A stretch of 64,000 nucleotides of DNA from Vulcanimicrobiota bacterium (GTDB lineage: Bacteria; Vulcanimicrobiota; Xenobia; Xenobiales; JADMJV01). The notes beneath the pieces were generated by a model. That model was not told the DNA's origin and made no database searches. It saw only the letters and a list, made by a program, of their open reading frames with translations. This document shows, one piece after another, positions 1 through 64,000 of the stretch. The stretch is from positions 2,820,891 through 2,884,890 of the forward strand of contig JBFWNU010000001.1 in the NCBI GenBank assembly GCA_050250895.1, written 5' to 3'. The position numbers and the translations under genes are program-made. How positions within the stretch are numbered: position 1 is the first letter of the stretch; each line of letters begins with the position of its first letter.

Positions 1-1731
1 GAGCTCTTCATGGCTGAGAGTCTCGGCCAGCCACGAGTCCTTGTCGATGGACATCAACAGGTTGTAGTGCTCGCGCTCGAAGTCGAGGCCTGTCCAATCG
101 ATGTCGTCATAGAGCGGAATCCAGCCGATGGGGCTCTCGACGGCGTGACCGCGGCCGCGGATGCGGTCAAAGATCCAGCGCAAAATGCGCATGTTCTCGC
201 CGTACCCCGGCCAGGCGAACTTGCCCCGGGCATCCTTGAGGAACCAGTTCACCCGGAAGATGCGGGGCGGGTCGGGCAGATGGCGGCCGACGTTGAGCCA
301 GTGGTTGAAGTAGTCGCCCATGTGGTAGCCGCAAAACGGCAACATGGCCATCGGGTCGCGGCGCAGTTCGCCCACCTTGCCGGCCGCGGCGGCGGTCTTC
401 TCGGAGCCCATCGTGGCTCCCAGATAGACGCCGTGCGACCAGGACAGGGCCTGGAAAATCATCGGCATATCCTGGCTCACCCGGCCGCCGAAAATGATGG
501 CCGAGATGGGCACGCCGTTGGGGTTCTCCCAGTCGGGGTCGACCGAAGGGCACTGCGAGGCCGGGGCGGTGAAGCGAGCATTGGCGTGGGCGGCCGGGCG
601 TCCGCAACTGGGAGTCCAATCCTGGCCCAGCCAGTCGGTCAGCTTGGCCGGAGGCTCGTCGGTCATGCCCTCCCACCAGACGTCCCCTTCGGGAGTCAGG
701 GCCAGGTTGGTGAAGATGCAGTTCGCCTTGAGAGTGGCCATGGCGTTGGGATTGGTCTTCTCTGAGGTGCCCGGAGCCACTCCGAAGAACCCGTACTCGG
801 GATTGATGGCATAAAGCTTGCCGTCCTTGCCTGGCTTGATCCAGGCGATATCGTCGCCCACGGTGGTGATTTTCCAGCCGTCGAAAGCGGTCGGGGGGAT
901 CAACATGGCGAAGTTGGTCTTGCCGCAAGCACTGGGAAACGCCGCCACCACATAGTTCTTCTCGCCTTGAGGCGACTCGATTCCCAGGATCAGCATGTGC
1001 TCAGCCAGCCAGCCCTGGTCGCGGGCCATGCACGAGGCGATGCGCAGAGCGAAGCACTTTTTGCCGAGCAGAGCGTTGCCGCCATAGCCACTGCCATACG
1101 ACCAGATGGAGCGCTCTTCAGGAAAGTGGACAATATACTTGTTGTCGGGGTTACAGGGCCAGGCTACATCCTTCTGGCCGCTAGCTAGAGGCGAGCCGAC
1201 CGAGTGCAGGCAGGGCACGAAGTCCGCGTTGCCGAGGACTTCCCAGACCGCTTGTCCCATGCGGGTCATGATGCGGGTGTTGACCACCACGTAAGGCGAG
1301 TCGGTCAACTGCACGCCGATCTGGGCGATGGGCGAGCCCAGCGGGCCCATGCTGAAGGGCACCACATACATGGTGCGACCCCGCATGGAGCCGTCGAAGA
1401 ATCCGGTGAGCTTGGCCTTCATCTCGCGGGGTTCGGACCAATTGTTCATCGGGCCGGCGTCGTCTTGGCGGCGGCTGCAGATGAAGGTCTGGTGCTCGAC
1501 CCGGGCTACGTCGCGGGGGTCGGACCGGCACAGATAGCTATTAGGGCGAAGCTCTTCGTTGAGGCGGATAAAGGTGCCGGCCTCGACCATCTCCTGGCAC
1601 AGGCGGTCGTATTCTTCCTGACTGCCGTCGCACCAGTAAACGGCCGACGGCTTGCACAGAACGCGCATCTCCTCGACCCAGTCGAGCACGGCTTGATTGG
1701 TGGTTTTAGCTTTTTCAGTAGCGGTTGGCAA
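1..1731 (-). CDS. pckG: Phosphoenolpyruvate carboxykinase (GTP), 3' end outside window
   Basis: Not in ORF track because there is no stop in the window. Manual translation from TTG 1731 (GGAGG upstream) gives [49 protein letters not shown] and VGDDIAW, all typical of GTP-PEPCK. Confidence 0.95.
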
Positions 1732-1843
1732 GATGTTCCTCCATAGAACGGCGAAGTTTTTATCAGTCTATCCATTCCCGCTCGGCGAGCGAATGATACA
1801 GATCATCAGAAATAATTGCCGGCAGATTGCCGACCCACTCCCC

Positions 1844-2188
1844 ATGAGAAGTTTCTTGCTGTTGGTCTTGCTGGCCCTGCCAGCGTCCGCGGACCCCATC
1901 GACCAGCTGGTGACCCGCCTTTCGCAAACCCACGGCCTTTGGATTAACGGGCCATTCCCCGCCTTGTCGTTGGGGTCCGAAGCCACTTGCCAGCAGGTCC
2001 TCGACGAGATGTTCACTCGCATTTCTTTTGACCCGGGCCGGGTGGAGCGCTTCCAGGTGGACGAGCAACGGAACGTGACCATCGATGGCCTCGACTACGT
2101 CGCGGTCAAGCTGACCACGAACCTGGGCCAAAAGATCGTCCTCCTGCGCTACGAGTCCGGATCGGGGTGGTGGACAAGGGTCTACTGA
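1844..2188 (+). CDS. Hypothetical secreted protein
   Basis: Signal-peptide-like MRSFLLLVLLALPASA; GC-rich codon usage; ends just before the FIST gene. Confidence 0.65.
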   Translation: MRSFLLLVLLALPASADPIDQLVTRLSQTHGLWINGPFPALSLGSEATCQQVLDEMFTRISFDPGRVERFQVDEQRNVTIDGLDYVAVKLTTNLGQKIVLLRYESGSGWWTRVY

Positions 2189-2210
2189 GCTCGCAATCGA
2201 ACGAACTCTC

Positions 2211-3319
2211 ATGAAGCTTGTGACCTTTGGCCATTCCCTCGATTCCCCGTGCCAACCTCAGGGCACCGACCTCGACTCTCCCCAAACGCTGGTGTTGGTC
2301 TTTGGCGCCCCGGAATTTCGCGCTCAGCCCGAGGCGTTGGTCACTCTACGCGCTCGGTTTCCCCAGTCGGTGCTGGTGGGCTGCTCGTCTTCCGGCGAGA
2401 TCCTGGGCGAGGAGATCCACGACAAGAGCCTGGCGGTGGCCGTGGCCCACTTCGAAAAGAGCACCCTTCGGTCTGCTTCGACCACGGTCGACGGCGATAG
2501 CCGCAAAGCTGCCCGCGAGCTGGCCGAGCAACTCAAAGGACCCGGCCTCAAGGGAGTGCTGGTGCTCTCGGACGGCCTCAACGTGTCGGGCTCGGAACTC
2601 TCTCGCGGCTTCAACGAGGTGTTGGACGGGGTGGTCGTGACCGGCGGACTGGCCGGCGACGGCGACCGTTTCGCCTCGACCTGGGTGCTGGAGGGAAGCC
2701 AGCCCTCGAGCGGCCGCATCGTCGCGGTGGGCTTCTACGGAACCGACATGCTGGTGGGCTATGGCTCGCGCGGAGGCTGGGACGAGTTTGGTCTCGAACG
2801 CCAGGTGACCCGGGCCAAAGGCAGCGTGCTTTACGAGCTTGACGGCAAGAAGGCGCTGGCTCTCTACAAAGAATACCTGGGCGAATTGGCCAGCGAGTTG
2901 CCCGCCTCGGGCCTGCTCTTTCCCCTCTCCTTGCGCCGCGATGTCCACGACCAGCAGCGCTTCGTGCGGACCATTCTGGCCGTCGACGAAAAGGCCCAGT
3001 CGATGACCTTCGCCGGAGAGATTCCCGAGGGGTATCTGGCCCAACTGATGCACGCCAACTTCGACCGCCTCATTGACGGAGCCGGCGAGGCGGCCAATCT
3101 GGCCCGCGGTGGCCAGTTGGCCATCGCCATCAGCTGCGTGGGACGGCGCCTGGTGCTCGGTCAGCGGGCCGAGGAAGAGGTCGAGACGGCCTTCGAATCG
3201 CTGCCCGAGGGCACCCAGCAGGTCGGCTTCTATTCCTACGGAGAGCTCTCGCCGCAGTCGGACGGAAAGTGCGCGCTGCACAATCAGACAATGACCATGA
3301 CGACTCTGGGAGAACGTTG

Positions 3320-3320
<1 letters not shown>
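2211..3320 (+). CDS. FIST N/C domain sensor protein (NosP-like)
   Basis: Motifs VGCSSSGEI, TGGLAGDG, ISCVGRR, GFYSYGE, LHNQTMT; TGATG overlap with the kinase gene. Confidence 0.9.
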
Positions 3321-5434
<2,114 letters not shown>

Positions 5435-5518
5435 CCGCCTGGCCTTTGGCTGGCTTGACCTGGCTCTTGGCGGGCTGGCGGGTCGAGGCGGGCGGGCGGC
5501 CTGGTGGGCGGCGGGCAC

Positions 5519-5539
5519 ACAACCACTCCGGGTCGTTGT
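5519..5539. repeat. Isolated copy of the 21-bp palindromic repeat ACAACCACTCCGGGTCGTTGT
   Basis: Identical to the second-type unit of the 6440-6896 array, with a similar GGCGGGCA left flank. Confidence 0.9.
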
Positions 5540-5574
5540 CTGGCTGAGGGGCTAGCCAGGGCGGGGATGCAGGA

Positions 5575-5599
5575 AGGTGGGGGGACGGGCCCCCCACCT
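5575..5599. terminator. GC-rich hairpin between convergent genes, possible terminator
   Basis: AGGTGGGGGG-acggg-CCCCCCACCT perfect 10-bp stem; no clear U-tract. Confidence 0.5.
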
Positions 5600-5619
5600 C
5601 CTCGCTCGCGGATACCGGT

Positions 5620-6240
5620 CTACCTGGTCGGCTTAGTGTCGAGTCCGAAGGGCTTGATGCCTCCGCCATCGCTGTCGCTGTCGGACGGATAGCGCAGGGT
5701 GGCGATGGGCCCGCCCGGCTTCACGCCGCCCGGTCCGCCGGGTTTGAGACCTCCGCCATCGCTGTCGCTATCGGACGGATAGCGCAGGGTGGCAATCCCG
5801 GTGCCGGGAGGCTGGCTGCCCGGGTTGCCAGGCTTGATTCCCCCCGGCCCGCCCGGCTTAATCCCCCCGCCGTCGCTGTCGCTGTCTGACGGATAGCGCA
5901 AAGTGGCGATGCCAGCGCCCGGAGGCTTTGGGCCACCGGGCTTGCCGGGCTTTGAGCCGCCATCGCTGTCACTGTCGGACGGGTAGCGCAAGGTGGCGAT
6001 ACCCGCTCCGCCAGGCTTGGAGCCAGACTGCCCTTCCAGGAAGTTATTGAAGAACGGGTTGGCGCTCTTGGCTTCGCCGGCCTTGCCGCCCAGTGAGTCC
6101 CACTTGGAGCCAAGCAGCTGATTGGCTGCTCGCGTCTGCAGTCCGTCCGGCTTTTTGGCGGTTGACTGAGCGGCCGGCGCCGCCTTCTTCGGCAGCTGGA
6201 TATTGTTATTGGTTTTGACTTTGTGGCTGGTGTTGATCAT
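5620..6240 (-). CDS. Multi-core graspetide (marinostatin/microviridin-like) RiPP precursor, 4 cores
   Basis: Leader motif NPFFNNFLEGQ (cf. microviridin PFFARFL); four IATLRYPSDSDSDGG cores (cf. marinostatin FATMRYPSDSDE) separated by Gly/Pro/Lys linkers; AAGGAG RBS. Confidence 0.85.
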   Translation of the reverse strand: MINTSHKVKTNNNIQLPKKAAPAAQSTAKKPDGLQTRAANQLLGSKWDSLGGKAGEAKSANPFFNNFLEGQSGSKPGGAGIATLRYPSDSDSDGGSKPGKPGGPKPPGAGIATLRYPSDSDSDGGGIKPGGPGGIKPGNPGSQPPGTGIATLRYPSDSDSDGGGLKPGGPGGVKPGGPIATLRYPSDSDSDGGGIKPFGLDTKPTR

Positions 6241-6439
6241 TGGTTCTCCTTCACACTTGCCTTCAGTCTAGGGTGGCTCGCTCTCGCTGGGTTTTGCCGA
6301 ATTGTTTCCGGTGTTGCCGTCTTGTAACAGCCTTGCGTCGGCTTGCGTCGCCGGGCAGTGACGAGGGAGTGTCGCTCCAAGCAGATTTAAAGGCTGGCTC
6401 GGCGGTGGGGCTGGCCTGGTGGGCTTGGCGGGCGGGCAG

Positions 6440-6896
6440 ACAACCACCCCGGGTCGTTGTAAACAACCACTCCGGGTCGTTGTCCGGGCTGGCTCGACGG
6501 GCGGCGGGCAGGCAACCACCCCGGGTCGTTGTAAACAACCACTCCGGGTCGTTGTCCGGGCTGGCTCGACGAGCGGCGGGCAGACAACCACCCCGGGTCG
6601 TTGTAAACAACCACTCCGGGTCGTTGTCCGGGCTGGCCTGGTGGGCTTGGCGGGCAGACAACCACCCCGGGTCGTTGTAAACAACCACTCCGGGTCGTTG
6701 TCCGGGCTGGCCTGGTGGGCTTGGCGGGCAGACAACCACCCCGGGTCGTTGTAAACAACCACTCCGGGTCGTTGTCCGGGCTGGCCCGACGGGCGGCGGG
6801 CAGACAACCACCCCGGGTCGTTGTCCGGACTGGCCCGACGAGCGGCGGGCAGACAACCACCCCGGGTCGTTGTAAACAACCGCCTCGGGTCGTTGT
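6440..6896. repeat. REP/BIME-like array: 13 copies of a 21-bp imperfect palindrome (6 doublets + 1 singlet), period about 72-74 bp
   Basis: Units ACAACCAC[C/T]CCGGGTCGTTGT at 6440, 6463, 6512, 6535, 6584, 6607, 6658, 6681, 6732, 6755, 6804, 6853 and 6876 (two are variant). Doublets are joined by AA; linkers fall into two recurring classes. Confidence 0.9.
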
Positions 6897-7015
6897 CCGG
6901 GCTGGCCCGGTGGGTGGGGTTGGTCAGGCCGCGTTAATATTCTTGGAACATCGCGGAAATGTCCGGGCAACAGACTGGCAACGGCTGGGCAAAGCCAGTG
7001 GTTCAGGATAAGAGC

Positions 7016-7786
7016 ATGTTCCAACCACTCTTTCCCCACATCCTCAGAAAGCGCCGGCTAGCCCACAAGCTTCGGCAGAATGAACTGGCCAGACTGTGCG
7101 GTATTCCAGCCAAGAAGATGACCATGTTCGAGCGGGGCCTGCGCGTGCCGTCAGCCGATGAACTGGCCAGGCTCGAATGGGAGCTGGGCTCGTTCTACGG
7201 CTGCTCGTTTCGCCCTCCGCGCTATCAAGAGACCCTGCGCAACCAGGCCAGCCGTCTTTGCCAAACGCCCGAACCGTTCTTTCCTCCCAAGGACCGGTCG
7301 AACGCCGTCCGCTACCGGGCCGCTCTCCATCGCTATCCCGAGCTGGTGGCGAAGTTGACGCAGCGTATCCGAGCCCGGCCGGATTTCGAACTGGTCAACT
7401 ACTTCAGCGAGGCGATTGCCAGCGGCTCGGCCGAGGAGTGCTTGTATCTGATGCATCTGCTCGCCCAGGGCGGGCAGCCTGGCTTGCTCGTGCCAACCAA
7501 TCTGGGCTGGCTTCCTCACCCGGTGGTCGACCCCGACACGAGAGAGTGGGTCAGCCACCGGCCCCTGCCGTTGGTGGTCGTCGGGCAATCGTATTACTTT
7601 CTCCAGGTGTCTTTCGCCACGCCGGTCCTCTACTCGGTCGACGTGCTGCGGTGGGACGGCCGCTGGACCGTCGTCGAGATTGATGGCGAGGGGCACCGGG
7701 GCAAGGGGGACGAAGAGAAAGAGGCAGCGGTGAAGCTGCCCTTTGAGCGGATCAAGACGGCCGAGCTGCTGCGGCTGGTTCAGTAG
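7016..7786 (+). CDS. XRE-type HTH protein with C-terminal DUF559/Vsr-like PD-(D/E)XK nuclease-like domain
   Basis: N-terminal HTH LRKRRLAHKLRQNELARLCGI...FERGLRVPS; C-terminal YSVDVL...VVEIDGEGH. Confidence 0.65.
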   Translation: MFQPLFPHILRKRRLAHKLRQNELARLCGIPAKKMTMFERGLRVPSADELARLEWELGSFYGCSFRPPRYQETLRNQASRLCQTPEPFFPPKDRSNAVRYRAALHRYPELVAKLTQRIRARPDFELVNYFSEAIASGSAEECLYLMHLLAQGGQPGLLVPTNLGWLPHPVVDPDTREWVSHRPLPLVVVGQSYYFLQVSFATPVLYSVDVLRWDGRWTVVEIDGEGHRGKGDEEKEAAVKLPFERIKTAELLRLVQ

Positions 7787-8196
7787 TCGAAGACCTTGTC
7801 GGCCTCCAGGATCATCTTGGCCATACTATCGGCATCGAGGAACTGGGCTCCCTCGCGCAGGTTCTCGGAGGTGATGCCGGCGGCGTCGGCGCAGTGGGGG
7901 CAGACCAGAGTCTTGCCACCGCTCTTGGCGTAGTTGTCATAGAGAGCGTCGAGGGGAGTCGAGCCGCCCCACTGCAGGTCGAGGGGCTGGCGTTTGTCGA
8001 CCAGACGCACGCCCTCGCGGTCGACGAAGAGAACGACGTCGAGGCCGTTCTGGGCTCCGACGGTCGCGATCTTGAGAGCCATCGAGGCGGCGTGCAGGTC
8101 GTCTGTGCAGTGGCTCAGATGCACCAGCAACGTCTCGGCCGAGGCCGACAAGGACAGAGTGAGGGCGAGCAGGCTCGCCAGCAAAAGTTTCTTCAT
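7780..8196 (-). CDS. Secreted DsrE/DsrF-family protein
   Basis: Signal peptide; LFVDREGV, VCPHCA, C-terminal ADKVFDY. Confidence 0.75.
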   Translation of the reverse strand: MKKLLLASLLALTLSLSASAETLLVHLSHCTDDLHAASMALKIATVGAQNGLDVVLFVDREGVRLVDKRQPLDLQWGGSTPLDALYDNYAKSGGKTLVCPHCADAAGITSENLREGAQFLDADSMAKMILEADKVFDY

Positions 8197-8258
8197 GGCG
8201 GCATTCTAGGGCAGCCGGTCAGGACTGCCTATGACCGCGATCAGTTACAGGAGGACAC

Positions 8259-8879
8259 GTGAGCAAGTTCAAATATCCGAAGGTGCGACCTACATTCCAG
8301 GCTCCCGGGGCCACCGAGCCGGCCGTCGAGATGTTCGAGCGCTTCCTGGCCGAAGGAGGCCCTTTCCGCGATGGCGAGTCGATTCAGCTGAGCTGGATGT
8401 GGCTGCAAGTGGCTCAGCAGGGCGATGGCCTGGTCATCCTCGCGCCCAGGTTGGGGAGCATGCCGATGGAGTTTCATGACGATTGCTCGCGGGCGCTGGT
8501 GCTCAACCTGACGCAGCGTTACATTTGTGACAGCTTTGGGGTGAGCCCGAGCCCGTGCAATGCCCGTCAGGCCGCTCTGGTCGTCAAGGACCTGGACCGC
8601 TGCCAGAAGGTCTTCATGAATCGCCTCGGGCCCGAAGAGGCGAGCGACTCCGGCTGGTATTTCGACAGTCCCGAAAGCCAGCTAGATGCCAACGACCCGG
8701 ACAGCCTGGAATATCTCAGTTTGTGGGAGTTGGCCGGACGCTACCCCCTGGCGCTGGACTTCTTTTTGCTGCCCACCGATTGGCAGGTCGCCTTACAGGC
8801 CGCTCCGACCGTGTTGCAGAGCTTCAAGCCGGTTGCGGCCCGCCCGAACTCCTACTACGCTCTGCGTTACCCGGGCTGA
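8259..8879 (+). CDS. Imm33/DUF2185-like immunity protein
   Basis: GGAGG RBS with GTG start; GESIQLSWM, SDSGWYF and FFLLP motifs. Confidence 0.6.
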   Translation: MSKFKYPKVRPTFQAPGATEPAVEMFERFLAEGGPFRDGESIQLSWMWLQVAQQGDGLVILAPRLGSMPMEFHDDCSRALVLNLTQRYICDSFGVSPSPCNARQAALVVKDLDRCQKVFMNRLGPEEASDSGWYFDSPESQLDANDPDSLEYLSLWELAGRYPLALDFFLLPTDWQVALQAAPTVLQSFKPVAARPNSYYALRYPG

Positions 8880-11800
8880 ACACGCCGGCCCGGGCCAACA
8901 GTTCGCCGGCTTTGGCCTCATGCTCGGCGGCCTTGGAACCCTCCCCATAGTAGCGAGTCAGCGCCTGGTGGCAATGGGCTTGCTGGAGGGGATTGTCGAC
9001 GGCCTGCAGGGCGTCGAGAGCCTCGAGCAAGATCACCAGGGCCTGGTCGCGCTGGCCGATGCGCTCGAGTAGCTCGCCGCGACAACGCAGCACGATGGCC
9101 TGATAAATGGGATGGCTCGACACTTCTTTGCGGATGCGGTCCAGGCGGGCCAGGCCGGCCGGGTCCGCCAGTAGCGGCAGGCAGCACGCCTCGAGCAAGA
9201 GCGATTCGATCAGGAAGTAGTCGAAGTGGCGACGACGGCAATCGCGAGCCGCCTCCTGGCTGTGAGCCCGAGCGGCGGCGGGATTGTCGAGGGCTAGCTG
9301 ATGCCAGCCGCGGGCCAGGGTCACCACCACGCTCACCAGGGGCAGCTTGAGGCGCTCCTCCCACTCTTCGGCCTCGGCCAGAAAGCGCCGCGAGAACGCG
9401 AGGTCGCCCTGGCGGGCCGAAATGGCCGTCAGCTCCACGCTGGTCAGGGCCAGCGAGATCTTGTTGCCGGTGCGCAGAGCGTAGTTGCGTCCGGCCTCGG
9501 CGTGGCGGCGCGAGGCGGCCAGGTCGCCCAGGTCGCGATAGACCAACTGCACGATGGAGTGATGTAGCGACATGCCGTGGATGTCACCCACCCGGTCGGC
9601 CACTTCCAGGCTGTAGAGCAGCACTCGCAGGGCATTCGCCGTGTCACCCACCGTGGTCATCAGATAGCCGCACTCGCGCAACAGCGAGGCCTTTTCGAGG
9701 CTATCCGACTGGGTCTCGCGCACCACCGCCGCCAGCTTGCGCAGGCGGGCCCGGGCGGTGGGCAGCGAGATGCGCGACAGCAGCGTGAGGGAGTAAGCCT
9801 CCAGCAAGCCCGCCTCGTAGTAGGCCGGATTCTCGCTGGCCTGGCGTCCGGCGTAGAGCTTCTGGCGCAGGCTGATCTCGAGGGTGTCGAGCAGCCAGCC
9901 GCGCGGACCCAGAAAGAACAACACCCGGGCCAGCCGGTCCAGGCAACGCCGCACCTCTTCGTTGCCCCGGCTGAGCAGCAGCCGCAGGGGAGTCGACAGG
10001 GTGGCCACCAGGCCGTCCGAGGGCAGGCGGGTGCCGAAGGTGGACAGAGCCGAGCGATAGTGGGCTCGGGCCTGGCGCAGGTCGCCCATCCGCTCGCAGC
10101 AGACTCCCAGCTTGCGCTGCAGGCGGCCGCGACCGGCCCGGTCGGCCGAAGAGAGCAGCTCTTGGTAGATGGGCAGGGCCTCTTGCGAGTGGCCGCTGCC
10201 GTCGAGGGCGTCGGCCAGCTTCTCGGACAGGGCGGGCGAGGGAGCCAGCTGACTACAGGCCCGATAGGCCTCGGCCGCCTGGGCATAACCGAAGGTGGCC
10301 ATGGCCGCGTCACCGGCTTTGAGCAGCTGCTCGGCTGCCAGCTGGTTCTGACCACTGGCCTGATAGTGGTGAGCCAGGCGCAAAGCCGGACCCCCTAACC
10401 TGGCCAGTGCAGCCGCCGCCCGGGCGTGCAGGTCGGTCAGCTGCTGACCTTCGAGCAACACCTCGAGCACCGGCTGATTGGCGAAGCTATACACGCCATG
10501 CTCGCGCTCTTGGAGCACCTTGCGGGCGCACAACCGCTCCAGGCTCTCGAGCAACTGCTCGCCGGCCAACTCGCAGGCCGCCATCAGCAACTCGAAGCCG
10601 AACTCGCTGCCCAGCACCGCCGCCTGGCGAGCGATGGCCACATCGACCGCGTCCAGGTCGGCCAGGCGCCGCTCCACCGCCTCGCGCACCGAGCCCGGTA
10701 GCTTGCTGCCGCCGTCGGAAGGTCGGGCCATCACCTGGGTCTCGAGGCGCCAGGCTCCGTCCACCAGGCGCAGCTTCTCTTCGGCCACGAACGTCTTGAG
10801 AATCTCGCTCAAGAACAGCGGGTTGCCTCCGGTCTCGGCAAACAGCCGCCGGCCCGCCTCGGGAGCAAGCTCGGCAAAGCCCAGCATCGAGCGCACCATG
10901 GCCACCGACTGGCCCTCGTCGAGCGGCTCGAGGCGCACCACCGGTTGCCCGGCCAGCTCAGCCGGAGCCCGCTCGCAACTGGCCACCACCGCCACCTGGC
11001 TCTCGGCCCGGGCCAGATAGACCAGAAACTCGAGGCTGGCCGGATCGAGCAACTCGAGGTCGTCGACCACCAGCACCAGCCCCTCTTCACCGGCCAGCCG
11101 GCCCAGCAGGCGCACCATGCCTTCGAACAGGCGAAAGCGCAGGGCCGGATCGCCGGCCTGGGCGGGTTGTTCGGAGAGCTCGGGCAAGAGCAGCGACAAA
11201 GGCTTGCGAAAGGCCTCAAGACTCGGGTCCAGCCCCGACCCCACCGCCCGCCGCAGCCAGGGCAGCCAGGCTCCGAACACCTCCGAGCCGGGCTCGACCC
11301 ACAGCACGGGACGCCCCGGCCGGCGCAGATCGTCGGCCGCCTCTTGCAGAAAGCGGGTCTTGCCCACGCCGCTGGCCGCCTCGACCAGCACCATCCGCTG
11401 GCCGGCCAGTCGCCCCAGCTCGGCCTCGCGCCCCACCAGCCGCGGAGTCAGCAGCTGCTCGGGAGCCCGCGACACCTCGGCTCCGCCTCGCCCGAACAGG
11501 TCGTTCCACTCGGCCAGCAGCTCGCCGGCGCTCTGGAACCGGTCGGCCGGCTCCTTCTCGAGCAACTTCTCGATGAGCCGGGCCAGCCGCTCGGGCACCC
11601 AGTCGGCAAGCTCGCGCACGGGCCTGGGCGGGTCGTGCAAAATCGCGCACAACACGGCCACCAGCTCTTCCTGGTCAAAGGGCAGCTGGCCGGTGGTCAG
11701 TTCATACAGCATCACACCCAGGCTGTAGAGGTCGGCGCGAAAGTCCACCTCTTGCCCGCCCACCAGCTCGGGAGCCATATAGTGCACCGTGCCCACGATC

Positions 11801-12315
11801 ACCGAGGGGTCGGTCATCAAAGTGGTCGCCTCGGCCCGCCGGGCCAGGCCAAAATCCAGCAAGCGCGGCTGCCCGTCGGGTTGCACCAGCACGTTTTCGG
11901 GCTTGAGGTCGCGATGCAAGACTCCGTGGCGATGGATGTACAACACGCCCTCGAGCAAGCGAGCGAACAGCTCGCTCAGCCGCTCGAGCCACCCCTCGCC
12001 GGGCGGCCCCAGGTAGGCCCGCATCGAGCTGCCCTGGACCAGCTCGAGGGTGTAATACGGCTGCTCGTCGACCTCGCCCAGCTCGAAGACCGGCACCAGG
12101 CTGGGGTGGGAGAGCCCCGAGGCCACCCGAAACTCGCGCCGAAAGCGCAGACGGTCGTGGAGCGTGATGGCCACCGCCGGACGCAGCAGCTTCAGGGCCA
12201 CCTCGTCGTCGCCCCTGGCCACTCGATAGACGCGCCCCATTCCCCCCTGGCCGAGAAACTCGAGCACCCGGTGGCCGTCGATCTCTTTGGGATGCACCAT
12301 CCCCCCGGCTTCCAC
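8824..12315 (-). CDS. Ser/Thr protein kinase fused to AAA (STAND-like) ATPase and helical/TPR repeats
   Basis: LGQGGMGRVY, HRDLKPEN, DFGLA, YMAPE; P-loop SGVGKT, Walker B VVDDL, TGGNPLF. Alternative start ATG 12300. Confidence 0.9.
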   Translation of the reverse strand: MEAGGMVHPKEIDGHRVLEFLGQGGMGRVYRVARGDDEVALKLLRPAVAITLHDRLRFRREFRVASGLSHPSLVPVFELGEVDEQPYYTLELVQGSSMRAYLGPPGEGWLERLSELFARLLEGVLYIHRHGVLHRDLKPENVLVQPDGQPRLLDFGLARRAEATTLMTDPSVIVGTVHYMAPELVGGQEVDFRADLYSLGVMLYELTTGQLPFDQEELVAVLCAILHDPPRPVRELADWVPERLARLIEKLLEKEPADRFQSAGELLAEWNDLFGRGGAEVSRAPEQLLTPRLVGREAELGRLAGQRMVLVEAASGVGKTRFLQEAADDLRRPGRPVLWVEPGSEVFGAWLPWLRRAVGSGLDPSLEAFRKPLSLLLPELSEQPAQAGDPALRFRLFEGMVRLLGRLAGEEGLVLVVDDLELLDPASLEFLVYLARAESQVAVVASCERAPAELAGQPVVRLEPLDEGQSVAMVRSMLGFAELAPEAGRRLFAETGGNPLFLSEILKTFVAEEKLRLVDGAWRLETQVMARPSDGGSKLPGSVREAVERRLADLDAVDVAIARQAAVLGSEFGFELLMAACELAGEQLLESLERLCARKVLQEREHGVYSFANQPVLEVLLEGQQLTDLHARAAAALARLGGPALRLAHHYQASGQNQLAAEQLLKAGDAAMATFGYAQAAEAYRACSQLAPSPALSEKLADALDGSGHSQEALPIYQELLSSADRAGRGRLQRKLGVCCERMGDLRQARAHYRSALSTFGTRLPSDGLVATLSTPLRLLLSRGNEEVRRCLDRLARVLFFLGPRGWLLDTLEISLRQKLYAGRQASENPAYYEAGLLEAYSLTLLSRISLPTARARLRKLAAVVRETQSDSLEKASLLRECGYLMTTVGDTANALRVLLYSLEVADRVGDIHGMSLHHSIVQLVYRDLGDLAASRRHAEAGRNYALRTGNKISLALTSVELTAISARQGDLAFSRRFLAEAEEWEERLKLPLVSVVVTLARGWHQLALDNPAAARAHSQEAARDCRRRHFDYFLIESLLLEACCLPLLADPAGLARLDRIRKEVSSHPIYQAIVLRCRGELLERIGQRDQALVILLEALDALQAVDNPLQQAHCHQALTRYYGEGSKAAEHEAKAGELLARAGVFSPGNAERSRSSGGPQPA

Positions 12316-12324
12316 CTGGCTTGT

Positions 12325-12798
12325 TTAGCCCTTGGTGGGGCCGAGTCCTCGGCGGTGGCGCACGAGATAGGCCTGCAGCGCCGTGGCGAAGGCGTGGACG
12401 TCTTTTTTCGTGAACGGCGGCGGCCCCCCGCCGGTGATGAGCTCGGCGCCGCGCAGCTCGTCGAGCAGGTTGCGGGTGGCCAGTCTGGCCTTGACGTTAT
12501 CCTCGGTGTACAGCGTCCCACGTGGGTCGAGCGCCGTGGCGCCGCAGTCGACCACCCGCCCAGCCAGAGGGATGTCGGCGGTCACCACCAGGTCACCGGG
12601 GGTCACCTGCTCGACGATCCAGTCATCGGCCACGTTGAACCCGTCCTCCACCACCACGCTCGACAGCAATGGACTGTCGGGGTGCTTGAGCGGCACGTTG
12701 GCCACCAGCACCAGCGGCACTCCCTCGCGCTGGGCGGCCTTGAACAGGATCTCTTTGACCTTCACCGGCATCGCGTCGGCGTCTACCCAGATGCGCAT
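12325..12798 (-). CDS. yaiI: YaiI/YqxD family (DUF188) protein
   Basis: MRIWVDADAMP, ADDWI, VVTADIPLA, GGGPPPF. Confidence 0.9.
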   Translation of the reverse strand: MRIWVDADAMPVKVKEILFKAAQREGVPLVLVANVPLKHPDSPLLSSVVVEDGFNVADDWIVEQVTPGDLVVTADIPLAGRVVDCGATALDPRGTLYTEDNVKARLATRNLLDELRGAELITGGGPPPFTKKDVHAFATALQAYLVRHRRGLGPTKG

Positions 12799-12844
12799 CC
12801 CTGTGCCTTCGGGAAGCCGCAGCGGCCGGCCTTCGAGCGATGGG

Positions 12845-13234
12845 TCAATCCCAGACTCGCAGAACGCCATAGAGGTCAAAGACCTTGTCACGGCTCAGCA
12901 GCGTGAGGCCCTCCAGTGCCTGAACGGCTAGAAGGCGATCAAAAGGGTCGCGGTGATGAAGCGGTAGCGATTCCACCGCGAGAACCTGTCCTAGCGTGAT
13001 AGGATGTGCATCGATCCCGTTTTGCCGGAGTTGGGTGGGGATGAACGCGGCAGCCGACGTTGGCAGCGAGAGCTTTCCGAGGCTAGACTTGATAGCCATC
13101 TCCCAGGACGACACGTCGCTTAGCAAGAGTTGGTTGTCGGGATCCAGGAAGATAGTCTTCACCCGTGTGGTGAGACGCGGGTCGTCGTCAAGGAGCCACA
13201 GAAAGGTATGGGTGTCGAGGAGGTAGACACTCAC
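12845..13234 (-). CDS. vapC: PIN-domain VapC toxin
   Basis: YLLDTHTFLW, SSWEMAIK, HRDPFDRLL. Confidence 0.92.
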   Translation of the reverse strand: MSVYLLDTHTFLWLLDDDPRLTTRVKTIFLDPDNQLLLSDVSSWEMAIKSSLGKLSLPTSAAAFIPTQLRQNGIDAHPITLGQVLAVESLPLHHRDPFDRLLAVQALEGLTLLSRDKVFDLYGVLRVWD

Positions 13235-13455
13235 TGATACTCGTCGAAGTCGGACAGTGGTTCGTCGAAGTCGTCGGTCATCACGATCAGACCTTTGGCG
13301 CTACCCAGTTTGCGCTTTCGCGGGGCGGCCTCGAGTCGAACGAGCTTCGCGATCGGAACCTTTCCCCGAGTAATGATGATTTCATAGCCGGCCTCGACTT
13401 CTTTGAGCAAACTGGATAGGTGGGTCTTGGCGTCGTAGATGCTGACCATCTTCAT
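13231..13455 (-). CDS. Phd/YefM antitoxin
   Basis: IYDAKTHLSSLL...IIITRGKVPIAKLV...DDFDEPL; 4-bp overlap with vapC. Confidence 0.92.
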   Translation of the reverse strand: MKMVSIYDAKTHLSSLLKEVEAGYEIIITRGKVPIAKLVRLEAAPRKRKLGSAKGLIVMTDDFDEPLSDFDEYQ

Positions 13456-13467
13456 GGCTCCATTTTA

Positions 13468-13492
13468 GCTTGACCAAGATGGTTGGTCAAGC
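13468..13492. promoter_or_regulatory. Palindromic operator upstream of the TA operon
   Basis: GCTTGACCAA-gatgg-TTGGTCAAGC perfect 10-bp arms, 12 bp upstream of the antitoxin start. Confidence 0.65.
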
Positions 13493-13588
13493 CGTTTGCT
13501 CGTTCCTGTGAGGGCACCAGGGTGCAGCCGGTTGCATCGGGAAGGTGCTACTGGCATTGATGATGCGTTGGGGTTTGCTTGAGCGGAG

Positions 13589-14674
13589 TTACTCTTTGAG
13601 CTTCGCCAACAAGTTGACGACCTTGCTTCTTGATTTCGCCCTCTTCTTGAGCAATTCGCCTTCTTCGTTGGTCCACAGCCACTGCCAGAAAGAGCGAAAC
13701 GCGCGGTCGGTGCAATACGTGTCTCGACAGTTGGCAAGAAACACCATCTGAATCTTGTGGACGCGGTCCACCACGTAGAGTCCGAAACCCGGCGTCACCA
13801 CGATCAGGTCGTCCAGGCCCACAACTGACTTGGCCTGTTGCTCGGTAATGTTCCGGAAGCAAGCCACTAGATGAACGGGGCCGTGATGTTCCGATAGCTG
13901 AGGTGCCAATTCGGTGTCGCGGAGGAAGGGACGCCCCAGCATACTCCTGGCCTGAGCAATCGTCATCCGATCGGGGATGGCATGGCACTCGAATAGTAAA
14001 GTGTCGTGACGGAGGAGTTCCCGACCCTGAAGCGAGAGCTTCGTGCAGCCCTGGTTCTCGAGGTTTCGGCGGAGGCTTGCGAGCAAACGGGAATGCCGAG
14101 CATTGTAATCCAGTTGGCACCACTCCAGCGCCTGTCCGGTGGCGTGCTTTCCGTTTCCCGCGCTCGCACCGAGCGCGGTCAGTTCGATAACAGCTTTGAG
14201 GACCTGCTCTTTTGCCTTCTCAACGATTGCCTCAACTGTAGAGGCGCCGTTGTAGTTGACTCGGTTCTTCATGTAGGCCTGGAAAGCACCGTCGAGTTTC
14301 TTGGAAATTGTCCGGTCAAATGGAATCTGGACCACTCTGACCTTGGTTCCCTGGCTTTCGACGACCTCTGCCACCTCAGCATAGCAAATTCCGAGTCCGT
14401 GTTCGCGTCCACCACCCGCGTGCCCATTGTAAAGCACGAGCAAAATATGGGCCTTACGAGCCTCGCGCAGGCAGGTCTCCCAAGCCGATTGATGGTTGCC
14501 CAGGGGCTCACTCTCATGGCGGAAGACACGGAAGAGTTGGAAGCCAAAGACCTCAGAGTCTTCCAGTTCACTCTGGATCCTGGACCGGATTTTGGGCATG
14601 TCGATCTTCTCGCCCTGCTCAGTGGTGTAAGCGTCGCATCGGCTCGAAATCATGACTCGAACGATGTCAGGCAT
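13589..14674 (-). CDS. DUF4062/TIR-like nucleotide-binding domain protein
   Basis: N-terminal RVMISSRC...CLREARKAHILLVLYNGHAG...ICYAE resembles the DUF4062 pattern; C-terminal half not recognised. Confidence 0.6.
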   Translation of the reverse strand: MPDIVRVMISSRCDAYTTEQGEKIDMPKIRSRIQSELEDSEVFGFQLFRVFRHESEPLGNHQSAWETCLREARKAHILLVLYNGHAGGGREHGLGICYAEVAEVVESQGTKVRVVQIPFDRTISKKLDGAFQAYMKNRVNYNGASTVEAIVEKAKEQVLKAVIELTALGASAGNGKHATGQALEWCQLDYNARHSRLLASLRRNLENQGCTKLSLQGRELLRHDTLLFECHAIPDRMTIAQARSMLGRPFLRDTELAPQLSEHHGPVHLVACFRNITEQQAKSVVGLDDLIVVTPGFGLYVVDRVHKIQMVFLANCRDTYCTDRAFRSFWQWLWTNEEGELLKKRAKSRSKVVNLLAKLKE

Positions 14675-14686
14675 AGGGAGCGGCTT

Positions 14687-14929
14687 TCACAACACGGTCG
14701 ATGGAACAACGTGACACCTACTCTTCTGGCACTGGCGCAAGTGGGTGTCCCGGAGTTTCTCCAGGAGTGGGACCACCTCGCCGATGAGTTGGTAGCGTAG
14801 TTCCTCTTGCTTGGTCCAACCGACCCCACTTATGGTGAGTTGGCCCCGCTCGCTTGTGAGTCGCTCGGCCAGGGCGTCAATAAGATCTCGCATAACCCTC
14901 CCACGGAATGATGGTGTGAGGGCTTCCAC
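14687..14929 (-). CDS. Small hypothetical protein
   Basis: Co-oriented and 12 bp upstream of the DUF4062-like gene; no motif. Confidence 0.3.
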   Translation of the reverse strand: MEALTPSFRGRVMRDLIDALAERLTSERGQLTISGVGWTKQEELRYQLIGEVVPLLEKLRDTHLRQCQKSRCHVVPSTVL

Positions 14930-15059
14930 GCGACTGGGTTAGTTCCTTTGAGCCGTTGCAGTAAAGAGTGCGCCAACTGGGTTGGACAACCGGGAGGCAA
15001 AAGTGAGGTTGGCAGCCAAGTAGGCCGAACCTCAATTTAACCAGGAGTGTAGCCCGCCA

Positions 15060-16823
15060 GTGCTTCCAAAGGAATGGGTCGAAGAACTCGTCTATGGCAA
15101 GAGAGCGAATCATCGTTTCACCCAGGACACGCCAATACTCCCGGATGTGTGGTTCGAGTACGCCCAGAATGGAGGACGGCGTACTTCTTTGCTCTTGACG
15201 CCTCACTATGAAACCTCGCCGGGCTTCCTGGCCGCCCAACTTGACGTGGGGAATCCGGCGCAGATGGTCGCCCACAACCAGACGGTGGTCGTGGCGGATT
15301 TGACCTATCTCGAGATGCTGCGGCAAGCCTTGCCTCTCTCTGTTTGGTGGAAGAACGAGGTCGGTCCACTCGTCGACGGCACGACGGTATCGGACAGGTT
15401 GCGCCAGTTGGCCCGCTTGGATCCGCCGCGTCTCGCGGAACTACTGGACGGGAGCGACAAGGTTCGAGAAGAACTCGGGCTACCACGAGGACTGGTCTTG
15501 ATGCTCCGAGTGGGTGGGATTCTGGCGCGGGCGCTGGAGAAGCCCCCATCATCAAGCTATGAATGGCTGGAACTGCGGCATAGTCCTGAGGTCGTGCATT
15601 GCCTAGCAGACTTGTATGCCGGTCTGAAGGTCGAGGCCCCGGGAACTCTCTGGCTGGTGCAACGCAACCGGCCCGCCCAAGCATGTAGCAGTGCCTCTTG
15701 TCAGACTATCAAAGCAGATGCGGCTCGCTCACTGTTCAGCATCAGTTGTAGCAAGATCAACTGGGCTATTGTCGATAGTGGGGTTGACGCCCGCCATCCT
15801 GCCTTTCGCAGGCGCGACGCCAAAGGCGAGTTGGCCCCATTGGGTGACGCCTGGCAAGGGCAGTCACGGGTGGTGAGGACCTACGATTTCACGAGGCTGC
15901 GAGCACTTGTTCAAGGTGCCGCCGGTGCGCTCGAAGGGGCAAGGCGACTGCACACCTTCACATCGCGCCTCATTGAGGGTGCAGATGTTGATTGGAAGGG
16001 TCTGTCGGCGGGCCTCGAAATCCCGCACGACCAGCATTATCTACCGCCGACGAGCCCCCACGGAACGCACGTGGCAGGCATACTGGGGGCGGACCTGCGG
16101 GACGAGGATGCCGTGGCCATCGGTGTTTGCCCGGATGTTGAGCTTTTCGACTTGCGTGTCCTGAACGGTGAGGGACAAGGAGATGAGTTCTCGGTGATGG
16201 CGGCTCTACAGTTCGTCAGATATCTCAATTCGAAGAGTGAGAGAATGGTCGTTCACGGTGTGAACTTGAGTCTGTCGTTGTTTCACAACGTCCGCAACTA
16301 CGCTTGCGGGAGGACCCCTATTTGCGAGGAGTGTGAGAGGCTCGTCGGGTCCGGAGTGGCCACCGTTGCTGCCGCCGGGAATCAGGGTTATCAGGGCTTT
16401 GAGACTAAGAACGGGCTTCTGGAGGGCTATCAGGATATCAGCATCACTGACCCCGGAAACGCCGACGGTGTCATCACAGTGGGTTCTACGCACTATGGTC
16501 GGCCTCATACCTACGGCGTGAGCTACTTCTCCAGCCGAGGCCCGACCGGTGATGGGCGGTGTAAACCGGATCTGGTTGCGCCTGGTGAGAAGATCCAGGC
16601 GCCCATTCCTGGGGGCGGCTTGGATTCGATGGACGGTACCAGCATGGCCGCGCCACACGTGAGCGGCGCCTGTGCGCTCCTCATGGCCAGGCACGGCGAG
16701 TTCGTGGGTCAGCCGCAGCGAATCAAGAAGGTCTTGTGTCAGTCAGCAACCGATCTAGGTCGGGACCGCTATTTTCAGGGCGCGGGCATGTTGGATGTCT
16801 TGCGCGCCCTCCAATGTGTCTGA
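15060..16823 (+). CDS. S8 subtilisin-like serine protease (no signal peptide)
   Basis: Catalytic triad IVDSGVD / HGTHVAG / GTSMAAP; AAAGN oxyanion motif. Confidence 0.93.
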   Translation: MLPKEWVEELVYGKRANHRFTQDTPILPDVWFEYAQNGGRRTSLLLTPHYETSPGFLAAQLDVGNPAQMVAHNQTVVVADLTYLEMLRQALPLSVWWKNEVGPLVDGTTVSDRLRQLARLDPPRLAELLDGSDKVREELGLPRGLVLMLRVGGILARALEKPPSSSYEWLELRHSPEVVHCLADLYAGLKVEAPGTLWLVQRNRPAQACSSASCQTIKADAARSLFSISCSKINWAIVDSGVDARHPAFRRRDAKGELAPLGDAWQGQSRVVRTYDFTRLRALVQGAAGALEGARRLHTFTSRLIEGADVDWKGLSAGLEIPHDQHYLPPTSPHGTHVAGILGADLRDEDAVAIGVCPDVELFDLRVLNGEGQGDEFSVMAALQFVRYLNSKSERMVVHGVNLSLSLFHNVRNYACGRTPICEECERLVGSGVATVAAAGNQGYQGFETKNGLLEGYQDISITDPGNADGVITVGSTHYGRPHTYGVSYFSSRGPTGDGRCKPDLVAPGEKIQAPIPGGGLDSMDGTSMAAPHVSGACALLMARHGEFVGQPQRIKKVLCQSATDLGRDRYFQGAGMLDVLRALQCV

Positions 16824-16836
16824 AAGGAGCAATCTC

Positions 16837-17967
16837 ATGTTTACTTTGGAAGCTCTCGAGGCCAAAGAAGGCGATTGTTTGATTTTGCATTACGGAGATG
16901 CCGCCAATCCCCGCCGAATTTTGATTGACGGAGGACCGAGAGGTGCCTATCGTCAGGTACTGCGCAAGCGTCTGGTGGAACTTCGCGGTGTTCACGGCCC
17001 CCTCCAGTTGGAGATGGTTATGGTGAGCCATATCGACGCGGATCATATTACGGGCATCCTCGATCTGTTCAATGAGCTCGCCGAACAACGAGAGCAGGGT
17101 GATGAGCCATTGGTAGACATCGTGACCCTCTGGTTTAACAGCTTTGACGACATCCTGGGAAGCGAGGGCGATGAACTGCTCGCGCGTTTTCAGGCCGCAG
17201 CAAATACCGCTGCTGCTGGTGAGGCTCTGTCCCCCGACTCGCCTGTCTCTCAAGCCGGCGCACTCATTTTGGCGGGGGTAGGCCAGGGGCGTCGGTTGAG
17301 AGGTCTGGCAGCTGCTCTGGGCACCCAGACCAACGCAGGCTTCGAGCAGTTGGTGATGGCCGCAGCAGCCCCGGCCGAGGTTCGGCCGCTGGATCTCGGC
17401 GACGGTTTGAAGTTCACCGTCCTCGGCCCTGCGGCTGCCCAATTGGCCGCTCTTCGTCGGGAATGGGATGCGGAGCTGGCGAAGATGAAGAAGGCCTCGC
17501 GCGAGGAGGCTGCTGCTATCGGCGCCGCGTTTCTTGACGAGAGCGCCGCCAATCTCTCCAGCACCGTGGTCCTGGCCGAGCGCGGGGGCAAGCGCATGCT
17601 GCTAACGGGTGATGCCCGTGGGGACTTTGTGCTCGATGGGCTCCGCAATGCGGGCTTGCTCGAGAACGGAGAGATTCACCTTGACTTGCTAAAAGTGCCT
17701 CATCATGGTAGCGACCGCAACGTGACGTTGGACTTCTTCGAGCGGATCACGGCGGACCACTATGTTATCTCGGCTAATGGCAAGTATGACAACCCGGACC
17801 ACTCCATGCTAGAGATGTTGCGAGAAGCTCGGAAGGGGCAGCACTACACGGTCTACTTCACCAATGAGGTGACTCAGGTGACACGGTTCATGGCCCACGG
17901 TGCTGAAGATGGTTTTGATACCGTGGTCCGTGACCGCGACGCCCTGAGCCTCTCCGTAGCCCTCTAA
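16837..17967 (+). CDS. ComEC/Rec2-like MBL-fold metallo-hydrolase
   Basis: EGDCLIL, LIDGG, SHIDADHITG, LTGDA, KVPHHGS; AAGGAG RBS. Confidence 0.88.
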   Translation: MFTLEALEAKEGDCLILHYGDAANPRRILIDGGPRGAYRQVLRKRLVELRGVHGPLQLEMVMVSHIDADHITGILDLFNELAEQREQGDEPLVDIVTLWFNSFDDILGSEGDELLARFQAAANTAAAGEALSPDSPVSQAGALILAGVGQGRRLRGLAAALGTQTNAGFEQLVMAAAAPAEVRPLDLGDGLKFTVLGPAAAQLAALRREWDAELAKMKKASREEAAAIGAAFLDESAANLSSTVVLAERGGKRMLLTGDARGDFVLDGLRNAGLLENGEIHLDLLKVPHHGSDRNVTLDFFERITADHYVISANGKYDNPDHSMLEMLREARKGQHYTVYFTNEVTQVTRFMAHGAEDGFDTVVRDRDALSLSVAL

Positions 17968-18072
17968 CTAAGGACGCGTACACCCTCGGCTCGGCGACAT
18001 CGGCGAGTTGGCTGGTCGCCGCCGCTCGGGGCCCCTGATGACCAATGTGATGGCTTGAAGCGTCTTGAACCC

Positions 18073-20460
18073 CTATCGGAACGAGCGCTGGCGGCTAGCG
18101 GTCCTGCGCTTGGCCTCATCGAGCCAAGCGTTTACGGAAGCGGGCCACAGCTTGATTTTCGTTTCTCCGTCATCACCGCCGGTGGGGTCCGGACAATAGG
18201 CTACCAGGCAGCCTTTGGCAAACCCGATGACGGGCTCGAAGCCATAGTAATGCCATTCCAATTGAGCCAGAGGACGGCCTTCTGAGGTCAGCAACTCCAT
18301 GTTCAGGTCGCAGCCACCAAAACTTTGGATGCCGGCGCTCCTCGTGACAGCAAGCACTCGACGACCATCCTCAGAGCATCTGAACGCTCCTTCAGCGAGC
18401 CCATCTCGCCCGTCGGTTTGCGTCTTGGCCACCGCAATTTGGAACAAGGGCCCAAACGGACGACCATCGCGAGCTACCACCTGCCAACTCCGCGCCACGG
18501 GCTCGACCCGGAAATTCGTCATCGGCTTGAGCCCTTTCTCCCAGGTGAGGTTCTCCAGCGGCGGCCCAGAAAGCGGTTGACACGAATCGAGATCCCAGAC
18601 TTCAGCCTGACCTTCCCTGGTCGAGAAAATCTGGAGGTAACGACCGTCGGCCGAGAAACGGGGTCGCCTTTTTGATTCCAATTCAACCCCGCCGACAAAG
18701 TCACGGACACCTACCTTGTAAGCAAAGCCATCGCGACTCCCGACAAATGCCATCGAGTCAGCGGCAACACCGTCCACCGCCAAAATCTCCACTCGCGAGA
18801 GCAACCATTCGTGGATCCGGGGTTCTCGGTAAGACGGGCCCTCGTACCAGACCAGATGGCCGTCGTCGCTGCCAAAGAGCGGGCCCGGGCTGCTGCATAT
18901 ATCGTAGCAACCCCAATTGCCCACAGGCCGCGATGTCTTTTCAATCCATCCGTCATCGCCCTTCCGGAAGCACCTTACGGTAGCCCCCCTCATGGGATAC
19001 AACCAGGAACTCCTTGCGAGCCATAGCTCGTCCCCGAGGGCCTCCAGAGCCTGAATGGGTGTCCCTGCGTAGCTAAACTCCTCCTGCTTGTGCCAGACCT
19101 TCCCGCCAACTTCCGCCATGAACACCTCCCCCATGTGATTGCCTGCCCACCACTGGTTGCCAACGCTGGCAATGGCGGTGACCGCCTCTCCACGGGAAAG
19201 CTCGGTCGAGACTGTGGGCTCGAGCCTCCCACCGCTCCAGTAGTGGACCTCTACGTGCCCATCGGCGAGTCCTACAGCGACCGTTTCTCCCTGAGCCGCG
19301 ATGGCCGTGACTGGTGAGTTGAGAGACAGCACTTCCTTCCAGGTCGTGCCGTCCTTCCCCACGAAGACCTTGCCATTGGCGGCCCCCATCAGCACAGTCC
19401 CATCCGCCCATGCGAAACGACACGACCGAAATTCGACCGCCTGTAGCGGTTTCTCTTCACGAAGTTCAAGTTCCAGGACCACCTTGGGGGTCGAGTGGCC
19501 GGCATTATCCCATCGCCACACCCTCCCGTCCTGACAGCCCATCAGGACAAAGTCTCCCTTGGGACTACACGAGACCGAACAGACCGGACTCTGAAGGTTG
19601 TATTTTTCTTCGACAGGAGCCGCCTGGAGGGCTTCGACAAGTGAGGCTTTTGTTGCTTGGTACTCGGCTGGAAACAGACGTTCCATCCCCGGACGTTGAA
19701 ATTCTTCGGTGAGGGTAACGGCCAGCTTTAGCCCCTGACTGGGATCCACCTTCAATGATTGACTTATCGCCAACAACTGCCCTCGAAGTCGCGAAACATA
19801 GGAGCCGTGAGCGAAGAACAGCGCGACCCCTAGAAGCGAAGTAAAGATTGTCAATAGGGCGGTCCCCGCAACCCACCGGGTGCGCTTGTGCTCTCGAACG
19901 TCTTCGCTGACCAGTTCCTTGAGTTCCATTCCACGGATTGGAGCAGAGAGGCGGGCCGCCGCCTGCAAGAACTCTGGGTTTCTAAGACTCAACGTACCGG
20001 GGCTAGACCTCGCCCAGCCGAGATCCACCCACAAAGGCTCCTCCTGGTAAGCCTTCCGCAGAGCCGCTGGTAATGCGTCGGTCAATCCCCAATCGAAGTC
20101 TTGGTCGCCCCACGCGAAGGTGCCGTCCGAGCGGACGAGCAGCAAATTTTCAACCCTGCCCATATCTTGAACCCAATACTTGACCTCTTCGCCGACCCAC
20201 TTCGAGGCAGCCGAGGTCGGGCAACCCAAAAGAATCAGGTATCGGCTGGACTCAAGGGCTGCCTGAATCGACTTCCACGCGCCCGGTGTTGCGGCCAAAT
20301 CCGTCTCGTCACGAAAGATCCGAACACTACGCAGCCGATACCAGGGTTTTGCAAGACCCTCGAGGGCTTTCTGCAGGTGGATGGCCAATAAGCGATCGGC
20401 GGCGTGGCTGTAAGAAATAAACGCGTCGAAACGTTCTATGGAAGAGCTCGATTTACTCAT
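18073..20460 (-). CDS. TIR domain - transmembrane helix - WD40-like beta-propeller protein
   Basis: FDAFISYSH, IFRDETDL, SKWVGEEV; hydrophobic WVAGTALLTIFTSLLGVALFF; degenerate WD repeats (GCQDGRVWRWD, GLADGHVEV). Confidence 0.85.
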   Translation of the reverse strand: MSKSSSSIERFDAFISYSHAADRLLAIHLQKALEGLAKPWYRLRSVRIFRDETDLAATPGAWKSIQAALESSRYLILLGCPTSAASKWVGEEVKYWVQDMGRVENLLLVRSDGTFAWGDQDFDWGLTDALPAALRKAYQEEPLWVDLGWARSSPGTLSLRNPEFLQAAARLSAPIRGMELKELVSEDVREHKRTRWVAGTALLTIFTSLLGVALFFAHGSYVSRLRGQLLAISQSLKVDPSQGLKLAVTLTEEFQRPGMERLFPAEYQATKASLVEALQAAPVEEKYNLQSPVCSVSCSPKGDFVLMGCQDGRVWRWDNAGHSTPKVVLELELREEKPLQAVEFRSCRFAWADGTVLMGAANGKVFVGKDGTTWKEVLSLNSPVTAIAAQGETVAVGLADGHVEVHYWSGGRLEPTVSTELSRGEAVTAIASVGNQWWAGNHMGEVFMAEVGGKVWHKQEEFSYAGTPIQALEALGDELWLARSSWLYPMRGATVRCFRKGDDGWIEKTSRPVGNWGCYDICSSPGPLFGSDDGHLVWYEGPSYREPRIHEWLLSRVEILAVDGVAADSMAFVGSRDGFAYKVGVRDFVGGVELESKRRPRFSADGRYLQIFSTREGQAEVWDLDSCQPLSGPPLENLTWEKGLKPMTNFRVEPVARSWQVVARDGRPFGPLFQIAVAKTQTDGRDGLAEGAFRCSEDGRRVLAVTRSAGIQSFGGCDLNMELLTSEGRPLAQLEWHYYGFEPVIGFAKGCLVAYCPDPTGGDDGETKIKLWPASVNAWLDEAKRRTASRQRSFR

Positions 20461-20470
20461 TGCAAAAGGC

Positions 20471-22570
20471 CTACTTTCTGGCCAAGTCAAAGGGCGGGCT
20501 AGTAATCACATCGAAGCCGACCCCCGCCTGCAGGGCCAGGTTGTGGCTGGGCTTGTTCACCAGCAGGGCTCGGAGACCAGTGAAGCGGACTCTTCCATCC
20601 GGAAGCAGCGAAACGTCGACAGAGTTGACCCGATCCCTGAGCGGTTGGGTTAAGTGAACCATGCCGAGGCTAACCGAGGGCTCCAGGTCGAAAACGTCCT
20701 CATCGCCAACGACCACGACCTGGTTGTTGGCCGCCTCACCGCGCTCAACAATGGCAAGGCTGAACTTGCCTTCACCGTGAACCAACCCCAGTCGTGGCTC
20801 TTTCAACGCTAGAGGTTGGTAGTGATAGACCAGGATGTGGCGCAGGTCCCTTCCGTCCGTCCCATCGTTGTTCTTATCCAACCTTATTCGCTCCTGGTCC
20901 TCTGGCCGAACCTGGAGGAGGACGATTCCTGATGGGTCCACTCGAGCGTCCAACTCCAGTAGTTCAAACTCGTGCTTGTGTTCCAGCTCAAACAACCATT
21001 TGAAGAGCCTGAGGCCGGTCGATACCAATCCCAGTGCGCCGATGCCAGCGGGGCCAAGCAGTCCGGCCACCAATCCTGGTAAAGCCGACCGGGCGCCTTC
21101 CGCTATGAACTGCGGGAGCCTCCCTCTCTTGAGTTCGGCGTGGAGTCTTATCAACTCGCCAGTGAGTTCCAGCGGAGTCTTGCCGTCAAAGTTTGCGCCC
21201 AATTGCTGCAGGGCCAACTGACCCAAACCTCGCCCCAAATCGAGCGGCGCCACCCCAGCCGTCGCGGCCGTCACACCGCTGACCACCTCGAGGAGTCGGC
21301 GAAGGGTTTGGCGGTTGTGGAACTCACTGACGGTGCCCTCACCCGCCCTGAGCAACTTGCCGGCACTCTTGTCTTCCAAAGGGATGAGGAAGAGAGAAAA
21401 CGCAACCCCACCGAAAGTTGGCTTTCTGAGAGTCGGCCCATCATTGTGCACTACTCGCAGGAAAAAATTGCTATTCTCGAAGAAGTCCTGTTTCTTCTTG
21501 CCGGGGTCGAACATGGTCACTACGAATGTCCAGTCGCGGCCCTGATCCGAATCGAAGACCGAAGGCAGACCGAGGGCCTCGAGACCCTGACCTGATAAAT
21601 CAACTGAGAACTCATAGTTCGCGGACAAGAGTCGCGGCATCAAAGGCAGCGGGTTTGCTCTGCCCCCGTGATGCAAGTTTAGCCTCAGCGGATAAACCGT
21701 CGGAACGGGCCCGACGGGCCTGGTTTCGTCCCCTCCATCGTCGAACAGTTGGCGGCCGAGACTCGTGAGTTCCACGATTTCCGCTAGAGGAAGGAGCGGA
21801 TCGATGGAACCTTGCCGGACGCCACGAACGAACCCGCTGTCTTTGAGAGCATTTACGGCCGACATGACATCGTGAGAACGGTCGGCTACGGTCATTGCGC
21901 CCAGAGCCAGGTCTTGGACTAGCCGGAGACGTTCACGCGCCTCCGCCTGGGCATCCGCTAGAACGATGTTGAGCAAATCTAGTCCACGTCTCGTCAAGTT
22001 CTGGACCTCAGCCTCCATTTCGGAGGTGAGGTTGACAAATCCGGCACGAGCAAGCCGCAAAAGACTGTTCTTGACGTCGATTTCCAGCTTACCCGTTCGG
22101 CCCAAGAGCAGGTCTGCCAGAACTACAAGGTCCCGGAGTTGCAAGTCTTGCGTAACGGAGGTAAATGCCTCTGGCAACAGGCTGGACGGGATGCTCGAAA
22201 GGGCCGCGACGAGCAGTTGTTGGAGCTCATCGATGGCGAAGAGTTGGAGCTCGTCCAAGTCTGGCAGTTCCACTACGGGGTCGTCTAGGGCAACAGGAAG
22301 CAGCGTGGCCAGACCCTCGCGGCGCCGGGACAACGCAAGTTCCCAAAGAGGCTTGAACCAGTCTCCTTGTACGTCCGTCAGGCCATCGCTCAAAAGCGGG
22401 ACGAGTATGGCGCAGCCTCGGACCAAGTCCACCGCATCCAACAGAGGCGGTGAAACCACGCTCACTACCGCAAAAGGAATCAGCGCTTTGAATTGCTCTT
22501 CGAGTGAAAGGACAACGTCTATGGCAGCATCGCTAGCCAGTATGCCAACCTTTAACAAATGAACCCCCAT
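20471..22570 (-). CDS. Hypothetical protein; C-terminal ~400 aa paralogous to 34142-35458
   Basis: 699-aa ORF ending 10 bp before the TIR-propeller gene; shared motifs such as MFDP, PLED, GEGTV and DLRHIL.YHY. Confidence 0.8.
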   Translation of the reverse strand: MGVHLLKVGILASDAAIDVVLSLEEQFKALIPFAVVSVVSPPLLDAVDLVRGCAILVPLLSDGLTDVQGDWFKPLWELALSRRREGLATLLPVALDDPVVELPDLDELQLFAIDELQQLLVAALSSIPSSLLPEAFTSVTQDLQLRDLVVLADLLLGRTGKLEIDVKNSLLRLARAGFVNLTSEMEAEVQNLTRRGLDLLNIVLADAQAEARERLRLVQDLALGAMTVADRSHDVMSAVNALKDSGFVRGVRQGSIDPLLPLAEIVELTSLGRQLFDDGGDETRPVGPVPTVYPLRLNLHHGGRANPLPLMPRLLSANYEFSVDLSGQGLEALGLPSVFDSDQGRDWTFVVTMFDPGKKKQDFFENSNFFLRVVHNDGPTLRKPTFGGVAFSLFLIPLEDKSAGKLLRAGEGTVSEFHNRQTLRRLLEVVSGVTAATAGVAPLDLGRGLGQLALQQLGANFDGKTPLELTGELIRLHAELKRGRLPQFIAEGARSALPGLVAGLLGPAGIGALGLVSTGLRLFKWLFELEHKHEFELLELDARVDPSGIVLLQVRPEDQERIRLDKNNDGTDGRDLRHILVYHYQPLALKEPRLGLVHGEGKFSLAIVERGEAANNQVVVVGDEDVFDLEPSVSLGMVHLTQPLRDRVNSVDVSLLPDGRVRFTGLRALLVNKPSHNLALQAGVGFDVITSPPFDLARK

Positions 22571-22767
22571 AGAGCTGTTTGATAGGTCGAAGGTCCCACC
22601 CTAAGGCAGGAGTGGCCTCTTCTACTCGAGCCTTTCACTCGATGGTTGGCCCGTCCTTCTGCCCGACCGCGGAGCCGACCTTATGCGGAGGTCGGCAGAA
22701 TGGCGTGAAGGATGAGGTCTCGTCGGCCGGATTCGCAGGGGTCGTGCCCTGATCTTGCAAGGCTTGT

Positions 22768-22806
22768 CTCTCAGGAGCGCTCTCTCTCAGGAGCGCTCTC
22801 TCTCAG
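22768..22806. repeat. Short 16-bp tandem duplication (CTCTCAGGAGCGCTCT x2 plus partial) in divergent intergenic region
   Basis: Seen directly in the sequence. Confidence 0.7.
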
Positions 22807-22908
22807 TCGGGGACGCAGGCTCAGGCGGCTTTGGGTCGAATCGCTTTGCGATTCGAACCCAGCGAGGGCAATTCGCCATCAAATGAAGCAGGACGGAGTT
22901 TGCAGTTC

Positions 22909-24423
22909 ATGGGTCGTGAGCGCGAAGAATATATTACCTTCTTAAGCTACGCTTGGAATGATGACCGGGACTGGACGACCCATTTCGGCAATCTACTTGA
23001 AAGTATCCTTCAACAGTTCTCTGGTCAAAAGATGATGAAGATCTTTCGTGACCTAAAGTTGCGTTCGGATAAGATTCTATCGGAGGGGATACGGGAGGCT
23101 CTTGATTGTTCATCAAGCCTTACGTGCGTGATGTCCCCATCTTATCTCAAGTCCCAGTGGTGTCAAAATGAATTAAGCTATTTTCAGGAGTATCATCCGA
23201 CCCGCCCAATATTCCTCGTGACAGCAATTCCTGTGGAGGGCATCGATGGCCGTCTTCACCATCCTTTTTGGAACTATGTCCAGGAGCGAGGCCGATACAA
23301 GAGAATCAAGCCGACGGACGACGAGTTTCACGAGATTGTGGAGTACTTGGGGCAGGATATCCTAGAAGCCCTCGGTTTGTTCGAACCCCCCGGCGGCGCG
23401 CCGAAGTCCCACACCGCCGTGTCCCTCCTGGCGGAAGAGGATCGGACCAGATTGGCCTCTGGGCCACTGCCTACTGCATCGGAGAAGGGGATGCACCTTG
23501 AGGTCGCCGGACCCCATGACCTTCAACAGGTTGTTCTCTACAACTTCAACAGGAAAGCCCAAGCCTATTTTCGGTCGTTGCTTGCGCCCGCGCCAATGCA
23601 GTCACAGAACGCGCTGGAACTTCTTCGTATGATAGAGAAGTATTGCGAGGATGAAGTATTGGCCTACGGGTCTAGGTGGCTTGACGTAGGCTGTGGAACG
23701 GGTCTCGTGCTAGCGTTGATGCGAGACTGCCAAACAGCCCCTCCTCTCAACGATATCGTCACCCTCGGGTTAGACTATTCTTCTGAAATGATCAGGCTGT
23801 CAAAAGAGGTCGCTGCATACAATGATGTAGTCCAACTTGACGTCGTGGAGATGGACGCCGAGAAGTTGGGTCAACCGTTCGATTGCGTGGTGGCGAACAA
23901 CGTATTCCATTGGCTCTTGGATCTGGAAAAGATTCGGCGGGCCATGAAGAACTGTGCCTCGTGCCTGAGGCACGGCGGGATCTTGGCGGCCAGTATCGCG
24001 GGCCGTGGAACGGGGAAAGCCTTCTTCCAGGTATACCGGGAGACGATGGCCGAACTTCTTGACGGGGCAACGATGGCGAACTGGAAGTCACACATCGACA
24101 ATCCCATCGGGCTTCAAGCTTTGAGTGAAATCGTGGATCTCGCCCTTCCCAACGACTTCACTGTTGTTGAAGCTCGTCTAAGATATGAGCCTGTAGTCTA
24201 CAAAAACCCTGAAATGTATGTTGAGGCAGCTCGGGCCTACGGGGAATTTGTCTTCACTGCGCCATTTCTGGGACTGAACGGGGACGCCCTGGTTGATCAG
24301 TTCTGGCGTCGTCTCAAAGAGAAGTTTCGGCAACTCTGGGAGCAGTCACCTGCCGCAGAGCGGTTAGGTGGTAGATACCTACACGATCAGTACATGATCT
24401 ACGTTCTATATCGAAAGAGATGA
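22909..24423 (+). CDS. TIR domain - class I SAM methyltransferase fusion
   Basis: TIR: FLSYAWND, IFRD, SPSYLKSQWCQNEL. MTase: WLDVGCGTG, GLDYSSEMI, FDCVVANNVFHW, LRHGG. Confidence 0.85.
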   Translation: MGREREEYITFLSYAWNDDRDWTTHFGNLLESILQQFSGQKMMKIFRDLKLRSDKILSEGIREALDCSSSLTCVMSPSYLKSQWCQNELSYFQEYHPTRPIFLVTAIPVEGIDGRLHHPFWNYVQERGRYKRIKPTDDEFHEIVEYLGQDILEALGLFEPPGGAPKSHTAVSLLAEEDRTRLASGPLPTASEKGMHLEVAGPHDLQQVVLYNFNRKAQAYFRSLLAPAPMQSQNALELLRMIEKYCEDEVLAYGSRWLDVGCGTGLVLALMRDCQTAPPLNDIVTLGLDYSSEMIRLSKEVAAYNDVVQLDVVEMDAEKLGQPFDCVVANNVFHWLLDLEKIRRAMKNCASCLRHGGILAASIAGRGTGKAFFQVYRETMAELLDGATMANWKSHIDNPIGLQALSEIVDLALPNDFTVVEARLRYEPVVYKNPEMYVEAARAYGEFVFTAPFLGLNGDALVDQFWRRLKEKFRQLWEQSPAAERLGGRYLHDQYMIYVLYRKR

Positions 24424-24519
24424 CGAAGGTTGGCTGAACGCGGGAGCCGAGACAGACGCCACGAGGTCTACATAACCGTCTCGCGATGACATTCAAGCTC
24501 TAAGAGAGAACCAAGCTTC

Positions 24520-25746
24520 ATGCACACAGCTCAAGACCTGGACCAACTCCCAGGAATCCTTCTCGCTCAGCCCTGCATTCGGGATGGCCTCAACGAGCCA
24601 TACTCTCCCAATCACACTTCTGGGCAGACAACCACCCAGCACGTTGCCACGCAGATGGAAATGCTCACCAGGCTCCGACACGGAGACTATGCGGCGTTGC
24701 AGGCGATGGTGGCGAACCCCAACGGCGCCTTAACCGTGTCCGCGGAGGAGTTGAAGGATGTTCTCGCGCCTATGGCTGAGCAATTTGGCTCCTCAGAGTG
24801 GATGGTCCTCACGCTTGTCGTAGCCTATCACGACCTGGGCAAGATGGAGGCTGCTTGGGCCAACGAGCACGGTCTTGACACCACTGGGGTAGAGTGGTTG
24901 GCTCACGACTATGACAGTAAAGGCCTGCTGGTGGCCAATCCCGGACTCTTGACTCCCTACTCGCTCGACGAAAAGGAGCGAGAAGCCGTTCTGGAGCTTT
25001 GTCGTCTCCATTCGGTCCCCGGCCAGTTCTTTTTCGGAGAAGGCAGTTTGGCCGCCTACGAGGGGCTGCGGCATCAGCACCCTTTCGGGATGACGATGGG
25101 GCGGACTCACGGTTTGCTCGACGTGATGTCGGCTCTAAATCATGGGTTCGTCAGACCGATCCTGGAATCGCACCGCGACCTAGGAGAGCTCGTGGCCAAG
25201 GCTCAGTCTTCAGGAAGGCCTCTGGACGATGTCTTTCGAGATGCCTCGGAAGAACAGTTCGAGAAGGAAGTCGATAGCGGGGCGCCCGTGGGTGCTGTTA
25301 GTTGGCGGCGCCTTCGTCGTCTGCTCGGCAAGAGATTTTCTCCCGAGAATCTCAATGAGGCGTTGACTGCCGTCCCTGCAGAGTTTGTTACTCTGTTCGA
25401 CCTGGTGTCTGATGGCGACCATACCTGGTATGGCACCTACATCGCCAACGCCTTCGGCAGCGGTCTGTTGGCCGCTTTGGATGGGACGTCCGAGGCGGCC
25501 GGAGCGGTCGGGCTGCTGGTCAAGGCAATCGCTTGTGCGGGTCGACGAATGGAACATCGGAAGGAGTGGACCGTGAGTGCGCTAGAGCCGTCGCTTCAGG
25601 TGAAGGAAGGACGAGATGGCGCTCTGGCAGTCCTGCGAAGTCTGGCTCCAGCCGAGACCCTGGAACAAGCCTATCAGCTTCTAGATGCTGGGCCCCTGCG
25701 CTATAAAGTGGGCGATTCGGGAGTGGAGTTTTCGTGGCAGGCGTGA
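24520..25746 (+). CDS. Putative HD-domain metal-dependent phosphohydrolase
   Basis: TTTQHV...AYHDLGK...AHDYDS...RLHS...LDVMS spacing matches H..HD..H..H..D. Confidence 0.6.
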   Translation: MHTAQDLDQLPGILLAQPCIRDGLNEPYSPNHTSGQTTTQHVATQMEMLTRLRHGDYAALQAMVANPNGALTVSAEELKDVLAPMAEQFGSSEWMVLTLVVAYHDLGKMEAAWANEHGLDTTGVEWLAHDYDSKGLLVANPGLLTPYSLDEKEREAVLELCRLHSVPGQFFFGEGSLAAYEGLRHQHPFGMTMGRTHGLLDVMSALNHGFVRPILESHRDLGELVAKAQSSGRPLDDVFRDASEEQFEKEVDSGAPVGAVSWRRLRRLLGKRFSPENLNEALTAVPAEFVTLFDLVSDGDHTWYGTYIANAFGSGLLAALDGTSEAAGAVGLLVKAIACAGRRMEHRKEWTVSALEPSLQVKEGRDGALAVLRSLAPAETLEQAYQLLDAGPLRYKVGDSGVEFSWQA

Positions 25747-25873
25747 ATTACGCTTCTTCTCTCTGGACGTCGCCAACAGGCCCGGTGACGATAGCTTGTC
25801 TGCAGACCGATTGCACTCACTGAAGGATCCCGATGTAATGCAACGAAGCGGGTCGTCACTATGAGGGGGTCGA

Positions 25874-26455
25874 GTGGTAACTTTCACCAAACGCAGCTTT
25901 CGGTTGAATCTAAGTTTTGCTCAATTCGGGGGTGAGATCGACCAGGAGGATCGCCAGTGCGCCTGGGAGTTCTACTGTGAACTCACGACTCGGGTTGGTG
26001 TCCGGGGTAGATTGGACGGATCGGGCAGCGATGTCTTCACCGGCGAGATTTTGGTTGAAAGTCTCGAGTCGCTATGTACGTTCTTCCAGACGTCCCGCAT
26101 CATTATGAAGAAATACCCGGTTGGACGGGTTGCCGCCGGGGAGGCCAACCTTGGATTTGCCATTGCTCAGTTGCTCGAGTTCGTCGTCCGGCCATTCCTC
26201 GAGAAGTGGCAAGCGACCTATCGGTACTGGTGGACTGTTCATCAGGACGGCCGCAGAAACCCATTCGCCCTACAAGCAGAGTTCCCCAAGTTCGAAGAGT
26301 TGACGAAAGACTGGGTCGCCGTCCGCAAGTTTTGCCGGTCCGCTGCGCACGAACTGGCCAAAGCCTATCATCTCATCGACCTGCTGGACCTGGCACCCGA
26401 CGAGGCCCGTCAGCAACAGGTGAACGAGACGGCCGCTGTTTGCAGGCTGATTTAG
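25874..26455 (+). CDS. Conserved-looking helical hypothetical protein
   Basis: GAGGGGG RBS; AWEFYCELTTR and VRPFLEKWQ motifs; directly upstream of the TIR gene. Confidence 0.7.
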   Translation: MVTFTKRSFRLNLSFAQFGGEIDQEDRQCAWEFYCELTTRVGVRGRLDGSGSDVFTGEILVESLESLCTFFQTSRIIMKKYPVGRVAAGEANLGFAIAQLLEFVVRPFLEKWQATYRYWWTVHQDGRRNPFALQAEFPKFEELTKDWVAVRKFCRSAAHELAKAYHLIDLLDLAPDEARQQQVNETAAVCRLI

Positions 26456-26466
26456 CGGAGGACTAT

Positions 26467-27744
26467 TTGCTTAAGACGACAGTAGATACTAGGGCACCGT
26501 TTTGCCTCTATGTGGTCTGGCACCCTGAATGCACCGATGGGAAATACCTGGCCCGCCAAGTCTTTGATTGGTTTCACGCCCCGAGCGGCGAACTCCATCG
26601 GTCGGGCTTGGGAATTCCGGTATATTACCGCACTTCCAAGCAGGGGCCACCGCGTCCGCTAGAGGCGGACGAGGCCCAGCACAACGTCGTAGTCGCTCTT
26701 GTGGATCACAATCTGGTCGCGGACGCGGGTTGGCGTGGCTTCCTCGCGGGGTGTCGCCACAAGAATACGACGATCTTTCCGGTCCCGCTTCATCGCTCAG
26801 CCTATCAGCTAAGTTCCGTCAACGCTCTCAACTTTCTTCGCGTGGACGGTCGAAAAGATGGAGAAGAAGACCCTCAGCAACGACAGGAACGCCGTGGTCA
26901 ACGATTGCGCCGGCAACTGACCGAAGTCTGTGCCCGGTTGCTTCAGAAGTCGCTGCACGGAAAGACCGACGAAACCAGAGCTAATCTCGAGACGATTCTT
27001 GAGAAGATACAAGACGAGGTGGATTGCCTCGAGTTGCGCAAGTACCTCGCACCGGTCTTCCGTGACGAAGCGGGGGAACCCGTCACCATCTTTCTCAGCC
27101 ATGCCAAGGCTGATGGCACCGATGTCACCGAGAAGTTGCGAATGCATGTCCAGACCTACGGCCAGTTGCGCTCTTTCTACGATGAGAGTGACCTGCCTAT
27201 CGGCTACCAGTTCGGGAACAAGTTGGAGGAGGCCGTGAAAGAAGGTGGCGCTATGATTTCAGTGGTGACCGATGCCTATGCCAGCCGACCTTGGTGCCGG
27301 GCTGAGTTGGCTTGGGCGCGGCGTCCACGACTGGAGGAGGGTAGCCTAAGTCATTGGAAGGTGACGCCCACCCTGGTTGTGACAGCAATGAGCGGTGGCC
27401 TGACCAGGACCATACCCGAAATAGGGAATCTTCCTTCCATCCACTGGGTGCCAGGACGCGAACAGTACATATTGGATTTGCTCCTTCTGGAGGTGCTGCT
27501 GGCAAGTTATCATCGCCTGAACGCGCAGAGCATTGTTCATCGTTCCGGGCGCCATGTAATTAGCTGGGTGCCCGACCCGATCTCGGTCATGGAACTGGCC
27601 GCGACCTGCCGCGCTGAAGGGCTTGAGCTAAACGAACTGGTTTACCCGGGTCACGGTATCTCGGCGGCCGAACGGGAGGCCATCAAGCGCATCGTGCCAG
27701 GAACGCTCACTTTGAGGACCTATGAGGAGGCCTGGCAAGAATGA
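26467..27744 (+). CDS. TIR domain protein (SLOG-associated)
   Basis: TTG start after GGAGG; IFLSHAKADG, FYDESDL, YASRPWCRAEL; ATGA overlap with the next gene. Confidence 0.85.
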   Translation: MLKTTVDTRAPFCLYVVWHPECTDGKYLARQVFDWFHAPSGELHRSGLGIPVYYRTSKQGPPRPLEADEAQHNVVVALVDHNLVADAGWRGFLAGCRHKNTTIFPVPLHRSAYQLSSVNALNFLRVDGRKDGEEDPQQRQERRGQRLRRQLTEVCARLLQKSLHGKTDETRANLETILEKIQDEVDCLELRKYLAPVFRDEAGEPVTIFLSHAKADGTDVTEKLRMHVQTYGQLRSFYDESDLPIGYQFGNKLEEAVKEGGAMISVVTDAYASRPWCRAELAWARRPRLEEGSLSHWKVTPTLVVTAMSGGLTRTIPEIGNLPSIHWVPGREQYILDLLLLEVLLASYHRLNAQSIVHRSGRHVISWVPDPISVMELAATCRAEGLELNELVYPGHGISAAEREAIKRIVPGTLTLRTYEEAWQE

Positions 27745-28712
27745 GCAGGAAGCTTGTCGCTCTCTCGTTCGGCGATAGCCCTGACCTGGCGGAATTGGGC
27801 TATGATGCCGAGCATCTCGATGTGGTCGCCATGCGCATCGCCAGGTTTCTCTTGCGTCGTGGTTATGACATCGCATACGGCGGGGTCTTCCGTTCTCAAA
27901 GCTTTCTAGACACATTGCTCGAACTTGTTCGTGCCGAGACGGCCCATCAGCAGGAAGAGGCGCAGGCCGAGGGACGGCAGTGGTCTGAATCTGAGCCACG
28001 ACTATTTAGCTATCAGGCCTGGCCCTATTATGATGCTATCACCACAGAAGTCATAGCCGATACTCTCGGTTTCATTCGCTACGTCAAGGTCCATCCCGTC
28101 GACGGAGAAGGCATCGACCATCGCACTCGGGCCCGTCACTTTTTGGATCCCCCAGACGGCAACATTCCCAAAGGCGCGGCTTTGATGGCAGCGGCGCTCA
28201 CCCGGATGCGCAGGGCCATGACCGCGCCAGCAGTTGACATCGACGGGGGTGACGTCTCCGCCCCCAGCGCCCGCATTGTGCTAGGCGGAGCCGTCGAGAA
28301 TTGGGCCGGAATTTTGCCCGGCATAGCAGAAGAGATTCTCTGGACTGCCCGAGCCGGGCAACCCGTCTACATCTTGGGGGCTTTCGGAGGCTCAGCAAAG
28401 GTTGTCGCAGACTATCTGCGCGACGGTGAGAATTTACCCAAAGTCCTGACCCTTGAGCATCATCGCTCCAACGCCAAAATGGCCAGGGTCATCGAGGGTT
28501 TCCCCGCCATCGGCTTCGAGGCTGTTTATCCCGAAGAGGGGTTCCGGGAACTCCAAAGGTTTCTCGCGGAAGCATGCGGGAACTTTAGCCTGCTCAATCC
28601 GCTCGGTGAAGAGAACCGCGAGCTAATGACAAGTCACAATGTCATCAATATCCTTCGTATACTCAAAACTCAGTTTCCCGATCTTCGGGGGCAGCACTCG
28701 ACCCCCAGTTGA
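27741..28712 (+). CDS. Stand-alone SLOG (SMF/DprA/LOG) domain protein
   Basis: ALSFGDSPDL, IAYGG, LTRMR, RIVLGG, PGIAEE, YILGAFGG. Confidence 0.75.
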   Translation: MSRKLVALSFGDSPDLAELGYDAEHLDVVAMRIARFLLRRGYDIAYGGVFRSQSFLDTLLELVRAETAHQQEEAQAEGRQWSESEPRLFSYQAWPYYDAITTEVIADTLGFIRYVKVHPVDGEGIDHRTRARHFLDPPDGNIPKGAALMAAALTRMRRAMTAPAVDIDGGDVSAPSARIVLGGAVENWAGILPGIAEEILWTARAGQPVYILGAFGGSAKVVADYLRDGENLPKVLTLEHHRSNAKMARVIEGFPAIGFEAVYPEEGFRELQRFLAEACGNFSLLNPLGEENRELMTSHNVINILRILKTQFPDLRGQHSTPS

Positions 28713-28757
28713 CGTTGGTGCCGCTCGTTTTGCCGGGTGAGAGAGAGTCTCGGGTCT

Positions 28758-31700
28758 TCATCTTGCGGCGCCCCGAATCCAACCGACGACAGCGTTATTG
28801 AGCTTGACCAGTCTGATGACGACCGGGTCTTGAGCAGAGAATTTTCGCCTGCGAACCTTGATGCAGAACTCCAGCAATTCCAGCAGAGAACGGAACTGGA
28901 AGGGGGAACTTCCACGTTGCCAGGACGCCTCAAATCCGGCCAGGACGCGACCTAGCTCTTCTTCTGGTGCTCCGTCGCAGACCCAGCGCATGAAGAGTCG
29001 GCGAGCCGCCTTCATGTGCTCGAAGAACGTGGATCCACTTGCCTCTAGCGCGGGAAGAACCAATTCGGGCGCAGCCGCGGGCCAAGCCTGACACATCCTG
29101 GCCAGGAAGAGATAGTCCAGCAGATAATCATCGTCGCGGGCCAATTCAACAGCCGCCTGATAGCCGGCTCGCATCTCCTCGAGAAGGGCGTCACTGGTCT
29201 TATCGCCTGCTTCGCGCAGCATCGCCAACATCGCCCCTCCACCAATGCGAGAATGCGCCTTGGCATTGGGACAGATCGCAACCATGCCCTTTCTGTCGTC
29301 CAAGATTTCTTGAATGCTGCGAGGCGTCGGTTCGCTCTGCTCTGCTCTAAACCAGAGAAGCATCTCAAGGCGCAGCAAAATGGACAAATCGTCCATAGTG
29401 ATCAACGACGACTCTTTAGCCTTGTGGAACAGGTCAAAGGCCGAGACGAGAGCACTGTCGGCCGGTAGGGCTGCTTGCCCGATTTCGCTCAAGCCAAATA
29501 GTGGATGGATTAATTGGCTGTAGGCTCTTGCCAGGGCAAGCAAGACATCGGGCCTGCCAGAGCCCCGTTCCTCGCCCAGCCAGGTCGGTTTGGCCGCACG
29601 ACGAAGCGACTCGAGTTCCTTGAGAAGACCCGAATAGTCGTCCAGTTGGCAAACCTCGGCTCGTTGGCTGAGATTTTCGAGGTCACGGACAAATTCTCGG
29701 GGGCTGACGTAAGGATCGGTCTCTCTGGACTGCGCGTATCCAGGATCCGAGGACCACCGGTACTCAGGATCGCCGTAACACTGGTAGGCGCCCCAGGAAT
29801 TGAACTGGCTGTACTCGTTCCAGGTGGCTTGACGGGCGTGCAAAACGGCTCGGCCGAAAGTCTCCCCTTTGCTCATCTCTTGGTAGAAAGTGCGGGCGAA
29901 TAGCTCGGCGGAGTTGTCCTCCACGGCCCAACCGGCCGCGATAACCGCACGAGCGCCCGCGCGGATTATCGCCGTCGCCAGATTGGCCGCCAACTCGTTT
30001 GACCTTTGCTCATAGCGTTCAATTCGGCCCAGGTGGCAGCAGTTGATAAATACCAACTCAGGACAGGGGTTGAGTTGTGATACCGTGGCCGGGGTCAACA
30101 GCATGTCAGGGCCGATCACCATGCCCGCTTCGGGCTTCTCGCCAGAATTGTCGTACACGCCGTGACCCGCCAGATGCAGCACTCGATAGGGACGAGACAG
30201 CAGTGCGGTACCCACCGTCACTCCGTCAGGCCGCGGAAGGTGCGTTACCTGGAACTTGCCCGCCGACAAGGTCTGTGCGACCGCGCGGGCTTCGTCTTGC
30301 GCGGCCTTTAGCTCGGCGAGCTTGCTGACGGGATCTCCGACAACGAGCGCAGTGAAGAGGTCGGTAGGGCGTGCTTGATCGCGAAACTCTGAGCTGGCAA
30401 GTTGGCGAATCATTTCGGACCGAACCGATACTGGACGTGAATCTCGGTCCTCACCGCCATCGACCAATAGCTCCCAGGGAAATCGCGCCGCAGCTTCGTC
30501 TAGCAGCAAGATGACCTTTTCTTCGGAATCGCCCACTTCTTTCAGGCGATATGGCATCAATAGTTGGTAAAGTGCCCGAGAGAGGTCCGGGTTCCACTGC
30601 GGAACTGTCGAGGCCTGCCGCAGCATGCCGTCTACAAGTTGGCGATCATAGGGAAGCGGCATCACTTCGCTGCGGGCGAGACTGGTAAGGAGCGTGTGAC
30701 GCAGCTGGCCTGTCTCTTCCTCTGTGATTTGCAGGCGCTGCCACTTCGACATCCCGCGCTGAAAACTGGCTCGTGACAAACGTCCAGAGACCGTCCGGAC
30801 CTCACCAGAGAACTCGAACATGCCACCCAGCTTCTCGCCCTGGCAGAGCTGGCGAGCAACGTGAGCGGCAGCGATGGCGCGGTCCTCGTAGAGTTCGATG
30901 AACTCGATATGCCTCAGGTCGTCGCTGGCCCCCGCAGAAGCCAACACCTGCTTCGCCTCCAGGACACCATTAAGAATGCAACTGATGCTCCCTTCCAACC
31001 CGATTCCGCCCTCCATCGAACCAATGGCCACGAAGGAAAGTCCGCCACCAACGGTCGTTGCTCGACCCTCTAGCAGAAACTCCACCACGGCCTGGCGGAC
31101 GGTTTTTACTAACTGGGTTTGCTTGAGTGCGCCAAACTGGCCGAGGCCAATCAAGATGCCACCTTTGAAGGCTCCGGTACCGTCTGGGTCTGGCAGCAGA
31201 TAACGTCGGGATGATTCCAGCCGCCATGGGTATACTCCGCAGGCTCGTTCCAGGGATAGATGACCCCCTAACTTGTAATCGAGCGCCCGCTCCGAGCCTT
31301 CAATGGGTTGCTTGTGGTAACAGCCCAGCGCGACGGGAAAAGCGGCATAACCGAGATCGCCGTGCGTGACGCCGACGCGAACACGGGTGTCCGGTTGTTG
31401 GTCGAGGGGTGCCACATCCTGAGCCCCGAGCACGGCCGCCTCGAGTTCGCGTTGGGTAAGGAAGGTCAGGGGGACATCGTCGTATTCCAACTCGGGTCCA
31501 GAGCGAAGTCGACGGGCTGGAGGCTGGGTAGGCTCGACGCCACGGCCTTGGGTCCAGCCATCATTTAAGAGCTGGAGATAGCCCTCGAAAGCAGGTCGGT
31601 GGGAAGGTAGATTGCCGTGCGAAGCTTCAGCATAGAACATCGGCACGCCAGGCAGTTTTCCGCGAGCCCAGGGCACCGTACCGTCGCCCTCCGCCGTCAC

Positions 31701-34034
31701 CTGGAAATCAATTGTGGGACCGAACAGGAAACGGTCTCTGATGTACCAACCCACGGGAGTGTTGGAGCCCACTCCAGCAACGTAGACCATCCTCTCGGGA
31801 TCCACCCCGGCTTCGAGCTCCTTCCAAGCATTGGCGACGGCGTTTAAACGGGTCGCCGTGATACGTTTGAATTTGCAGCCAAATTCCTGGTCTAGTTGGT
31901 CGAAGAAGCCGCTCCAACCATTGGCTGACCAGACGCCGAGGGATTGATGGGTGTCGTAAGGCAATAGCTGGATCACGCCATCAAAGGAGTGAATAACACG
32001 TAGAATCTGCTCTTTGCTATGTACGAAATCGCCGGCCGCGAGTCCGTTAATGACGGAGCCTTTGCCGGCGAACATCTGCATCGCTGCGTAGGACCCAAGA
32101 TTTGGGACTCCCAGCATGACGATGCGGCTGCCGGGTCGTGAGCAGACCTCCCGCCAGAGGTCCGGTCGTCTGACCATAAGAGCGCGTGCGACCAAACCGC
32201 CCATCGAATGACAGAGAAAGCGGATCGGTTGCTTGGAATCGACGGTCGCGAGAACCTCTTCCAATCGGATGGCAAGACGCTCGGCTTCCTCCACCGCCGT
32301 CAGGCGCCAGTCGAACGGATGGACGACGACCTGGTGTGAGGCACTCAAAAACTCGCAGAGTTTTCCGTACCAGCGGCTCATTACGCCATCGGCCCTGACT
32401 CCCACCCGTTTCCTGTCGAGAGTGAGCTCGCCAAATGCCCCTTTGACCAAATTCTGGAGTGAAACCCAGGTGGGTTTGCCGTCGACAGATAGGGTCGAGC
32501 CCATGGCACCGGGCAGGACGAAAACCACAGGCCGCTTGTTCGCTCCTGCATCTCGATGTAAGAAGAACTTGATCGGACTTGGGATCTCGTGCTGGTCTGT
32601 TTCGATTTGGCTGTATTTGGAATGGTCGCCAAGCAGTCCGCTTCGGATCGCCTCGTAGGTCGGCTCATTGTAGAAGTATCGGAGATGGTTCGCGTCCGGG
32701 CCTTGATGCAGGTAGTAGCGGGCGTAAGCTCGCCGAATGCCTCCGTACATCGCTCGAGTAGGGACCACGTAATCGTGGTCTTCGAGGTAGAAGAGATCGG
32801 CGGCCAGCAGGCCGACTTGCTGCTTCAGGCTGCCACCCTTCACATCTGCCGACACCACTGTCAAGTCGGCCGTCGTGGAGCGGTCGGGGCGATTGAGCAG
32901 GCGCACCAGGGGCGAGTCAGGCAACATGGCCGCCAGGCCGGGCAGGACATCTGGCTTGCAGCGCTCCTTTATGAGAGCGAGAACACAAGCATGAATCGCG
33001 TCCCAGGCGTTCCGTAAGGCGCTGAACACCGGGGTGGCGGGGGCTGCCCCCACGGCGGTAGCCCCCAGAGCGGCTGCCCCTAAGGCCCAGCCGGGTACAT
33101 TGAGGAGGGTGGAGAGATATCGGTCCAGTCTTCCAGAGGCCAAGGTTGTGCCCCGGCCAGGGCAGGCCACACGGACAAAGCGTTCTACTTTCGGTCGTCG
33201 CTCGGCCAGAAGCTCACGGAACCGTGAGAAATCCGGGGCTACACTCTCGAAGAGTTGCTCGTCGAGCTTGTCGATAGTAGCGGGATCAATGCAGAGGAGT
33301 TCTCCTACGAGCCCACCTCGGGAGTGGCTCAGAATGTGCAGGCGGGCCCCCACCGGAAGGCATTCTAGCAGCGAGATGGCATTGGTCAAGGGGCTTTCCG
33401 TAAGAGTTCGATGGTCAAAGCCGTAAAAGACCCCGCCATAATTGTCCTTCACCAGGTCGAGCCATGCTTTCCGGCGGGAGGGCTCTGCCAGGCCGGCGAA
33501 GGCTGCCATGGTGGACGAGGCTGTACCATGTAGCAGCAATAGGGCCGGGGCCTCGGGGCAGGAGACCTGGTTCACCCTCTGGGTCTTGAACCAGCCGTCC
33601 TCAAAGGAACGCAACTCCAGCAGTCCGGGGTTTGGTATGACTCTGTCTTCCTGAGCTCGACAGAGGGCCCGCGCCGCTGGCGCTGTGGGGCTGAGACGAA
33701 AGACTTCGAGTGCTTTGAGCAGCGCGCCGGCACCTGCTCGCGTCTGTAGACCCGAGGAGAAACGGTCCAGGCGAATGATGCCATCGTCCGCCCCGTCTCG
33801 GGTCTGTGCGCTACGAAACTGGAGCTCTTCGGCGCTGGACCATTGACGGAATCCGCCCTCATACTCCAGCATGACCACATCGGTAGGCTCGACCGGTAGT
33901 GATTGCTCTTGGCCACCGTCCCTCACCGCAATGACCTCGACGCTGTGGACGACTTCGACCAGTTCCATCGGAGGGGTTACTGATGTCCTCCCCGATTCGG
34001 CTTTCTTCCCGGGAACAACAAGTCTGGGTTCCAT
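28758..34034 (-). CDS. Large multidomain protein: two alpha/beta-hydrolase (lipase-like) domains + CHAT caspase-like protease + helical tail
   Basis: LLHGTASS/SHSRGG; VLPGAMGS/CHSMGG; CHAT dyad LHLAGHG and FINCCHLG; AAGWAVED. Start uncertain (ORF is open to 34232). Confidence 0.88.
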   Translation of the reverse strand: MEPRLVVPGKKAESGRTSVTPPMELVEVVHSVEVIAVRDGGQEQSLPVEPTDVVMLEYEGGFRQWSSAEELQFRSAQTRDGADDGIIRLDRFSSGLQTRAGAGALLKALEVFRLSPTAPAARALCRAQEDRVIPNPGLLELRSFEDGWFKTQRVNQVSCPEAPALLLLHGTASSTMAAFAGLAEPSRRKAWLDLVKDNYGGVFYGFDHRTLTESPLTNAISLLECLPVGARLHILSHSRGGLVGELLCIDPATIDKLDEQLFESVAPDFSRFRELLAERRPKVERFVRVACPGRGTTLASGRLDRYLSTLLNVPGWALGAAALGATAVGAAPATPVFSALRNAWDAIHACVLALIKERCKPDVLPGLAAMLPDSPLVRLLNRPDRSTTADLTVVSADVKGGSLKQQVGLLAADLFYLEDHDYVVPTRAMYGGIRRAYARYYLHQGPDANHLRYFYNEPTYEAIRSGLLGDHSKYSQIETDQHEIPSPIKFFLHRDAGANKRPVVFVLPGAMGSTLSVDGKPTWVSLQNLVKGAFGELTLDRKRVGVRADGVMSRWYGKLCEFLSASHQVVVHPFDWRLTAVEEAERLAIRLEEVLATVDSKQPIRFLCHSMGGLVARALMVRRPDLWREVCSRPGSRIVMLGVPNLGSYAAMQMFAGKGSVINGLAAGDFVHSKEQILRVIHSFDGVIQLLPYDTHQSLGVWSANGWSGFFDQLDQEFGCKFKRITATRLNAVANAWKELEAGVDPERMVYVAGVGSNTPVGWYIRDRFLFGPTIDFQVTAEGDGTVPWARGKLPGVPMFYAEASHGNLPSHRPAFEGYLQLLNDGWTQGRGVEPTQPPARRLRSGPELEYDDVPLTFLTQRELEAAVLGAQDVAPLDQQPDTRVRVGVTHGDLGYAAFPVALGCYHKQPIEGSERALDYKLGGHLSLERACGVYPWRLESSRRYLLPDPDGTGAFKGGILIGLGQFGALKQTQLVKTVRQAVVEFLLEGRATTVGGGLSFVAIGSMEGGIGLEGSISCILNGVLEAKQVLASAGASDDLRHIEFIELYEDRAIAAAHVARQLCQGEKLGGMFEFSGEVRTVSGRLSRASFQRGMSKWQRLQITEEETGQLRHTLLTSLARSEVMPLPYDRQLVDGMLRQASTVPQWNPDLSRALYQLLMPYRLKEVGDSEEKVILLLDEAAARFPWELLVDGGEDRDSRPVSVRSEMIRQLASSEFRDQARPTDLFTALVVGDPVSKLAELKAAQDEARAVAQTLSAGKFQVTHLPRPDGVTVGTALLSRPYRVLHLAGHGVYDNSGEKPEAGMVIGPDMLLTPATVSQLNPCPELVFINCCHLGRIERYEQRSNELAANLATAIIRAGARAVIAAGWAVEDNSAELFARTFYQEMSKGETFGRAVLHARQATWNEYSQFNSWGAYQCYGDPEYRWSSDPGYAQSRETDPYVSPREFVRDLENLSQRAEVCQLDDYSGLLKELESLRRAAKPTWLGEERGSGRPDVLLALARAYSQLIHPLFGLSEIGQAALPADSALVSAFDLFHKAKESSLITMDDLSILLRLEMLLWFRAEQSEPTPRSIQEILDDRKGMVAICPNAKAHSRIGGGAMLAMLREAGDKTSDALLEEMRAGYQAAVELARDDDYLLDYLFLARMCQAWPAAAPELVLPALEASGSTFFEHMKAARRLFMRWVCDGAPEEELGRVLAGFEASWQRGSSPFQFRSLLELLEFCIKVRRRKFSAQDPVVIRLVKLNNAVVGWIRGAAR

Positions 34035-34141
34035 GACCGACACCTCCCCGAATTGGTCGCTATTGGTTCCTGGAGAAGGCGCAGACTCCTCCGAAGTGGA
34101 CCACTGCCGAATGAACTGAGATTGTAGGCCCGCTGACCGCG

Positions 34142-35458
34142 CTAGCTCACGCTCGTGGCGACTGGCAGTTTGTGGATATTGAACGCTTTGCTCTTCAGCG
34201 TCTCGAACCCGACGTGGGCGAATAGGCGGCAAGAATGGACCGCATCGCGCCCCTCGAGCAAGGCAGAGAGCCCGGACATGACCAGTCGACCGTCTTCTTT
34301 GACGGAAAGCAGAACGCGTTCATCGATCTCGGGACCCACCTCGAGTTGCCACGGTTCGGAAAAGCGACAGGAAGCGACACTGAGGGATGGAGCGAATTCA
34401 TAGGTGTCGCCCTGGACCTTGAGGGTTGGGACAATAAGGCCATCTGGCTCTTCGCCCTCGGTCAGCAGGCACAGGCTGAAGCGCTCGCCAGCCGGCAAGA
34501 AACCGACCTTTTTGGGAAGGCTTGGCAGGGCGCGATAGTGATAGGCGAGGATGTGGCGCAGGTCCAATCCTCCGTTGCCCTCGTTGTTGGCATCAAAACG
34601 AATACGCTCCAGGTCACCGTCTTTGATCTTCAGAAGCTGATAACCCGCATCCGCTAGTTCTTGTTGCGGGGGGATCTCGGGTACGAGGTTGTAGAATCTG
34701 AAGTCGTGAGCGTGAGCGATGCCGTCGAGGGCCGTGAACACTTTCAAGGCTAGTTTGATCTGGGCAAGAGGAAGGCCCTGGACCAGTCCGGCGAGGGCCC
34801 CCAGGGCCAGATGCTCCACCTGGTCCTCGACGAAGCGAGAAAGCTCACCCTCATTCAGTTTGGCTGTGATGTCTTTGATCTTAGCCATGACATCGAGTAG
34901 CGATGCTCCTGGTTCGAGCTTCAGCCCACTCTCTGCGAGCAACTCGTCGGCGATGTTGGTATTCAGGTCCAAAGGTTCGACTCCCTCGAGCGTTTTCAGC
35001 ATCTTGCTCAGTCGCTCGAAGACGCTGGTCGATTGAGCGATGGCTGCAAGCGATTTTACGGTTCCCTCGCCTTGTCTCAAAGCCGAACCGATATCCGCGT
35101 CTTCGAGGGGAGCCAGGAAGATTGACACCGCGGGGCCCCACACTTTGGCTCGGAACCGAAACTCGTTCTTTTGAAACTTCTTCTTGAAGAAGGAGGTATT
35201 GGTCAAGAACTCGGGGCTCTTATCGTTAGGGTCGAACATGAGGCCGAACAGGACCCAATTGCGACCTCTGAACGGATCCTCAGAGCCCAGCGCCTGGGTG
35301 ACCGCTGGGCCAAAGTCTACTTCGATAAACTGGCTCGGGCGTCGCTCGATGTGTGCCATGTCAGCAAGCGGGACGGTTTTGGAACCCTGGGAAATGATCG
35401 CGCGCATGGGAAAACTGCTCGGTTTGAACATCGACTTGCCTTTCATCTGAACTGGCAT
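34142..35458 (-). CDS. Hypothetical protein, paralogue of the C-terminal part of 20471-22570
   Basis: 438-aa ORF upstream of the CHAT gene; GRNW..MFDP, FLAPLED, GEGTV, ERIRFD.NN.G..G.DLRHILAYHY. Confidence 0.8.
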   Translation of the reverse strand: MPVQMKGKSMFKPSSFPMRAIISQGSKTVPLADMAHIERRPSQFIEVDFGPAVTQALGSEDPFRGRNWVLFGLMFDPNDKSPEFLTNTSFFKKKFQKNEFRFRAKVWGPAVSIFLAPLEDADIGSALRQGEGTVKSLAAIAQSTSVFERLSKMLKTLEGVEPLDLNTNIADELLAESGLKLEPGASLLDVMAKIKDITAKLNEGELSRFVEDQVEHLALGALAGLVQGLPLAQIKLALKVFTALDGIAHAHDFRFYNLVPEIPPQQELADAGYQLLKIKDGDLERIRFDANNEGNGGLDLRHILAYHYRALPSLPKKVGFLPAGERFSLCLLTEGEEPDGLIVPTLKVQGDTYEFAPSLSVASCRFSEPWQLEVGPEIDERVLLSVKEDGRLVMSGLSALLEGRDAVHSCRLFAHVGFETLKSKAFNIHKLPVATSVS

Positions 35459-35701
35459 GGGAGAGGATTCGGAGCTCTCTCACTGCTAGCCTGTGGGCGC
35501 ACGTCAGGGACTATCCACAGAACCCCACGCCCGACCCCTTGCTCTTCGTGAGCTTCTTTTTTTTGGGGGACGACTCCTCTCGAATCCAATGGATTTGGGT
35601 ATGCGTTCACTGAGGTTAGAATGTGTCAGAAGGTGAGAAGGAGTGCGTCTTCGTCTGGCAAATCTTGAGCGCTCAGTCATCCATTTTAAGAGGGGGTTCA
35701 A

Positions 35702-37084
35702 ATGCTACAAGTCAATACGCAAGGTGCCAAAATGGTGCAGATCGCTGAAAGCCAATTGGGGCTGAAAGAAGACTCGCGAGGCGAGAACAAGGGTCCGGAG
35801 ATCAAGAAGTATTTCGAAGTGGCCGGCGTCGGAGAAGGTCTGGAATGGTGCAACTTCTTCGTCAACTGGGTTTACAAGCAGACCACCGGCAAGTTTGCTC
35901 CGTGGGGCAAAGACATGGGGTTCGTTCCCGAACTGGTGCGGTGGGCTAAGCAGAATGGTCGGTGGGTGCGTCACCACGACCCCAAAGACAAGCATTTCGC
36001 CCTAGCGGAGCCCCAGGTGGGGGACCTTCTCATCGTGGGCGACTTCCACCCGGATTTCTTGCCGAAGATGCAGCACTACAAGCACGTAGGCATCGTGGCC
36101 GAGGTCCATTCCCATAAGGTCGAGACCATCGACGGCAACGTGGGAAACATGGTGAGTCGCAACCATCGCTCTCGAGCGTTCGACGGCCACTCCGACTACA
36201 TTGCGGGCTATGTGCGACTGTTCGACTCTCTAGCGCCCATTGCCAACCCCCCCATCCAGAGCCGTCTGGTAGCGATGGCCCAGCATCGCTTGATCGTGCA
36301 TCTCGATCAACTGACTGCCGACTCCGAGTTGGTCAGCGAGATCCAGACTCGGCTCATGGAACTTGGACTGCTTAACCCTCCTGATGTCGATGGAATCATC
36401 GGTCCTCGCACCCTGGGGGCCCTGGCCAGGTTTTGTGACTTCGCCCACCTCGACAACATGGCTACCCGCAAATTCGGGCCAACCTTCGCGACCAAGCTTC
36501 TCGAGACCAGGCTCGTTCCTCAAGACTTCTCTATGGGTGTCAACCTGGTAGCGCCGGCGACCAACGAATCAAAGTTTGACACCGCTCTTCGCTTCGTGCT
36601 CAAGTGGGAGGGTGGCTTCGTCAATCATCCGGCTGACCCCGGAGGTGCCACCAACAAGGGCATCACCCAACGAACCTACGACGCCTATCGGCTACAGAAG
36701 TCCCTGCCGACCCGTTCGGTTCAGTTCCTGGCCGATGACGAGATGCGAGACATCTATTCGAATCGCTACTGGAAGCCGAGCCAGGCCGAGTTGATGGTAA
36801 CGCCTCTGGCCCTGGCGCACTTCGACAGCTGCGTCAACTTTGGCATCGGCGGGGGCACCACATTCCTGCAAGAGGCTTTAGGCCTGCCTATGGACGGCGA
36901 CCTCGGTTCCCAGACCCGCCAGGCCATGCTGGCTCGCAACAATCGTGAACTGGCCCTCGAGATCGTCGAGAAACGAATCGCGTATCGTCACGAACGAGTG
37001 CGCCGCAACCCCAGCCAGGAGGTCTTCTTGAAGGGTTGGCTCAACCGCGACAATGATCTCAGGCGCCTCATCCTGAGTTTGTAG
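35702..37084 (+). CDS. Peptidoglycan hydrolase: CHAP + PG-binding + GH108 lysozyme
   Basis: WCNFFVNW/HVGIV/IDGN (CHAP); VDGIIGPRT (PG-binding); EGGFVNHPADPGGATNKGIT and FLKGWLNR (GH108). Confidence 0.9.
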   Translation: MLQVNTQGAKMVQIAESQLGLKEDSRGENKGPEIKKYFEVAGVGEGLEWCNFFVNWVYKQTTGKFAPWGKDMGFVPELVRWAKQNGRWVRHHDPKDKHFALAEPQVGDLLIVGDFHPDFLPKMQHYKHVGIVAEVHSHKVETIDGNVGNMVSRNHRSRAFDGHSDYIAGYVRLFDSLAPIANPPIQSRLVAMAQHRLIVHLDQLTADSELVSEIQTRLMELGLLNPPDVDGIIGPRTLGALARFCDFAHLDNMATRKFGPTFATKLLETRLVPQDFSMGVNLVAPATNESKFDTALRFVLKWEGGFVNHPADPGGATNKGITQRTYDAYRLQKSLPTRSVQFLADDEMRDIYSNRYWKPSQAELMVTPLALAHFDSCVNFGIGGGTTFLQEALGLPMDGDLGSQTRQAMLARNNRELALEIVEKRIAYRHERVRRNPSQEVFLKGWLNRDNDLRRLILSL

Positions 37085-37112
37085 TCAGCTCTCAGAAAGG
37101 ATTCGATTTCCC

Positions 37113-37418
37113 ATGGCCGCAAAATGTGAATTGGTCGACCTTTATAATAAGGAGACCATCCAGAATCTCCCCGCGCCCGGAGACGGCGAGTCTTATGCTG
37201 TCTTTCGCGTCGCCGAGTTTACCGAGGCCGGAATCCATGGCTTCATCCGATTGGTCCCCGCCGTGGGCCTGTCTATGTCTCGCAGCAGCATCCCCAAGGA
37301 GAAGGCTGCGCGCATTGGCCAGTTGGCGGCCCAGGTAGTGGAGACGCTCGAAGACGGCAAGATTTCCGACTTCGAGATCTTCATGTTGATGTCTGCCATC
37401 AGGCAGTTGAACAAATAG
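37113..37418 (+). CDS. Hypothetical protein
   Basis: AAAGGA RBS; within the cluster; C-terminal EDGKISDFE. Confidence 0.6.
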   Translation: MAAKCELVDLYNKETIQNLPAPGDGESYAVFRVAEFTEAGIHGFIRLVPAVGLSMSRSSIPKEKAARIGQLAAQVVETLEDGKISDFEIFMLMSAIRQLNK

Positions 37419-37495
37419 GGCACCGAGAGTCACCGCGACGCGGTGGCTCTCGGCCTTTTCTGTCGTTTCTAGTTTGCTTAGGATTGGAGTCTCCC

Positions 37496-37684
37496 ATGGA
37501 AATCGATCGTGAACTGATCGCCAATATACAGGCGTGCGCCGAGCTAGCTCAACAGCGGGCCGGTAGCCTGATGGTCCTGGGTGCGGACCCGCCCGGCCGC
37601 GCCGAGGCAGAGGCGGCCTATCGTGCTGCTGTTGGCTATCTGAACCAGGCCCTCGAAGCACTTCAAAAGTGTTCACCAACTTAA
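37496..37684 (+). CDS. Small hypothetical helical protein
   Basis: GGAG RBS; co-oriented within the cluster. Confidence 0.5.
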   Translation: MEIDRELIANIQACAELAQQRAGSLMVLGADPPGRAEAEAAYRAAVGYLNQALEALQKCSPT

Positions 37685-37703
37685 ACACAGGGAGGTTGTA
37701 GCC

Positions 37704-38720
37704 ATGGCCGAGTTATTGGAGCTAGGCAAGGAATACCCACCCGCTGAGGAGGCCGGCCTCATCGAGAAGCTAAGGATGGCCATCCAGGGTGGAATGCAAA
37801 AGCAAACGCACTCACCAGTCACCCGGGCCCAGCACGCCAAGAGCCACGGTTGCCTGGCTGGGGAACTGAGAGTTGCAGACGACCTCCCTGCTGCATTGCG
37901 CGTAGGCATCTTCGCCAGGTCGACGATCTACCCGGTCTGGGTGCGATTTTCAAATGGAATGGGTCGCAATGAGGACGGGACCTTCCCGCCCGACGCCAGC
38001 CCAGACGTTCGAGGGGCCGCGATGAAGGTGATGCTCGGCAAGGAGTTTGCCACGGCGGAGCAGGACTTCGTCTTTATCAACAGCCCCATCTTCTTCATTC
38101 GGGACGTAGCCGGGTACCTTAGCTTCTTCCCGGTGGCCGAAGCCAAGAAGAGGGGGATCATCGTGTTGGAGAAAGACAAACCTCCGGTGATTCCTGAGGA
38201 GTGGAAGGATCGGTTCGCGGCGGTGAGCTACGCCTTCAAGATCGTCGGTGGGGTCATGGGGCAGAAGACTGGTTCGCCGCTCGAGACCAGGTATTGGACC
38301 GCCACGCCTTACCGGTTGGGCACGGCGGCCGTAAAGTATTCGCTGCGTCCCCACCTTGAGCCGCAGTCAGCGGCCCCGAACGAAAGCGACCATTACCGGG
38401 TCACGATGGCGCAGCAGTTGGCCCAGGCTCCGGCCCGTTTTGACCTGCTGGTACAGGTGCAGGTAGATGCGGAGGCCATGCCGGTTGAGGACCCGACCCA
38501 GGAATGGTCTGAAGCCGATTCGCCGTTCGTCAGGGTGGCCACTGTCGAACTCTTCGCTCAGAGCTTTGACTGTCCCGAGCGTAACCGCTTCGACGAGAGC
38601 CTATCGTTTTCGCCCTGGAACACTCTCCCTGAGCACGCGCCTCTGGGTGGAGTCAACCGGGCGCGCAGGATTTATCAAGACCTGGCCGAGCTGAGGAATG
38701 GTCGAAATGCGACGGCTTAG
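37704..38720 (+). CDS. Short catalase-related heme enzyme
   Basis: RAQHAKSHG (distal His), VRFSNG, DVRG, PVED, FSPWN, NRARRIY (proximal Tyr). Confidence 0.85.
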   Translation: MAELLELGKEYPPAEEAGLIEKLRMAIQGGMQKQTHSPVTRAQHAKSHGCLAGELRVADDLPAALRVGIFARSTIYPVWVRFSNGMGRNEDGTFPPDASPDVRGAAMKVMLGKEFATAEQDFVFINSPIFFIRDVAGYLSFFPVAEAKKRGIIVLEKDKPPVIPEEWKDRFAAVSYAFKIVGGVMGQKTGSPLETRYWTATPYRLGTAAVKYSLRPHLEPQSAAPNESDHYRVTMAQQLAQAPARFDLLVQVQVDAEAMPVEDPTQEWSEADSPFVRVATVELFAQSFDCPERNRFDESLSFSPWNTLPEHAPLGGVNRARRIYQDLAELRNGRNATA

Positions 38721-38759
38721 CGAATTGAATCTCGATATTGAAAGGAAGAGGCCGAAGAG

Positions 38760-40292
38760 ATGATCACAGCAGACGAGTTGGCGCAAGTCATGCCAAACCT
38801 GAAGGAAGCGAGGCTGAAGAAACTCCTGCCCTTCCTCCAGGAAGCCATGAAGGAGTTCAAGATCAACACCCATGGTCGGGAGGCTGCTTTCATCGCCCAG
38901 TTGGCCCATGAGTCAGGCGAGCTTCAGTTCATGGAGGAACTCGCTGATGGAAGCGATTACGAAGGGCGGGTCGATCTCGGGAATACTCACCCAGGCGACG
39001 GGCGTCGTTTCAAGGGGCGCGGACCGATCCAATTGACGGGGCGACATAACTACACTCTTTACGGCGAGAAGTTGAAGCTGAATCTAGTAGAGAACCCGGA
39101 GCAGGCTGCCAAGCCCGAGGTTGGTTTCAGGATCGCTGGACTCTACTGGTCGCTGAACGGCTTGAACCAACTCGCGGATGAAGGCGACTTTTTTCAGATT
39201 ACCCAGAGAATCAACGGTGGCCAACGCGGTCGTGAACATCGGGAGCGCTTCCACGAGCGAGCCCTCCGCGTGCTTTCCAAGGGCGACAAAGAGTTCGAGC
39301 CCGGTCCATCGTTATTCGTGAATGGGCAGCCGGTCCCGGACGCCTCCCTGAGCCGGGACGGCGCTACGTTGGTAAAGCTGCGAGCCATCGCAGAAAAAGG
39401 CTTGTTCAGGATACTGTCCACCGACAACGATGTTGCCACCATTCAACTACCGGACAAAAGCAACCACCAGGTGGCAATGGTCATCATCGACTCGAATGGT
39501 TACGTCGCGGTCCGGGACCTGCCATTTCAGATCAAGTTCGACGCGACCAACAAGTCCGTCAGCATTGGGAATGGCGAACCTCCGACAGTCTCGGTCGCAA
39601 GCGAGCTTCGAGAGGCCGTCTCGAATGGTGCTTGGAAGCTCATCTCCCCGCCTGACGCGTGGCGGAAGGCCATCGCGTTCGACGAGGCGCTCATTCCTCT
39701 GGTGGAGCAACTTGCCAGGAATTACGGGTGGGTTGCGAAGGTCGACCAGGTGCACAAGAAAGTCTACGTAGGCCCGTCGCTCAAGACCACTATCCCCCCT
39801 GAAACCAAACCAGGCGAGAAATCCAAGTTGAAAGTTGTCAAAGAGCCAAGTTCGCCCAGCGACCCCTACTTCGCGGGCGAGTTTGACAAGCGGGGTCCCC
39901 TCTACCGCATCGAGGGGCCGGAGACGCTGAAGACGCCACTAAGTGAACACTTTGTTCTGGGGGAGTTCGTTTGCAACAATCCGACTTTCAGGCAGTTCGT
40001 TAGGGTGCATGATGACCTCGTCCGGATGTTGGAGGAGATCAGAAGTGCCGTTGGCGGCGCGATCAATCTGACCAACGCTCACCGGCCGTGGCCGCACAAC
40101 GCGTCGATCGGCGGCGCCACCAAATCGGAACACATCGCCGGTACCGCTGCCGATATCTATACGGACGCGATCTCTAACAGCGAGCTTCATCGTATCTGCG
40201 ATAGGATCATAGGCAACAAGGGTGGCGTTGGCCGTTATGCCGATTTCGTTCACGTTGACGTGCGGGGATTCCATGCACGTTGGGATGGCTAA
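38760..40292 (+). CDS. GH19 lysozyme/chitinase + M15A D-Ala-D-Ala peptidase fusion
   Basis: FIAQLAHESG, FKGRGPIQLTGRHNY, TQRINGG; SEHIAGTAADI, FVHVDVRG. Confidence 0.9.
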   Translation: MITADELAQVMPNLKEARLKKLLPFLQEAMKEFKINTHGREAAFIAQLAHESGELQFMEELADGSDYEGRVDLGNTHPGDGRRFKGRGPIQLTGRHNYTLYGEKLKLNLVENPEQAAKPEVGFRIAGLYWSLNGLNQLADEGDFFQITQRINGGQRGREHRERFHERALRVLSKGDKEFEPGPSLFVNGQPVPDASLSRDGATLVKLRAIAEKGLFRILSTDNDVATIQLPDKSNHQVAMVIIDSNGYVAVRDLPFQIKFDATNKSVSIGNGEPPTVSVASELREAVSNGAWKLISPPDAWRKAIAFDEALIPLVEQLARNYGWVAKVDQVHKKVYVGPSLKTTIPPETKPGEKSKLKVVKEPSSPSDPYFAGEFDKRGPLYRIEGPETLKTPLSEHFVLGEFVCNNPTFRQFVRVHDDLVRMLEEIRSAVGGAINLTNAHRPWPHNASIGGATKSEHIAGTAADIYTDAISNSELHRICDRIIGNKGGVGRYADFVHVDVRGFHARWDG

Positions 40293-40303
40293 GGAGGATT
40301 GAT

Positions 40304-40876
40304 ATGTCGACGGTTTCTGAGCAAGCGCTAACCTGGGTGGGCAGAGATTTCAGACCGGGTGTGCCGGAGCAGTGCATGAACTTTGTGCGGCACGTTCTGA
40401 AGGAATGCGGTAGCCCCCTCGCCGGCAAGGTGACTACAAAGCCGGTGGACGGTCTGTGGACCGGACCGGAACTGGCGAGCTCGCTAGCTGGAGAGGACCT
40501 GGGTCGGATCCTGTCCGCTCGCGGCGAACTGAAGTCTGGGGATATTCTGTTCTGGAAGAATACCTATGGAGATTGGGAAGAGGGCACGATCACGCACGTC
40601 GGGATTTACGTCGGCAATGACAAGTTCGTCCATCGCCCGACACGAGCCAGACCCGTTGAGAGCGAGTCGTTGGCGGGATTCTGGTCAAGGCAGTTTCGCT
40701 GTGCTATGCGAGTGAACGATACCGCGCCGGCACCGGCGAGTATTGAACCCGGTCCCGCCGAGAAGATCGTCTTTGAGATTGTCGCTCACTCGGGCAAGCT
40801 AAAAGGACGGATGGGCAACCATCCCTGGGTGGATCTGGACTCGATCACCATTCGCGGCGACTACAAAGGTAGTTAG
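40304..40876 (+). CDS. NlpC/P60 family peptidase
   Basis: AAGGAGG RBS; QCMNFV, GDILFW, THVGIYVG, FVH. Confidence 0.85.
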   Translation: MSTVSEQALTWVGRDFRPGVPEQCMNFVRHVLKECGSPLAGKVTTKPVDGLWTGPELASSLAGEDLGRILSARGELKSGDILFWKNTYGDWEEGTITHVGIYVGNDKFVHRPTRARPVESESLAGFWSRQFRCAMRVNDTAPAPASIEPGPAEKIVFEIVAHSGKLKGRMGNHPWVDLDSITIRGDYKGS

Positions 40877-41006
40877 CCTGACCCAAGCTAGACAAGGGTT
40901 CGAACGCATTCTTGCGCCGGCTTGCGACGTGAGCCCTTCTGTTTGTGATGACGTTCGCAACGGGTTGCTTTGACGCCATCATCTACCAAAAGCGAGCGAT
41001 AGAGTT

Positions 41007-42653
41007 ATGTTTACGACATCCAGTCATCGTGCCAGGGATTTACTAGGCTTCGTTACCGCGCTAGTCTTGCTCGGGTTGTTGGTAACAGCGGAGTCGGCCC
41101 TGGCGGAGCCAAGCGCTTTCAAAGGTCGAGAGGATGCCCTCGCGGGGCTAATGAGGGAGCCTGGCGCCAAGTCTCCGGTGGACCCGCGTCAACTGGTTCA
41201 GCATCTTTTTCGCCACCCAGGCCTACGGCCCCACTTTCATTTGGTGGCGTTGCGGGGTGTTCACGGTGCGGGCGGCCTCGGTTGCTTTATCTCGGTCGAT
41301 GGCGAACTGGGTGATTCCACGATCGACGCGGGTGATTTCTTCCTTGGAATCTTTCTTTCGGGCGGCAATATCCGGCTTCTCGATTCGTTGGGTCCGCTCC
41401 AGATCGAAGCGCTCGCCTTCGATAGGAAGACCGGCGAATACAATTTTTATGAGAAACTTACGGGCGAGGACTGGGCGTTTCGTGGTGATTCCTCCGACAT
41501 TCTGAATCAGGTCAGCAAGGCCAACTTGGGGGATCCGATTGTCCTGTCAGGAACCACCCCTAGATGCACCGGGTGCCATACTCTCGGCGGGCCTATTCTG
41601 AAGGAACTCGACCCATGGACGAGTTGGAAGACAGAGCAGTCGTCGGGACTGACTGCCGGCGCTACGCTCCAGAATTCCGATGATTTGGTTCGAACTCTGG
41701 TCGCTAGAGCGGAGGGAGCCGAGCACCTGGACAAAGCAGTCCTCTCAGGACTCAGGAAATACGTGAATTCCATGGCGGCAAAGGGGCTGGAGAACGAACA
41801 GCAATGGTTGCGCTCAGTCCTGCACCCTCTCGAAATGAACCTTGTCTCTGATGCAAAGCCCTACGACTCGAGGAGCCCGGAGGACCACATCGAGCTACCT
41901 GCGGCCTTCTTTGTCGACCCTCGTTTGAGTGGGCCTGCTCCCCCGATTCTGGTAAAGAAGAAGGTCTATGCACAGGCACTTGCCAAGTTGGGCAGCACCT
42001 ATGATGCGGGTCGCGCGGAAGGGCAGTTCGCATTTCTCGTCCCAGTTCGTTCGCGGCACGATGAACTGCGAATTGATAACCTTCTGGAGCGCGGGAAGCT
42101 CGATCAGGAGACACTCGCTGACCTGCTAGCAGTGGACTATAGCACTCCGCTGTTTTCGCCCGACCGTGAATTTCTCATCACCAAGGTTCCCAAGACCTAC
42201 CGGGGAGCGGCCGAGTTGAAGGCGCAGCTGATCTCAACTGTTGCGGACGATGGCCACGCTTCTCGTGAACTTCGGAGGAACCTGACCGATCCCACGAGGG
42301 ACGTTCACTTTCATAAGGCTCAGGCTCTGGCACTCCTGGAGAAGGTGAGACGAAATGCCAACTCGACTGACGCGGTTGCTGGTTGGCTCGTCTTGGCGGC
42401 ACAGCGCCGACAAGAAATCACTTCGACGATCGATGCGGTCGGTACGGTCGTGCGGCGTTCAACGGTCAGCAAGATTGACACCGAGACGAAGTTCGGAGAG
42501 TCGTTCATTTTGGAAAACGGTGACCCGTCTGACGTCGCGAAGTCCCAGTTCCGGCACGGCTTTCCGGCCCTGAAGGCTCAATCGCCGTGGCCTCCCAAGC
42601 CCTATAGGCTTAGATTGGACCCGGTCACCGGCCTGAAGGCACTAAGGATTTAA
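41007..42653 (+). CDS. Secreted hypothetical protein with one CxxCH motif
   Basis: Signal peptide ending SALA; RCTGCHTLGGP. Confidence 0.7.
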   Translation: MFTTSSHRARDLLGFVTALVLLGLLVTAESALAEPSAFKGREDALAGLMREPGAKSPVDPRQLVQHLFRHPGLRPHFHLVALRGVHGAGGLGCFISVDGELGDSTIDAGDFFLGIFLSGGNIRLLDSLGPLQIEALAFDRKTGEYNFYEKLTGEDWAFRGDSSDILNQVSKANLGDPIVLSGTTPRCTGCHTLGGPILKELDPWTSWKTEQSSGLTAGATLQNSDDLVRTLVARAEGAEHLDKAVLSGLRKYVNSMAAKGLENEQQWLRSVLHPLEMNLVSDAKPYDSRSPEDHIELPAAFFVDPRLSGPAPPILVKKKVYAQALAKLGSTYDAGRAEGQFAFLVPVRSRHDELRIDNLLERGKLDQETLADLLAVDYSTPLFSPDREFLITKVPKTYRGAAELKAQLISTVADDGHASRELRRNLTDPTRDVHFHKAQALALLEKVRRNANSTDAVAGWLVLAAQRRQEITSTIDAVGTVVRRSTVSKIDTETKFGESFILENGDPSDVAKSQFRHGFPALKAQSPWPPKPYRLRLDPVTGLKALRI

Positions 42654-42661
42654 CCGTTTCG

Positions 42662-45038
42662 ATGGCGGAGAATGATAAGATTAGTGCTTCCGAAGGTCGT
42701 CGATACAGGTATTCCGCATTTATCTCCTACAGTCACCGCGAGGACAAAGCATTGGCGGCGGCTTTACAACGGGCGTTGCAGACTCTAGCCCAGCCTTGGT
42801 ACCAGTGGCGTGCCATTCCAATTTATCGTGACGAAACGGACCTCTCGTGTTCTCCGGATGGCTGGGCGTCGATTGAAGCAAGGCTGAATGAATCTCAGTT
42901 CCTGGTGCTACTCTGTTCCCCATTGGCTGCCCAAAGCAAGTGGGTGAGAAAGGAGGTTGAGACTTGGGCGCAACGGCCAGATTCTCACGAGAGTTTAATC
43001 TTGGTTTTGACCGCAGGTGAACTGCATTGGGAAGATAAGTTAGGACAGTTCTCGCAGTATTCGGACGCTCTGCCTCAGCCACTGATGAAATTCTTCGACG
43101 CAGAGCCGCTCTGGGCAGACTTGAGTTGGGCTAAGCGGGAAACACAACTGCAACTCGGGCACCCGGATTTCAAGTTGGCTGTCGCGCGTATCGCGGCCAA
43201 GATTCGTGGATTGGACTTGGCCACGTTGGTTGATCAGGACCTCCATCAAGTCAGGACCCGTCAATGGCTTGCCCGCGCAGCGTTTTGGTTGATCTTTTTG
43301 CTTGGGCTTGGCGCGGCTTGGCTTCTCTGCTTACAAGGACAAGTATCTCGCGGAGTTGAGCGAAAGCTTGGCCATTTCTTCCGGCGATTTGGCCGAGCGA
43401 CGCCGGGTTCAAACCGTCCGAGAAGTTTTTAATCTTCAGATTTCTCAATATATGAATCAGAAGACCCAGTCACCGTCAGAGGCCCGCCGTTCGGCGATAG
43501 CCGCTGTCCAGACTCTGCTTGATACAAAAGAGTTGTCCAATGAGTTGCCTCAGCGGGTGAGGGCTGCCGTCTTGCTTGATGACGCCCTGTCCTCTACGGC
43601 ACCTATCTCTAAGGTGAGCCTCACTGCGGATCGTGGGTTCATAGCGCGCCTCGCCTTGTGTCCGGGAGGGAAGTATCTGGCCTATGACGGCAACGCCGGG
43701 CTTTTCTTACAGAGTCTGACGGGCGATCAAGAACCCCGCAAGCTTCAATCTGAGTTCGCGGGCGACGTGGGCGAAGGCTTCTGGTTTTCTGCAGACGGGA
43801 ACAGATTGTACTTTCAAGGCTCGGAAAAAACAGCGTACGGCTATAGTTTGAGTCAAGGCAAGTGGGATCAGGTCACACTCGACGAAGTCGATCGACTGAG
43901 AGAGCGCTCATTCGTGTGGGATGCGGGGAGTGAGCAGTCCTTTGTGGCAAGCCGTGGCGCGGTCAGAGTTGCTTTGTCCTCACAGGAAGGAGAAGGGACA
44001 AGCCCTCAACTTCGGATTGGCGAAAAGCACGAAGATACGTACTGGTCTGGACCAGGAGGAGAGCTTGTACGGGTTTGGGTCTCGGCGGACGGAGCGGTAG
44101 TAGCGCTGGGCTACTTCGACCCTTCGCAACGAGACTTCCGCATCCGTGTGTATCTGACGGAAGGCCCCGAGTTCCGGAACCAAGAGCTTCTTCGGCCAGA
44201 CCTCGTCATACAGGATTCACCTCATTACTTTGTGTTGGATTCCGCCTCCTCGCGTTTGGTGACTTGGGGTCAGGTAGGCGAGGGCGTATACCAAGCGAAC
44301 GTTTACGCCCTTAGGCCCACCGAGTTTCGGTCACCTCTTGTTTGGGGCGCGTGGTGGTTGAGTTCAAGCACCGACGAATTCCTGTGCTTTTCTTCCTCAG
44401 ATGATGGGGGAAACGAGGCCCGCAAGTACGCACTGTTCGATGTCGAAAGGAATAGGTTTGTTTCGGTGTCGTCCAAAGTTGACCTCTTGGTTCTCGAGAA
44501 AGCAGGCAACCATTTGCTCTTGCGCGAGGGCCCCAGCCACTTTGTCGTTCCCATTCATAACGGTGAACCCAACTTGGAACTGAGGCAGGTCGTCCGCCTA
44601 GATTCGCATTCTCCAAGTTCCAAGCAGGACATGTACGAGTTTTCCGACGTTAACGTTGGTAGCTACTACTATAGGGCTGGGTCGCAGGAGATCTTCTTTG
44701 AGGCGCGAGCAGCTTCGTCTGGGCGGTTCGACCGATGGCGGGAGCCGGAGAGGCTGGTCGCGGGACCCGAGGGTTGCCGAATGAAATGGTCTTTCGAGAG
44801 TCGGCAACCGTTGGTCTGGAGCCCAACCGCTCGCCAGTGGGTACCCCTCGAAGGGCTTGAGGACGAATTGGTGGCCGGGCGGAACGGGATTCGCGGACTG
44901 GATGGCAACTTTCGTATCTGTGTTTTCACGAGTTCATACTTCGCGTTCTGGTTCAATGAGAGATTGAAGATCGTTAGATTTGAGTTGCCGGAGATCCGTA
45001 ACAAGTTGGAGCAGTTGAAGCGGGAGACAATGTTGTAG
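42662..45038 (+). pseudogene. Frameshifted TIR-TM-beta-propeller gene (ORFs 42662-43432 and 43302-45038), paralogue of 18073-20460
   Basis: TIR YSAFISYSH/IYRDETDL/SKWVRKEV/EPLWADLSW closely matches the 18073 gene; the frame changes just after the TM helix near 43320. Confidence 0.7.
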
Positions 45039-45086
45039 GTTGGATAGGCAGCTACGCCAAGACCGTCCGCCCTCCGCCGAGAACTC

Positions 45087-45410
45087 TCACAGAAGGCCAT
45101 CCAACCTAGCCTGCAACTGGGCCCCATCTGCTGCAATTCCCTCGACCGCCTGCCGCAATTCCTCTAGCAGTTCTCGGTCCACCAGAACCGCCGCATCATC
45201 CCGACGAAAAAACCAGTCCACCGGCCGCTGAAGAAGCGCCGAAAGCGCTTCGAGGTGCGCGGCCTTGGGCAGCGAGTTACCCCCCTCCCACGCAACCACA
45301 GCCTGTCGCGAAACCCCCAATGCACGCGCGACCGCTTCATGAGTGAACCCCCGCTCTTTACGCGCCTGCTTCAGCCGTTTGCCCAGAATCTCTAAGATAG
45401 AACCGCTCAA
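45087..45410 (-). CDS. XRE-family HTH transcriptional regulator
   Basis: LGKRLKQARKERGFTHEAVARALGVSRQAVVAWEGGNSLP. Confidence 0.88.
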   Translation of the reverse strand: MSGSILEILGKRLKQARKERGFTHEAVARALGVSRQAVVAWEGGNSLPKAAHLEALSALLQRPVDWFFRRDDAAVLVDRELLEELRQAVEGIAADGAQLQARLDGLL

Positions 45411-45442
45411 GATGGTGCCAGCATACCCAAATCAAAAGCATA

Positions 45443-45471
45443 TTGACAGACAAGTTTAAATTGTCTAAAAT
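45443..45471 (+). promoter_or_regulatory. Sigma70-type promoter of the que/dpd operon with an overlapping palindrome
   Basis: TTGACA (45443-48), 17 bp, TAAAAT (45466-71); AGACAA-N7-TTGTCT inverted repeat at 45448-45466. Confidence 0.75.
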
Positions 45472-45600
45472 AGCAAAGAAGCAAATTAAAGTTGTCATTG
45501 TCTCAAGTCCCGCAAACGTGTGTTCTGAAGGAAATTCAATCCGGCCAGCGGAAAATTCAACCATGAGCAACGCCATGCAACATCGAGAGACTTTCTAGAG

Positions 45601-45831
45601 ATGCCCGTCAAAGTCAACGGAGACCAGTTCTTCCGGCTGGGCGAAGTGGCCGAGGCCGTGGGTGTCTGTCGTCAGACCCTGTGGCGCTGGCGCCAGGACG
45701 GGAAGATCCCCGAAGGTCGTCGCTATCGCGAGAAGCAGCTGCTCTACACCCACGAAGAGCTCGAGGCGGTCCGCGAGTTCGCAAATCGGATGGAACCCGC
45801 GTCGGTAGCGCGGGGCGGAGGAGAATCATGA
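45601..45831 (+). CDS. Small MerR/excisionase-like HTH protein
   Basis: [25 protein letters not shown]; ATGA overlap with queC. Confidence 0.8.
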
Positions 45832-46529
45832 AGAAAGCAGTCGTTCTGCTCAGCGGGGGTCTCGACTCGACCACCACCCTCGCCATCGCCAAGCACGAGG
45901 GTTTCCAGCCCTACGCTCTGACCTTCCGCTACGGCCAGCGGCACCTGGTCGAGATCGAGGCGGCCAAGAAGATCGCAAGCGAAATGGGGGTGGCACAGCA
46001 CGTCGTCGCCGACATCAACCTGCGCGCCTTCGGTGGCTCGGCCCTGACCGACGACATCGACGTGCCCAAGAACCGCGACACCCACCAGATGTCCGACGGC
46101 ATCCCGGTGACCTACGTGCCGGCCCGCAACACCATCTTCCTCTCCTTTGCCCTGGCCTGGGCCGAGGTGCTCGGCAGCCAGGACATCTTCATCGGCGTCA
46201 ACGCCCTCGACTACAGCGGCTATCCCGACTGCCGGCCCGAATACATCCAGGCTTATACGGCTATGGCCAACCTGGCCACGGCTGCCGGTGTCGAGGGGCG
46301 GCAGAAGCTGACCATTCACACTCCCCTCATCCAACTCACCAAAGCCCAGATCATCGAGCGCGGGCTCCAACTCGGGGTCAACTACGCCTCGACCCTCTCC
46401 TGCTATGACCCGGGCCCGGGCGGCCAGGCCTGCGGCGCCTGCGACTCGTGCCTGCTGCGACTGAAGGGCTTTCGCGAGAACGGCACCACCGACCCGGCCT
46501 CCTATCAGGAACCGGTGGCGGCTCGATGA
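45828..46529 (+). CDS. queC: 7-cyano-7-deazaguanine synthase
   Basis: LSGGLDS, YGQRH, TYVPARN, YPDCRPE, CGACDSC. Confidence 0.97.
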
Positions 46530-47161
46530 CCTACGCGGTCAAAGAGATCTTCTACACCCTGCAGGGCGAGGGGGCCAACAGTGGCCGGCCGTCGGTATTC
46601 TGCCGCTTCTCGGGCTGCAATCTGTGGTCGGGTCGCGAGCAAGACCGCGCCTCGGCCATCTGCCAGTTCTGCGACACCGACTTCGTGGGCACCAACGGGC
46701 CGGGTGGCGGCAAGTTCCGCTCACCCGAAGACCTGGCCGCGGCCATCGCCGAGCAGTGGCCGGCCGGCCAGGATTCACCGCGCTTCGTGGTCTGCACCGG
46801 GGGCGAACCTCTGCTGCAGGTCGACGAGCCTTTAGTGCAAGCCCTGCATCAACGGGGCTTTCAGGTGGCCGTCGAGACCAACGGCACGCTGGTTCCTCCG
46901 GCCGGCATCGACTGGGTTTGCGTCAGCCCCAAGGCGGGCTCCGACTTCGTGCTGCGCAAAGGTCACGAACTCAAGCTGGTCTTTCCTCAGTCAGGGGCCC
47001 CGCCCGAGCGCTTTGAAGACACCGAATTCGAACACTACTACCTGCAACCGATGGACGGGCCGAGGGTGAGCGAGAACACCCAGGCGGCCGTCCGCTACTG
47101 TCTCGACCACCCCCGTTGGAAGCTCAGCCTGCAGACGCACAAGCTTCTCGGTATTCCGTAA
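46526..47161 (+). CDS. queE: 7-carboxy-7-deazaguanine synthase (radical SAM)
   Basis: [10 protein letters not shown], Cx14CxxC (GCNL...CQFCDT), [18 protein letters not shown]. Confidence 0.96.
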
Positions 47162-47173
47162 AGGAGCGGCATC

Positions 47174-47641
47174 TTGGAAATCTATAAGGAATTTACTTTC
47201 GAGGCGGCTCATCGCCTGCCTTACGTGCCCGAGGGGCATAAGTGCGGGCGGTTGCACGGCCACTCGTTTCGGGTCGAGATTCACGTGCGCGGTCCGGTCG
47301 ACCCGCACACTGGCTGGATTATCGATTTCGCCGACATCAAGGCCGCCTTCCAGCCGCTTTACGAACAGTTGGATCACAACTACCTCAACGAGATTCCGGG
47401 GCTTGAGAATCCGACCAGCGAGAATCTCTCGCTCTGGATTTGGGACAAGTTGAAGCCAACGCTGCCCCTGCTCGCGCGGGTGGTGGTGAAAGAAACCTGC
47501 ACCTGCGGGTGCGTGTACGAGGGAATTCGAAAGGAAAATGAGTCAGATGGTCGACATTCAGAGTTCGCGGGACAACCGAATGGTGCCGCTCGCGCAGGTG
47601 GGCGTAACGGATCTGCGCTATCCGATCTCTGTCCTCGATAA
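47174..47641 (+). CDS. queD: 6-carboxy-5,6,7,8-tetrahydropterin synthase (C-terminally extended ORF)
   Basis: [27 protein letters not shown]; TTG start with AAGGAG. Confidence 0.95.
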
Positions 47642-48377
47642 GTCCGAGGGCAAGCAACAGACCGTGGCCCGGTTGACCATGTCGGTCAACCTGCCGCATC
47701 ATTTCAAAGGCACGCACATGAGCCGCTTTCTCGAGGTGCTCAACCACCATCGGGGCGAGTTCACGGTGCACACCTTTCCGGCCATCCTCAAAGAGTTGCG
47801 CGAGCGATTGCAGGCCGAGACGGCTCGCATCGAGGCCACGTTTCCGTATTTCATCGAGCGGGTGGCGCCGGCCAGCGGGGCTCGCGCCCTGCTCGACTAC
47901 GAGTGCTCGTTTCTCGGAGACCTCAGCCCCGAGCAGCAAGACTTCTTGCTCACGGTCACGGTGCCGGTCACCAGTCTGTGCCCCTGCAGCAAGGCCATCA
48001 GCGACTACGGCGCCCACAATCAACGCGGTCACGTGAAGATGGCGGTCAAGACGGTCAGCCACGAAAACCTGGTCTGGATCGAAGAGTTGGTGGAGATTGC
48101 CGAGCAGTCTGCCTCGGCTCCCGTCTACCCGCTGCTCAAGCGGGTCGACGAGCGGCACGTCACCATGCAGGCCTACGACAATCCGGTCTTCGTCGAGGAC
48201 ATCGTGCGCAATGTGGCCGTTCGCCTGCGCGAAGACGAACGGGTGGCCAGCTTCGAAGTCGAGGCGGTCAATCAAGAGAGCATCCACAATCACAGCGCCT
48301 TCGCCCGCACTTCGTGGGTTCGCACGGCTCCTGACCGAGAGCAAGCATCCGAGAGAGCCGCAGTTCTGGTAGGCTAG
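47538..48377 (+). CDS. folE2: GTP cyclohydrolase IB
   Basis: [43 protein letters not shown]. Confidence 0.95.
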
Positions 48378-48378
48378 C

Positions 48379-49320
48379 TTGGAAGTCGTCAACGTCGTCG
48401 TCACCTGCTCGAACCGCAAGTCGCTGCCGGTGTCGCCCGAGCTTTGCCTCGGGGGGCATCGGGCCAGTAGCCTGGCCGAGCGAGCAGCCAGCTGGTTGAC
48501 CGCCATTGGCCGGGCCGAGCAGCGTGCTCCGGCTCGCCAGGTCTATTGTGGCGGGCACTGGCATGTGGTGGCCCAACTCGAGCGGGCGCGGGTGAAGGTG
48601 GACCTCTGGGTGACCTCGGCCGGGTATGGCTTGATCCATGCCGACGACCCGATCGCTAGCTATCAGTCGACCTTTTCGACCCAGACCGAGAACTCGGTCT
48701 TTCAAGCCAGCTTGGGCAAAGAGGCTCGACCGGTCCATCGCGACTGGTGGTCGCATCTGGCCCGGTGGCCAGGGCCGGCGCCGGGTCGCCCGCGCTCGCT
48801 GGAAGAGTTGGCGGCCAAGTATCCCCGCCGGCCGATGCTGGTGGCCTTATCGTCAGTCTACCTCGGAGCGATAGGACACGATCTGGCCAGAGTGCCCAGC
48901 CACCTCGACGACCGTCTCATGATCGTGAGCCGCAAAACCCATCTGCCTGAAGAGTTGCACCCCTGGGTGGTCCCCTTCGATGCTCGCCTGCAAGACGAAC
49001 TTGGCGGAGCCCGTCAGAGCCTCTATGCTCGCGTTGTGCGCAAGATGCTCGACGAGGCTGATGAGCATCCCCTCAGGCTCAAGCCTCTGCAGCAGCGCTA
49101 TCAGACCCTGCTGGCCCAGGCCCCGCCGGTGGCCGTCTACAATCGCACTCCCCTCGAAGACGGCCAGGTCCGCGCCTTTATCAAGACGCAACTCAAGAAA
49201 GACCAGAGCCTGCGCCACACCCGAGCTCTGCGCGATTTTCGCAGCGCGGGTCTGGCCTGCGAGCAGAAGCGCTTCGCCAATCTCTTCGCCGAGGTACGCC
49301 AGGAGGTGCTGGGTGGCTAA
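48379..49320 (+). CDS. YaaA/DUF328/DUF6884-like protein, possible DpdC counterpart
   Basis: VTCSNRK...ARQVYCG...VTSAGYGLI...IASY pattern; embedded in the dpd operon. Confidence 0.5.
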   Translation: MEVVNVVVTCSNRKSLPVSPELCLGGHRASSLAERAASWLTAIGRAEQRAPARQVYCGGHWHVVAQLERARVKVDLWVTSAGYGLIHADDPIASYQSTFSTQTENSVFQASLGKEARPVHRDWWSHLARWPGPAPGRPRSLEELAAKYPRRPMLVALSSVYLGAIGHDLARVPSHLDDRLMIVSRKTHLPEELHPWVVPFDARLQDELGGARQSLYARVVRKMLDEADEHPLRLKPLQQRYQTLLAQAPPVAVYNRTPLEDGQVRAFIKTQLKKDQSLRHTRALRDFRSAGLACEQKRFANLFAEVRQEVLGG

Positions 49321-50413
49321 GCTCGAGTTCGCGGCCGTCAAGCTGTGCCAGCATCCCGAACTGCCCCTCTTTCTGTTCGGGTTGTCTTCGGGCGAGTTGC
49401 TCGAACTGGCCTCGGTGGCCCACGCCCAGCGCGACGACGGGGGAGACCTCATCGGCTATCAACGACCCGAAGTGCAACGGCATGTGGCCGAGATCGCCAG
49501 CTATCTGCGCCAGGAGCAGGTGCTCTTCCCCAACGCGGTGGTGTTGTGCCTCGAGTCAGCCCAATTTCGCAGCCACAAGCCGCGCGACCGGGCGGCCATT
49601 CAGTTTGGCACTCTGCGCATCCCCCAGCGTAAAGGCCGGCCGGCGGCCTGGGTGGTGGACGGCCAGCAGCGCATGCTGGCCCTGAAGAAGTCGGGGCGGG
49701 CCGACCTGCCCATCCCGGCCACCGCCTTCGTCACCGACGCCCTGGCCGTGCAGCGCGAACAGTTCTTGCGGGTCAACAATGCCCGACCTCTGCCCCGGGG
49801 CCTGATCACCGAGTTGCTGCCAAGCGTCGACCAGCCCATCACCGCTAACCTCGAGCGCTTTCGCCTGCCTTCACTGCTCTCCGAGATGCTCAACACCGAC
49901 CCCGCTTCGCCGTTGTTTCGCCGCATCCGGCGGGCATCTCATCCGGCCACTCCCGGAGCCAACATTTCCGACAACGCCGTGGTCCAGATGCTCAAGCGCA
50001 GTCTGCACACGCCGTCGGGTTGTCTGTTTGCTTATCAGAATGTGGCCACCGGCGAGTTGCAGGTAGAGTTGGCTCGACGAGCGCTGGTCTGCTACTGGGA
50101 GGCCGTCCGCCGGGTGTTTCCCGAGGCCTGGTCGCTGCCGCCCTCGCGCAGCCGCCTGACCCACGGGGCCGGCATTCAGGCCATGGGGCGCTTGATGGAC
50201 CGGGTGCTTAACCGCCTGGGACCCGAGACCTCGGTGGAGTCGGTGAGCGCTCGCCTCGAGTCGCTCAAGCCCCACTGTGCCTGGACGCGCGGGCACTGGC
50301 GTGGCCTCGACGGGCTGGCCTGGAACGGTCTGCAGAACGTCCAGGCCCACATCAAGCTGCTTTCGGAGTTTCTGATTCACACCTATCTGAGCGAGTGGAG
50401 CGAGGCGGCATGA
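49313..50413 (+). CDS. dpdB: DGQHR-domain (DndB-like) protein DpdB, copy 1
   Basis: GTG start after AGGAGG; GYQRPEV, FPNAVV, VDGQQR, QREQF..VN..PLP.GL. Confidence 0.8.
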   Translation: MAKLEFAAVKLCQHPELPLFLFGLSSGELLELASVAHAQRDDGGDLIGYQRPEVQRHVAEIASYLRQEQVLFPNAVVLCLESAQFRSHKPRDRAAIQFGTLRIPQRKGRPAAWVVDGQQRMLALKKSGRADLPIPATAFVTDALAVQREQFLRVNNARPLPRGLITELLPSVDQPITANLERFRLPSLLSEMLNTDPASPLFRRIRRASHPATPGANISDNAVVQMLKRSLHTPSGCLFAYQNVATGELQVELARRALVCYWEAVRRVFPEAWSLPPSRSRLTHGAGIQAMGRLMDRVLNRLGPETSVESVSARLESLKPHCAWTRGHWRGLDGLAWNGLQNVQAHIKLLSEFLIHTYLSEWSEAA

Positions 50414-51660
50414 AGTTCTTTTTTCCCGACAGTCAGGACCTGGTCGACCCGAGCTTCGACTTCGAGAACGAGACCCGCAACACGTTCCGGGTGCGCCAGC
50501 GCGACGACATCTACGCCCACGAGGTCTTCTCGGAGGTGCCCTACACAGGCATTCTGGTCTCGAAGACCTCGGTCGACGGCATCGGCTCAGAGCGCACCCG
50601 CTATAGCCTGGCCCAGAAGCATCGCTTGCTGCGGGTGGGTGTGCGCGAGTTCTTTCGCCTCGACGCCCAAAAGCGCGAGCGTCTCGAGACCATCGGCGAT
50701 TGCGGAGCCTTCTCCTACGCCAAAGAGCCGCGCCCGCCGTTCTCGGTCGATGAGGTCATCGACTTCTATACCGATTGCGGCTTCGACTATGGCGTGTCCA
50801 TCGACCACGTCATCTTCGAATACGACCAGGCGCTCGACGCGACCCCCGACCAGGTGCCCGACGAATGTCGCCAGCGCCAGCAGATTACTCTTCAGTTGGC
50901 CGACGAATTCCAGTCGCGCCATGCCGCTCGGAAATGCCGTTTTGAGCCGATGGGAGGGGCCCAGGGGTGGAGCCCCGACTCTTACGCCCACTCGGTGGTC
51001 GAACTCGAGAAAATGGGCTACACCTACATCGGCCTGGGTGGCCTCGTGCCTCTCAAGACCCCCGACATCCTGGCCGTGCTCGAGCGGGTGGCCCAGGTCA
51101 AGAAGCCCGAGACCCGCCTTCACCTGTTCGGCATCACTCGCATCAAAGAGGTGCTCAACTTTCAGGCCTTCGGTGTGGCCAGCTTCGATAGCACCTCGCC
51201 GTTGCGCCAGGCCTTCAAAGACGACCGCGACAACTACTACACCCTCGACCGCACCTATACGGCCATCCGCGTGCCCCAGATTGAAGGCAACGCCAGCCTC
51301 AAGCGCCGCATCACGGCCGGCAAGATCAATCAAGATGAGGCGCGCGAACTCGAGGGGCGCTGCCTCGACCTGCTCAAGCGCTTCGACCGCGGCGAGGCCA
51401 GTCTCGACGAGACCGTCGATGCTTTGCGCAGCTACGAAGAACTCTTTGACGGCAAGCGCGACCGCTCGGCCATCTACCGCGAGATTCTCGAGCACAGCCC
51501 CTGGAAGTCGTGCTCGTGCGATATCTGCCGCGACCTGGGGGTTCACGTCATCATGTTTCGGGGTGCCGAGCGCAACCGCCGCCGCGGCTTTCACAACGTC
51601 TTCATTTTCAATCAGCGTCTACGGCGAGAGATGAGTCGCCAACCAGCTACCGTCGGATAG
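50410..51660 (+). CDS. dpdA: DNA 7-deazaguanine transglycosylase DpdA (TGT-like)
   Basis: FFFPDSQDLVDP, GDCGAFSY, SIDH, GGLV, HLFG, SFDSTS, CSCDIC, RRRGFHN; flanked by DGQHR genes. Confidence 0.9.
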   Translation: MKFFFPDSQDLVDPSFDFENETRNTFRVRQRDDIYAHEVFSEVPYTGILVSKTSVDGIGSERTRYSLAQKHRLLRVGVREFFRLDAQKRERLETIGDCGAFSYAKEPRPPFSVDEVIDFYTDCGFDYGVSIDHVIFEYDQALDATPDQVPDECRQRQQITLQLADEFQSRHAARKCRFEPMGGAQGWSPDSYAHSVVELEKMGYTYIGLGGLVPLKTPDILAVLERVAQVKKPETRLHLFGITRIKEVLNFQAFGVASFDSTSPLRQAFKDDRDNYYTLDRTYTAIRVPQIEGNASLKRRITAGKINQDEARELEGRCLDLLKRFDRGEASLDETVDALRSYEELFDGKRDRSAIYREILEHSPWKSCSCDICRDLGVHVIMFRGAERNRRRGFHNVFIFNQRLRREMSRQPATVG

Positions 51661-51672
51661 GAAGGAACCACC

Positions 51673-52818
51673 ATGTCAACCATCACCGAACTCAGACTGC
51701 CCGCTCTCGAGATTTCTCAGGGGTCCGGTCGTCGCATCTACAGCTTCGCTGCCGACGGCAAGATGCTGCCGCTCTTCACCACCATCTCTCGCATTCACCG
51801 TGACGACGAGAGTCAGATTCAGGGCTACCAACGGCCCGAGGTGCGCTCGCACATTGGCGAGATCAAGACCTATCTCGAGTCAGAGAACCCGATGATTCCG
51901 AACGCCATCGTGGTGGCCTTCGACTCGCGCGTGAGCTTTGAGCCCATGAAGGGCGGGCTTGAGGGCGAGCATTCTCGTATGGGCACCCTGGTGATCCCCG
52001 TCGACGAGACGCTGCCGGACGAAGAGAAGCCTGGCTGGATCGTCGACGGCCAGCAACGCGCGGCCGCCATTCGCGAGGCCCAGGTGGAGAGTTTTCCTCT
52101 GAGCATCAACGCCTTCATCGCTAAGGACGCCACCGAACAGCGCGAGCAGTTCATCCTGGTCAATTCGACCAAACCTTTGCCGAAAGGGCTCATCTACGAG
52201 TTGTTGCCGACCACTGAGGCTCGCTTGCCCTCGCTTTTGCAGCGCCGACGTTTTCCGGCGCTGCTGGTGGATCGGCTCAATCACGATGAGGACTCGCCGA
52301 TGGTGGGGATGATCAAGACCCCGACCACGCCCGAAGGGTTGATCAAAGACAACTCTATCTTGAAGATGCTCGAGAATAGCCTCACCGATGGCGCTCTTTA
52401 TCGCTTTCGCGACCCGGCCACGGGCGAGGGGGATGCGGAGACGATGCTGGCTTTGTTGAAGAACTTCTGGACGGCGGTGGCTGAGGTCTTTGGGTTCGCC
52501 TGGAGCCTGCCGCCACGCCGGTCGCGCCTGGTGCACGGCGCGGGCATTACCGCTCTGGGTTTCGTGATGGATGCGATCGCTGACCGCTATAGGTCGGATG
52601 GTGTCCCCACGGTGGAGCAGTTCGCGGCAGACCTCGAGCCCCTGGTCGACATCTGCCGCTGGACCGACGGCTACTGGGACTTCGGTCCGGGCGCCCAGAG
52701 GAAGTGGAACGAGATTCAGAACACTTCGAAAGACATCCAGTTGCTGGCGAATCATCTGCTAGTCCAGTATAAATCGCGGGTTTGGTCGCGGCGATTGGCT
52801 GCCATTGGAGTTGGCTGA
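51673..52818 (+). CDS. dpdB: DGQHR-domain protein DpdB, copy 2
   Basis: GYQRPEV, IPNAIVV, IVDGQQR, EQFILVNSTKPLPKGLIYELLP. Confidence 0.88.
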   Translation: MSTITELRLPALEISQGSGRRIYSFAADGKMLPLFTTISRIHRDDESQIQGYQRPEVRSHIGEIKTYLESENPMIPNAIVVAFDSRVSFEPMKGGLEGEHSRMGTLVIPVDETLPDEEKPGWIVDGQQRAAAIREAQVESFPLSINAFIAKDATEQREQFILVNSTKPLPKGLIYELLPTTEARLPSLLQRRRFPALLVDRLNHDEDSPMVGMIKTPTTPEGLIKDNSILKMLENSLTDGALYRFRDPATGEGDAETMLALLKNFWTAVAEVFGFAWSLPPRRSRLVHGAGITALGFVMDAIADRYRSDGVPTVEQFAADLEPLVDICRWTDGYWDFGPGAQRKWNEIQNTSKDIQLLANHLLVQYKSRVWSRRLAAIGVG

Positions 52819-52828
52819 AGGCCAAGCC

Positions 52829-53713
52829 TTACGGAGAGAATTGCGTGACGCTCGTTGCGACGGCAATGTTCTCGAGGGTCAGTAGACGCCTCTCGTTTCT
52901 TAGAAAGAGCCGCAACTCTTCTGATTCTTTAAAGGGTTCCTTCATTGAACTATGGTGTCGGCTGAGAGCGGCATATCTGAGGGATGGAGTTAGTTGAAAA
53001 TAACTCTGTAGGCGAGATGCCGGTAGCCATCCCGTCCTGAAGATCCAGGCCAGAGATTCTCCTTTCCCCAAATTGCAGCTTGTACACAAAATTTGCAGAT
53101 TCTCGAGTCCGTCCCCACCCAAGAAGTGCGGTATTATGTGGTCGAGGGTCGGCCGCCGGAAGTATCTCGCAAGTGCTACTTCCCCCGGCAATCTTGAGAT
53201 TGGCTCCAAAGTCTCTTCATCCAGGTCCGCTTCGACCTCCTGGAAGAGGTCGGCTTCATTGAAGAGATACCGACACAACTGGCATCGTAATGCTTGCCTC
53301 TTCATTATTTCTTTGTGATTGGTTCTCTCCAAATCGAGAGATTCGGTTTCTCGACCGTACCTATGGGATCGTCTCAGGCGCTTGAACACGATGGCCAATT
53401 GTCTTATTAGAACCTCCGGAAGGTCTTTGGTCTCGAGACGTTCGAACAGAGCTTTCGTTGCGAGTTCCTCAAAGTCTGGTTGCAATGCTTCGAAAAGGCT
53501 GCTCGGAACCATCGACCAGAGTCCTCGAAGGAGCAGTATGAGGGCGGCCTCTGCGTCGAATTGTTCCCGAGGCTGGCCAAGTGCGCTGCTTATCGCGGGG
53601 AGAAGATGGCCACATTGTCTTCGAAGGTCTCCCGACAGGAGCATCAATTCGAGCCGATCTCTTTGGTTGTTCGTTTCCGTGAGTACCTGTAACAGCATCG
53701 AGAATGGCGACAT
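52829..53713 (-). CDS. HNH endonuclease
   Basis: CQLC...LDHIIPHFLGG...NLQILCTSCNLGKG. Confidence 0.85.
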   Translation of the reverse strand: MSPFSMLLQVLTETNNQRDRLELMLLSGDLRRQCGHLLPAISSALGQPREQFDAEAALILLLRGLWSMVPSSLFEALQPDFEELATKALFERLETKDLPEVLIRQLAIVFKRLRRSHRYGRETESLDLERTNHKEIMKRQALRCQLCRYLFNEADLFQEVEADLDEETLEPISRLPGEVALARYFRRPTLDHIIPHFLGGDGLENLQILCTSCNLGKGESLAWIFRTGWLPASRLQSYFQLTPSLRYAALSRHHSSMKEPFKESEELRLFLRNERRLLTLENIAVATSVTQFSP

Positions 53714-53725
53714 CGGACCTACTCC

Positions 53726-55375
53726 TCATGGGGTGGCTTTCTGAAAGAGCGGGGACTCGGAGTGGATATCGCCCAGCTTCTTGCCTCCGCGCAATTCACG
53801 CATAGCCTTCTTTATCCAGTCTGGGCCCTGGCCGCTTTGAAGCCCCGTGGATTCCCAGTTTTGGAAGAATGTGGGTGGCACTTCACCAAAAAAGTCATGA
53901 ACCTGATTCGAAAAATCCTGAATATCCTTGAATTTCGCGTCGCCTCCGGCCTTGCTCTCTAAGAAGAGGTCTTGAAGAGCGTGCATGGTGACAATATAGA
54001 GCAGATGGAATTTGTCTCTCTTCTCCCAAATGCCGGCCTTCGCATAGAGCTCACGAATCGCATACCAAAATGCATAGAAGTAGCTTGTCCAAGTCTCCCA
54101 GTCAGTCCATGCTTTCCGGGCTTGGGCTAGGCTCTTTGCTCCCAGGGCAGGCTGAAACATCTTCATCTCTTGCTGCGCGGATGTGGCGTTCCCGGTACGC
54201 GGAGAGGCTGAAGCTATCGATCTCCAGCGTTTCGCTAGTCTGAGCATGCCTCGGTCCGAGAGTTTTCCTTTATTGCTCACACCAACCACCTCGCCAGGTT
54301 GTGAGATCATGTTTGCAAATGGGCTGCGTGAGTCGTGATTCAGGTATTTCATGATGATTCGATCGGTATTCTTCATGCCGATAACGTCGAACCGCGTCTC
54401 AATCGTCTGCACTTCGCTGTTAGTGAGCGACGTGTTCAGGATGGCTGTCAAAAAGCCAGGCGATATCGGCTTAGCCAATTTGTTCAACACGACAAACTGA
54501 AAGACTTGCTCCACCCAGTCCGCGTCTTTGATGGCACACACATTGAATATGATAGGGTCCTTCTCGCTTTCGTATGCCCCATTAACACGATGCTGGCCAT
54601 CGACAATCATGGCGGGACGCAGCAGGGAAATTAGGAGATAGCGAAGCCTGCTTTCGGGCGAAAACTGCATTTTTTTTCTTCCCCGCTTTTTCACCCGTTC
54701 TTGCTGCTTGTAGCGTTTGGTTTCCTCGGCCAGCCATTCCTTCACTCTGTCCGAATCGGAGATGAACTTGTGGAAGGCTCTAAGCTTCGATCTGCCAACA
54801 TCAATCTCGCTGTCGACCGTAGTGTCGGCATCCCTCTCCTCGTCCTCGTCATCCTCGTCATCTTCCGTGAGATCTGGCTCGTCGTCGGTTGACTCCTCGT
54901 CGAGGTCTTCCTCGTTGGCTAGTTCCAGGCGAGGCGCTAACGCCGTCGCGACCAACTGCGTCAACTCCGAAAGATCGTGGGTGTCAGGATCATACTTTGG
55001 GCAATCGAAGCTTATGTGCACCATTTGGGGGGTGTATGCGAGCTGGGCTGCGCTAGGCCAACTGGCGGGGTACCCTATGGGCGTCGTTTGAAGTATGCTT
55101 TCTCTAAACGCTACGACAATGCTGGTCGGCGAGGATTCTCCGGTGTTAAAGAAACGAGTAATCCCTTGGTATCGTTTCGTGAGGGCCCGTTGAAAGCCCC
55201 CGTGAAAACGTTCGGACTTGGTTGGCACTCCGCCCCAGCGGAAAATGTGCTTGGCTGGGGCACAAAAGCTGACGAGTTCGAGCTTGGAGGAGCCTTGAGT
55301 GTACATCTCCCCCACGTACTCGTAATGGTCTGAAAGCCCCATCTTCGACAACAGCTTGACCCTCCTTGAACTCAC
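53726..55375 (-). CDS. Divergent DGQHR-domain protein with acidic insert
   Basis: GFQRAL, PTSIVVAF, IVDGQHRV, EQVFQFVVLN..AKP; D/E-rich insert. Confidence 0.8.
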   Translation of the reverse strand: MSSRRVKLLSKMGLSDHYEYVGEMYTQGSSKLELVSFCAPAKHIFRWGGVPTKSERFHGGFQRALTKRYQGITRFFNTGESSPTSIVVAFRESILQTTPIGYPASWPSAAQLAYTPQMVHISFDCPKYDPDTHDLSELTQLVATALAPRLELANEEDLDEESTDDEPDLTEDDEDDEDEERDADTTVDSEIDVGRSKLRAFHKFISDSDRVKEWLAEETKRYKQQERVKKRGRKKMQFSPESRLRYLLISLLRPAMIVDGQHRVNGAYESEKDPIIFNVCAIKDADWVEQVFQFVVLNKLAKPISPGFLTAILNTSLTNSEVQTIETRFDVIGMKNTDRIIMKYLNHDSRSPFANMISQPGEVVGVSNKGKLSDRGMLRLAKRWRSIASASPRTGNATSAQQEMKMFQPALGAKSLAQARKAWTDWETWTSYFYAFWYAIRELYAKAGIWEKRDKFHLLYIVTMHALQDLFLESKAGGDAKFKDIQDFSNQVHDFFGEVPPTFFQNWESTGLQSGQGPDWIKKAMRELRGGKKLGDIHSESPLFQKATP

Positions 55376-55689
55376 TTCGCGTTACGCCTAGTATCGGGCG
55401 GTTCTGGGAAGGCCGGTCATAGCCCTGCACCGCGAGTCGGACCGCAAACGGCCGGCAAGCCTCAGAGGATGTGAGGGGGACGCTCATCCTAGCTCTCGAG
55501 TCTTGTGCCAGAACAAGGTGATATACTCAGTATAACGGCGGGCGAGAAAGATCGACTCGTCCCAAAGCGTTTGTCTCTTCTCTTGGGGCGGGACCTCCCC
55601 GTGAGCCCGATCGGGGCGGCTTCACGCAAGAAGGCAAGTTCGCCTTGTCATTGATGATGCGGTGCTCTAGCACGAAAGAAGCTCAATCC

Positions 55690-56507
55690 CAAGCTGTCGC
55701 CGATTCCGTCGAGGCGATCGGGTCAGCTCTGGCGAGTTGTCCCGTTGGTCGGAATGGACGACAGGAACTGGCGGCAGCAGAACGCACGAGCTGTTCTTTG
55801 GATCGCGAACACGCCCAAGTTGGCCTTCTACGAAATCAGCAGTGTCAAGAGCGCCGAGACGGCCAAGCAAATTCTCGGAGAGGCCTTCGACGGCGTCTTA
55901 CTCACCGACCGCGTTTCCAATTACAACTTCCAGCCGTGGAAGAAGCGACAGTTTTGTTGGGCCACAGCGACCGACACTTCGCCAGATAGGTCAAGGGCAG
56001 GGGCCTTCAAGCGACATCGGGACATGGGCGATGGCCGAAATAGACCGGGTATTTGACCTCTGTCGCCGCGTTCGTGCTGACGAAATCAGCCGGAAACAGC
56101 TCAGCGAGAGCCTGAAGCCGATCAAAGCGCGTTTTGGGCGCCTTCTGAAAAAGGGTTCGTCGTGCGGCCATGAGCGTACCGAGAGGACCTGCGCGAATCT
56201 GCTCAGGAGATTTGAGTCCCTCTGGCTCTTCGCCACCCCACGAAGGGGTTGAACCGACCAACAACTCGTCCGAGCAGGCCCTCCGCCCGGGCGTGCGTTG
56301 GCGAGATACCAGCTTCGGCTCACCGAGCGAGCGGGGAAGCAAATTCACCGCGAGGATCCTAACAGTGCTCGAGACCTGTCGGAGACAGGGACGCTCGCAG
56401 TTAGACTACCTGGTCGATTGGCTGATGGCTTGGCTGGTTGGGTTGAGCGCCCTCTCTTCTGTCTTGCCCGCCCTGGCCAGTGGCGAATGGATAGGGTGAA
56501 CGGTTAC
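55690..56507 (+). mobile_element. Truncated, frameshifted IS66-family remnant with right inverted repeat
   Basis: Three frames give LLTDR..Y...QFCWA, LWLF and EPTNNSSEQALRP...ETCRRQG; ends GGGTGAACGGTTAC (IS66-type GTAA terminus) at 56507. Left boundary approximate. Confidence 0.8.
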
Positions 56508-56515
56508 ACTCCGCT

Positions 56516-58125
56516 GGGTCTGGATCGGTCTGAGAGCTGATTGGGCGACCCGACAATCTGAAGGACATGCCCTGGTTACTTCGTGAATCCCGGTCGAACA
56601 CCGATCCGGGAGGCCCCATGCAAGATTTGACGACACCGGCGGAAAGTGAGTTGGCCGGCGCCACACTTCAAGCGGGATTCGACGATGAAATCAATGAGGT
56701 AGTGAGGGCACTGCGGCGTGCGGTCGATGCGATGGTTGGGCTCGACTGCTCCTTCGAGGAGCGCGAGCGAGCCGCCCTGAGCATTGGAAATGAGGCCCAG
56801 CGTCGGCTCCTCGAGGACGAACTGCAATCCATTGTCGAGGCGCATGGGGTTGAACTCTTGATCGACGGAGAGCTGTACCGCAAACATCGGCCTGGGGCCC
56901 GCGACTACGCCAGCCTATGTGGCGCCCTGCGAGTCTCCCGATGCACGTATCGACTGGCCGGGGTCCGCAACGGACCGACCGTGGTGCCCCTCGAGATGCA
57001 GGCAGGTTTGATGGAAGGCGCAACTCCGGCGATGGCTTATCGGGTCGCGCTCGGCTACGCGAAGGAACACAGTCGAGGGCTGGAGGAGGACCTCCGCGCT
57101 TCACATCGTGTACCACCGTCGAGAACCAAGCTGGAGAAGATATGTCCAAGAGGCTCGGATGGAGAGCGAAGGAGGAGGCGCCCCGCATCGAGGCCTGTCT
57201 TCGTCCAAAACGAGCGGCTGCCTGAGGATGTGGCCGGCATCTCCATAGGACTCGACCGCACGGCGGTTCCGATGGAGGAGGCCCGTGCAGAGGGAGTCGC
57301 CCCCAAGACCCAAAGGAAGGCGCGGACGAAGCCTTACCTGCGGACGCCCCCAGGGCCGGTGGATGTCAACTATCGCATGGCCTATGTAGGCACGGTCTCC
57401 TTGACGGATGAGTATGGGGAGGGACTGGCCACGCGACGCTACGCGGCGATCCCGAGTGATGGGCCGGACGACATGCTCCATGGGATGATGGGCGATGTAC
57501 GGAACGCTTTGCGGCGAAATCCTCAACTGCGGGTGGGCGTGGTCCAAGATGGCGCACCCGAGATGTGGAATCTTGTGCGGGCCTCACTCAAGACGGCCGA
57601 GGTGACGGAGTGGCTTGAAACGATAGACCGCTACCATCTGAACGAACGGCTGGCCAGAGTTCTAAAGGTCATCGAACCAAACCCTGACGCCCGCATCCCC
57701 CAGCTACGCGCCTGGCACGATGAGTTCGACATCGATGACCAGACCATCGAGCGCATCGAGGCCACTATCGTGTCAGCAATCAAAACCTGTCGGGGGGACG
57801 GCCTCGTCGTACTCGAGGACAACGCCACTTTCATAGGCAACAATAAAGACCGAATGCGCTACGTTGCGCTGGGGGAGGCTGGCCGCCCTGTCAGCAGCGG
57901 TGCCACGAAGGGAGCGTGCCGATACGTGATCGGTGAGAGGGCCAAGCGTGCGAGCAGACGTTGGCACGAGGATGGACTAGAGGCCGCCCTCGCTCTGCGG
58001 AGCATCTACTGTAGTGACCGCTTGCCGCGGTTCTTCGTCCATCTGCAGAGGTGCTACTCCGCTGAAATTCGAGAGGCCGACTGGAGCAATGAACCCGCCG
58101 CGTGATCTCAGACGCATCCAGACCC
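56516..58125 (+). mobile_element. Full-length IS (ISKra4/ISLre2-like DDE) with 20-bp IRs and 8-bp target duplication
   Basis: IRL GGGTCTGGATCGGTCTGAGA (56516-35); IRR TCTCAGACGCATCCAGACCC (58106-25), 18/20 match; ACTCCGCT on both sides (56508-15, 58126-33). Confidence 0.88.
56618..58105 (+). CDS. Transposase of the IS, probably inactivated
   Basis: GLDRT, QDGAPEMW, IDRYH, RMRY; SSGATKGACR has K where a catalytic E is expected. Confidence 0.8.
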   Translation: MQDLTTPAESELAGATLQAGFDDEINEVVRALRRAVDAMVGLDCSFEERERAALSIGNEAQRRLLEDELQSIVEAHGVELLIDGELYRKHRPGARDYASLCGALRVSRCTYRLAGVRNGPTVVPLEMQAGLMEGATPAMAYRVALGYAKEHSRGLEEDLRASHRVPPSRTKLEKICPRGSDGERRRRRPASRPVFVQNERLPEDVAGISIGLDRTAVPMEEARAEGVAPKTQRKARTKPYLRTPPGPVDVNYRMAYVGTVSLTDEYGEGLATRRYAAIPSDGPDDMLHGMMGDVRNALRRNPQLRVGVVQDGAPEMWNLVRASLKTAEVTEWLETIDRYHLNERLARVLKVIEPNPDARIPQLRAWHDEFDIDDQTIERIEATIVSAIKTCRGDGLVVLEDNATFIGNNKDRMRYVALGEAGRPVSSGATKGACRYVIGERAKRASRRWHEDGLEAALALRSIYCSDRLPRFFVHLQRCYSAEIREADWSNEPAA

Positions 58126-58180
58126 ACTCCGCTAGAAGGTCCCAATCGAGCCAATCCCGAAAGTTCAGTCGGAGCAACCA

Positions 58181-59695
58181 ATGATCTTTCTTTCCTACAG
58201 ACGTAGTGATTCCACTCCATACTCCACTCTCATTCGAGATTTTCTGACGCGAGAGTTCGGGGCGAAGCGCCTCTTTCGGGATCTAGAAGAAATCGAAGCA
58301 GGAGAGGAATACGCTCGAGTTCTCAAAGAAAAAATCGGCAAGTCCAACGCTGTCCTCGTGCTAGTCGGGCCGAAGTGGCTTCAAGAATTCCTGGACCGAG
58401 ACGGTCAAACTGACTACGTGGTTATGGAAATGAAAACGGCGTTCGGCCGGAGGCGACCGATAATCCCTGTCCTCGTTGGTGGAGGTCGACTCCCAAGCGA
58501 GAAGGATTTGGAGAATTTGCCAGCAGAGACCCGCGACCTAGTCTCTAATCTCAAAGCTCTCAACGCGGTCACCTACCCCGATGACGTGGCAGGCCGAGAC
58601 GATGCCGAACGAAAACTCCTCCGAAGACTCCATCGTCTGAAAGGCCTCTCTCCCCTTCCGCGCCGCCTGGCGATAGGCACTCTTTTGCTCGTTCTGCTGT
58701 CAGTGTCGCTCGATACGTCCTTCCGATGGCTCCCGCGCAAGCCTGGGCTTCTTTCGGTTCAGGCGCCACGCGAAGTAACGTTCGATGTCGTGCACTACAG
58801 CGACGAGCATCCCGACGGGGTTGTCACCCATTCCCGACTCACCGGACGTCGTGTCATGCTCCTTCCCCCCGGTCTCTACTATCTAGACTTTCATGCCGAC
58901 GGCCGAGTCGTTTCCTATATCCTCAGACAACCGTCGTTCCGCTACCAGGCTCTGGAGTTTGACCCCGCCCGGAACGAGGATGGCGAGGATTGGGCCGCAC
59001 TACCAGCCGGCGAGTATCTCATCGGGGACAAACGAGTCCAGCTTTCTGCATTCGAGATTCAAAGGTTCGAAGTGACCAGGGTTGACTATCGCACGAAGCT
59101 CCTCGAGGATCCCGAAGCGCTGCGGTGCGCCCGTCGGGCGGTGGAACTTGCCAAAGGAGGGGTTGAATTGCCTAAGGACTTCTTTGCCTATAACGAGGAG
59201 AGAATTCAGCAGTACTCACCGTCCCCAACGAACCCGGTGATCGGACTGAACTTTTACCAAGCCTACGGTTATGCGATCTCTCAAGGCCTTAGTCTTCCCA
59301 CCGAGGCGGAATGGGCCGTTGGCTCTGGCTACCTGGGCAAGAAGGAGATTAGTCGGTTTCCCTGGGGAGAGACGGAACCAGCCTTTTACGCTGTGTCCAG
59401 TTTTGCGAAGCTTCTCACCGACGACAACAGGAGAACTCTGTCGGTGGGGTCTCTCGAAAAGGGAAAGAATCCCAAGACTCAGGTCTACGACTCTCTGGGA
59501 AACGCACGAGAATGGGTTGACCAATGGAGGTCTGGCGCCCCCTACGAGCTTGCCGAGGGCGCCAAGCAAGTTGTAAAGGGCTCGGGGTTCGACTCAATGT
59601 ATCTCCAAGACCTGGTTAGCCCGGGCGTCCCGGTCGACGCCGATGAAACTTTTCGAGACACGGTTGGTTTTAGGTGTGTTCGAAGAAGGGACTAG
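58181..59695 (+). CDS. TIR - TM - FGE-sulfatase (SUMF1-like) domain protein
   Basis: IFLSYRRSDS, LFRD, DYVVME; TM LAIGTLLLVLLSV; FEVT, LPTEAEW, FPWG, GNAREW, VGFRCV. Confidence 0.88.
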   Translation: MIFLSYRRSDSTPYSTLIRDFLTREFGAKRLFRDLEEIEAGEEYARVLKEKIGKSNAVLVLVGPKWLQEFLDRDGQTDYVVMEMKTAFGRRRPIIPVLVGGGRLPSEKDLENLPAETRDLVSNLKALNAVTYPDDVAGRDDAERKLLRRLHRLKGLSPLPRRLAIGTLLLVLLSVSLDTSFRWLPRKPGLLSVQAPREVTFDVVHYSDEHPDGVVTHSRLTGRRVMLLPPGLYYLDFHADGRVVSYILRQPSFRYQALEFDPARNEDGEDWAALPAGEYLIGDKRVQLSAFEIQRFEVTRVDYRTKLLEDPEALRCARRAVELAKGGVELPKDFFAYNEERIQQYSPSPTNPVIGLNFYQAYGYAISQGLSLPTEAEWAVGSGYLGKKEISRFPWGETEPAFYAVSSFAKLLTDDNRRTLSVGSLEKGKNPKTQVYDSLGNAREWVDQWRSGAPYELAEGAKQVVKGSGFDSMYLQDLVSPGVPVDADETFRDTVGFRCVRRRD

Positions 59696-59706
59696 TTAGC
59701 GTGACC

Positions 59707-60441
59707 ATGCGTTGTAACTCCTTGTTGCTCGCGCTCATACTGCTTAGCAGTCGGAGTGCCTTCGCTCAATTGGAAGTCTTCTTAGGAGAAACGCTCATCG
59801 CAAAGGATGTTCAAATCGAACAGCTTGGCAAGACAATCACGGATTATGCCTTGCGACGAGACGGAATGTTGCCGCCCCCGCAGACGATACCTATCGCCGG
59901 CGCTGCCTTCCGCGACATCCTCAGGCAACTCACGGAGCAAGATGTCAACTACAAGATCGTGAGTGTCCAGGCACTCGCTTCCGGCGCGAGCAAGCCCGCA
60001 GCAATCTCCGCCGACTGGCAGCATCGAACAGTCAAGGCAAGCCAAGAGTATGAGCTGCAACTTTTTCCCGAGAACAAACGGTGGTGGTCGCCGACCCTGA
60101 GGTTCACCTATCTGGCCGATGGTCAAATCAAAACCAACGCGCGCGCCATCCAGTTTCATCAGACCCGGGGCACTTATTTGATTCAGTTGCCCAAAGGCTG
60201 GACATCAAACCATATCAAGTCCTCGGGTCTGGCAGATCTTTCACAGCAACGCTCCGAAAACCTCCTGCCGTTCTCGGCCAAAGAGTGGATATATTGGCCC
60301 GCCTACACCGTTCGAGGGGCCGGTTTGGTGGAGGAACGAGTTTTTGATGGGCCAATTCCGGCACAACAGCAGGCTCAGCAACAACCGTGCCCCGGCCCGT
60401 ATTACTTCTTCGTCATCGTCAACAGTCAAGGGACGCCGTAG
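59707..60441 (+). CDS. Secreted hypothetical protein
   Basis: Signal-peptide-like start ending AFA; 11 bp downstream of the TIR-FGE gene. Confidence 0.6.
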   Translation: MRCNSLLLALILLSSRSAFAQLEVFLGETLIAKDVQIEQLGKTITDYALRRDGMLPPPQTIPIAGAAFRDILRQLTEQDVNYKIVSVQALASGASKPAAISADWQHRTVKASQEYELQLFPENKRWWSPTLRFTYLADGQIKTNARAIQFHQTRGTYLIQLPKGWTSNHIKSSGLADLSQQRSENLLPFSAKEWIYWPAYTVRGAGLVEERVFDGPIPAQQQAQQQPCPGPYYFFVIVNSQGTP

Positions 60442-60550
60442 GCCTAGTTGGGATGGGTGGACCACCCTGCCTCTGAAACGCGGGTTACCTCGCGAGGCAG
60501 AGCCGCATCGGAAATAGAACTTTCCTAAGAACAAAGAGGATGGCCCACCC

Positions 60551-60793
60551 ATGAACGTCACTGCCGCAAACGCCCAGAATCTGATCTTCGTTGAGCTAGA
60601 TGTCCAGAGGGATTCGATCTACCTGGCAGCAGTCCAAAACTACGGTAAAGCGTTGTCGGCGAAAAGCGCCTCGGCACGCCTCGGCACGAAGAAGCGCGAC
60701 AAAATGCGCCAGTTCGTGCACAAGTATCGCAGGCCTCCCATTGGAGCAGTTGGGGTGGTGAGACCTGCCCGGAAACTGGATGAGCAGGAGTGA
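60551..60793 (+). CDS. Small hypothetical protein or fragment
   Basis: ATG with GAGGA upstream; no motif. Confidence 0.3.
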   Translation: MNVTAANAQNLIFVELDVQRDSIYLAAVQNYGKALSAKSASARLGTKKRDKMRQFVHKYRRPPIGAVGVVRPARKLDEQE

Positions 60794-60885
60794 AGTCTAT
60801 TCGGCTTCAAGCCACCGCACGACTGACAATCTCTGTCAGGGGAGTTTGCTACGCTGTGAAGAAGAGCCTACTCCGGGAGGTCGTC

Positions 60886-63800
60886 ATGGGTCGAACCACA
60901 GCAGTGCAAGCGCCAAACTGCCCCTGTTGTCAGGGGCCGATGACGCTGCGCCAAGCGCGCAAAGGACGCGGCTACGGCGCCTATTTCTGGGGCTGCCTGC
61001 GCTTCCCCCACTGCCGCGGCACCCGCGACTACGACGAAGAGCCGCTGGAAGTCCCAGAGGCCCCACCCCCGAAGCCGAAGGCCCCCGCACCACCACCACC
61101 CGTCGATCCCATCGACATCCTGGTCGATGTCGGCATTCCTGTGGGTGCCATCATGGTCAATCCGAAAGACCCCGAAGCCGGGCCGGCACGCTTTCTGGGC
61201 TGTAACGAGAGCCAGATCGCCCGCTACCACCTCATCTGGCCCAACGAGCCCCGCCAGATGCGCCTCAAGAACAGCCCTTACCGCCGCCACGTCCTGTTCA
61301 TAGGCGCTCCCGTCGAGGTCGACCAGGAAGGCCAGGTGCTGACCGGGCGAGTGGTCGAGCGCGCCGAACACGACGAGGGCCAACTTTGGCGCTACGTCAT
61401 CGAGACCGAAGCAGGCGAACTGATTCTCGACGAGGCAAAGGTCACCCCGCAACGCGCCGAGACTCACAGCCCCATCGACCAACTCGAAGCCCTGTCCTGG
61501 CGGGGCGGTGGGCGCTTTGCCGCGCGCTGGTCGGTGCTCCAGACGCTGGCCTCGTGGTATGCCGATACCGACGGCATTCCCGCTCTGTTGGGCGGTCGCA
61601 TCCGCCCCATGGGTCACCAACTCTACGCCGCCCGAAGAATCCTCTGGGACCGGAGCCCGCGCTTCATCCTGGCCGACGAAGTGGGCCTGGGTAAGACCAT
61701 CGAGGCCGGCCTCGTGGCCCAGTCCCTGCTGGCCCAAGACCCGAGCCTGCGCGTGCTGGTGATTGCCCCGGGCTCGATGAGCCGTCAATGGTTCTGCGAG
61801 CTCTATCTTCGCTTTGGCGCCCGACCCTACGTCCATATCGATGCCGCCCGCATCCGCGAATCCTCTCACGCTGAGGTGCTCAAGCTGCTGCGCTCTGACC
61901 GTCTAGTGGTGTCGACCACGGCGTTAGAAGCCTATCCCTCGGTGCGAAAGCTTCTCGAGGCCCAAAAGTGGGGCCTGGTCATCGTCGACGAGGCCCATCA
62001 CTACGCCCCCCAGAGCGAGTTCTACCAGACCCTGCGCACCCTCTCGCAGCAGTCCTACGGGTTCCTGGCGCTCTCGGCCACCCCGTCCAAGCGTCAACTC
62101 GATAGCCTGCTGGGTTTGCTGGCGCTGGTGGCTCCCGAGGCCTACCAACCCGACCAACTCGAGGCCTTCAAAGACCGTTATGAACGCCAGGAAGAGATCT
62201 GGGACGTCTTGATGACCTCGAAGAATTACATCGAGAGCGTCATCAAGGCCGGGGCGTTCCTCGAGCAAGACGACCTCGACTTTCTCGTCGAAGAGTGGGA
62301 GGACAAGATCGAGGGTGACTACAACCTCGAGCGCTTCGTGGTGCGCATGCGCCAGGGCGAAAGCGAGGCGGCCGACCAGTTGGTCGCCTACGTTCAAGAG
62401 TTCCATCGCCTCGATCATCGACTCATCCGCACTCGCCGCTCGACCGTCGACCCCGAGCACTCCTGGTGGTCGCGGCGTGAGGTCGAAGTCGTGCGCTATC
62501 AGGCCTCGACCGACGAACTGGTGCTGGCCCGGCACTTCGACCAGATGCCGCGACCAGACGAACACGACGGGCCCGGCTACGCACTGGCTCTGACCCTGGG
62601 CCGGCTGGCCTGCACCACTCCCCAGCAACTGGCCGGGGCCCTGGGCCTTCGGGGGGCGAGCAAAGCCAATCCCGGCCGCACGCTAGAAGAGTTGGAATCT
62701 GACCCTGGCCCGGCCGATGAGGCCCATCTGCTCGCCAATATTCTCGAGAAGACACCGCCTCTGCCAGGAGAACGCCGGTGGCTTCAGGCTGCCCGCGAGC
62801 TGGCCGCCGCCTGGCTCGAGGCCGAGCCGGTTTGCGGTCGCTTTCGCGCCGCCTGCGATTGGATTCGCGACCATCTCCAGCAAGACTCCGGCCACAAGGT
62901 CCTGGTCTTCTCGCAAGAACAGTCCACCGTGGCGGCGTTTTACGAGTTGTTAGCTCAAGAACTCGGAGACAATGCGGTCGAACTCTTCCACTACCAACTG
63001 CCAGACGAACGGCTGGCCCAGGCGGCCTTGCGATTCCAGCGGCGCACTTCGTGTCGGGTGCTGGTTTCTGACGAGTTGGGCGGAGAAGGTCGCAACTTCC
63101 AGATGGCAAGCGCCGTGCTGCATCTCGACACACCCTATTCGGTCAGCCGACTCGAGCAGCGCATCGGCCGCCTCGACCGCGCCGGACGCCCCAGCCACAA
63201 ACCGGTGAAGAGCGTAGTCATGGAGGGCCCGCTGGCTCTCGAGCAAGCTCTCATTCACCTGCATCGCGAGGTGCTCGAGGTCTATACGCGCTCGGTCGGT
63301 GGTCTCGAGTTCGGCTTGCCGCGATTTCATCAGTCGATTCTTCGAGCGGCTGCGTTCGGGGCTGAAGTGTTGCAGGGTCTCGAAGAGCCCCTGCGAGAAG
63401 CCGTGCAAGAGGAGCGTCAGGTGGCCGACGACGCCTTCCGTCGTGCTCTTGACGCCACCGGGCCGCAACTTGAACGCGCCAACCAGTTGGCTTCGCTGCT
63501 CAGCGAAGAGCATCTCGACGAGAGCTACCAGAGCCTGGTGGGCTGGGCACGGCTCATGGAGATGAAAACCTCCTGCTCCGAGCCCGGGGTCTATGAATAC
63601 AGCTGGGACTGGGAGCATCTCAAACGCCCCACCAGCGCGCTTTCAGCCGATGGTCGAATTCCCAAGGCGGGCAAGCGCAGTTGCCAGGGCACCTACTCCC
63701 GCGAGACCGCTCTGGGCAACGAATCGCTGCAGTTTTTCGGGCCCGGTCATCAGCTCATCGACGCCATCCTGCACGATGTCAGGCATTGTGACGAGGGGCG

Positions 63801-64000
63801 GGCTACGGTGCTGGCTCGCAACCTTGGCCCCGACTATCAGGGTAAGATTTTGCTGGTGGTGCTAGGACGTTGCCAGGTCGAGCCGGCCGGGCTTCCTTCG
63901 GGGCTCTTGGCTCGCGCCCAGCGCCACCTCTGGCCCGAGCCCGTGGTGGAACTGTTCGTGCTCGACACCAACGAGCCGGCCGACAGTGCGCCTTTGGAGG
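60886..64000 (+). CDS. dpdE: DpdE-like SNF2/RapA-type helicase with N-terminal topoisomerase-type C4 zinc ribbon; 3' end outside window
   Basis: Not in ORF track (no stop). From ATG 60886 (GGAGG): CPCC...FWGCLRFPHC, HQLYAA, LADEVGLGKTIEAG, IVDEAH, LSATP, GGEGRNFQ, LEQRIGRLDR. The gene symbol is inferred from the dpd context. Confidence 0.8.
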   Translation, partial: MGRTTAVQAPNCPCCQGPMTLRQARKGRGYGAYFWGCLRFPHCRGTRDYDEEPLEVPEAPPPKPKAPAPPPPVDPIDILVDVGIPVGAIMVNPKDPEAGPARFLGCNESQIARYHLIWPNEPRQMRLKNSPYRRHVLFIGAPVEVDQEGQVLTGRVVERAEHDEGQLWRYVIETEAGELILDEAKVTPQRAETHSPIDQLEALSWRGGGRFAARWSVLQTLASWYADTDGIPALLGGRIRPMGHQLYAARRILWDRSPRFILADEVGLGKTIEAGLVAQSLLAQDPSLRVLVIAPGSMSRQWFCELYLRFGARPYVHIDAARIRESSHAEVLKLLRSDRLVVSTTALEAYPSVRKLLEAQKWGLVIVDEAHHYAPQSEFYQTLRTLSQQSYGFLALSATPSKRQLDSLLGLLALVAPEAYQPDQLEAFKDRYERQEEIWDVLMTSKNYIESVIKAGAFLEQDDLDFLVEEWEDKIEGDYNLERFVVRMRQGESEAADQLVAYVQEFHRLDHRLIRTRRSTVDPEHSWWSRREVEVVRYQASTDELVLARHFDQMPRPDEHDGPGYALALTLGRLACTTPQQLAGALGLRGASKANPGRTLEELESDPGPADEAHLLANILEKTPPLPGERRWLQAARELAAAWLEAEPVCGRFRAACDWIRDHLQQDSGHKVLVFSQEQSTVAAFYELLAQELGDNAVELFHYQLPDERLAQAALRFQRRTSCRVLVSDELGGEGRNFQMASAVLHLDTPYSVSRLEQRIGRLDRAGRPSHKPVKSVVMEGPLALEQALIHLHREVLEVYTRSVGGLEFGLPRFHQSILRAAAFGAEVLQGLEEPLREAVQEERQVADDAFRRALDATGPQLERANQLASLLSEEHLDESYQSLVGWARLMEMKTSCSEPGVYEYSWDWEHLKRPTSALSADGRIPKAGKRSCQGTYSRETALGNESLQFFGPGHQLIDAILHDVRHCDEGRATVLARNLGPDYQGKILLVVLGRCQVEPAGLPSGLLARAQRHLWPEPVVELFVLDTNEPADSAPLE

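Follow-up and report, generated by a model that had tools for sequence, protein, structure and literature searches.

A stand-alone gene for a putative four-core, marinostatin-type graspetide precursor

Tricyclic microviridins (MdnA, MdnB, MdnC) are characterized, in the passages of the literature drawn on here, by a leader helix motif and a TxxYPSD core with two lactone rings, and they need a Lys, a Glu and a second ligase (MdnB/MvdC) for their lactam. The PFFARFL helix of the leader is named as the ligase recognition motif in a review, excerpts of which also hold that microviridin specificity is set by the residue after Thr, with Leu favouring elastase and subtilisin (PMC7823629). Marinostatin is described as sharing its lactone rings with the microviridins but lacking the lactam, and as losing activity once its two N-terminal residues are removed (PMC13039773, in excerpt). 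The absence of a second ligase has been linked to marinostatin-like products (PMC7823629, same excerpts), and the P1 residue of marinostatin is given as Met (PMC9623506, in excerpt). Maturation of an Algicola sequence is reported to give the bicyclic marinostatin E, a peptide active against chymotrypsin and subtilisin and against neither trypsin nor elastase, according to the excerpted text (PMC10125368).

Precursors with several cores ("class II") have been published before, and the unusual point about the gene described here is its stand-alone context. Class II, after Ahmed et al. 2017, denotes one leader with up to five cores, as excerpts of two sources put it (PMC7823629, PMC13039773). These precursors are said to carry double-glycine cleavage motifs (PMC13039773, in excerpt), and their clusters often to include C39-peptidase-domain transporters (PMC7823629, PMC13039773, both in excerpt). 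AMdnA of Anabaena sp. PCC 7120 exemplifies the class in the excerpted accounts, with one leader, three tandem cores, double-glycine motifs and one ester ligase (PMC5934393, PMC7823629, PMC13039773); that ligase, AMdnC, cyclises all three cores on the one precursor distributively (PMC5934393, in excerpt). Chryseoviridin, from Chryseobacterium, is presented in an excerpt as a lactam-free multicore graspetide with protease inhibition (PMC10125368) and, in the portions consulted, as having extra non-microviridin ester rings upstream of a single microviridin-like core.

The gene lies near one end of the window, the whole 64-kb stretch of DNA that was analysed, on the minus strand:

5620..6240, minus strand: precursor-peptide gene for 206 aa, taken from the ORF list, with an ATG start and a TAG stop (5620-5622, included)
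6246..6251, minus strand: Shine-Dalgarno site AAGGAG, 5 nt 5' of the ATG, read from the sequence
6088..6120, minus strand: upstream leader element QLLGSKWDSLG, residues 41-51, with Trp47 14 residues before the PFF motif
6028..6057, minus strand: leader recognition motif PFFNNFLEGQ, residues 62-71, from alignment A1
5956..6000, minus strand: core 1, IATLRYPSDSDSDGG, residues 81-95
5911..5955, minus strand: linker 1, SKPGKPGGPKPPGAG, 15 aa
5866..5910, minus strand: core 2, the same peptide IATLRYPSDSDSDGG, residues 111-125
5797..5865, minus strand: linker 2, GIKPGGPGGIKPGNPGSQPPGTG, 23 aa
5752..5796, minus strand: core 3, the same peptide IATLRYPSDSDSDGG, residues 149-163
5707..5751, minus strand: linker 3, GLKPGGPGGVKPGGP, 15 aa
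5662..5706, minus strand: core 4, the same peptide IATLRYPSDSDSDGG, residues 179-193
5623..5661, minus strand: C-terminal tail GIKPFGLDTKPTR, 13 residues, linker-like at its start

Two curated family models score this open reading frame above their cut-offs, which confirms it as a real gene, far beyond chance. Pfam PF12559 (Inhibitor_I10) matches the precursor at 38.2 bits (cut-off 21), and NCBIfam NF033738 ('microviridin/marinostatin family tricyclic proteinase inhibitor') matches at 57.7 bits (cut-off 26) over residues 62-91, that is, the leader motif and the first core. Scoring against precursor models had been proposed as a check in the initial annotation, and both models place the protein in the microviridin/marinostatin family. 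The same result contradicts the expectation that a pipeline would call the protein a low-complexity hypothetical: NF033738 is NCBI's own naming model, and since it scores well over its cut-off, an annotation pipeline that uses NCBIfam would name the protein. A protein in the public protein set, P0001, is identical to the precursor of the window. The GC3 of the gene is 0.77, compared with 0.79-0.86 in six genes within about 7 kb, so the gene looks native, with no sign of recent import.

Translation and codon comparison bear out the layout first proposed, a PFFNNFL leader followed by four identical cores that differ synonymously and are separated by Gly/Pro/Lys linkers. The N-terminal 61 residues are hydrophilic and are followed by PFFNNFLEGQ and then by the cores; the peptide would be expected to lack a fixed fold. 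Within the leader motif, P62, F63, F64, F67, L68, E69 and Q71 are invariant in alignment A1. The long N-terminal extension had been thought atypical, a view that the relatives do not support: the leader motif lies beyond residue 40 in 21 of the 34 related representatives with a recognisable PFF-type motif, and when leaders were right-aligned and compared by eye, a Trp stood 13-16 residues before PFF in 10 of the 23 long ones, that of the window included. The context of this shared Trp, again by eye, resembles LLxxxWxx[LFI]xG. Because the Trp is common to 10/23 long leaders, at least part of the N-terminal extension appears to be a feature of the clade.

The precursor holds four identical copies of the 15-mer IATLRYPSDSDSDGG, with IATLRYPSDSDSD as a shorter shared stretch. 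Ile-Ala precedes the Thr of the motif in all four, TLRYPSDSD occurs four times, and Thr3, Ser8, Asp9 and Asp11 are present in every core; GG follows each core directly, giving a ...DGG motif. Arg stands at the position of the lactam Lys in 4/4 cores and Glu is absent from all of them, so that no lactam should be possible. This, together with a match at 9/12 positions to the FATMRYPSDSDE stretch of the Algicola sagamiensis precursor (locus L013), upholds the initial annotation of the cores as marinostatin-type and lactam-free.

At the DNA level, the four 45-nt core segments have nine variable columns that require at least 10 substitutions, all of them synonymous. Random single-base changes in the core codons would be synonymous in 24-30% of cases, and the chance of an all-synonymous pattern among the cores is about 6e-7 to 5e-6. 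The linkers, rich in Gly, Pro and Lys, vary in sequence, and their lengths differ as well, at 15, 23 and 15 aa. That the core differences are all synonymous while the linkers drift argues that the core peptide sequence has been under purifying selection.

Judged by its sequence, the precursor is a class-II-type member of the microviridin/marinostatin graspetide family, with one leader and several cores: it has one PFF motif and four tandem cores, within the two to five of the class II definition. It combines a class II architecture with marinostatin-type cores. With marinostatin and marinostatin E (Alteromonas, Algicola sagamiensis; MEROPS and Pfam I10) it has in common a T-x-R-Y-P-S-D-S-D core motif and a PFF-type leader, and the Algicola locus has a single MvdD-like ligase. 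The marinostatin E product is, in the excerpted account, bicyclic and lactam-free and inhibits subtilisin and chymotrypsin. The Algicola precursor, however, is about 63 aa long, with a short leader and one core, whereas that of the window has 206 aa, a 61-residue extension before PFF and four cores; it also differs in having Leu rather than Met at P1, a Ser/Asp rather than a Glu/Asp tail and no adjoining ligase. On the strength of the four cores, the long leader and the different P1 residue, its predicted product is not marinostatin itself. Neither is the precursor, as predicted from the lack of a Lys/Glu pair, that of a tricyclic microviridin, although a leader helix motif, a TxxYPSD core and two predicted lactone rings would be common to both. 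Cyanobacterial class II cores are called microviridin-like in an excerpt of one source (PMC13039773), whereas those of the window are all of the Arg type and identical, with no cluster genes nearby.

The closest relatives are uncharacterised multi-core precursors from Eremiobacterota, Xenobia and UBP9 (loci L001-L004 and L006; proteins P0002, P0005 and P0008), which were the best matches. They have the long Trp leader with PFFxxFLE[GD]Q and the Pro/Gly linkers with K/R-Pro, and they carry 4-7 cores of the [RA]YPSDSD type. Their cores differ within each protein, whereas those of the window are all identical, and where the contigs span precursor and ligase (three loci, L001-L003), the gene for an MvdD-like ligase comes immediately after the precursor, whereas the gene of the window is alone. 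Chryseoviridin-type precursors (Chryseobacterium; L008-L012, L014, L015) fall into the same Pfam family; their leader motif reads PFFASFLEKQ and their C-terminal core [RK]YPSDSD, but their loci have several short precursor genes in a row adjoining two ligase genes.

An exhaustive HMMER search of 1.84 billion representatives, with motifs counted by script, returned 39 representatives at E<=1e-3, the protein of the window included, and 10 of these reach E<=1e-10. All 39 have at least two TxxYPSD-type cores, 30 have at least four, and the maximum is 14; because a multi-core query favours multi-core matches, these fractions cannot be carried over to the family at large, but they show that such an architecture, with its long N-terminal extension, is common. 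A recognisable PFF-type leader motif is present in 34/39. At least one Arg occupies the Lys position in 19 of the 39, and 15 have no Lys there at all. The protein of the window is the only full-length one of the 39 in which all cores are identical. Very long relatives occur, with up to 14 cores and with proteins of 841 and 948 aa. Across the protein of the window and 14 hand-picked top relatives, K/R-Pro occurs in 36 of 55 linkers. A word-indexed protein search gave only four homologues of near length, the precursor itself among them; no short paralogue appeared among 43 shorter candidates at E<=0.01 (0/43), and a plasmid collection gave no match to the precursor protein or to the DNA of 5300-7100.

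The literature searched yielded no description of this clade of long Trp leaders, Arg- or Ala-type cores and Pro-rich linkers, which genome-mining surveys (Ahmed 2017, Lee 2020, Ramesh 2021) may nevertheless list. A search that paired microviridin with Eremiobacterota found nothing, and among papers on orphan graspetide precursors none was evidently about stand-alone ones, as judged from titles and abstract openings.

A scan of genome contigs gave 15 related loci (L001-L015), the genome of the window not being among them. The best, at about 40-44% identity by tblastn, come from MAGs labelled Eremiobacteraeota (L001), Candidatus Xenobia (L002), 'bacterium' (L003) and UBP9 (L004, L006); the others include a Nostocaceae MAG (L005), eight Chryseobacterium/Weeksellaceae loci and Algicola sagamiensis (L013), whose precursor encodes ...FATMRYPSDSDEDGFN... 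and reads ...FATMRYPSDSDEDGFNFPV; this is the sequence for which maturation into marinostatin E is reported (PMC10125368). In 14 of the 15 loci an ATP-grasp (MvdD-type) ligase lies on the strand of the precursor and starts within about 1 kb downstream of the precursor match. Only L004 departs from this, its contig ending 5 bases past the match, inside the precursor; L006, from the same MAG, starts with the end of a precursor and continues with a ligase.

Loci with Lys-free cores (L001, L002, L003, L006 and L013) have a single ligase, and two ligases are found in the Nostocaceae locus and in 7/8 Chryseobacterium/Weeksellaceae loci, whose precursors include Lys-type cores; one ligase is visible in L007, a contig of 3,754 bases. 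For the ligases of L001, L002, L003 and L013, the best NCBIfam match is the model of the ester-forming MvdD, TIGR04184, at 350-382 bits, below its strict equivalog cut-off of 475, and PF21068 scores above cut-off in the ligases of L001-L003. A profile built from these four ligases and run over six-frame translations detected 22 pieces in 14/15 control loci.

A ligase beside the precursor, a feature of the family, is absent from the 64-kb window, which covers about 5.6 kb downstream of the gene and about 58 kb upstream. The initial annotation had counted the lack of such a ligase in the genome against itself; here that lack applies to these 64 kb. With HMMER filters off, the lowest E value of the same ligase profile over 1203 six-frame pieces of the window was 0.32 (5.7 bits), and tblastn with three related ligases against the 64 kb reached 0.21 at best. 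Pfam found no ATP-grasp family at E<=0.01 in 48 ORFs of the window, the likely non-overlapping genes chosen from 83 ORFs of at least 150 aa, and no C39 peptidase or ABC transporter among the same 48; NCBIfam found no ligase in the 11 window ORFs to which it was applied. Tblastn found no counterpart in the window of three genes from related loci, a methyltransferase (carboxyl) and a 220-aa ORF of L001 and a radical-SAM protein of L003. Among the best 120 of 448 related ligases (E<=1e-30), none is on a contig of 3,947,236 bases, the figure for the contig of the precursor, a comparison that makes for a weak test. One related precursor (P0003) and one ligase (P0048) are both on contigs of 89,610 bases.

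The gene stands alone, in no operon. On its 5' side, about 200 nt of unique sequence are followed by an array of REP-like hairpins and then by a gene for an HTH protein, and two genes converge on it from the other side:

2211-3320, strand opposite to the precursor: FIST protein gene, on the downstream side, converging
3269-5434, strand opposite to the precursor: hybrid histidine kinase gene, which converges on the precursor
5519..5539, plus strand: single copy of the 21-nt REP-like hairpin of the array, 3' of the precursor gene, found by pattern search
6440..6896, plus strand: array of 13 copies of the 21-nt REP-like hairpin with a 72-nt period, between the precursor and the divergent HTH gene
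6959-7786, divergent from the precursor: HTH gene

The REP-like hairpin has 14 matches in the 64 kb, all of them at the precursor locus, and 0 are expected in shuffles. The array was also considered as a CRISPR, which was ruled out because the units between the hairpins are 95% identical to each other.

The reading that we favour, at a probability of about 0.65, is that the precursor is functional and is matured in trans, giving bicyclic serine-protease inhibitors that lack a lactam and have Leu as their P1 residue. Elsewhere in the genome there would be a gene for an MvdD-type ligase, which would bind the leader and, by analogy with marinostatin, make two side-chain esters per core, Thr3-Asp9 and Ser8-Asp11 in core numbering, which we take to be the pairing of the marinostatin structure. 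Proteolysis in the Gly/Pro/Lys linkers, each of which comes after ...DGG, would release up to four copies of the bicyclic peptide; without cleavage, the product would be a tetravalent chain. Either product may inhibit serine proteases in the manner of a substrate, the reactive bond being Leu4-Arg5, and its targets would most likely be subtilisin-, chymotrypsin- or elastase-type enzymes. A Leu-Arg reactive bond had been suggested from the outset, and Leu does occupy the position that the papers, in the portions consulted, give as P1.

Release of single peptides is made plausible by the GG after each core taken with the double-glycine motifs of class II precursors. The contrary possibility is that the cores are cyclised and the chain stays uncut, as a tetravalent inhibitor or as a polyprotein that is tethered or secreted. 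Neither a peptidase nor a C39 transporter is encoded near the gene among the 48 window ORFs, relatives with up to 14 cores and with 841 and 948 aa make the release of every core less obvious, and Pro-rich linkers with K/R-Pro (36/55) would resist many proteases. Yet the linkers vary freely while the cores are invariant, as expected of linkers that are discarded, each core ends in GG where excerpted class II precursors have double-glycine cleavage motifs (PMC13039773), and the known family members act, in the portions of the literature consulted, as small peptides; an uncut chain therefore seems unlikely, though worth keeping in view. Of much the same low standing is the idea of a stranded relic, in which the precursor was separated from its ligase or outlived it, so that an open frame persists that is no longer matured and gives no active inhibitor. 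It would fit a gene with no ligase in 5.6 kb on one side and 57.8 kb on the other, as against one within about 1 kb in 14/15 related loci, bracketed by REP-like elements that are absent from the rest of the window and without neighbours in common with L001 or L003 by tblastn; the lack of a same-contig ligase among the best 120 of 448 points weakly the same way. Against it, the ORF, Shine-Dalgarno site and leader motif are intact, and the GC3 resembles that of nearby genes. The core substitutions, at least 10 and all synonymous beside drifting linkers, also speak against a relic, although the ligase could have been lost recently, after that selection had acted.

Somewhat less probable than either is a selected precursor that has no maturase nearby, whether because ligase and precursors are dispersed (a distant ligase, scattered precursors) or because the peptide works free of rings; given the S8 subtilase and the CHAT-domain protease of the defence island beside the gene, such a product could regulate, or confer immunity to, the cell's own defence protease instead of being secreted as a natural product. 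The least credible account by a wide margin, and one that we rejected, takes the open frame for a product of chance, or the protein for a low-complexity Gly/Pro repeat, in DNA rich in G+C. Many overlapping spurious ORFs do occur in the region, which is 65% G+C, and the linkers are of low complexity, but two curated models above their cut-offs, homologues with the same leader and core architecture, synonymous-only divergence of the cores and a Shine-Dalgarno site exclude it.

If the precursor is matured as in the favoured reading, a small ester-caged inhibitor whose specificity position is occupied by Leu would be made in four copies from one gene, which would lend itself readily to heterologous production and to the engineering of protease inhibitors. 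The clade, which comes mostly from uncultured lineages, may help to explain the action of a single ligase on many cores and the role of the second leader element. The stand-alone position of the gene is a reminder that ligase-anchored genome mining misses precursors encoded elsewhere. Nothing here overturns the current understanding of graspetides.

The remaining observations concern the flanks of the gene. Consensus promoter and terminator scans of 5300-7100 gave 0 and 0, the 5' region of the precursor folds no better than shuffles, and no Rfam family reaches its gathering score anywhere in the window. Folding brought out one further element on the 3' side:

5572..5601, no strand assigned: G+C-rich hairpin of about 12 pairs, without a U tract, 20-50 nt past the precursor stop

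The 126-nt stretch that contains it has a folding z-score of only -1.5, and the hairpin may serve both convergent genes as a terminator. The precursor gene itself lies on the border of a defence island whose products include an S8 subtilase and a CHAT-domain protease.

The precursor gene for the four-core marinostatin-like peptide (5620-6240, minus strand) is flanked by copies of a REP-like element, a 21-nt imperfect palindrome with the sequence ACAACCAC[C/T]CCGGGTCGTTGT, and is preceded by a short direct repeat:

5519-5539, lone copy of the REP-like element, downstream of the precursor gene
6332-6350, 1.9 copies of a 10-nt direct repeat, CTTGCGTCGG, ~95-110 nt ahead of the precursor start codon
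6431-6909, array of 13 copies of the REP-like element with a 72-nt period, upstream of the precursor gene

All 14 copies of the element in the 64-kb window share a single orientation. The element is absent from the remainder of the 64 kb and has no match in Rfam. Long ORFs that span the array (e.g., 6263-7039) are repeat artefacts. The direct repeat may serve to bind a regulator; the HTH protein on the divergent side and the FIST and hybrid-kinase genes on the convergent side are the closest regulators.

Several neighbours of related precursors may be additional tailoring or export genes of the precursor's clade. In L001 and L002, the two closest loci of related multi-core precursors in other genomes, a SAM-dependent carboxyl methyltransferase (PF03492) lies directly upstream of the precursor, and a 220-aa Ala/Gly-rich ORF (L001 10707-11369; L002 10707-11375) that matches neither Pfam nor NCBIfam lies between the precursor and the MvdD-like ATP-grasp ligase. 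In a third such locus, L003, the ligase has a radical-SAM gene downstream of it. Large N-terminal regions, apparently folded domains, are present in some multi-core relatives recovered by protein search (P0007, P0019, P0020, P0028, and P0030; also P0015, P0017, and P0024). One group of these extended relatives has a common motif around DPNK...ERSGG.AG.TQVAGP; others are 479-948 aa long, carry their cores mid-protein, and contain repeated PEI/PEV stretches.

The bulk of the window resembles a defence island. Features of the window beyond the precursor locus are:

8259-12315, Imm33-like protein adjoining a 1163-aa Ser/Thr kinase
15060-17967, S8 subtilase, then an MBL-fold protein
28758-34232, CHAT-domain protein, 1824 aa
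35702-40876, run of cell-wall hydrolase genes
45681-63999, 7-deazaguanine DNA-modification (Dpd) defence cluster
48379-49320, DpdC
48980-50413 and 51673-52818, two DpdB-like genes
50395-51660, DpdA

The 1163-aa protein combines its kinase domain, which matches the PADLOC PD-T4-6 models (<=247 bits), with an AAA_16 STAND ATPase and TPR repeats. TIR domains occur in five proteins, which share a set of regions (18073-28712, 42662-43432, and 58181-59695) with a SLOG-cluster2 protein; the TIR domain is fused to WD40-like repeats, a methyltransferase, an unknown domain, or an FGE-sulfatase domain, or else the protein resembles stand-alone ThsB. The subtilase matches the PADLOC "subtilase" model (141 bits) and the MBL-fold protein matches LmuA and Avs1a models, and the pair has the appearance of a defence module. 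It lies 9 kb from the precursor gene, with nothing connecting the two; subtilisins are inhibited by marinostatin-type peptides.

The Dpd cluster also includes QueC, a radical-SAM (QueE-like) protein, PTPS (QueD-like), FolE2, and an HNH protein. Its DpdE-like SNF2 helicase extends past the window end. The hydrolase run, which may be of phage origin, an effector set, or housekeeping, begins with CHAP, GH108, and peptidoglycan-binding domains, continues with GH19 and an M15 peptidase, and closes with NlpC/P60.

Follow-up and report, generated by a model that had tools for sequence, protein, structure and literature searches.

The 64,000-nucleotide stretch of Vulcanimicrobiota DNA analyzed here, referred to as the window, contains two gene pairs that raise a common question: what is the protein encoded directly upstream of an immune-type enzyme in each pair, and what may it contribute to the module? 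The two proteins are long- and short-form members of a very rare, undescribed family, for which a literature search has no name to go by. The domain that they share possibly represents a novel type of executor of cell death, or of adaptor; all that is said of function below is inferred.

Two copies of one domain and their partner genes

An initial annotation had proposed that the same domain occurs twice in the window, and alignment bore this out. The first copy, P0001 (20471..22570, minus strand, as for every feature of the two gene pairs given below), is a 699-amino acid long form in which an N-terminal extension precedes the family core, and the second, P0002 (34142..35458), is a 438-amino acid short form consisting of the core only; both were taken from ORF translations, and the start of P0002 in databases is Met10 or later. 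In P0001 the core comprises residues 290-699 (20474..21703), in the order of a beta part, a helical insert and a second beta part. Residues 290-698 of P0001 and 13-430 of P0002 produced a single collinear BLASTP alignment with 134 identities in 431 positions (31%; E 2e-54), within which fell all four motif pairs that the annotation had quoted. At the DNA level, kinship of the copies was restricted to their most conserved motif (34536-34615 vs 20820-20899; 79% over 80 nt). Judged by their sequences, P0001 and P0002 are diverged paralogues and belong to different, anciently split subfamilies. The long forms indeed made up one clade in the tree, with 100/100 support: P0007 (713 amino acids) has the same long architecture as P0001, as does P0015 (605 amino acids) minus the first ~120 residues, and four of the seven members (P0002, P0006, P0008 and P0009) are short forms without the extension.

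Downstream of P0001 lies P0003 (18073..20460), which comprises a TIR domain (residues ~11-170), a transmembrane (TM) helix (residues 207-225) and a WD40-type propeller region of ~575 amino acids. In Pfam, its TIR_2 match scored 31.1 bits against a cut-off of 28, and the propeller matches were partial; the TIR carries the W..E motif, and P0003 is without a protease domain. Residues 207-225 have a KD19 of 2.06, indicative of one strong TM helix, which, as predicted from sequence, puts the partner of the long form at the membrane. Downstream of P0002 lies P0004 (28758..34034; 1759-1824 amino acids), in which a DUF7379 hydrolase (9.6e-35), an LCAT-like lipase (6.2e-7), a CHAT protease (7.9e-35; all by Pfam) and a helical C-terminus are joined; literature searching on DUF7379 found no paper. 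The gene order was as annotated, and the gaps were small: 10 nt from the stop of P0001 (20473-20471) to the ATG of P0003 (20460), and 107 nt from the stop of P0002 (34144-34142) to the ATG of P0004 (34034), which has GGAGG before it. No terminator-like site was seen between the paired genes. For 18073-22570, neither a sequencing run nor an RNA data set was listed.

Both P0001 and P0002 head a closely spaced two-gene module whose second gene encodes an immune-type enzyme, and the modules lie in an accessory defense island. Defense neighbors in the window include five further TIR proteins, SLOG, an S8 and MBL pair, a Dpd-like cluster and PIN; the GC content of the island is below that of its flanks, and no DNA match was found in any of the 15 other genomes of the bacterial family. 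The nearest TIR genes to the CHAT gene belong to other transcription units. As for the interpretation originally offered, its first part stood, in that the domain is new, doubled, placed at the head of tight immune-enzyme pairs and endowed with a conserved hairpin (see below), but the suggestion that it links TIR and caspase-like modules gained no support, the copies being in separate operons 11.6 kb apart and in anciently split subfamilies.

Rarity of the family

The domain had been called unrecognised, and it proved new to every library searched. Pfam contained no family at E<=0.1 for P0001 or P0002, and no real family at E<=10 for any of the seven members; no PADLOC model matched either protein, NCBIfam gave no credible match, PHROGs gave no match, and PDB sequences gave no real match (best E 0.21). 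Credible relatives outside the source genome numbered five in 1.84 billion cluster representatives, i.e., the family is extremely rare. Word-indexed protein searches returned the query alone, plus P0009 in the profile search, and the best score of P0002 in the ESM Atlas was 0.82, to unnamed clusters. No relative was found in genome contigs with alignment A2 or P0015 as query, in metagenome contigs with A2, or in viral contigs with A2, P0009 or P0008, and a tblastn search of plasmids and phages with P0002 was likewise empty. Four other ORFs of the window (24520-25746, 26074-27744, 41007-42653 and 43302-45038) reached a probability of at most 0.6% against alignment A1 in hhalign. Two candidates were discarded. 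A metagenome match to P0009 (L003) was a false positive, being a multi-pass membrane protein with a single 8-residue word in common, and P0011 (277 amino acids with five ~55-residue repeats; E 3.5e-8) was left out of the family because its match to residues 106-151 of P0002 was inflated by the repeats.

The partners were also sought in 401 genomes of the phylum. P0004 was matched in 12 of them (including the unpublished G359) and P0003 in three (including the unpublished G177), but only at the level of the CHAT and TIR domains, respectively, except in G000 itself; thus, there was no orthologous operon with another first gene for comparison.

The core, its conserved elements and the N-terminal extension

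AlphaFold models of P0001 and P0002 both followed the order beta, helices, beta (P0002 AF2 model: pLDDT 73.4, pTM 0.70). As modeled, the ~410-residue core is composed of a beta-sandwich, a bundle of amphipathic helices of ~130 residues and a C-terminal Ig-like sandwich, and the bundle hides a Pro/Gly-kinked, uncharged hairpin. The Foldseek and VIA-align matches listed for P0002 were generic Ig-like folds, mainly over residues 313-435 (the C-terminal sandwich); among these matches, which that sandwich dominates, there was no gasdermin, pore-former, arrestin or macroglobulin chain.

A central hydrophobic helical segment between beta-rich parts, Gly/Pro-rich and noted as Gly-rich in the initial annotation, was recovered in both models and in the hydropathy scans. 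In P0001 this hairpin spans residues 487-530 (20981..21112; Gly/Pro-rich, 26 uncharged residues, KD19 1.71) and in P0002 residues 205-248 (34715..34846; Pro-kinked, 19 uncharged residues), where the KD19 peak of the protein falls at residue 216. An uncharged stretch, 17-30 residues long and with Pro at its center, occurs in all seven members, and in six of them the hairpin is the hydrophobicity maximum of the core (KD19 1.35-1.71), P0009 peaking elsewhere. The periodicity of the helical insert is alpha-type, not beta-type, over most of its length. These features fit a latent membrane-inserting element, as far as sequence and model go. It is to be noted that the hairpin is only moderately hydrophobic (KD19 <1.6 in P0002, P0006, P0007, P0008 and P0009), and that its pLDDT was below 50 (residues 483-530 in P0001, 200-249 in P0002), which may be due to an alignment only seven rows deep. 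The two TM helices of the SLATT type were not seen; there was one kinked uncharged run (KD19 1.3-1.7) and no Pfam match.

The best conserved element, by sequence comparison, is not the hairpin but a polar motif (R287, D289, N291, D299, R301, H302, Y306, H307 and Y308 in P0002 numbering), and ligand or metal binding is therefore equally indicated. This motif, R-I-R-L-D-x-N-x-D-G-x4-D-L-R-H-I-L-x-Y-H-Y, occupies residues 561-584 of P0001 (20819..20890) and 285-308 of P0002 (34535..34606), and R287, N291, G294, D299, R301 and H302 are invariant in all seven members. A 'PLDL' loop in the helical insert of P0002 (residues 162-165; 34964..34975) is a candidate protease site; P162 and D164 are kept in six of the seven members, and DSSP assigns the loop as coil in the P0002 model. 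The conserved 'GEGT' was also considered as a thioester-type element, an idea that was given up because no member has a Cys there.

The N-terminal extension of P0001 had been described as having a degenerate TIR-like segment and two LTxxG winged-helix-like ends. For residues 1-140 (22151..22570), the possible TIR-like region, the sole Pfam match at E<=10 was TIR_2 over residues 48-111 (E 0.15 and 13 bits, short of the cut-off of 28). In the ESM Atlas, TIR was a feature of all ten best named matches of P0001, at a score of 0.88, and the model of P0001 in the Atlas aligned to TIR_2 clusters over residues ~1-140 with a TM by row of up to 0.65. Against this, profile comparison of the extension with four TIR domains of the window gave a probability of 0.2% in hhalign, Pfam scans of whole P0001 found no TIR, and the N-terminus of P0007 had no TIR match. 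The AF2 model of P0001 had block-mean pLDDT values of 23-39 (residues 1-70 and 91-140) and 43-53 (residues 71-90) at an alignment depth of three rows there, and two alignments of the N-termini disagreed, leaving any catalytic glutamate without an assigned position. The TIR-likeness may thus be taken as a lead only: the sub-threshold match and the ESM Atlas look-alikes speak for it, and the comparison with the window TIRs does not. The two LTxxG segments are indeed present in the linker at residues 141-289 (21704..22150) and are conserved in P0001, P0007 and P0015; their putative winged-helix nature is less certain, as the model is of low confidence there (pLDDT about 50), and no Pfam family matched this stretch at E<=10.

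Possible roles and comparison with known systems

The explanation that we tentatively prefer, regarding it as possible rather than probable, is that in either module the core serves as the executor, itself no enzyme but a soluble protein whose membrane-active hairpin stays latent. Activation of the short form would depend on the CHAT protease encoded downstream, which would cleave the helical insert at an exposed loop, with the conserved PLDL loop as a candidate, and so release the hairpin to enter the inner membrane. The long form would instead use its TIR-like N-terminus, which would bring P0001 to the membrane-anchored TIR-TM-propeller receptor P0003, where clustering would have the same effect as hairpin release. 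The outcome would be abortive-infection-type cell death, beside the lipase and NADase activities of the partners. Several considerations weigh against an executor. Effector domains are already present in both partners, two lipase-type hydrolases in P0004 and a TIR with W..E in P0003, so an extra executor is not needed; Ig-like sandwiches typify binding modules more than killers; and the long form's partner lacks a protease. Complex prediction for P0001 with residues 11-240 of P0003 gave ipSAE values of 0.00 and 0.00, which speak neither for nor against binding.

A second explanation, somewhat doubtful but serious, is that the sandwiches and the polar motif bind an invader component, a small molecule or an ion, and the protein then activates its enzyme partner as a sensor or adaptor subunit. 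Here, the short form would activate the CHAT/lipase protein and the long form the TIR receptor through TIR-like contacts, and the winged-helix-like segments of the long form might also read DNA. This would leave the conserved hairpin without explanation, no ligand-binding family was matched, P0003 already has a sensor-type propeller of its own, and contact between the proteins is conjecture. The upstream position and the tight coupling to a potentially self-toxic enzyme would suit a negative regulator that silences the enzyme until infection. It could be an inhibitor resembling an antitoxin, or a chaperone, and the long form could be a winged-helix transcriptional repressor. Repressors with wHTH domains head some defense operons, and the conserved LTxxG segments could be DNA-binding; since the extension is absent from four of the seven members, 410 residues are large for an antitoxin, and Pfam matched no wHTH family, we consider this role unlikely.

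A role outside immunity is suggested by the cluster of peptidoglycan hydrolases (CHAP and GH108, GH19 and M15, NlpC/P60; 35702-40876) from which P0002 is divergently transcribed. Predation and competition are further uses of lipases and proteases, and the protein could be a cell-envelope or antagonism factor acting with the lipase and these hydrolases, or the gene pair could lie beside immune-type domains by chance. Neither P0001 nor P0002, however, showed a signal peptide or a secretion-associated domain by sequence or hydropathy, and two independent copies both adjoin immune-type enzymes in a defense-dense window, making this reading quite unlikely. Lastly, a very divergent gasdermin is highly improbable; the position of the gene beside one for a caspase-like protease is all that speaks for it. 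The Pfam and PADLOC libraries contain gasdermin models, none of which matched; the model, moreover, has two sandwich domains and a 130-residue helical insert in ~410 residues, and no gasdermin chain was among the Foldseek and VIA-align matches listed, which the C-terminal domain fills.

Returning to the latent executor, its boldest version, which we judge rather improbable as a whole, is a new executor class unrelated to gasdermins, in which a soluble double-sandwich protein latches an alpha-helical membrane-inserting hairpin, fired by a caspase-like protease in one lineage and by TIR-TIR recruitment to a sensor-TM-TIR receptor in another; P0003 and P0001 would then form a bacterial receptor-adaptor-executor pathway signaling across the membrane. 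As an executor, the core would solve, by a second and structurally unrelated route, the problem that gasdermins solve, namely how a protease or TIR signal is converted into damage to the membrane, and would show that either signal can be made to drive one executor module. As a sensor or adaptor, it would be a new accessory domain shared by TIR and caspase-like immunity. Either way, P0003 is a rare bacterial receptor with Toll-like topology, although the value of the finding is limited by the extreme rarity of the family and by the inferred nature of its functions.

Of the known systems, bacterial gasdermin operons encode the pore former immediately upstream of a caspase-like protease, as described in 10.1101/2024.10.24.620036. 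The P0002/P0004 pair likewise has a non-enzymatic gene directly upstream of a CHAT-type protease in a defense island, and by analogy the proposed logic is the same, namely cleavage that releases a membrane-active element. On the other hand, there is no sequence match to gasdermins and no fold likeness among the matches listed (mostly residues 313-435), P0001 and P0002 are bigger proteins that combine two beta-sandwiches with an alpha-helical insert, the P0004 protease is fused to two lipase-type hydrolases, and protease adjacency is seen for P0002 (CHAT) but not for P0001 (TIR-TM-propeller). Type IV Thoeris, a short TIR protein with a caspase-like protease (Rousset et al., 10.1101/2024.10.24.620036), is similar in that TIR proteins and a caspase-family protease share one defense locus. 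This assignment was rejected, because by the definition in that text the gene upstream of the CHAT protein would be the TIR gene, and here it is P0002, which has no TIR; the CHAT protein, too, is of 1759-1824 amino acids with lipase domains.

In its predicted membrane orientation, P0003, whose single TM helix lies between a TIR and a repeat domain of the sensor type, is topologically analogous to a Toll-like receptor, and P0001, which may carry a TIR-like N-terminus, to its TIR adaptor. One difference is that bacterial TIRs usually work as enzymes that consume NAD. Colicin pore domains, the Bcl-2 family and the diphtheria T domain are alpha-helical pore formers that bury a hydrophobic hairpin. 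The core resembles them in having an uncharged, kinked helical hairpin (17-30 residues here) amid amphipathic helices in a soluble protein, but its helical part is a much shorter insert in a beta-sandwich, and there is no sequence match.

In multicellular-bacterial conflict systems, adaptor domains are small (about 100 amino acids) and fused to the components that they join, whereas the core here is free-standing and has 410 residues. Such adaptor (effector-associated) domains are described, along with SLATT 2TM effectors, by Kaur et al. (2020, PMC7159879; 2021, PMC8195603), and no Pfam model from these studies matched the core. The island examined here is of the kind found in these systems, with TIR, caspase-superfamily peptidase, alpha/beta-hydrolase, SLOG and FGE-sulfatase-type domains and with accessory domains common to otherwise different modules.

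The shared core domain and its relatives

The initial annotation had described an unrecognised domain of about 400 amino acids that occurs twice, and both parts of that description were borne out. The two minus-strand ORFs encode P0001 (699 aa; 20471-22570) and P0002 (438 aa; 34142-35458), and BLASTP aligned residues 290-698 of P0001 with residues 13-430 of P0002 in a single collinear block with 134/431 identities (31%; E 2e-54), which is far beyond chance and takes in all of the motif pairs quoted earlier. Likeness at the DNA level was left only in the most conserved motif (79% over 80 nt, 34536-34615 versus 20820-20899). A search of the organism's own genome (9.5 Mb, 17 contigs) found exactly these two copies. 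Neither protein matched any Pfam family at E<=0.1, any PADLOC model or any PHROGs family, and no credible match was found in NCBIfam; when each of seven aligned members was scanned against Pfam at E<=10, one spurious match was returned, in one member, and a family profile searched against the sequences of all PDB chains reached an E no better than 0.21.

When P0002 was compared by exhaustive phmmer with 1.84 billion cluster representatives, eight proteins came up at E<=1e-3, two of them the window's own, namely P0001 and P0005 (P0002 from Met10). Credible outside relatives were P0006 (411 aa, E 1e-64), P0007 (713 aa, E 4.9e-56), P0008 (419 aa, E 1.1e-50), P0009 (407 aa, E 2.1e-23) and P0010, a 220-aa fragment (E 7.8e-12) whose 90% cluster includes a 605-aa form, P0015. 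Their clusters are tiny (1-5 members) and derive from metagenome assemblies and one NCBI record; neither P0002 nor the family profile found a match in a sample of 400 other genomes of the phylum. The family is real, novel to the libraries searched and very rare; it is nameless, and hence hard to seek in the literature. It is to be noted that P0011, a predicted protein of 277 aa, was discounted as a member: it consists of five repeats of about 55 aa, each like residues 106-151 of P0002 (35% identity, E 3.5e-8 overall), and probably arose as the translation of a tandem DNA repeat.

Core identities among the seven members range from 21% to 43%, and in a maximum-likelihood tree of the seven cores the long forms P0001, P0007 and P0015 made up one clade with support of 100/100. 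P0001 and P0002, one a long form and the other a short form, are therefore not the products of a recent duplication. In one outside lineage, represented by P0013, P0014 and P0015, 9 contigs carry the long-form gene intact (605 aa), and on 24-28 contigs, up to 490 kb long, it lies in separate pieces of 166 and 220 aa; the coexistence of intact and split versions suggests that in some genomes a frameshift has broken the gene.

Predicted architecture of the core and of the long-form extension

The AlphaFold2 model of P0002, built on a 7-row alignment, scored a mean pLDDT of 73.4 (pTM 0.70). Seven strands span residues 15-116, six helices 121-248 and further strands 252-430; pLDDT is below 50 at residues 200-249. 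The model of P0001 residues 290-699 had the same strand/helix/strand order, and this predicted plan of sandwich, helical insert and sandwich was shown to be conserved in the family. Foldseek against the PDB and BFVD returned only generic tandem Ig, cadherin or titin-type rows (TM <=0.18 by query). Through most of the helical insert the periodicity is of the alpha type. Its last two helices include the most hydrophobic point of the core in six of the seven members (hydropathy score KD19 1.35-1.71), P0009 being the exception, and 7/7 members have a stretch of 17-30 uncharged residues there with Pro or Gly-Pro in its middle. The latent hydrophobic element that had been noticed between the beta-rich parts is real.

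The best conserved stretch is polar (P0002 residues 285-308), with the pattern R-[IL]-R-[FL]-[DE]-x-N-x-[DE]-G-x4-D-[LH]-R-H-[IV]-[IL]-x-[YW]-[HR]-[YF], in which R287, N291, G294, D299, R301 and H302 (P0002 numbering) are invariant. In the P0002 model it forms a loop and strand directly after the helical insert, and we take it to resemble Ca-binding D-x-N-x-D-G loops. Within the insert itself, a 'PLDL' loop (residues 162-165) is conserved in 6/7 members.

The whole N-terminal extension of P0001 is also found in P0007, and the part with two LTxxG segments also in P0015; these conserved segments lie in a putative winged-helix region (residues 141-289). The P0001 model was uninformative over residues 1-283, where pLDDT was mostly below 50 and 2-3 alignment rows gave coverage. 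The proposal that the extension includes a degenerate TIR-like segment drew divided evidence. Residues 1-140 scanned alone against Pfam at E<=10 matched only TIR_2, below threshold (E 0.15; 13 bits, cut-off 28), and in the ESM Atlas the best 10 named feature matches of residues 1-290 were all TIR clusters, with a score of 0.88 that falls below the score line of 0.9; the Atlas's own model aligned with TIR_2 clusters over residues ~1-140 with a TM by row of up to 0.65. Against this, hhalign of P0001 and P0007 with an alignment of four TIR domains from the window gave a probability of 0.2% each, a PDB profile search found nothing, and a word-indexed search with residues 1-290 returned P0001 itself and no other protein. 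The TIR-like reading of residues 1-140 is therefore a consistent lead and not a result.

Partner genes and the surrounding defence island

Both copies were shown to lie first in a closely spaced two-gene unit, each with an immune-type enzyme, within an accessory defence island, and the immune context proposed for both is sound: a TIR gene follows P0001 and a CHAT gene follows P0002. No terminator-like sites were found between P0001 and P0003 or between P0002 and P0004, in a scan that is weak, as it found fewer sites than in shuffled sequence. P0003 (18073-20460, minus strand) starts 10 nt past the P0001 stop. Its TIR domain scored 31.1 bits with TIR_2 (cut-off 28); residues 207-225 form a single, strongly hydrophobic helix (KD19 2.06), and some 575 further residues match WD40 or propeller models in part. 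The order is therefore TIR, transmembrane helix, propeller. The TIR would be cytoplasmic and the propeller outside, a predicted topology like that of Toll-like receptors, which to our knowledge few bacterial proteins have. Among the 400 phylum genomes sampled no full-length relative of P0003 was found, only TIR-level matches in 2 of them, a tally that takes in G177 (unpublished).

P0004 has a probable ATG at 34034, with GGAGG ahead of it and 107 nt past the P0002 stop, and carries DUF7379 (E 9.6e-35), an LCAT-like lipase (E 6.2e-7) and CHAT (E 7.9e-35). Its nucleophile-elbow-like motifs ('SHSRGG', 'CHSMGG'), together with 'HLAGHG' and 'INCCHLG' where the His and Cys would be expected, are presumably catalytic, judging from general knowledge of these folds. 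P0004 likewise had no full-length relative in the 400 genomes, only CHAT-level matches in 11 of them (G359, unpublished, included); apart from these two tallies, nothing said here depends on G177 or G359.

The window is an island densely packed with defence genes. An S8 subtilase (15060-16823, plus; PADLOC 'subtilase' 1.8e-41) overlaps by 29 nt an MBL hydrolase (16795-17967, plus; PADLOC LmuA 1.1e-51, Avs1a 8.6e-32); this operon has no SMC or STAND partner and is convergent with P0003. Four consecutive plus-strand genes occupy 22831-28712: a TIR and SAM-methyltransferase fusion (22831-24423), a 408-aa protein without recognised family (24520-25746), a 330-aa unrecognised domain with TIR (26074-27744) and a SLOG cluster 2 gene (27741-28712; 3.7e-40), which has a 4-nt overlap with the gene before it and is convergent with P0004. 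Divergent from P0002 are multi-domain peptidoglycan hydrolases (CHAP + PG_binding + GH108; GH19-like + M15; NlpC/P60) with a truncated catalase-like gene (35702-40876). A second TIR protein with a transmembrane helix (256 aa, helix 206-228; 42662-43432, plus), 44% identical in its TIR region to P0003 residues 12-234, shares 131 nt with an ORF of 578 aa in a different frame that has no family match (43302-45038, plus). Together they may represent a TIR-TM-ectodomain receptor that has been frameshifted or is split into two genes; its C-terminal part is unrelated to the P0003 propeller. A cluster of QueC, radical-SAM, two DndB-like and TGT-like genes (45681-52818, plus), which we take to be of the 7-deazaguanine DNA-modification (Dpd) type, is followed by HNH (52829-53713, minus). 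A PIN gene lies at 12845-13234 (minus), and further genes of conflict-system type are a Ser/Thr kinase with AAA_16 and TPR (1163 aa; 8824-12315, minus) and a TIR and FGE-sulfatase fusion (58181-59695, plus). GC content is 0.55-0.61 across 14-46 kb, 0.61-0.70 over 1-14 kb and 0.63-0.65 over 46-50 kb, and for 14000-33999 DNA matches were of 100 bp at most in 15/15 other genomes of the taxonomic family, including one of the same genus.

Possible roles and likeness to known systems

The initial annotation had interpreted the domain as an adaptor or a protease-activated, membrane-inserting effector that links TIR and caspase-like modules, and this is partly supported: the novel domain, the immune context and the latent hydrophobic element have stood, cleavage, membrane insertion and any linking of the two kinds of module are hypothetical, and the role itself can be assigned only tentatively. 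A latent membrane-active executor ranks highest, as a possibility well below even odds. Besides the polar motif, the sole feature kept by all members is the kinked uncharged hairpin wrapped in amphipathic helices, and the short form is placed as pore-former genes are relative to caspase-like proteases. Somewhat less probable is a sensor or adaptor subunit, since Ig-like sandwiches and a conserved polar site suit binding and each partner already has effector domains of its own. That the domain restrains its partner as a negative regulator is unlikely, a non-immune role slightly more so, and a very divergent gasdermin is highly improbable.

Among known systems, type IV Thoeris, a short TIR protein with a caspase-like protease (10.1101/2024.10.24.620036), does not cover this locus. 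The domain repertoire of the island agrees with that of the conflict systems which Kaur et al. (PMC7159879, PMC8195603) describe in multicellular bacteria. None of their Pfam models matches the family. Bacterial gasdermin and protease operons have no likeness to the present pairs in sequence or listed fold, but are alike in gene order and proposed logic.

What the first reader, a model, noticed from the sequence alone, without database searches (positions are those of the whole stretch)
22909..25746. TIR-methyltransferase fusion paired with an HD-type hydrolase
Seen: an N-terminal TIR with catalytic Glu joined to a small-molecule-type class I MTase (trans-aconitate MTase-like NNVFHW; no DPPY/NPPY or PCQ motif), followed by an HD-motif protein. 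Known: TIR enzymes in Thoeris variants make ADPR-derived signals from NAD+. Inference: the fusion may make or respond to a methylated nucleotide signal, with the HD protein processing or resetting it. I do not recognise this architecture from described systems.
Basis: partly seen in the sequence, partly recalled or inferred. Interest (0 to 1): 0.7.

Follow-up and report, generated by a model that had tools for sequence, protein, structure and literature searches.

The report
Conserved TIR–methyltransferase fusion; HD neighbour unlinked
A rare but conserved bacterial protein joins an NAD-cleaving immune domain (TIR) to a small-molecule methyltransferase inside a large defence island, while the phosphohydrolase gene next to it does not travel with it elsewhere.

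Summary
22909-24423(+) encodes a 504-aa TIR + class I SAM methyltransferase (MTase). Its Glu88 aligns with the catalytic Glu of plant RUN1 TIR. The MTase fold matches Tam/BioC/JHAMT-type small-molecule enzymes and has no DNA-MTase motifs. 24520-25746(+) encodes a divergent HD-superfamily protein from a rare family.

New: the fusion recurs. Seven other 50%-identity representatives carry TIR_2 plus the same MTase subfamily, and the TIR Glu and SAM/substrate motifs are invariant across all eight. The same MTase clade is also fused to sigma54-type AAA+ ATPases.

The HD pairing is not conserved. In 4 of 4 genomic loci with an HD homologue, no TIR, MTase or other island gene lies within 10 kb. Neighbourhoods of the other fusions could not be fetched.

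The genes sit in a ~32-kb low-GC3 island holding four TIR proteins, a SLOG protein and a CHAT giant; a fifth TIR protein lies outside it.

Best reading: a two-enzyme NAD+-targeting defence protein, with HD probably a neighbour rather than a dedicated partner. This is a new variant of TIR immunity. The mechanism is untested.

The parts
22767..22806 (.). Perfect 16-bp tandem repeat (TCTCTCAGGAGCGCTC x2.5) in the divergent intergenic region upstream of the TIR-MTase gene. It may be a regulator-binding site; its function is unknown.
   Evidence: Tandem Repeats Finder: 100% matches, score 80. The sequence was read.
22909..24423 (+). TIR-methyltransferase fusion gene (504 aa, P0001).
   Evidence: Translation. 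Pfam TIR_2 plus Methyltransf_12/11/25. Seven other representatives have the same architecture. AF2 pLDDT 85.5.
22930..23388 (+). TIR domain (about residues 8-160). The catalytic Glu88 is at 23170-23172. Residues ~100-160 are an insertion relative to the other fusions.
   Evidence: Pfam. Alignment to RUN1 TIR. S13, Y14, D18, Y79, C85 and E88 are invariant in 8 of 8 fusions. The insertion and the low pLDDT at residues 110-135 are seen.
23491..24420 (+). Class I SAM-dependent small-molecule methyltransferase domain (residues ~195-504). It has an N-terminal lid helix (NF..A..Y...MQ), motif I GCGTG (23689-23703), the NNVFHW motif (23896-23913) and a C-terminal cap (NPIGL, YEPV, HDQY).
   Evidence: Pfam and NCBIfam. 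Motif positions. Invariant columns. Foldseek hits to 3ccf, JHAMT, BioC and Tam.
24520..25746 (+). Divergent HD-superfamily protein (408 aa, P0002). The HD dyad H104-D105 is at 24829-24834. It is co-directional and 96 bp downstream of the fusion gene. A functional link to the TIR-MTase is not supported by conservation.
   Evidence: Absence of TIR or MTase near homologues.
25874..26455 (+). Small protein of unknown family (193 aa, P0031). It is the first gene of a tightly packed three-gene set and is probably a separate module.
   Evidence: Translation. No Pfam match. The ESM Atlas holds the protein from residue 11 on; feature-search look-alike clusters of hypothetical proteins score 0.94.
26467..27744 (+). 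Second TIR protein (425 aa from TTG 26467, preceded by GGAGG at 26457-26461). The TIR domain is at residues 208-292 and carries the catalytic-type Glu (WCRAEL). The listed ATG at 26074 gives a spurious Arg/Pro-rich extension that overlaps P0031.
27741..28712 (+). SLOG cluster-2 protein (323 aa). Its start overlaps the stop of the second TIR gene by 4 bp.
   Evidence: Pfam PF18163, E 3.7e-40. Coordinates. No PADLOC, PDB or PHROG match.

Best explanation
The gene at 22909-24423 encodes a self-contained two-enzyme protein of a small conserved family. It lies in a horizontally acquired defence/conflict island.

Proposed steps:
1. The N-terminal TIR domain cleaves NAD+, probably after self-association. 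This is inferred from the intact catalytic Glu and from what is known of TIR enzymes.
2. The C-terminal Tam/BioC/JHAMT-like methyltransferase uses SAM to methylate a small molecule. This is inferred from the intact SAM-binding motifs, lid and pocket.
3. I take the two activities to be coupled on the NAD+-derived small-molecule pool. The MTase either tailors a TIR product or methyl-traps a common pyridine or carboxylate product so that NAD+ loss cannot be repaired. I cannot tell which of the two. Its relatives methylate carboxylates or thiols. Its pocket is shared with stand-alone and AAA+-fused relatives. Together these favour a common metabolite over a TIR-only product.

The HD-superfamily gene 96 bp downstream may be co-transcribed. 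It belongs to a rare family that occurs without TIR or MTase elsewhere. It is therefore most likely an independent nucleotide/phosphoester hydrolase gene and not an obligatory partner. The tightly packed P0031/TIR/SLOG trio further downstream is probably a separate Thoeris-like module.

Shown: the domain identities, the conservation of the fusion and of its catalytic motifs, the island context, and the lack of HD linkage in four loci.
Inferred: NADase activity, methyl transfer, the substrate, and a defence role.
For: - Domains: Pfam TIR_2 and Methyltransf_* are above their cut-offs.
- TIR: Glu88 aligns to the RUN1 Glu that is Ala in the deposited variant 7s2z.
- Recurrence: an exhaustive phmmer search of 1.84 billion representatives gave 737 hits at E<=1e-3. 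I scanned 21 of the top hits with Pfam: 7 are TIR_2+MTase, 2 are sigma54-AAA+ +MTase and 12 are MTase only.
- Conservation: in the 8-fusion alignment S13, Y14, D18, Y79, C85, E88, D259, G261, G263, G265, D289, D311, N330, H334, W335 and N398-L402 are invariant.
- Fold: AF2 pLDDT 85.5. The best Foldseek hits are small-molecule MTases: 3ccf, JHAMT, BioC, Tam, GtmA/TmtA, E 5e-15 to 5e-11.
- Clade: a quick ML tree puts the 14 fused or N-extended MTases plus P0050 in one clade (SH-aLRT 94), apart from 29 stand-alone ones.
- Island: GC3 is 0.53-0.74 for genes at 13.6-45.0 kb against 0.79-0.86 in the flanks. The neighbours are a TIR-WD40 protein, a second TIR, SLOG, a CHAT giant, a ThsB-like TIR and a subtilase+MBL pair (PADLOC LmuA/Avs1a-like).
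- HD not linked: 0 of 4 HD loci have a TIR, an MTase or any of the 14 other island proteins tested. The loci share no neighbour. Of 26 neighbouring ORFs, 1 has a strong and 1 a marginal PADLOC hit.
Against: - No biochemical or phage data exist.
- The neighbourhoods of the 7 other fusions, and of the closest HD homologues (P0004-P0007, 45-49% identity), could not be fetched. HD linkage within the close clade therefore remains possible.
- The four HD loci examined hold the more distant members (35-41% identity).
- HD is co-directional with only a 96-bp gap and no convincing terminator before it, which fits co-transcription.
- In L003 the HD homologue is followed 2 nt later by a Nuc_deoxyri_tr2 protein. 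That fold class is grouped with TIR and SLOG (PMC9503650, section 3.3.3, passage seen). This hints at a looser HD/N-glycosidase theme.
- Invariant SAM and pocket residues would also be kept in a ligand-sensing, non-catalytic domain.
- The AAA+ fusions and the stand-alone relatives with the same pocket motifs (29 of 31 keep N..HW) argue against a substrate made only by TIR.
- The tree is the quick version; its key branch (SH-aLRT 94) is under the 95 mark.
Confidence: 0.4

Rival explanations
1. Sensor-effector model. TIR is the NADase effector, and the MTase-fold domain is a ligand sensor (for SAM, SAH or a small metabolite, or as a guard of the SAM pool). Its occupancy controls TIR assembly, so the protein is a one-protein abortive-infection switch.
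For: - Other TIR proteins in the same window carry C-terminal non-catalytic or sensor-type domains: WD40 at 18073-20490 and FGE-sulfatase at 58181-59695.
- In both fusion types the MTase sits C-terminal to an oligomerising module, either TIR or a sigma54-type AAA+.
- Conserved SAM-binding residues are equally expected for a SAM sensor.
Against: - The lid helix (N212, F213, A217, Y220, M230, Q231), motifs I-IV and the cap motifs are all invariant.
- The cap and pocket motifs are shared with stand-alone enzymes, as expected for an active enzyme.
- I know of no MTase-fold sensor in defence systems (recalled knowledge, not searched for specifically).
Confidence: 0.25
2. TIR-MTase makes or responds to a methylated NAD-derived signal, and the HD protein is its dedicated processing or resetting enzyme. 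The downstream SLOG protein may be the receptor. On this reading it is one multi-gene Thoeris-like system.
For: - Five co-directional genes lie at 22909-28712 with gaps of 96, 127, 11 and -4 bp.
- A TIR-plus-SLOG logic is known from Thoeris (PMC7272460, search listing and abstract start only; PMC9503650, passages).
- The HD family has an H/HD/H/H/D pattern. That this pattern is typical of two-metal phosphodiesterases is recalled knowledge.
- In L003 an HD homologue is tightly coupled to a deoxyribosyltransferase-like gene.
Against: - HD homologues occur without TIR, MTase or SLOG in 4 of 4 loci.
- The longest contig of P0022 (48,696 bp) matches none of the contig lengths in the HD hit list.
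- The SLOG protein has no recognisable effector domain and no PADLOC match.
- The MTase pocket is shared with stand-alone and AAA+-fused relatives.
Confidence: 0.12
3. The HD protein is the executioner, and the TIR-MTase activates it. On this reading HD is a Cas3-HD-like nuclease or a SAMHD1-like nucleotide-depleting enzyme.
For: - Weak Cas3-HD similarity: PADLOC Cas3 models at E 0.003-0.014, and 10 of 18 family members hit Pfam Cas3_HD at E<=0.1.
- SAMHD1 and phosphodiesterases are among the top fold matches.
Against: - All these similarities are below significance.
- The family shows no conserved partner in the four loci examined.
- In those four loci it is mostly outside recognisable defence contexts.
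Confidence: 0.08
4. Not immunity at all. The TIR-MTase is a metabolic or regulatory enzyme, for example of pyridine-nucleotide turnover or cell-cell signalling, that happens to lie in a variable island.
For: - Stand-alone relatives of the MTase are common.
- PADLOC has no dedicated model for the protein. Its hits are generic: mad2 on the MTase core at E 3.6e-16, and ThsB at E 0.003.
- There is no match in phage or plasmid collections.
Against: - The gene is embedded in a low-GC3 island dense in TIR, CHAT, SLOG and subtilase/MBL genes, and a Dpd-type cluster lies just outside the island.
- The family is very rare and the TIR carries a catalytic Glu. Both are typical of conflict genes.
Confidence: 0.1

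Closest known systems
Thoeris (ThsB TIR signal synthase + ThsA SLOG/Macro effector)
   Same: - A TIR domain with a catalytic Glu.
- A SLOG protein and a second TIR gene lie 2-4 kb downstream on the same strand.
- Defence-island context.
   Different: - The TIR matches ThsB models only weakly: Pfam ThsB_TIR E 0.051, PADLOC ThsB E 0.003-0.007.
- The TIR is fused to a methyltransferase. No such fusion turned up in the literature searches run here, and I know of none in any Thoeris type (recalled).
- The SLOG protein has no SIR2, TM or Macro effector domain and no PADLOC hit.
Other bacterial TIR fusion proteins (TIR-SAVED, TIR-STING, TIR-APAZ/SPARTA, TIR-WD40/TPR); names recalled
   Same: An N-terminal TIR NADase-type domain is joined to a C-terminal module that sets its specificity. 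The family is rare and island-borne.
   Different: Here the C-terminal module is a complete enzyme with an intact SAM site, not a nucleotide- or protein-binding sensor.
Tam / BioC / JHAMT-type small-molecule methyltransferases (PDB 2p35, 8x8j, 7v2s; uncharacterised 3ccf)
   Same: The same fold, with a lid helix and cap (target TM 0.73-0.84), and the N..[HQ]W motif. Its role in these enzymes is recalled knowledge.
   Different: - It is not an equivalog. BioC TIGR02072 scores 64.4 bits against a cut-off of 184.95, and Tam NF002463 scores 26.2 against 297.
- Sequence identity is 15-20%.
- It is fused to TIR or AAA+.
- The substrate is unknown.
HD-domain phosphohydrolases (class I PDEs, SAMHD1, Cas3 HD, HD-GYP)
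   Same: An HDxGK motif aligned to an HD-GYP protein, an H...HD...H...H...D pattern, and an all-alpha fold whose best matches are PDE5/10 and SAMHD1.
   Different: - P0002 itself passes no Pfam or NCBIfam model.
- Fold matches are weak (E>=0.02, TM 0.2-0.3).
- An extra conserved N-terminal SPNH..G.TT..H segment and a C-terminal helical/beta domain are present.
- The family is rare: 18 other clusters were found.

Membership tests
TIR domain (Pfam TIR_2 / TIR) | Profile match above the curated cut-off | tested here: met
   TIR_2 scores 37.4 bits against 28, and TIR scores 27.4 against 21.3.
TIR domain (enzymatic NADase class) | Catalytic glutamate in the WC..EL helix | tested here: met
   E88 aligns to the RUN1 Glu, which is Ala in the deposited variant 7s2z. 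It is invariant in 8 of 8 fusions.
TIR domain (enzymatic NADase class) | NAD+ cleavage activity | not testable with these tools
   This needs an enzyme assay.
Thoeris | ThsB-type TIR protein | tested here: inconclusive
   Pfam ThsB_TIR gives E 0.051 (14.4 bits against a cut-off of 21.2). PADLOC ThsB gives E 0.0027-0.0074.
Thoeris | Adjacent ThsA-type effector (SLOG or Macro sensor fused to SIR2, TM or another effector) | tested here: not met
   The nearest SLOG protein (27741-28712) is three genes away. It has only the SLOG cluster-2 domain and no PADLOC hit.
Class I SAM-dependent methyltransferase | Rossmann-type MTase profile and GxGxG motif I with the downstream acidic residues | tested here: met
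   Methyltransf_12 scores 63.7 bits against 30. GCGTG starts at residue 261. D259, G261, G263, G265, D289 and D311 are invariant.
BioC / trans-aconitate MTase (Tam) equivalogs | NCBIfam equivalog score above the cut-off | tested here: not met
   BioC scores 64.4 against 184.95. Tam scores 26.2 against 297 and 23.8 against 320. The fold class is shared.
DNA/RNA amino- or C5-methyltransferases | (D/N)PP(Y/F/W) or PCQ catalytic motif | tested here: not met
   None of DPPY, NPPY, PPY, PPF, PPW or PCQ is present.
MADS defence system (PADLOC mad2) | A full-length mad2 match plus the other mad genes nearby | tested here: not met
   The hit (E 3.6e-16) covers only the MTase core: residues 225-368 against profile positions 266-401 of 492. 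The 12 neighbouring proteins scanned gave no mad hits.
HD superfamily (Pfam PF01966) | Profile match above the cut-off | tested here: inconclusive
   P0002 itself has no hit. Of 18 family members, 5 hit at E<=0.1, best 3e-4. The L004 homologue scores 23.6 bits against 22.
HD superfamily | Conserved His-Asp dyad and flanking metal-ligand His/Asp | tested here: met
   H41, H104, D105, H129, D130, D132, H164, D201 and H218 are invariant in 18 sequences. HDLGK aligns to the HDIGK of an HD-GYP protein.
HD superfamily | HD all-alpha fold | tested here: inconclusive
   AF2 pLDDT is 88.3. The top PDB matches are PDE5/10, SAMHD1 and a tRNA-processing enzyme, but no match reaches E<=0.001 and TM is 0.2-0.3.

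The most novel reading that the evidence does not exclude
TIR-MTase fusions carry out a SAM-dependent tailoring step in TIR signalling. The TIR domain makes an ADPR-type conjugate from NAD+, and the fused carboxyl/heteroatom methyltransferase methylates it. The result would be a new class of methylated second messenger. In this locus the downstream SLOG protein would read it and the rare HD phosphohydrolase would clear it. A related variant is that the MTase methyl-traps the pyridine leaving group, making NAD+ depletion resistant to phage NAD+-rebuilding pathways.
Probability: 0.12. Interest if true: 0.85.

Novelty: new variant of a known kind. Interest (0 to 1): 0.5.

Why it matters
TIR enzymes are central to immunity in bacteria, plants and animals, and each new TIR product has opened a new signalling pathway. 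This family joins a catalytically intact TIR to a catalytically intact small-molecule methyltransferase, and purifying selection keeps both sites. That makes it a concrete, testable candidate for SAM-dependent chemistry on NAD+-derived molecules, either signal tailoring or blocking of NAD+ salvage. Neither is known for TIR systems. The protein is a single polypeptide, so NAD+ + SAM reactions with LC-MS and two point mutants would settle it. The negative result on the HD pairing also matters. It keeps a two-gene 'system' from being defined on adjacency in one genome.

Tried and rejected
This is no evidence either way.
- The word-indexed homologue search with P0001 found only one other fusion (P0022). 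With the 8-fusion profile it found nothing new. The other fusions exist only in the 50%-representative library, so their contig data were not available.
Sources and contigs of those proteins stayed unknown.
- tblastn of P0001 and P0002 against plasmids and phages gave no match.
- A profile search of the HD family against PDB sequences gave only chance-level hits, E>=0.6.
- Foldseek of the HD model against viral structures gave nothing at E<=0.001.
- hhalign of the HD family against an HD-GYP protein aligned only the HDxGK motif, probability 10%.
- The ESM Atlas search for HD gave, as nearest cluster, a 'putative HD domain-containing protein' cluster in which 13% of members carry PF01966. This is a lead only.
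- hhalign of the N-termini of the AAA+-MTase proteins against the TIR alignment showed no similarity. The N-terminus of P0043 aligned weakly (E 0.04) with the second half of the TIR, so it may be a truncated fusion.
- The promoter/terminator scan found counts no higher than in shuffled sequence. No + strand promoter-like site lies before either gene.
- No tRNA lies in the window to mark an integration site.
- The Burroughs et al. 2015 NAR paper on SLOG/TIR systems is not held. What it says about SLOG cluster 2 or TIR fusions could not be checked.
- Literature searches for PF18163 / SLOG cluster 2 gave 0 papers. The search for 'type III Thoeris/ThcA/ThcB' returned only unrelated cannabinoid papers.
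- No supplementary files were opened.
- I rejected the ATG at 26074 as the start of the second TIR gene. Its first ~125 residues are Arg/Pro-rich and overlap P0031 in another frame.


Full report
**What is there**

The window has two co-directional ORFs at the stated coordinates: 22909-24423 (504 aa, P0001) and 24520-25746 (408 aa, P0002). They are 96 bp apart, and no convincing terminator lies between them.

P0001 matches Pfam TIR_2 at residues 11-98 (E 4.1e-9, above the cut-off). It matches five generic class I methyltransferase models at residues 248-365 (E down to 2.8e-17).

I searched residues 1-161 against PDB sequences. The best hit was the plant RUN1 TIR domain (E 5.7e-6). The query 'WCQNEL' lies over RUN1 'WCLDEL', and the deposited RUN1 variant 7s2z has Ala at exactly that Glu. 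I recall this as the catalytic glutamate of TIR NADases.

The MTase part has GCGTG starting at residue 261 and NNVFHW at residue 330. It has no DPPY, NPPY or PCQ motif. An AlphaFold2 model built on 54 aligned sequences has mean pLDDT 85.5. The linker at residues 163-179 has low confidence.

Foldseek against the PDB gives only small-molecule methyltransferases at the top (E 5e-15 to 5e-11; target TM up to 0.84):
- an uncharacterised Anabaena enzyme (3ccf)
- juvenile-hormone acid MTase
- BioC
- trans-aconitate MTase (2p35)
- the thiol MTases GtmA and TmtA

The protein is not a BioC or Tam equivalog. The NCBIfam scores are 64 against 185 bits and 26 against 297 bits.

**The HD protein**

P0002 on its own reaches no Pfam or NCBIfam family. 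A search of 5.8 billion clustered proteins gave 19 hits. One of them is the window's own protein in a shorter public gene call (324 aa). I aligned P0002 with 17 of the hits, leaving out that self-hit and a 273-aa fragment.

The alignment shows invariant H41, H104-D105, H129-D130, D132, H164, D201 and H218, plus a conserved N-terminal SPNH..G.TT..H segment. The long form of the gene is therefore the right one.

Evidence that the family belongs to the HD superfamily:
- 5 of 18 members touch Pfam HD and 10 of 18 touch Cas3_HD at E<=0.1.
- One homologue passes the HD cut-off.
- HDLGK aligns to the HDIGK of an HD-GYP protein.
- The AF2 model (pLDDT 88.3) finds only HD-fold enzymes at the top: PDE5/10, SAMHD1 and a tRNA-processing enzyme. 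All are weak, with no hit at E<=0.001 and TM 0.2-0.3.

I conclude it is a divergent, rare HD-superfamily protein of a family that no Pfam or NCBIfam model captures. The histidine/aspartate pattern is one I recall as typical of two-metal HD enzymes.

**Is the fusion real and recurrent?**

An exhaustive phmmer search of 1.84 billion 50%-identity representatives returned 737 hits at E<=1e-3 and 16 at E<=1e-30. I scanned 21 of the best with Pfam:
- 7 carry TIR_2 followed by the same MTase (P0032, P0033, P0022, P0037, P0038, P0039, and the truncated P0076).
- 2 carry a sigma54-type AAA+ ATPase followed by the MTase (P0034, P0035).
- 12 show the MTase only. Some of these (P0041, P0036, P0042) look like 5'-truncated fusions.

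Across the eight fusions these residues are invariant:
- TIR: S13, Y14, D18, Y79, C85, E88
- MTase: D259, G261, G263, G265, D289, D311, N330, H334, W335, N398-L402
- Lid helix: N212, F213, A217, Y220, M230, Q231

A quick maximum-likelihood tree of 45 MTase domains puts the 14 fused or N-extended proteins plus P0050 in one clade (SH-aLRT 94, just under the 95 mark). The other 29 stand-alone ~285-aa enzymes fall outside it, and one long-branch row is sister to the clade. The careful search did not finish, and I left out fragments and hits beyond P0075.

The stand-alone relatives keep the pocket and cap motifs:
- N..[HQ]W in 29 of 31
- [YF]EP in 24 of 31
- HDQ[YFW] in 22 of 31
- [DN]PIG in 18 of 31

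**Is the HD pairing conserved?**

A scan of 185,579 species-representative genomes with the HD alignment found four loci: a Synergistia MAG, a Burkholderiales MAG and two Woesearchaeota MAGs.

A Pfam scan of 25 ORFs covering the HD homologues and their flanking genes found no TIR and no methyltransferase. The neighbours include an NB-ARC/TPR regulator, a Crp-type regulator, a GAF-HD-GYP protein, MetRS, ABC transporter parts and a flavodoxin. tblastn of 15 island proteins against the four loci hit only HD. An all-against-all ORF comparison found no neighbour shared across the loci. Only 1 of 26 neighbouring ORFs has a strong PADLOC match.

One detail runs the other way. In L003 the HD homologue is followed 2 nt later by a nucleoside 2-deoxyribosyltransferase-like gene. 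That fold class is grouped with TIR and SLOG in PMC9503650 (passage of section 3.3.3 seen).

From the fusion side, only P0022 has contig data (longest contig 48,696 bp). No HD hit shares that contig length. The neighbourhoods of the other fusions and of the closest HD homologues could not be fetched, so the test is incomplete. What could be tested speaks against a dedicated pair.

**Surroundings**

Genes between about 13.6 and 45.0 kb have GC3 of 0.53-0.74. The flanking genes have 0.79-0.86 (GC profile). This marks an acquired island of about 32 kb. The island holds:
- a subtilase + metallo-beta-lactamase pair; the latter matches PADLOC LmuA and Avs1a models
- a TIR-WD40 protein, with an overlapping 699-aa unknown
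- the TIR-MTase and the HD gene
- a tight trio: P0031 (193 aa), a second TIR protein and a SLOG cluster-2 protein
- a 1824-aa DUF7379/LCAT/CHAT protein
- peptidoglycan hydrolases
- a ThsB-like TIR protein

In the trio, the second TIR gene's true start is probably TTG 26467, just after a GGAGG. The SLOG gene's start overlaps the TIR stop by 4 bp.

Outside the island lie a 7-deazaguanine (Dpd-type) gene set, a TIR-FGE-sulfatase protein, an SNF2 helicase and a kinase-AAA-TPR protein.

**How it most likely works**

Shown: the domains, the conserved fusion, the conserved catalytic motifs and the island context.

Inferred: the TIR cleaves NAD+, and the MTase transfers a methyl group from SAM to a small molecule.

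I commit, at about 40%, to coupled catalysis on NAD+-derived small molecules within one polypeptide. The HD gene is then a neighbour rather than an obligatory partner. Two sub-versions remain open: tailoring of a TIR product into a signal, or methyl-trapping of a common pyridine/carboxylate product so that NAD+ cannot be rebuilt.

Three observations lean towards a common metabolite and against a substrate made only by TIR:
- the carboxyl/thiol-MTase fold class
- the pocket shared with stand-alone enzymes
- the AAA+ fusions

The main rival, at about 25%, is that the MTase fold is a SAM or ligand sensor that gates a TIR NADase effector. The C-terminal WD40 and FGE domains of the other TIR proteins in this window suggest this.

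**Comparison with known systems**

The closest described logic is Thoeris. However, the ThsB match is weak, no ThsA-type effector is adjacent, and no Thoeris type I know of has a methyltransferase. I found no paper describing a TIR-methyltransferase fusion. There were 0 hits for four literal terms, and nothing in the passages found by term search in PMC8195603, PMC7159879, PMC9503650 and PMC9153377. The 2015 NAR survey of TIR/SLOG systems is not held and could not be checked.

I rate the finding as a new variant of a known kind, and its interest as moderate. The fusion family is real and testable. The proposed two-gene system is not supported.

Noticed in passing
window 13589-45038: An island of about 32 kb has GC3 of 0.53-0.74 against 0.79-0.86 in the flanks. 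It is packed with conflict-type genes. No tRNA lies in the window and no integrase was noticed.
   Followed up: partly
window 15060-17967 (+): A subtilase (Peptidase_S8; PADLOC 'subtilase' E 1.8e-41) overlaps a metallo-beta-lactamase-fold protein that matches PADLOC LmuA (1e-51), RTasMBL and Avs1a models. This is a candidate two-gene defence module.
   Followed up: no
window 18073-22570 (-): A TIR-WD40/beta-propeller protein (805 aa) overlaps by 20 bp an upstream 699-aa protein with no family match. The pair is divergent from the TIR-MTase gene.
   Followed up: no
window 25874-28712 (+): A tight trio: P0031 (193 aa, unknown), a TIR protein (425 aa, with the catalytic-type Glu) and a SLOG cluster-2 protein. 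The gaps are 11 bp and -4 bp. It is Thoeris-like in logic, but no effector domain is recognisable and there is no PADLOC hit for the SLOG protein.
   Followed up: partly
window 28758-35458 (-): A 1824-aa protein with DUF7379, an LCAT-like lipase region and a CHAT (caspase-like) protease domain. A 438-aa ORF with no family match lies next to it on the same strand, and the two ORFs overlap.
   Followed up: no
window 35702-40876 (+): A run of peptidoglycan hydrolase genes: CHAP-PG_binding-GH108, GH19-Peptidase_M15, and NlpC/P60. A catalase-like fragment protein lies among them, inside the island.
   Followed up: no
window 41007-45038 (+): A ThsB-like TIR protein (256 aa; Pfam ThsB_TIR 1.2e-8) lies between two unknown proteins of 548 and 578 aa.
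   Followed up: no
window 45681-53713: A Dpd-type 7-deazaguanine DNA-modification gene set: QueC, a radical-SAM QueE-like protein, FolE2, two DndB-like proteins and a TGT-like protein. An HNH protein lies next to it.
   Followed up: no
window 58181-59695 (+) and 60790-63999 (+): A further TIR fusion, TIR + FGE-sulfatase domain (504 aa), followed downstream by a large SNF2/DEAD helicase that runs off the window.
   Followed up: no
window 13589-14674 (-): A 361-aa protein with only a marginal DUF4062 match (E 0.075). A 2026 preprint abstract (10.64898/2026.09.04.749371, search listing only) renames that domain as the NADase domain 'NIR'.
   Followed up: no
window 24520-24772: The public gene call of the HD protein (P0003, 324 aa) starts at Met85. 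Homologues align from residue ~14 and conserve H32 and H41, so the longer ORF is the real one.
   Followed up: yes
L003 9857-11715: In a Woesearchaeota MAG the HD homologue is followed 2 nt later by a Nuc_deoxyri_tr2 (deoxyribosyltransferase-like) gene. It is the only case among the four loci of an HD homologue next to a TIR/SLOG-class fold.
   Followed up: partly
proteins P0034, P0035 (no window coordinates): The same MTase clade occurs at the C-terminus of ~900-aa proteins. These have a sigma54-interaction AAA+ ATPase and an unrecognised N-terminal domain.
   Followed up: partly
window 8259-12315: A Ser/Thr kinase-AAA-TPR protein (1163 aa) and an Imm33-like immunity-domain protein lie just outside the island.
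   Followed up: no
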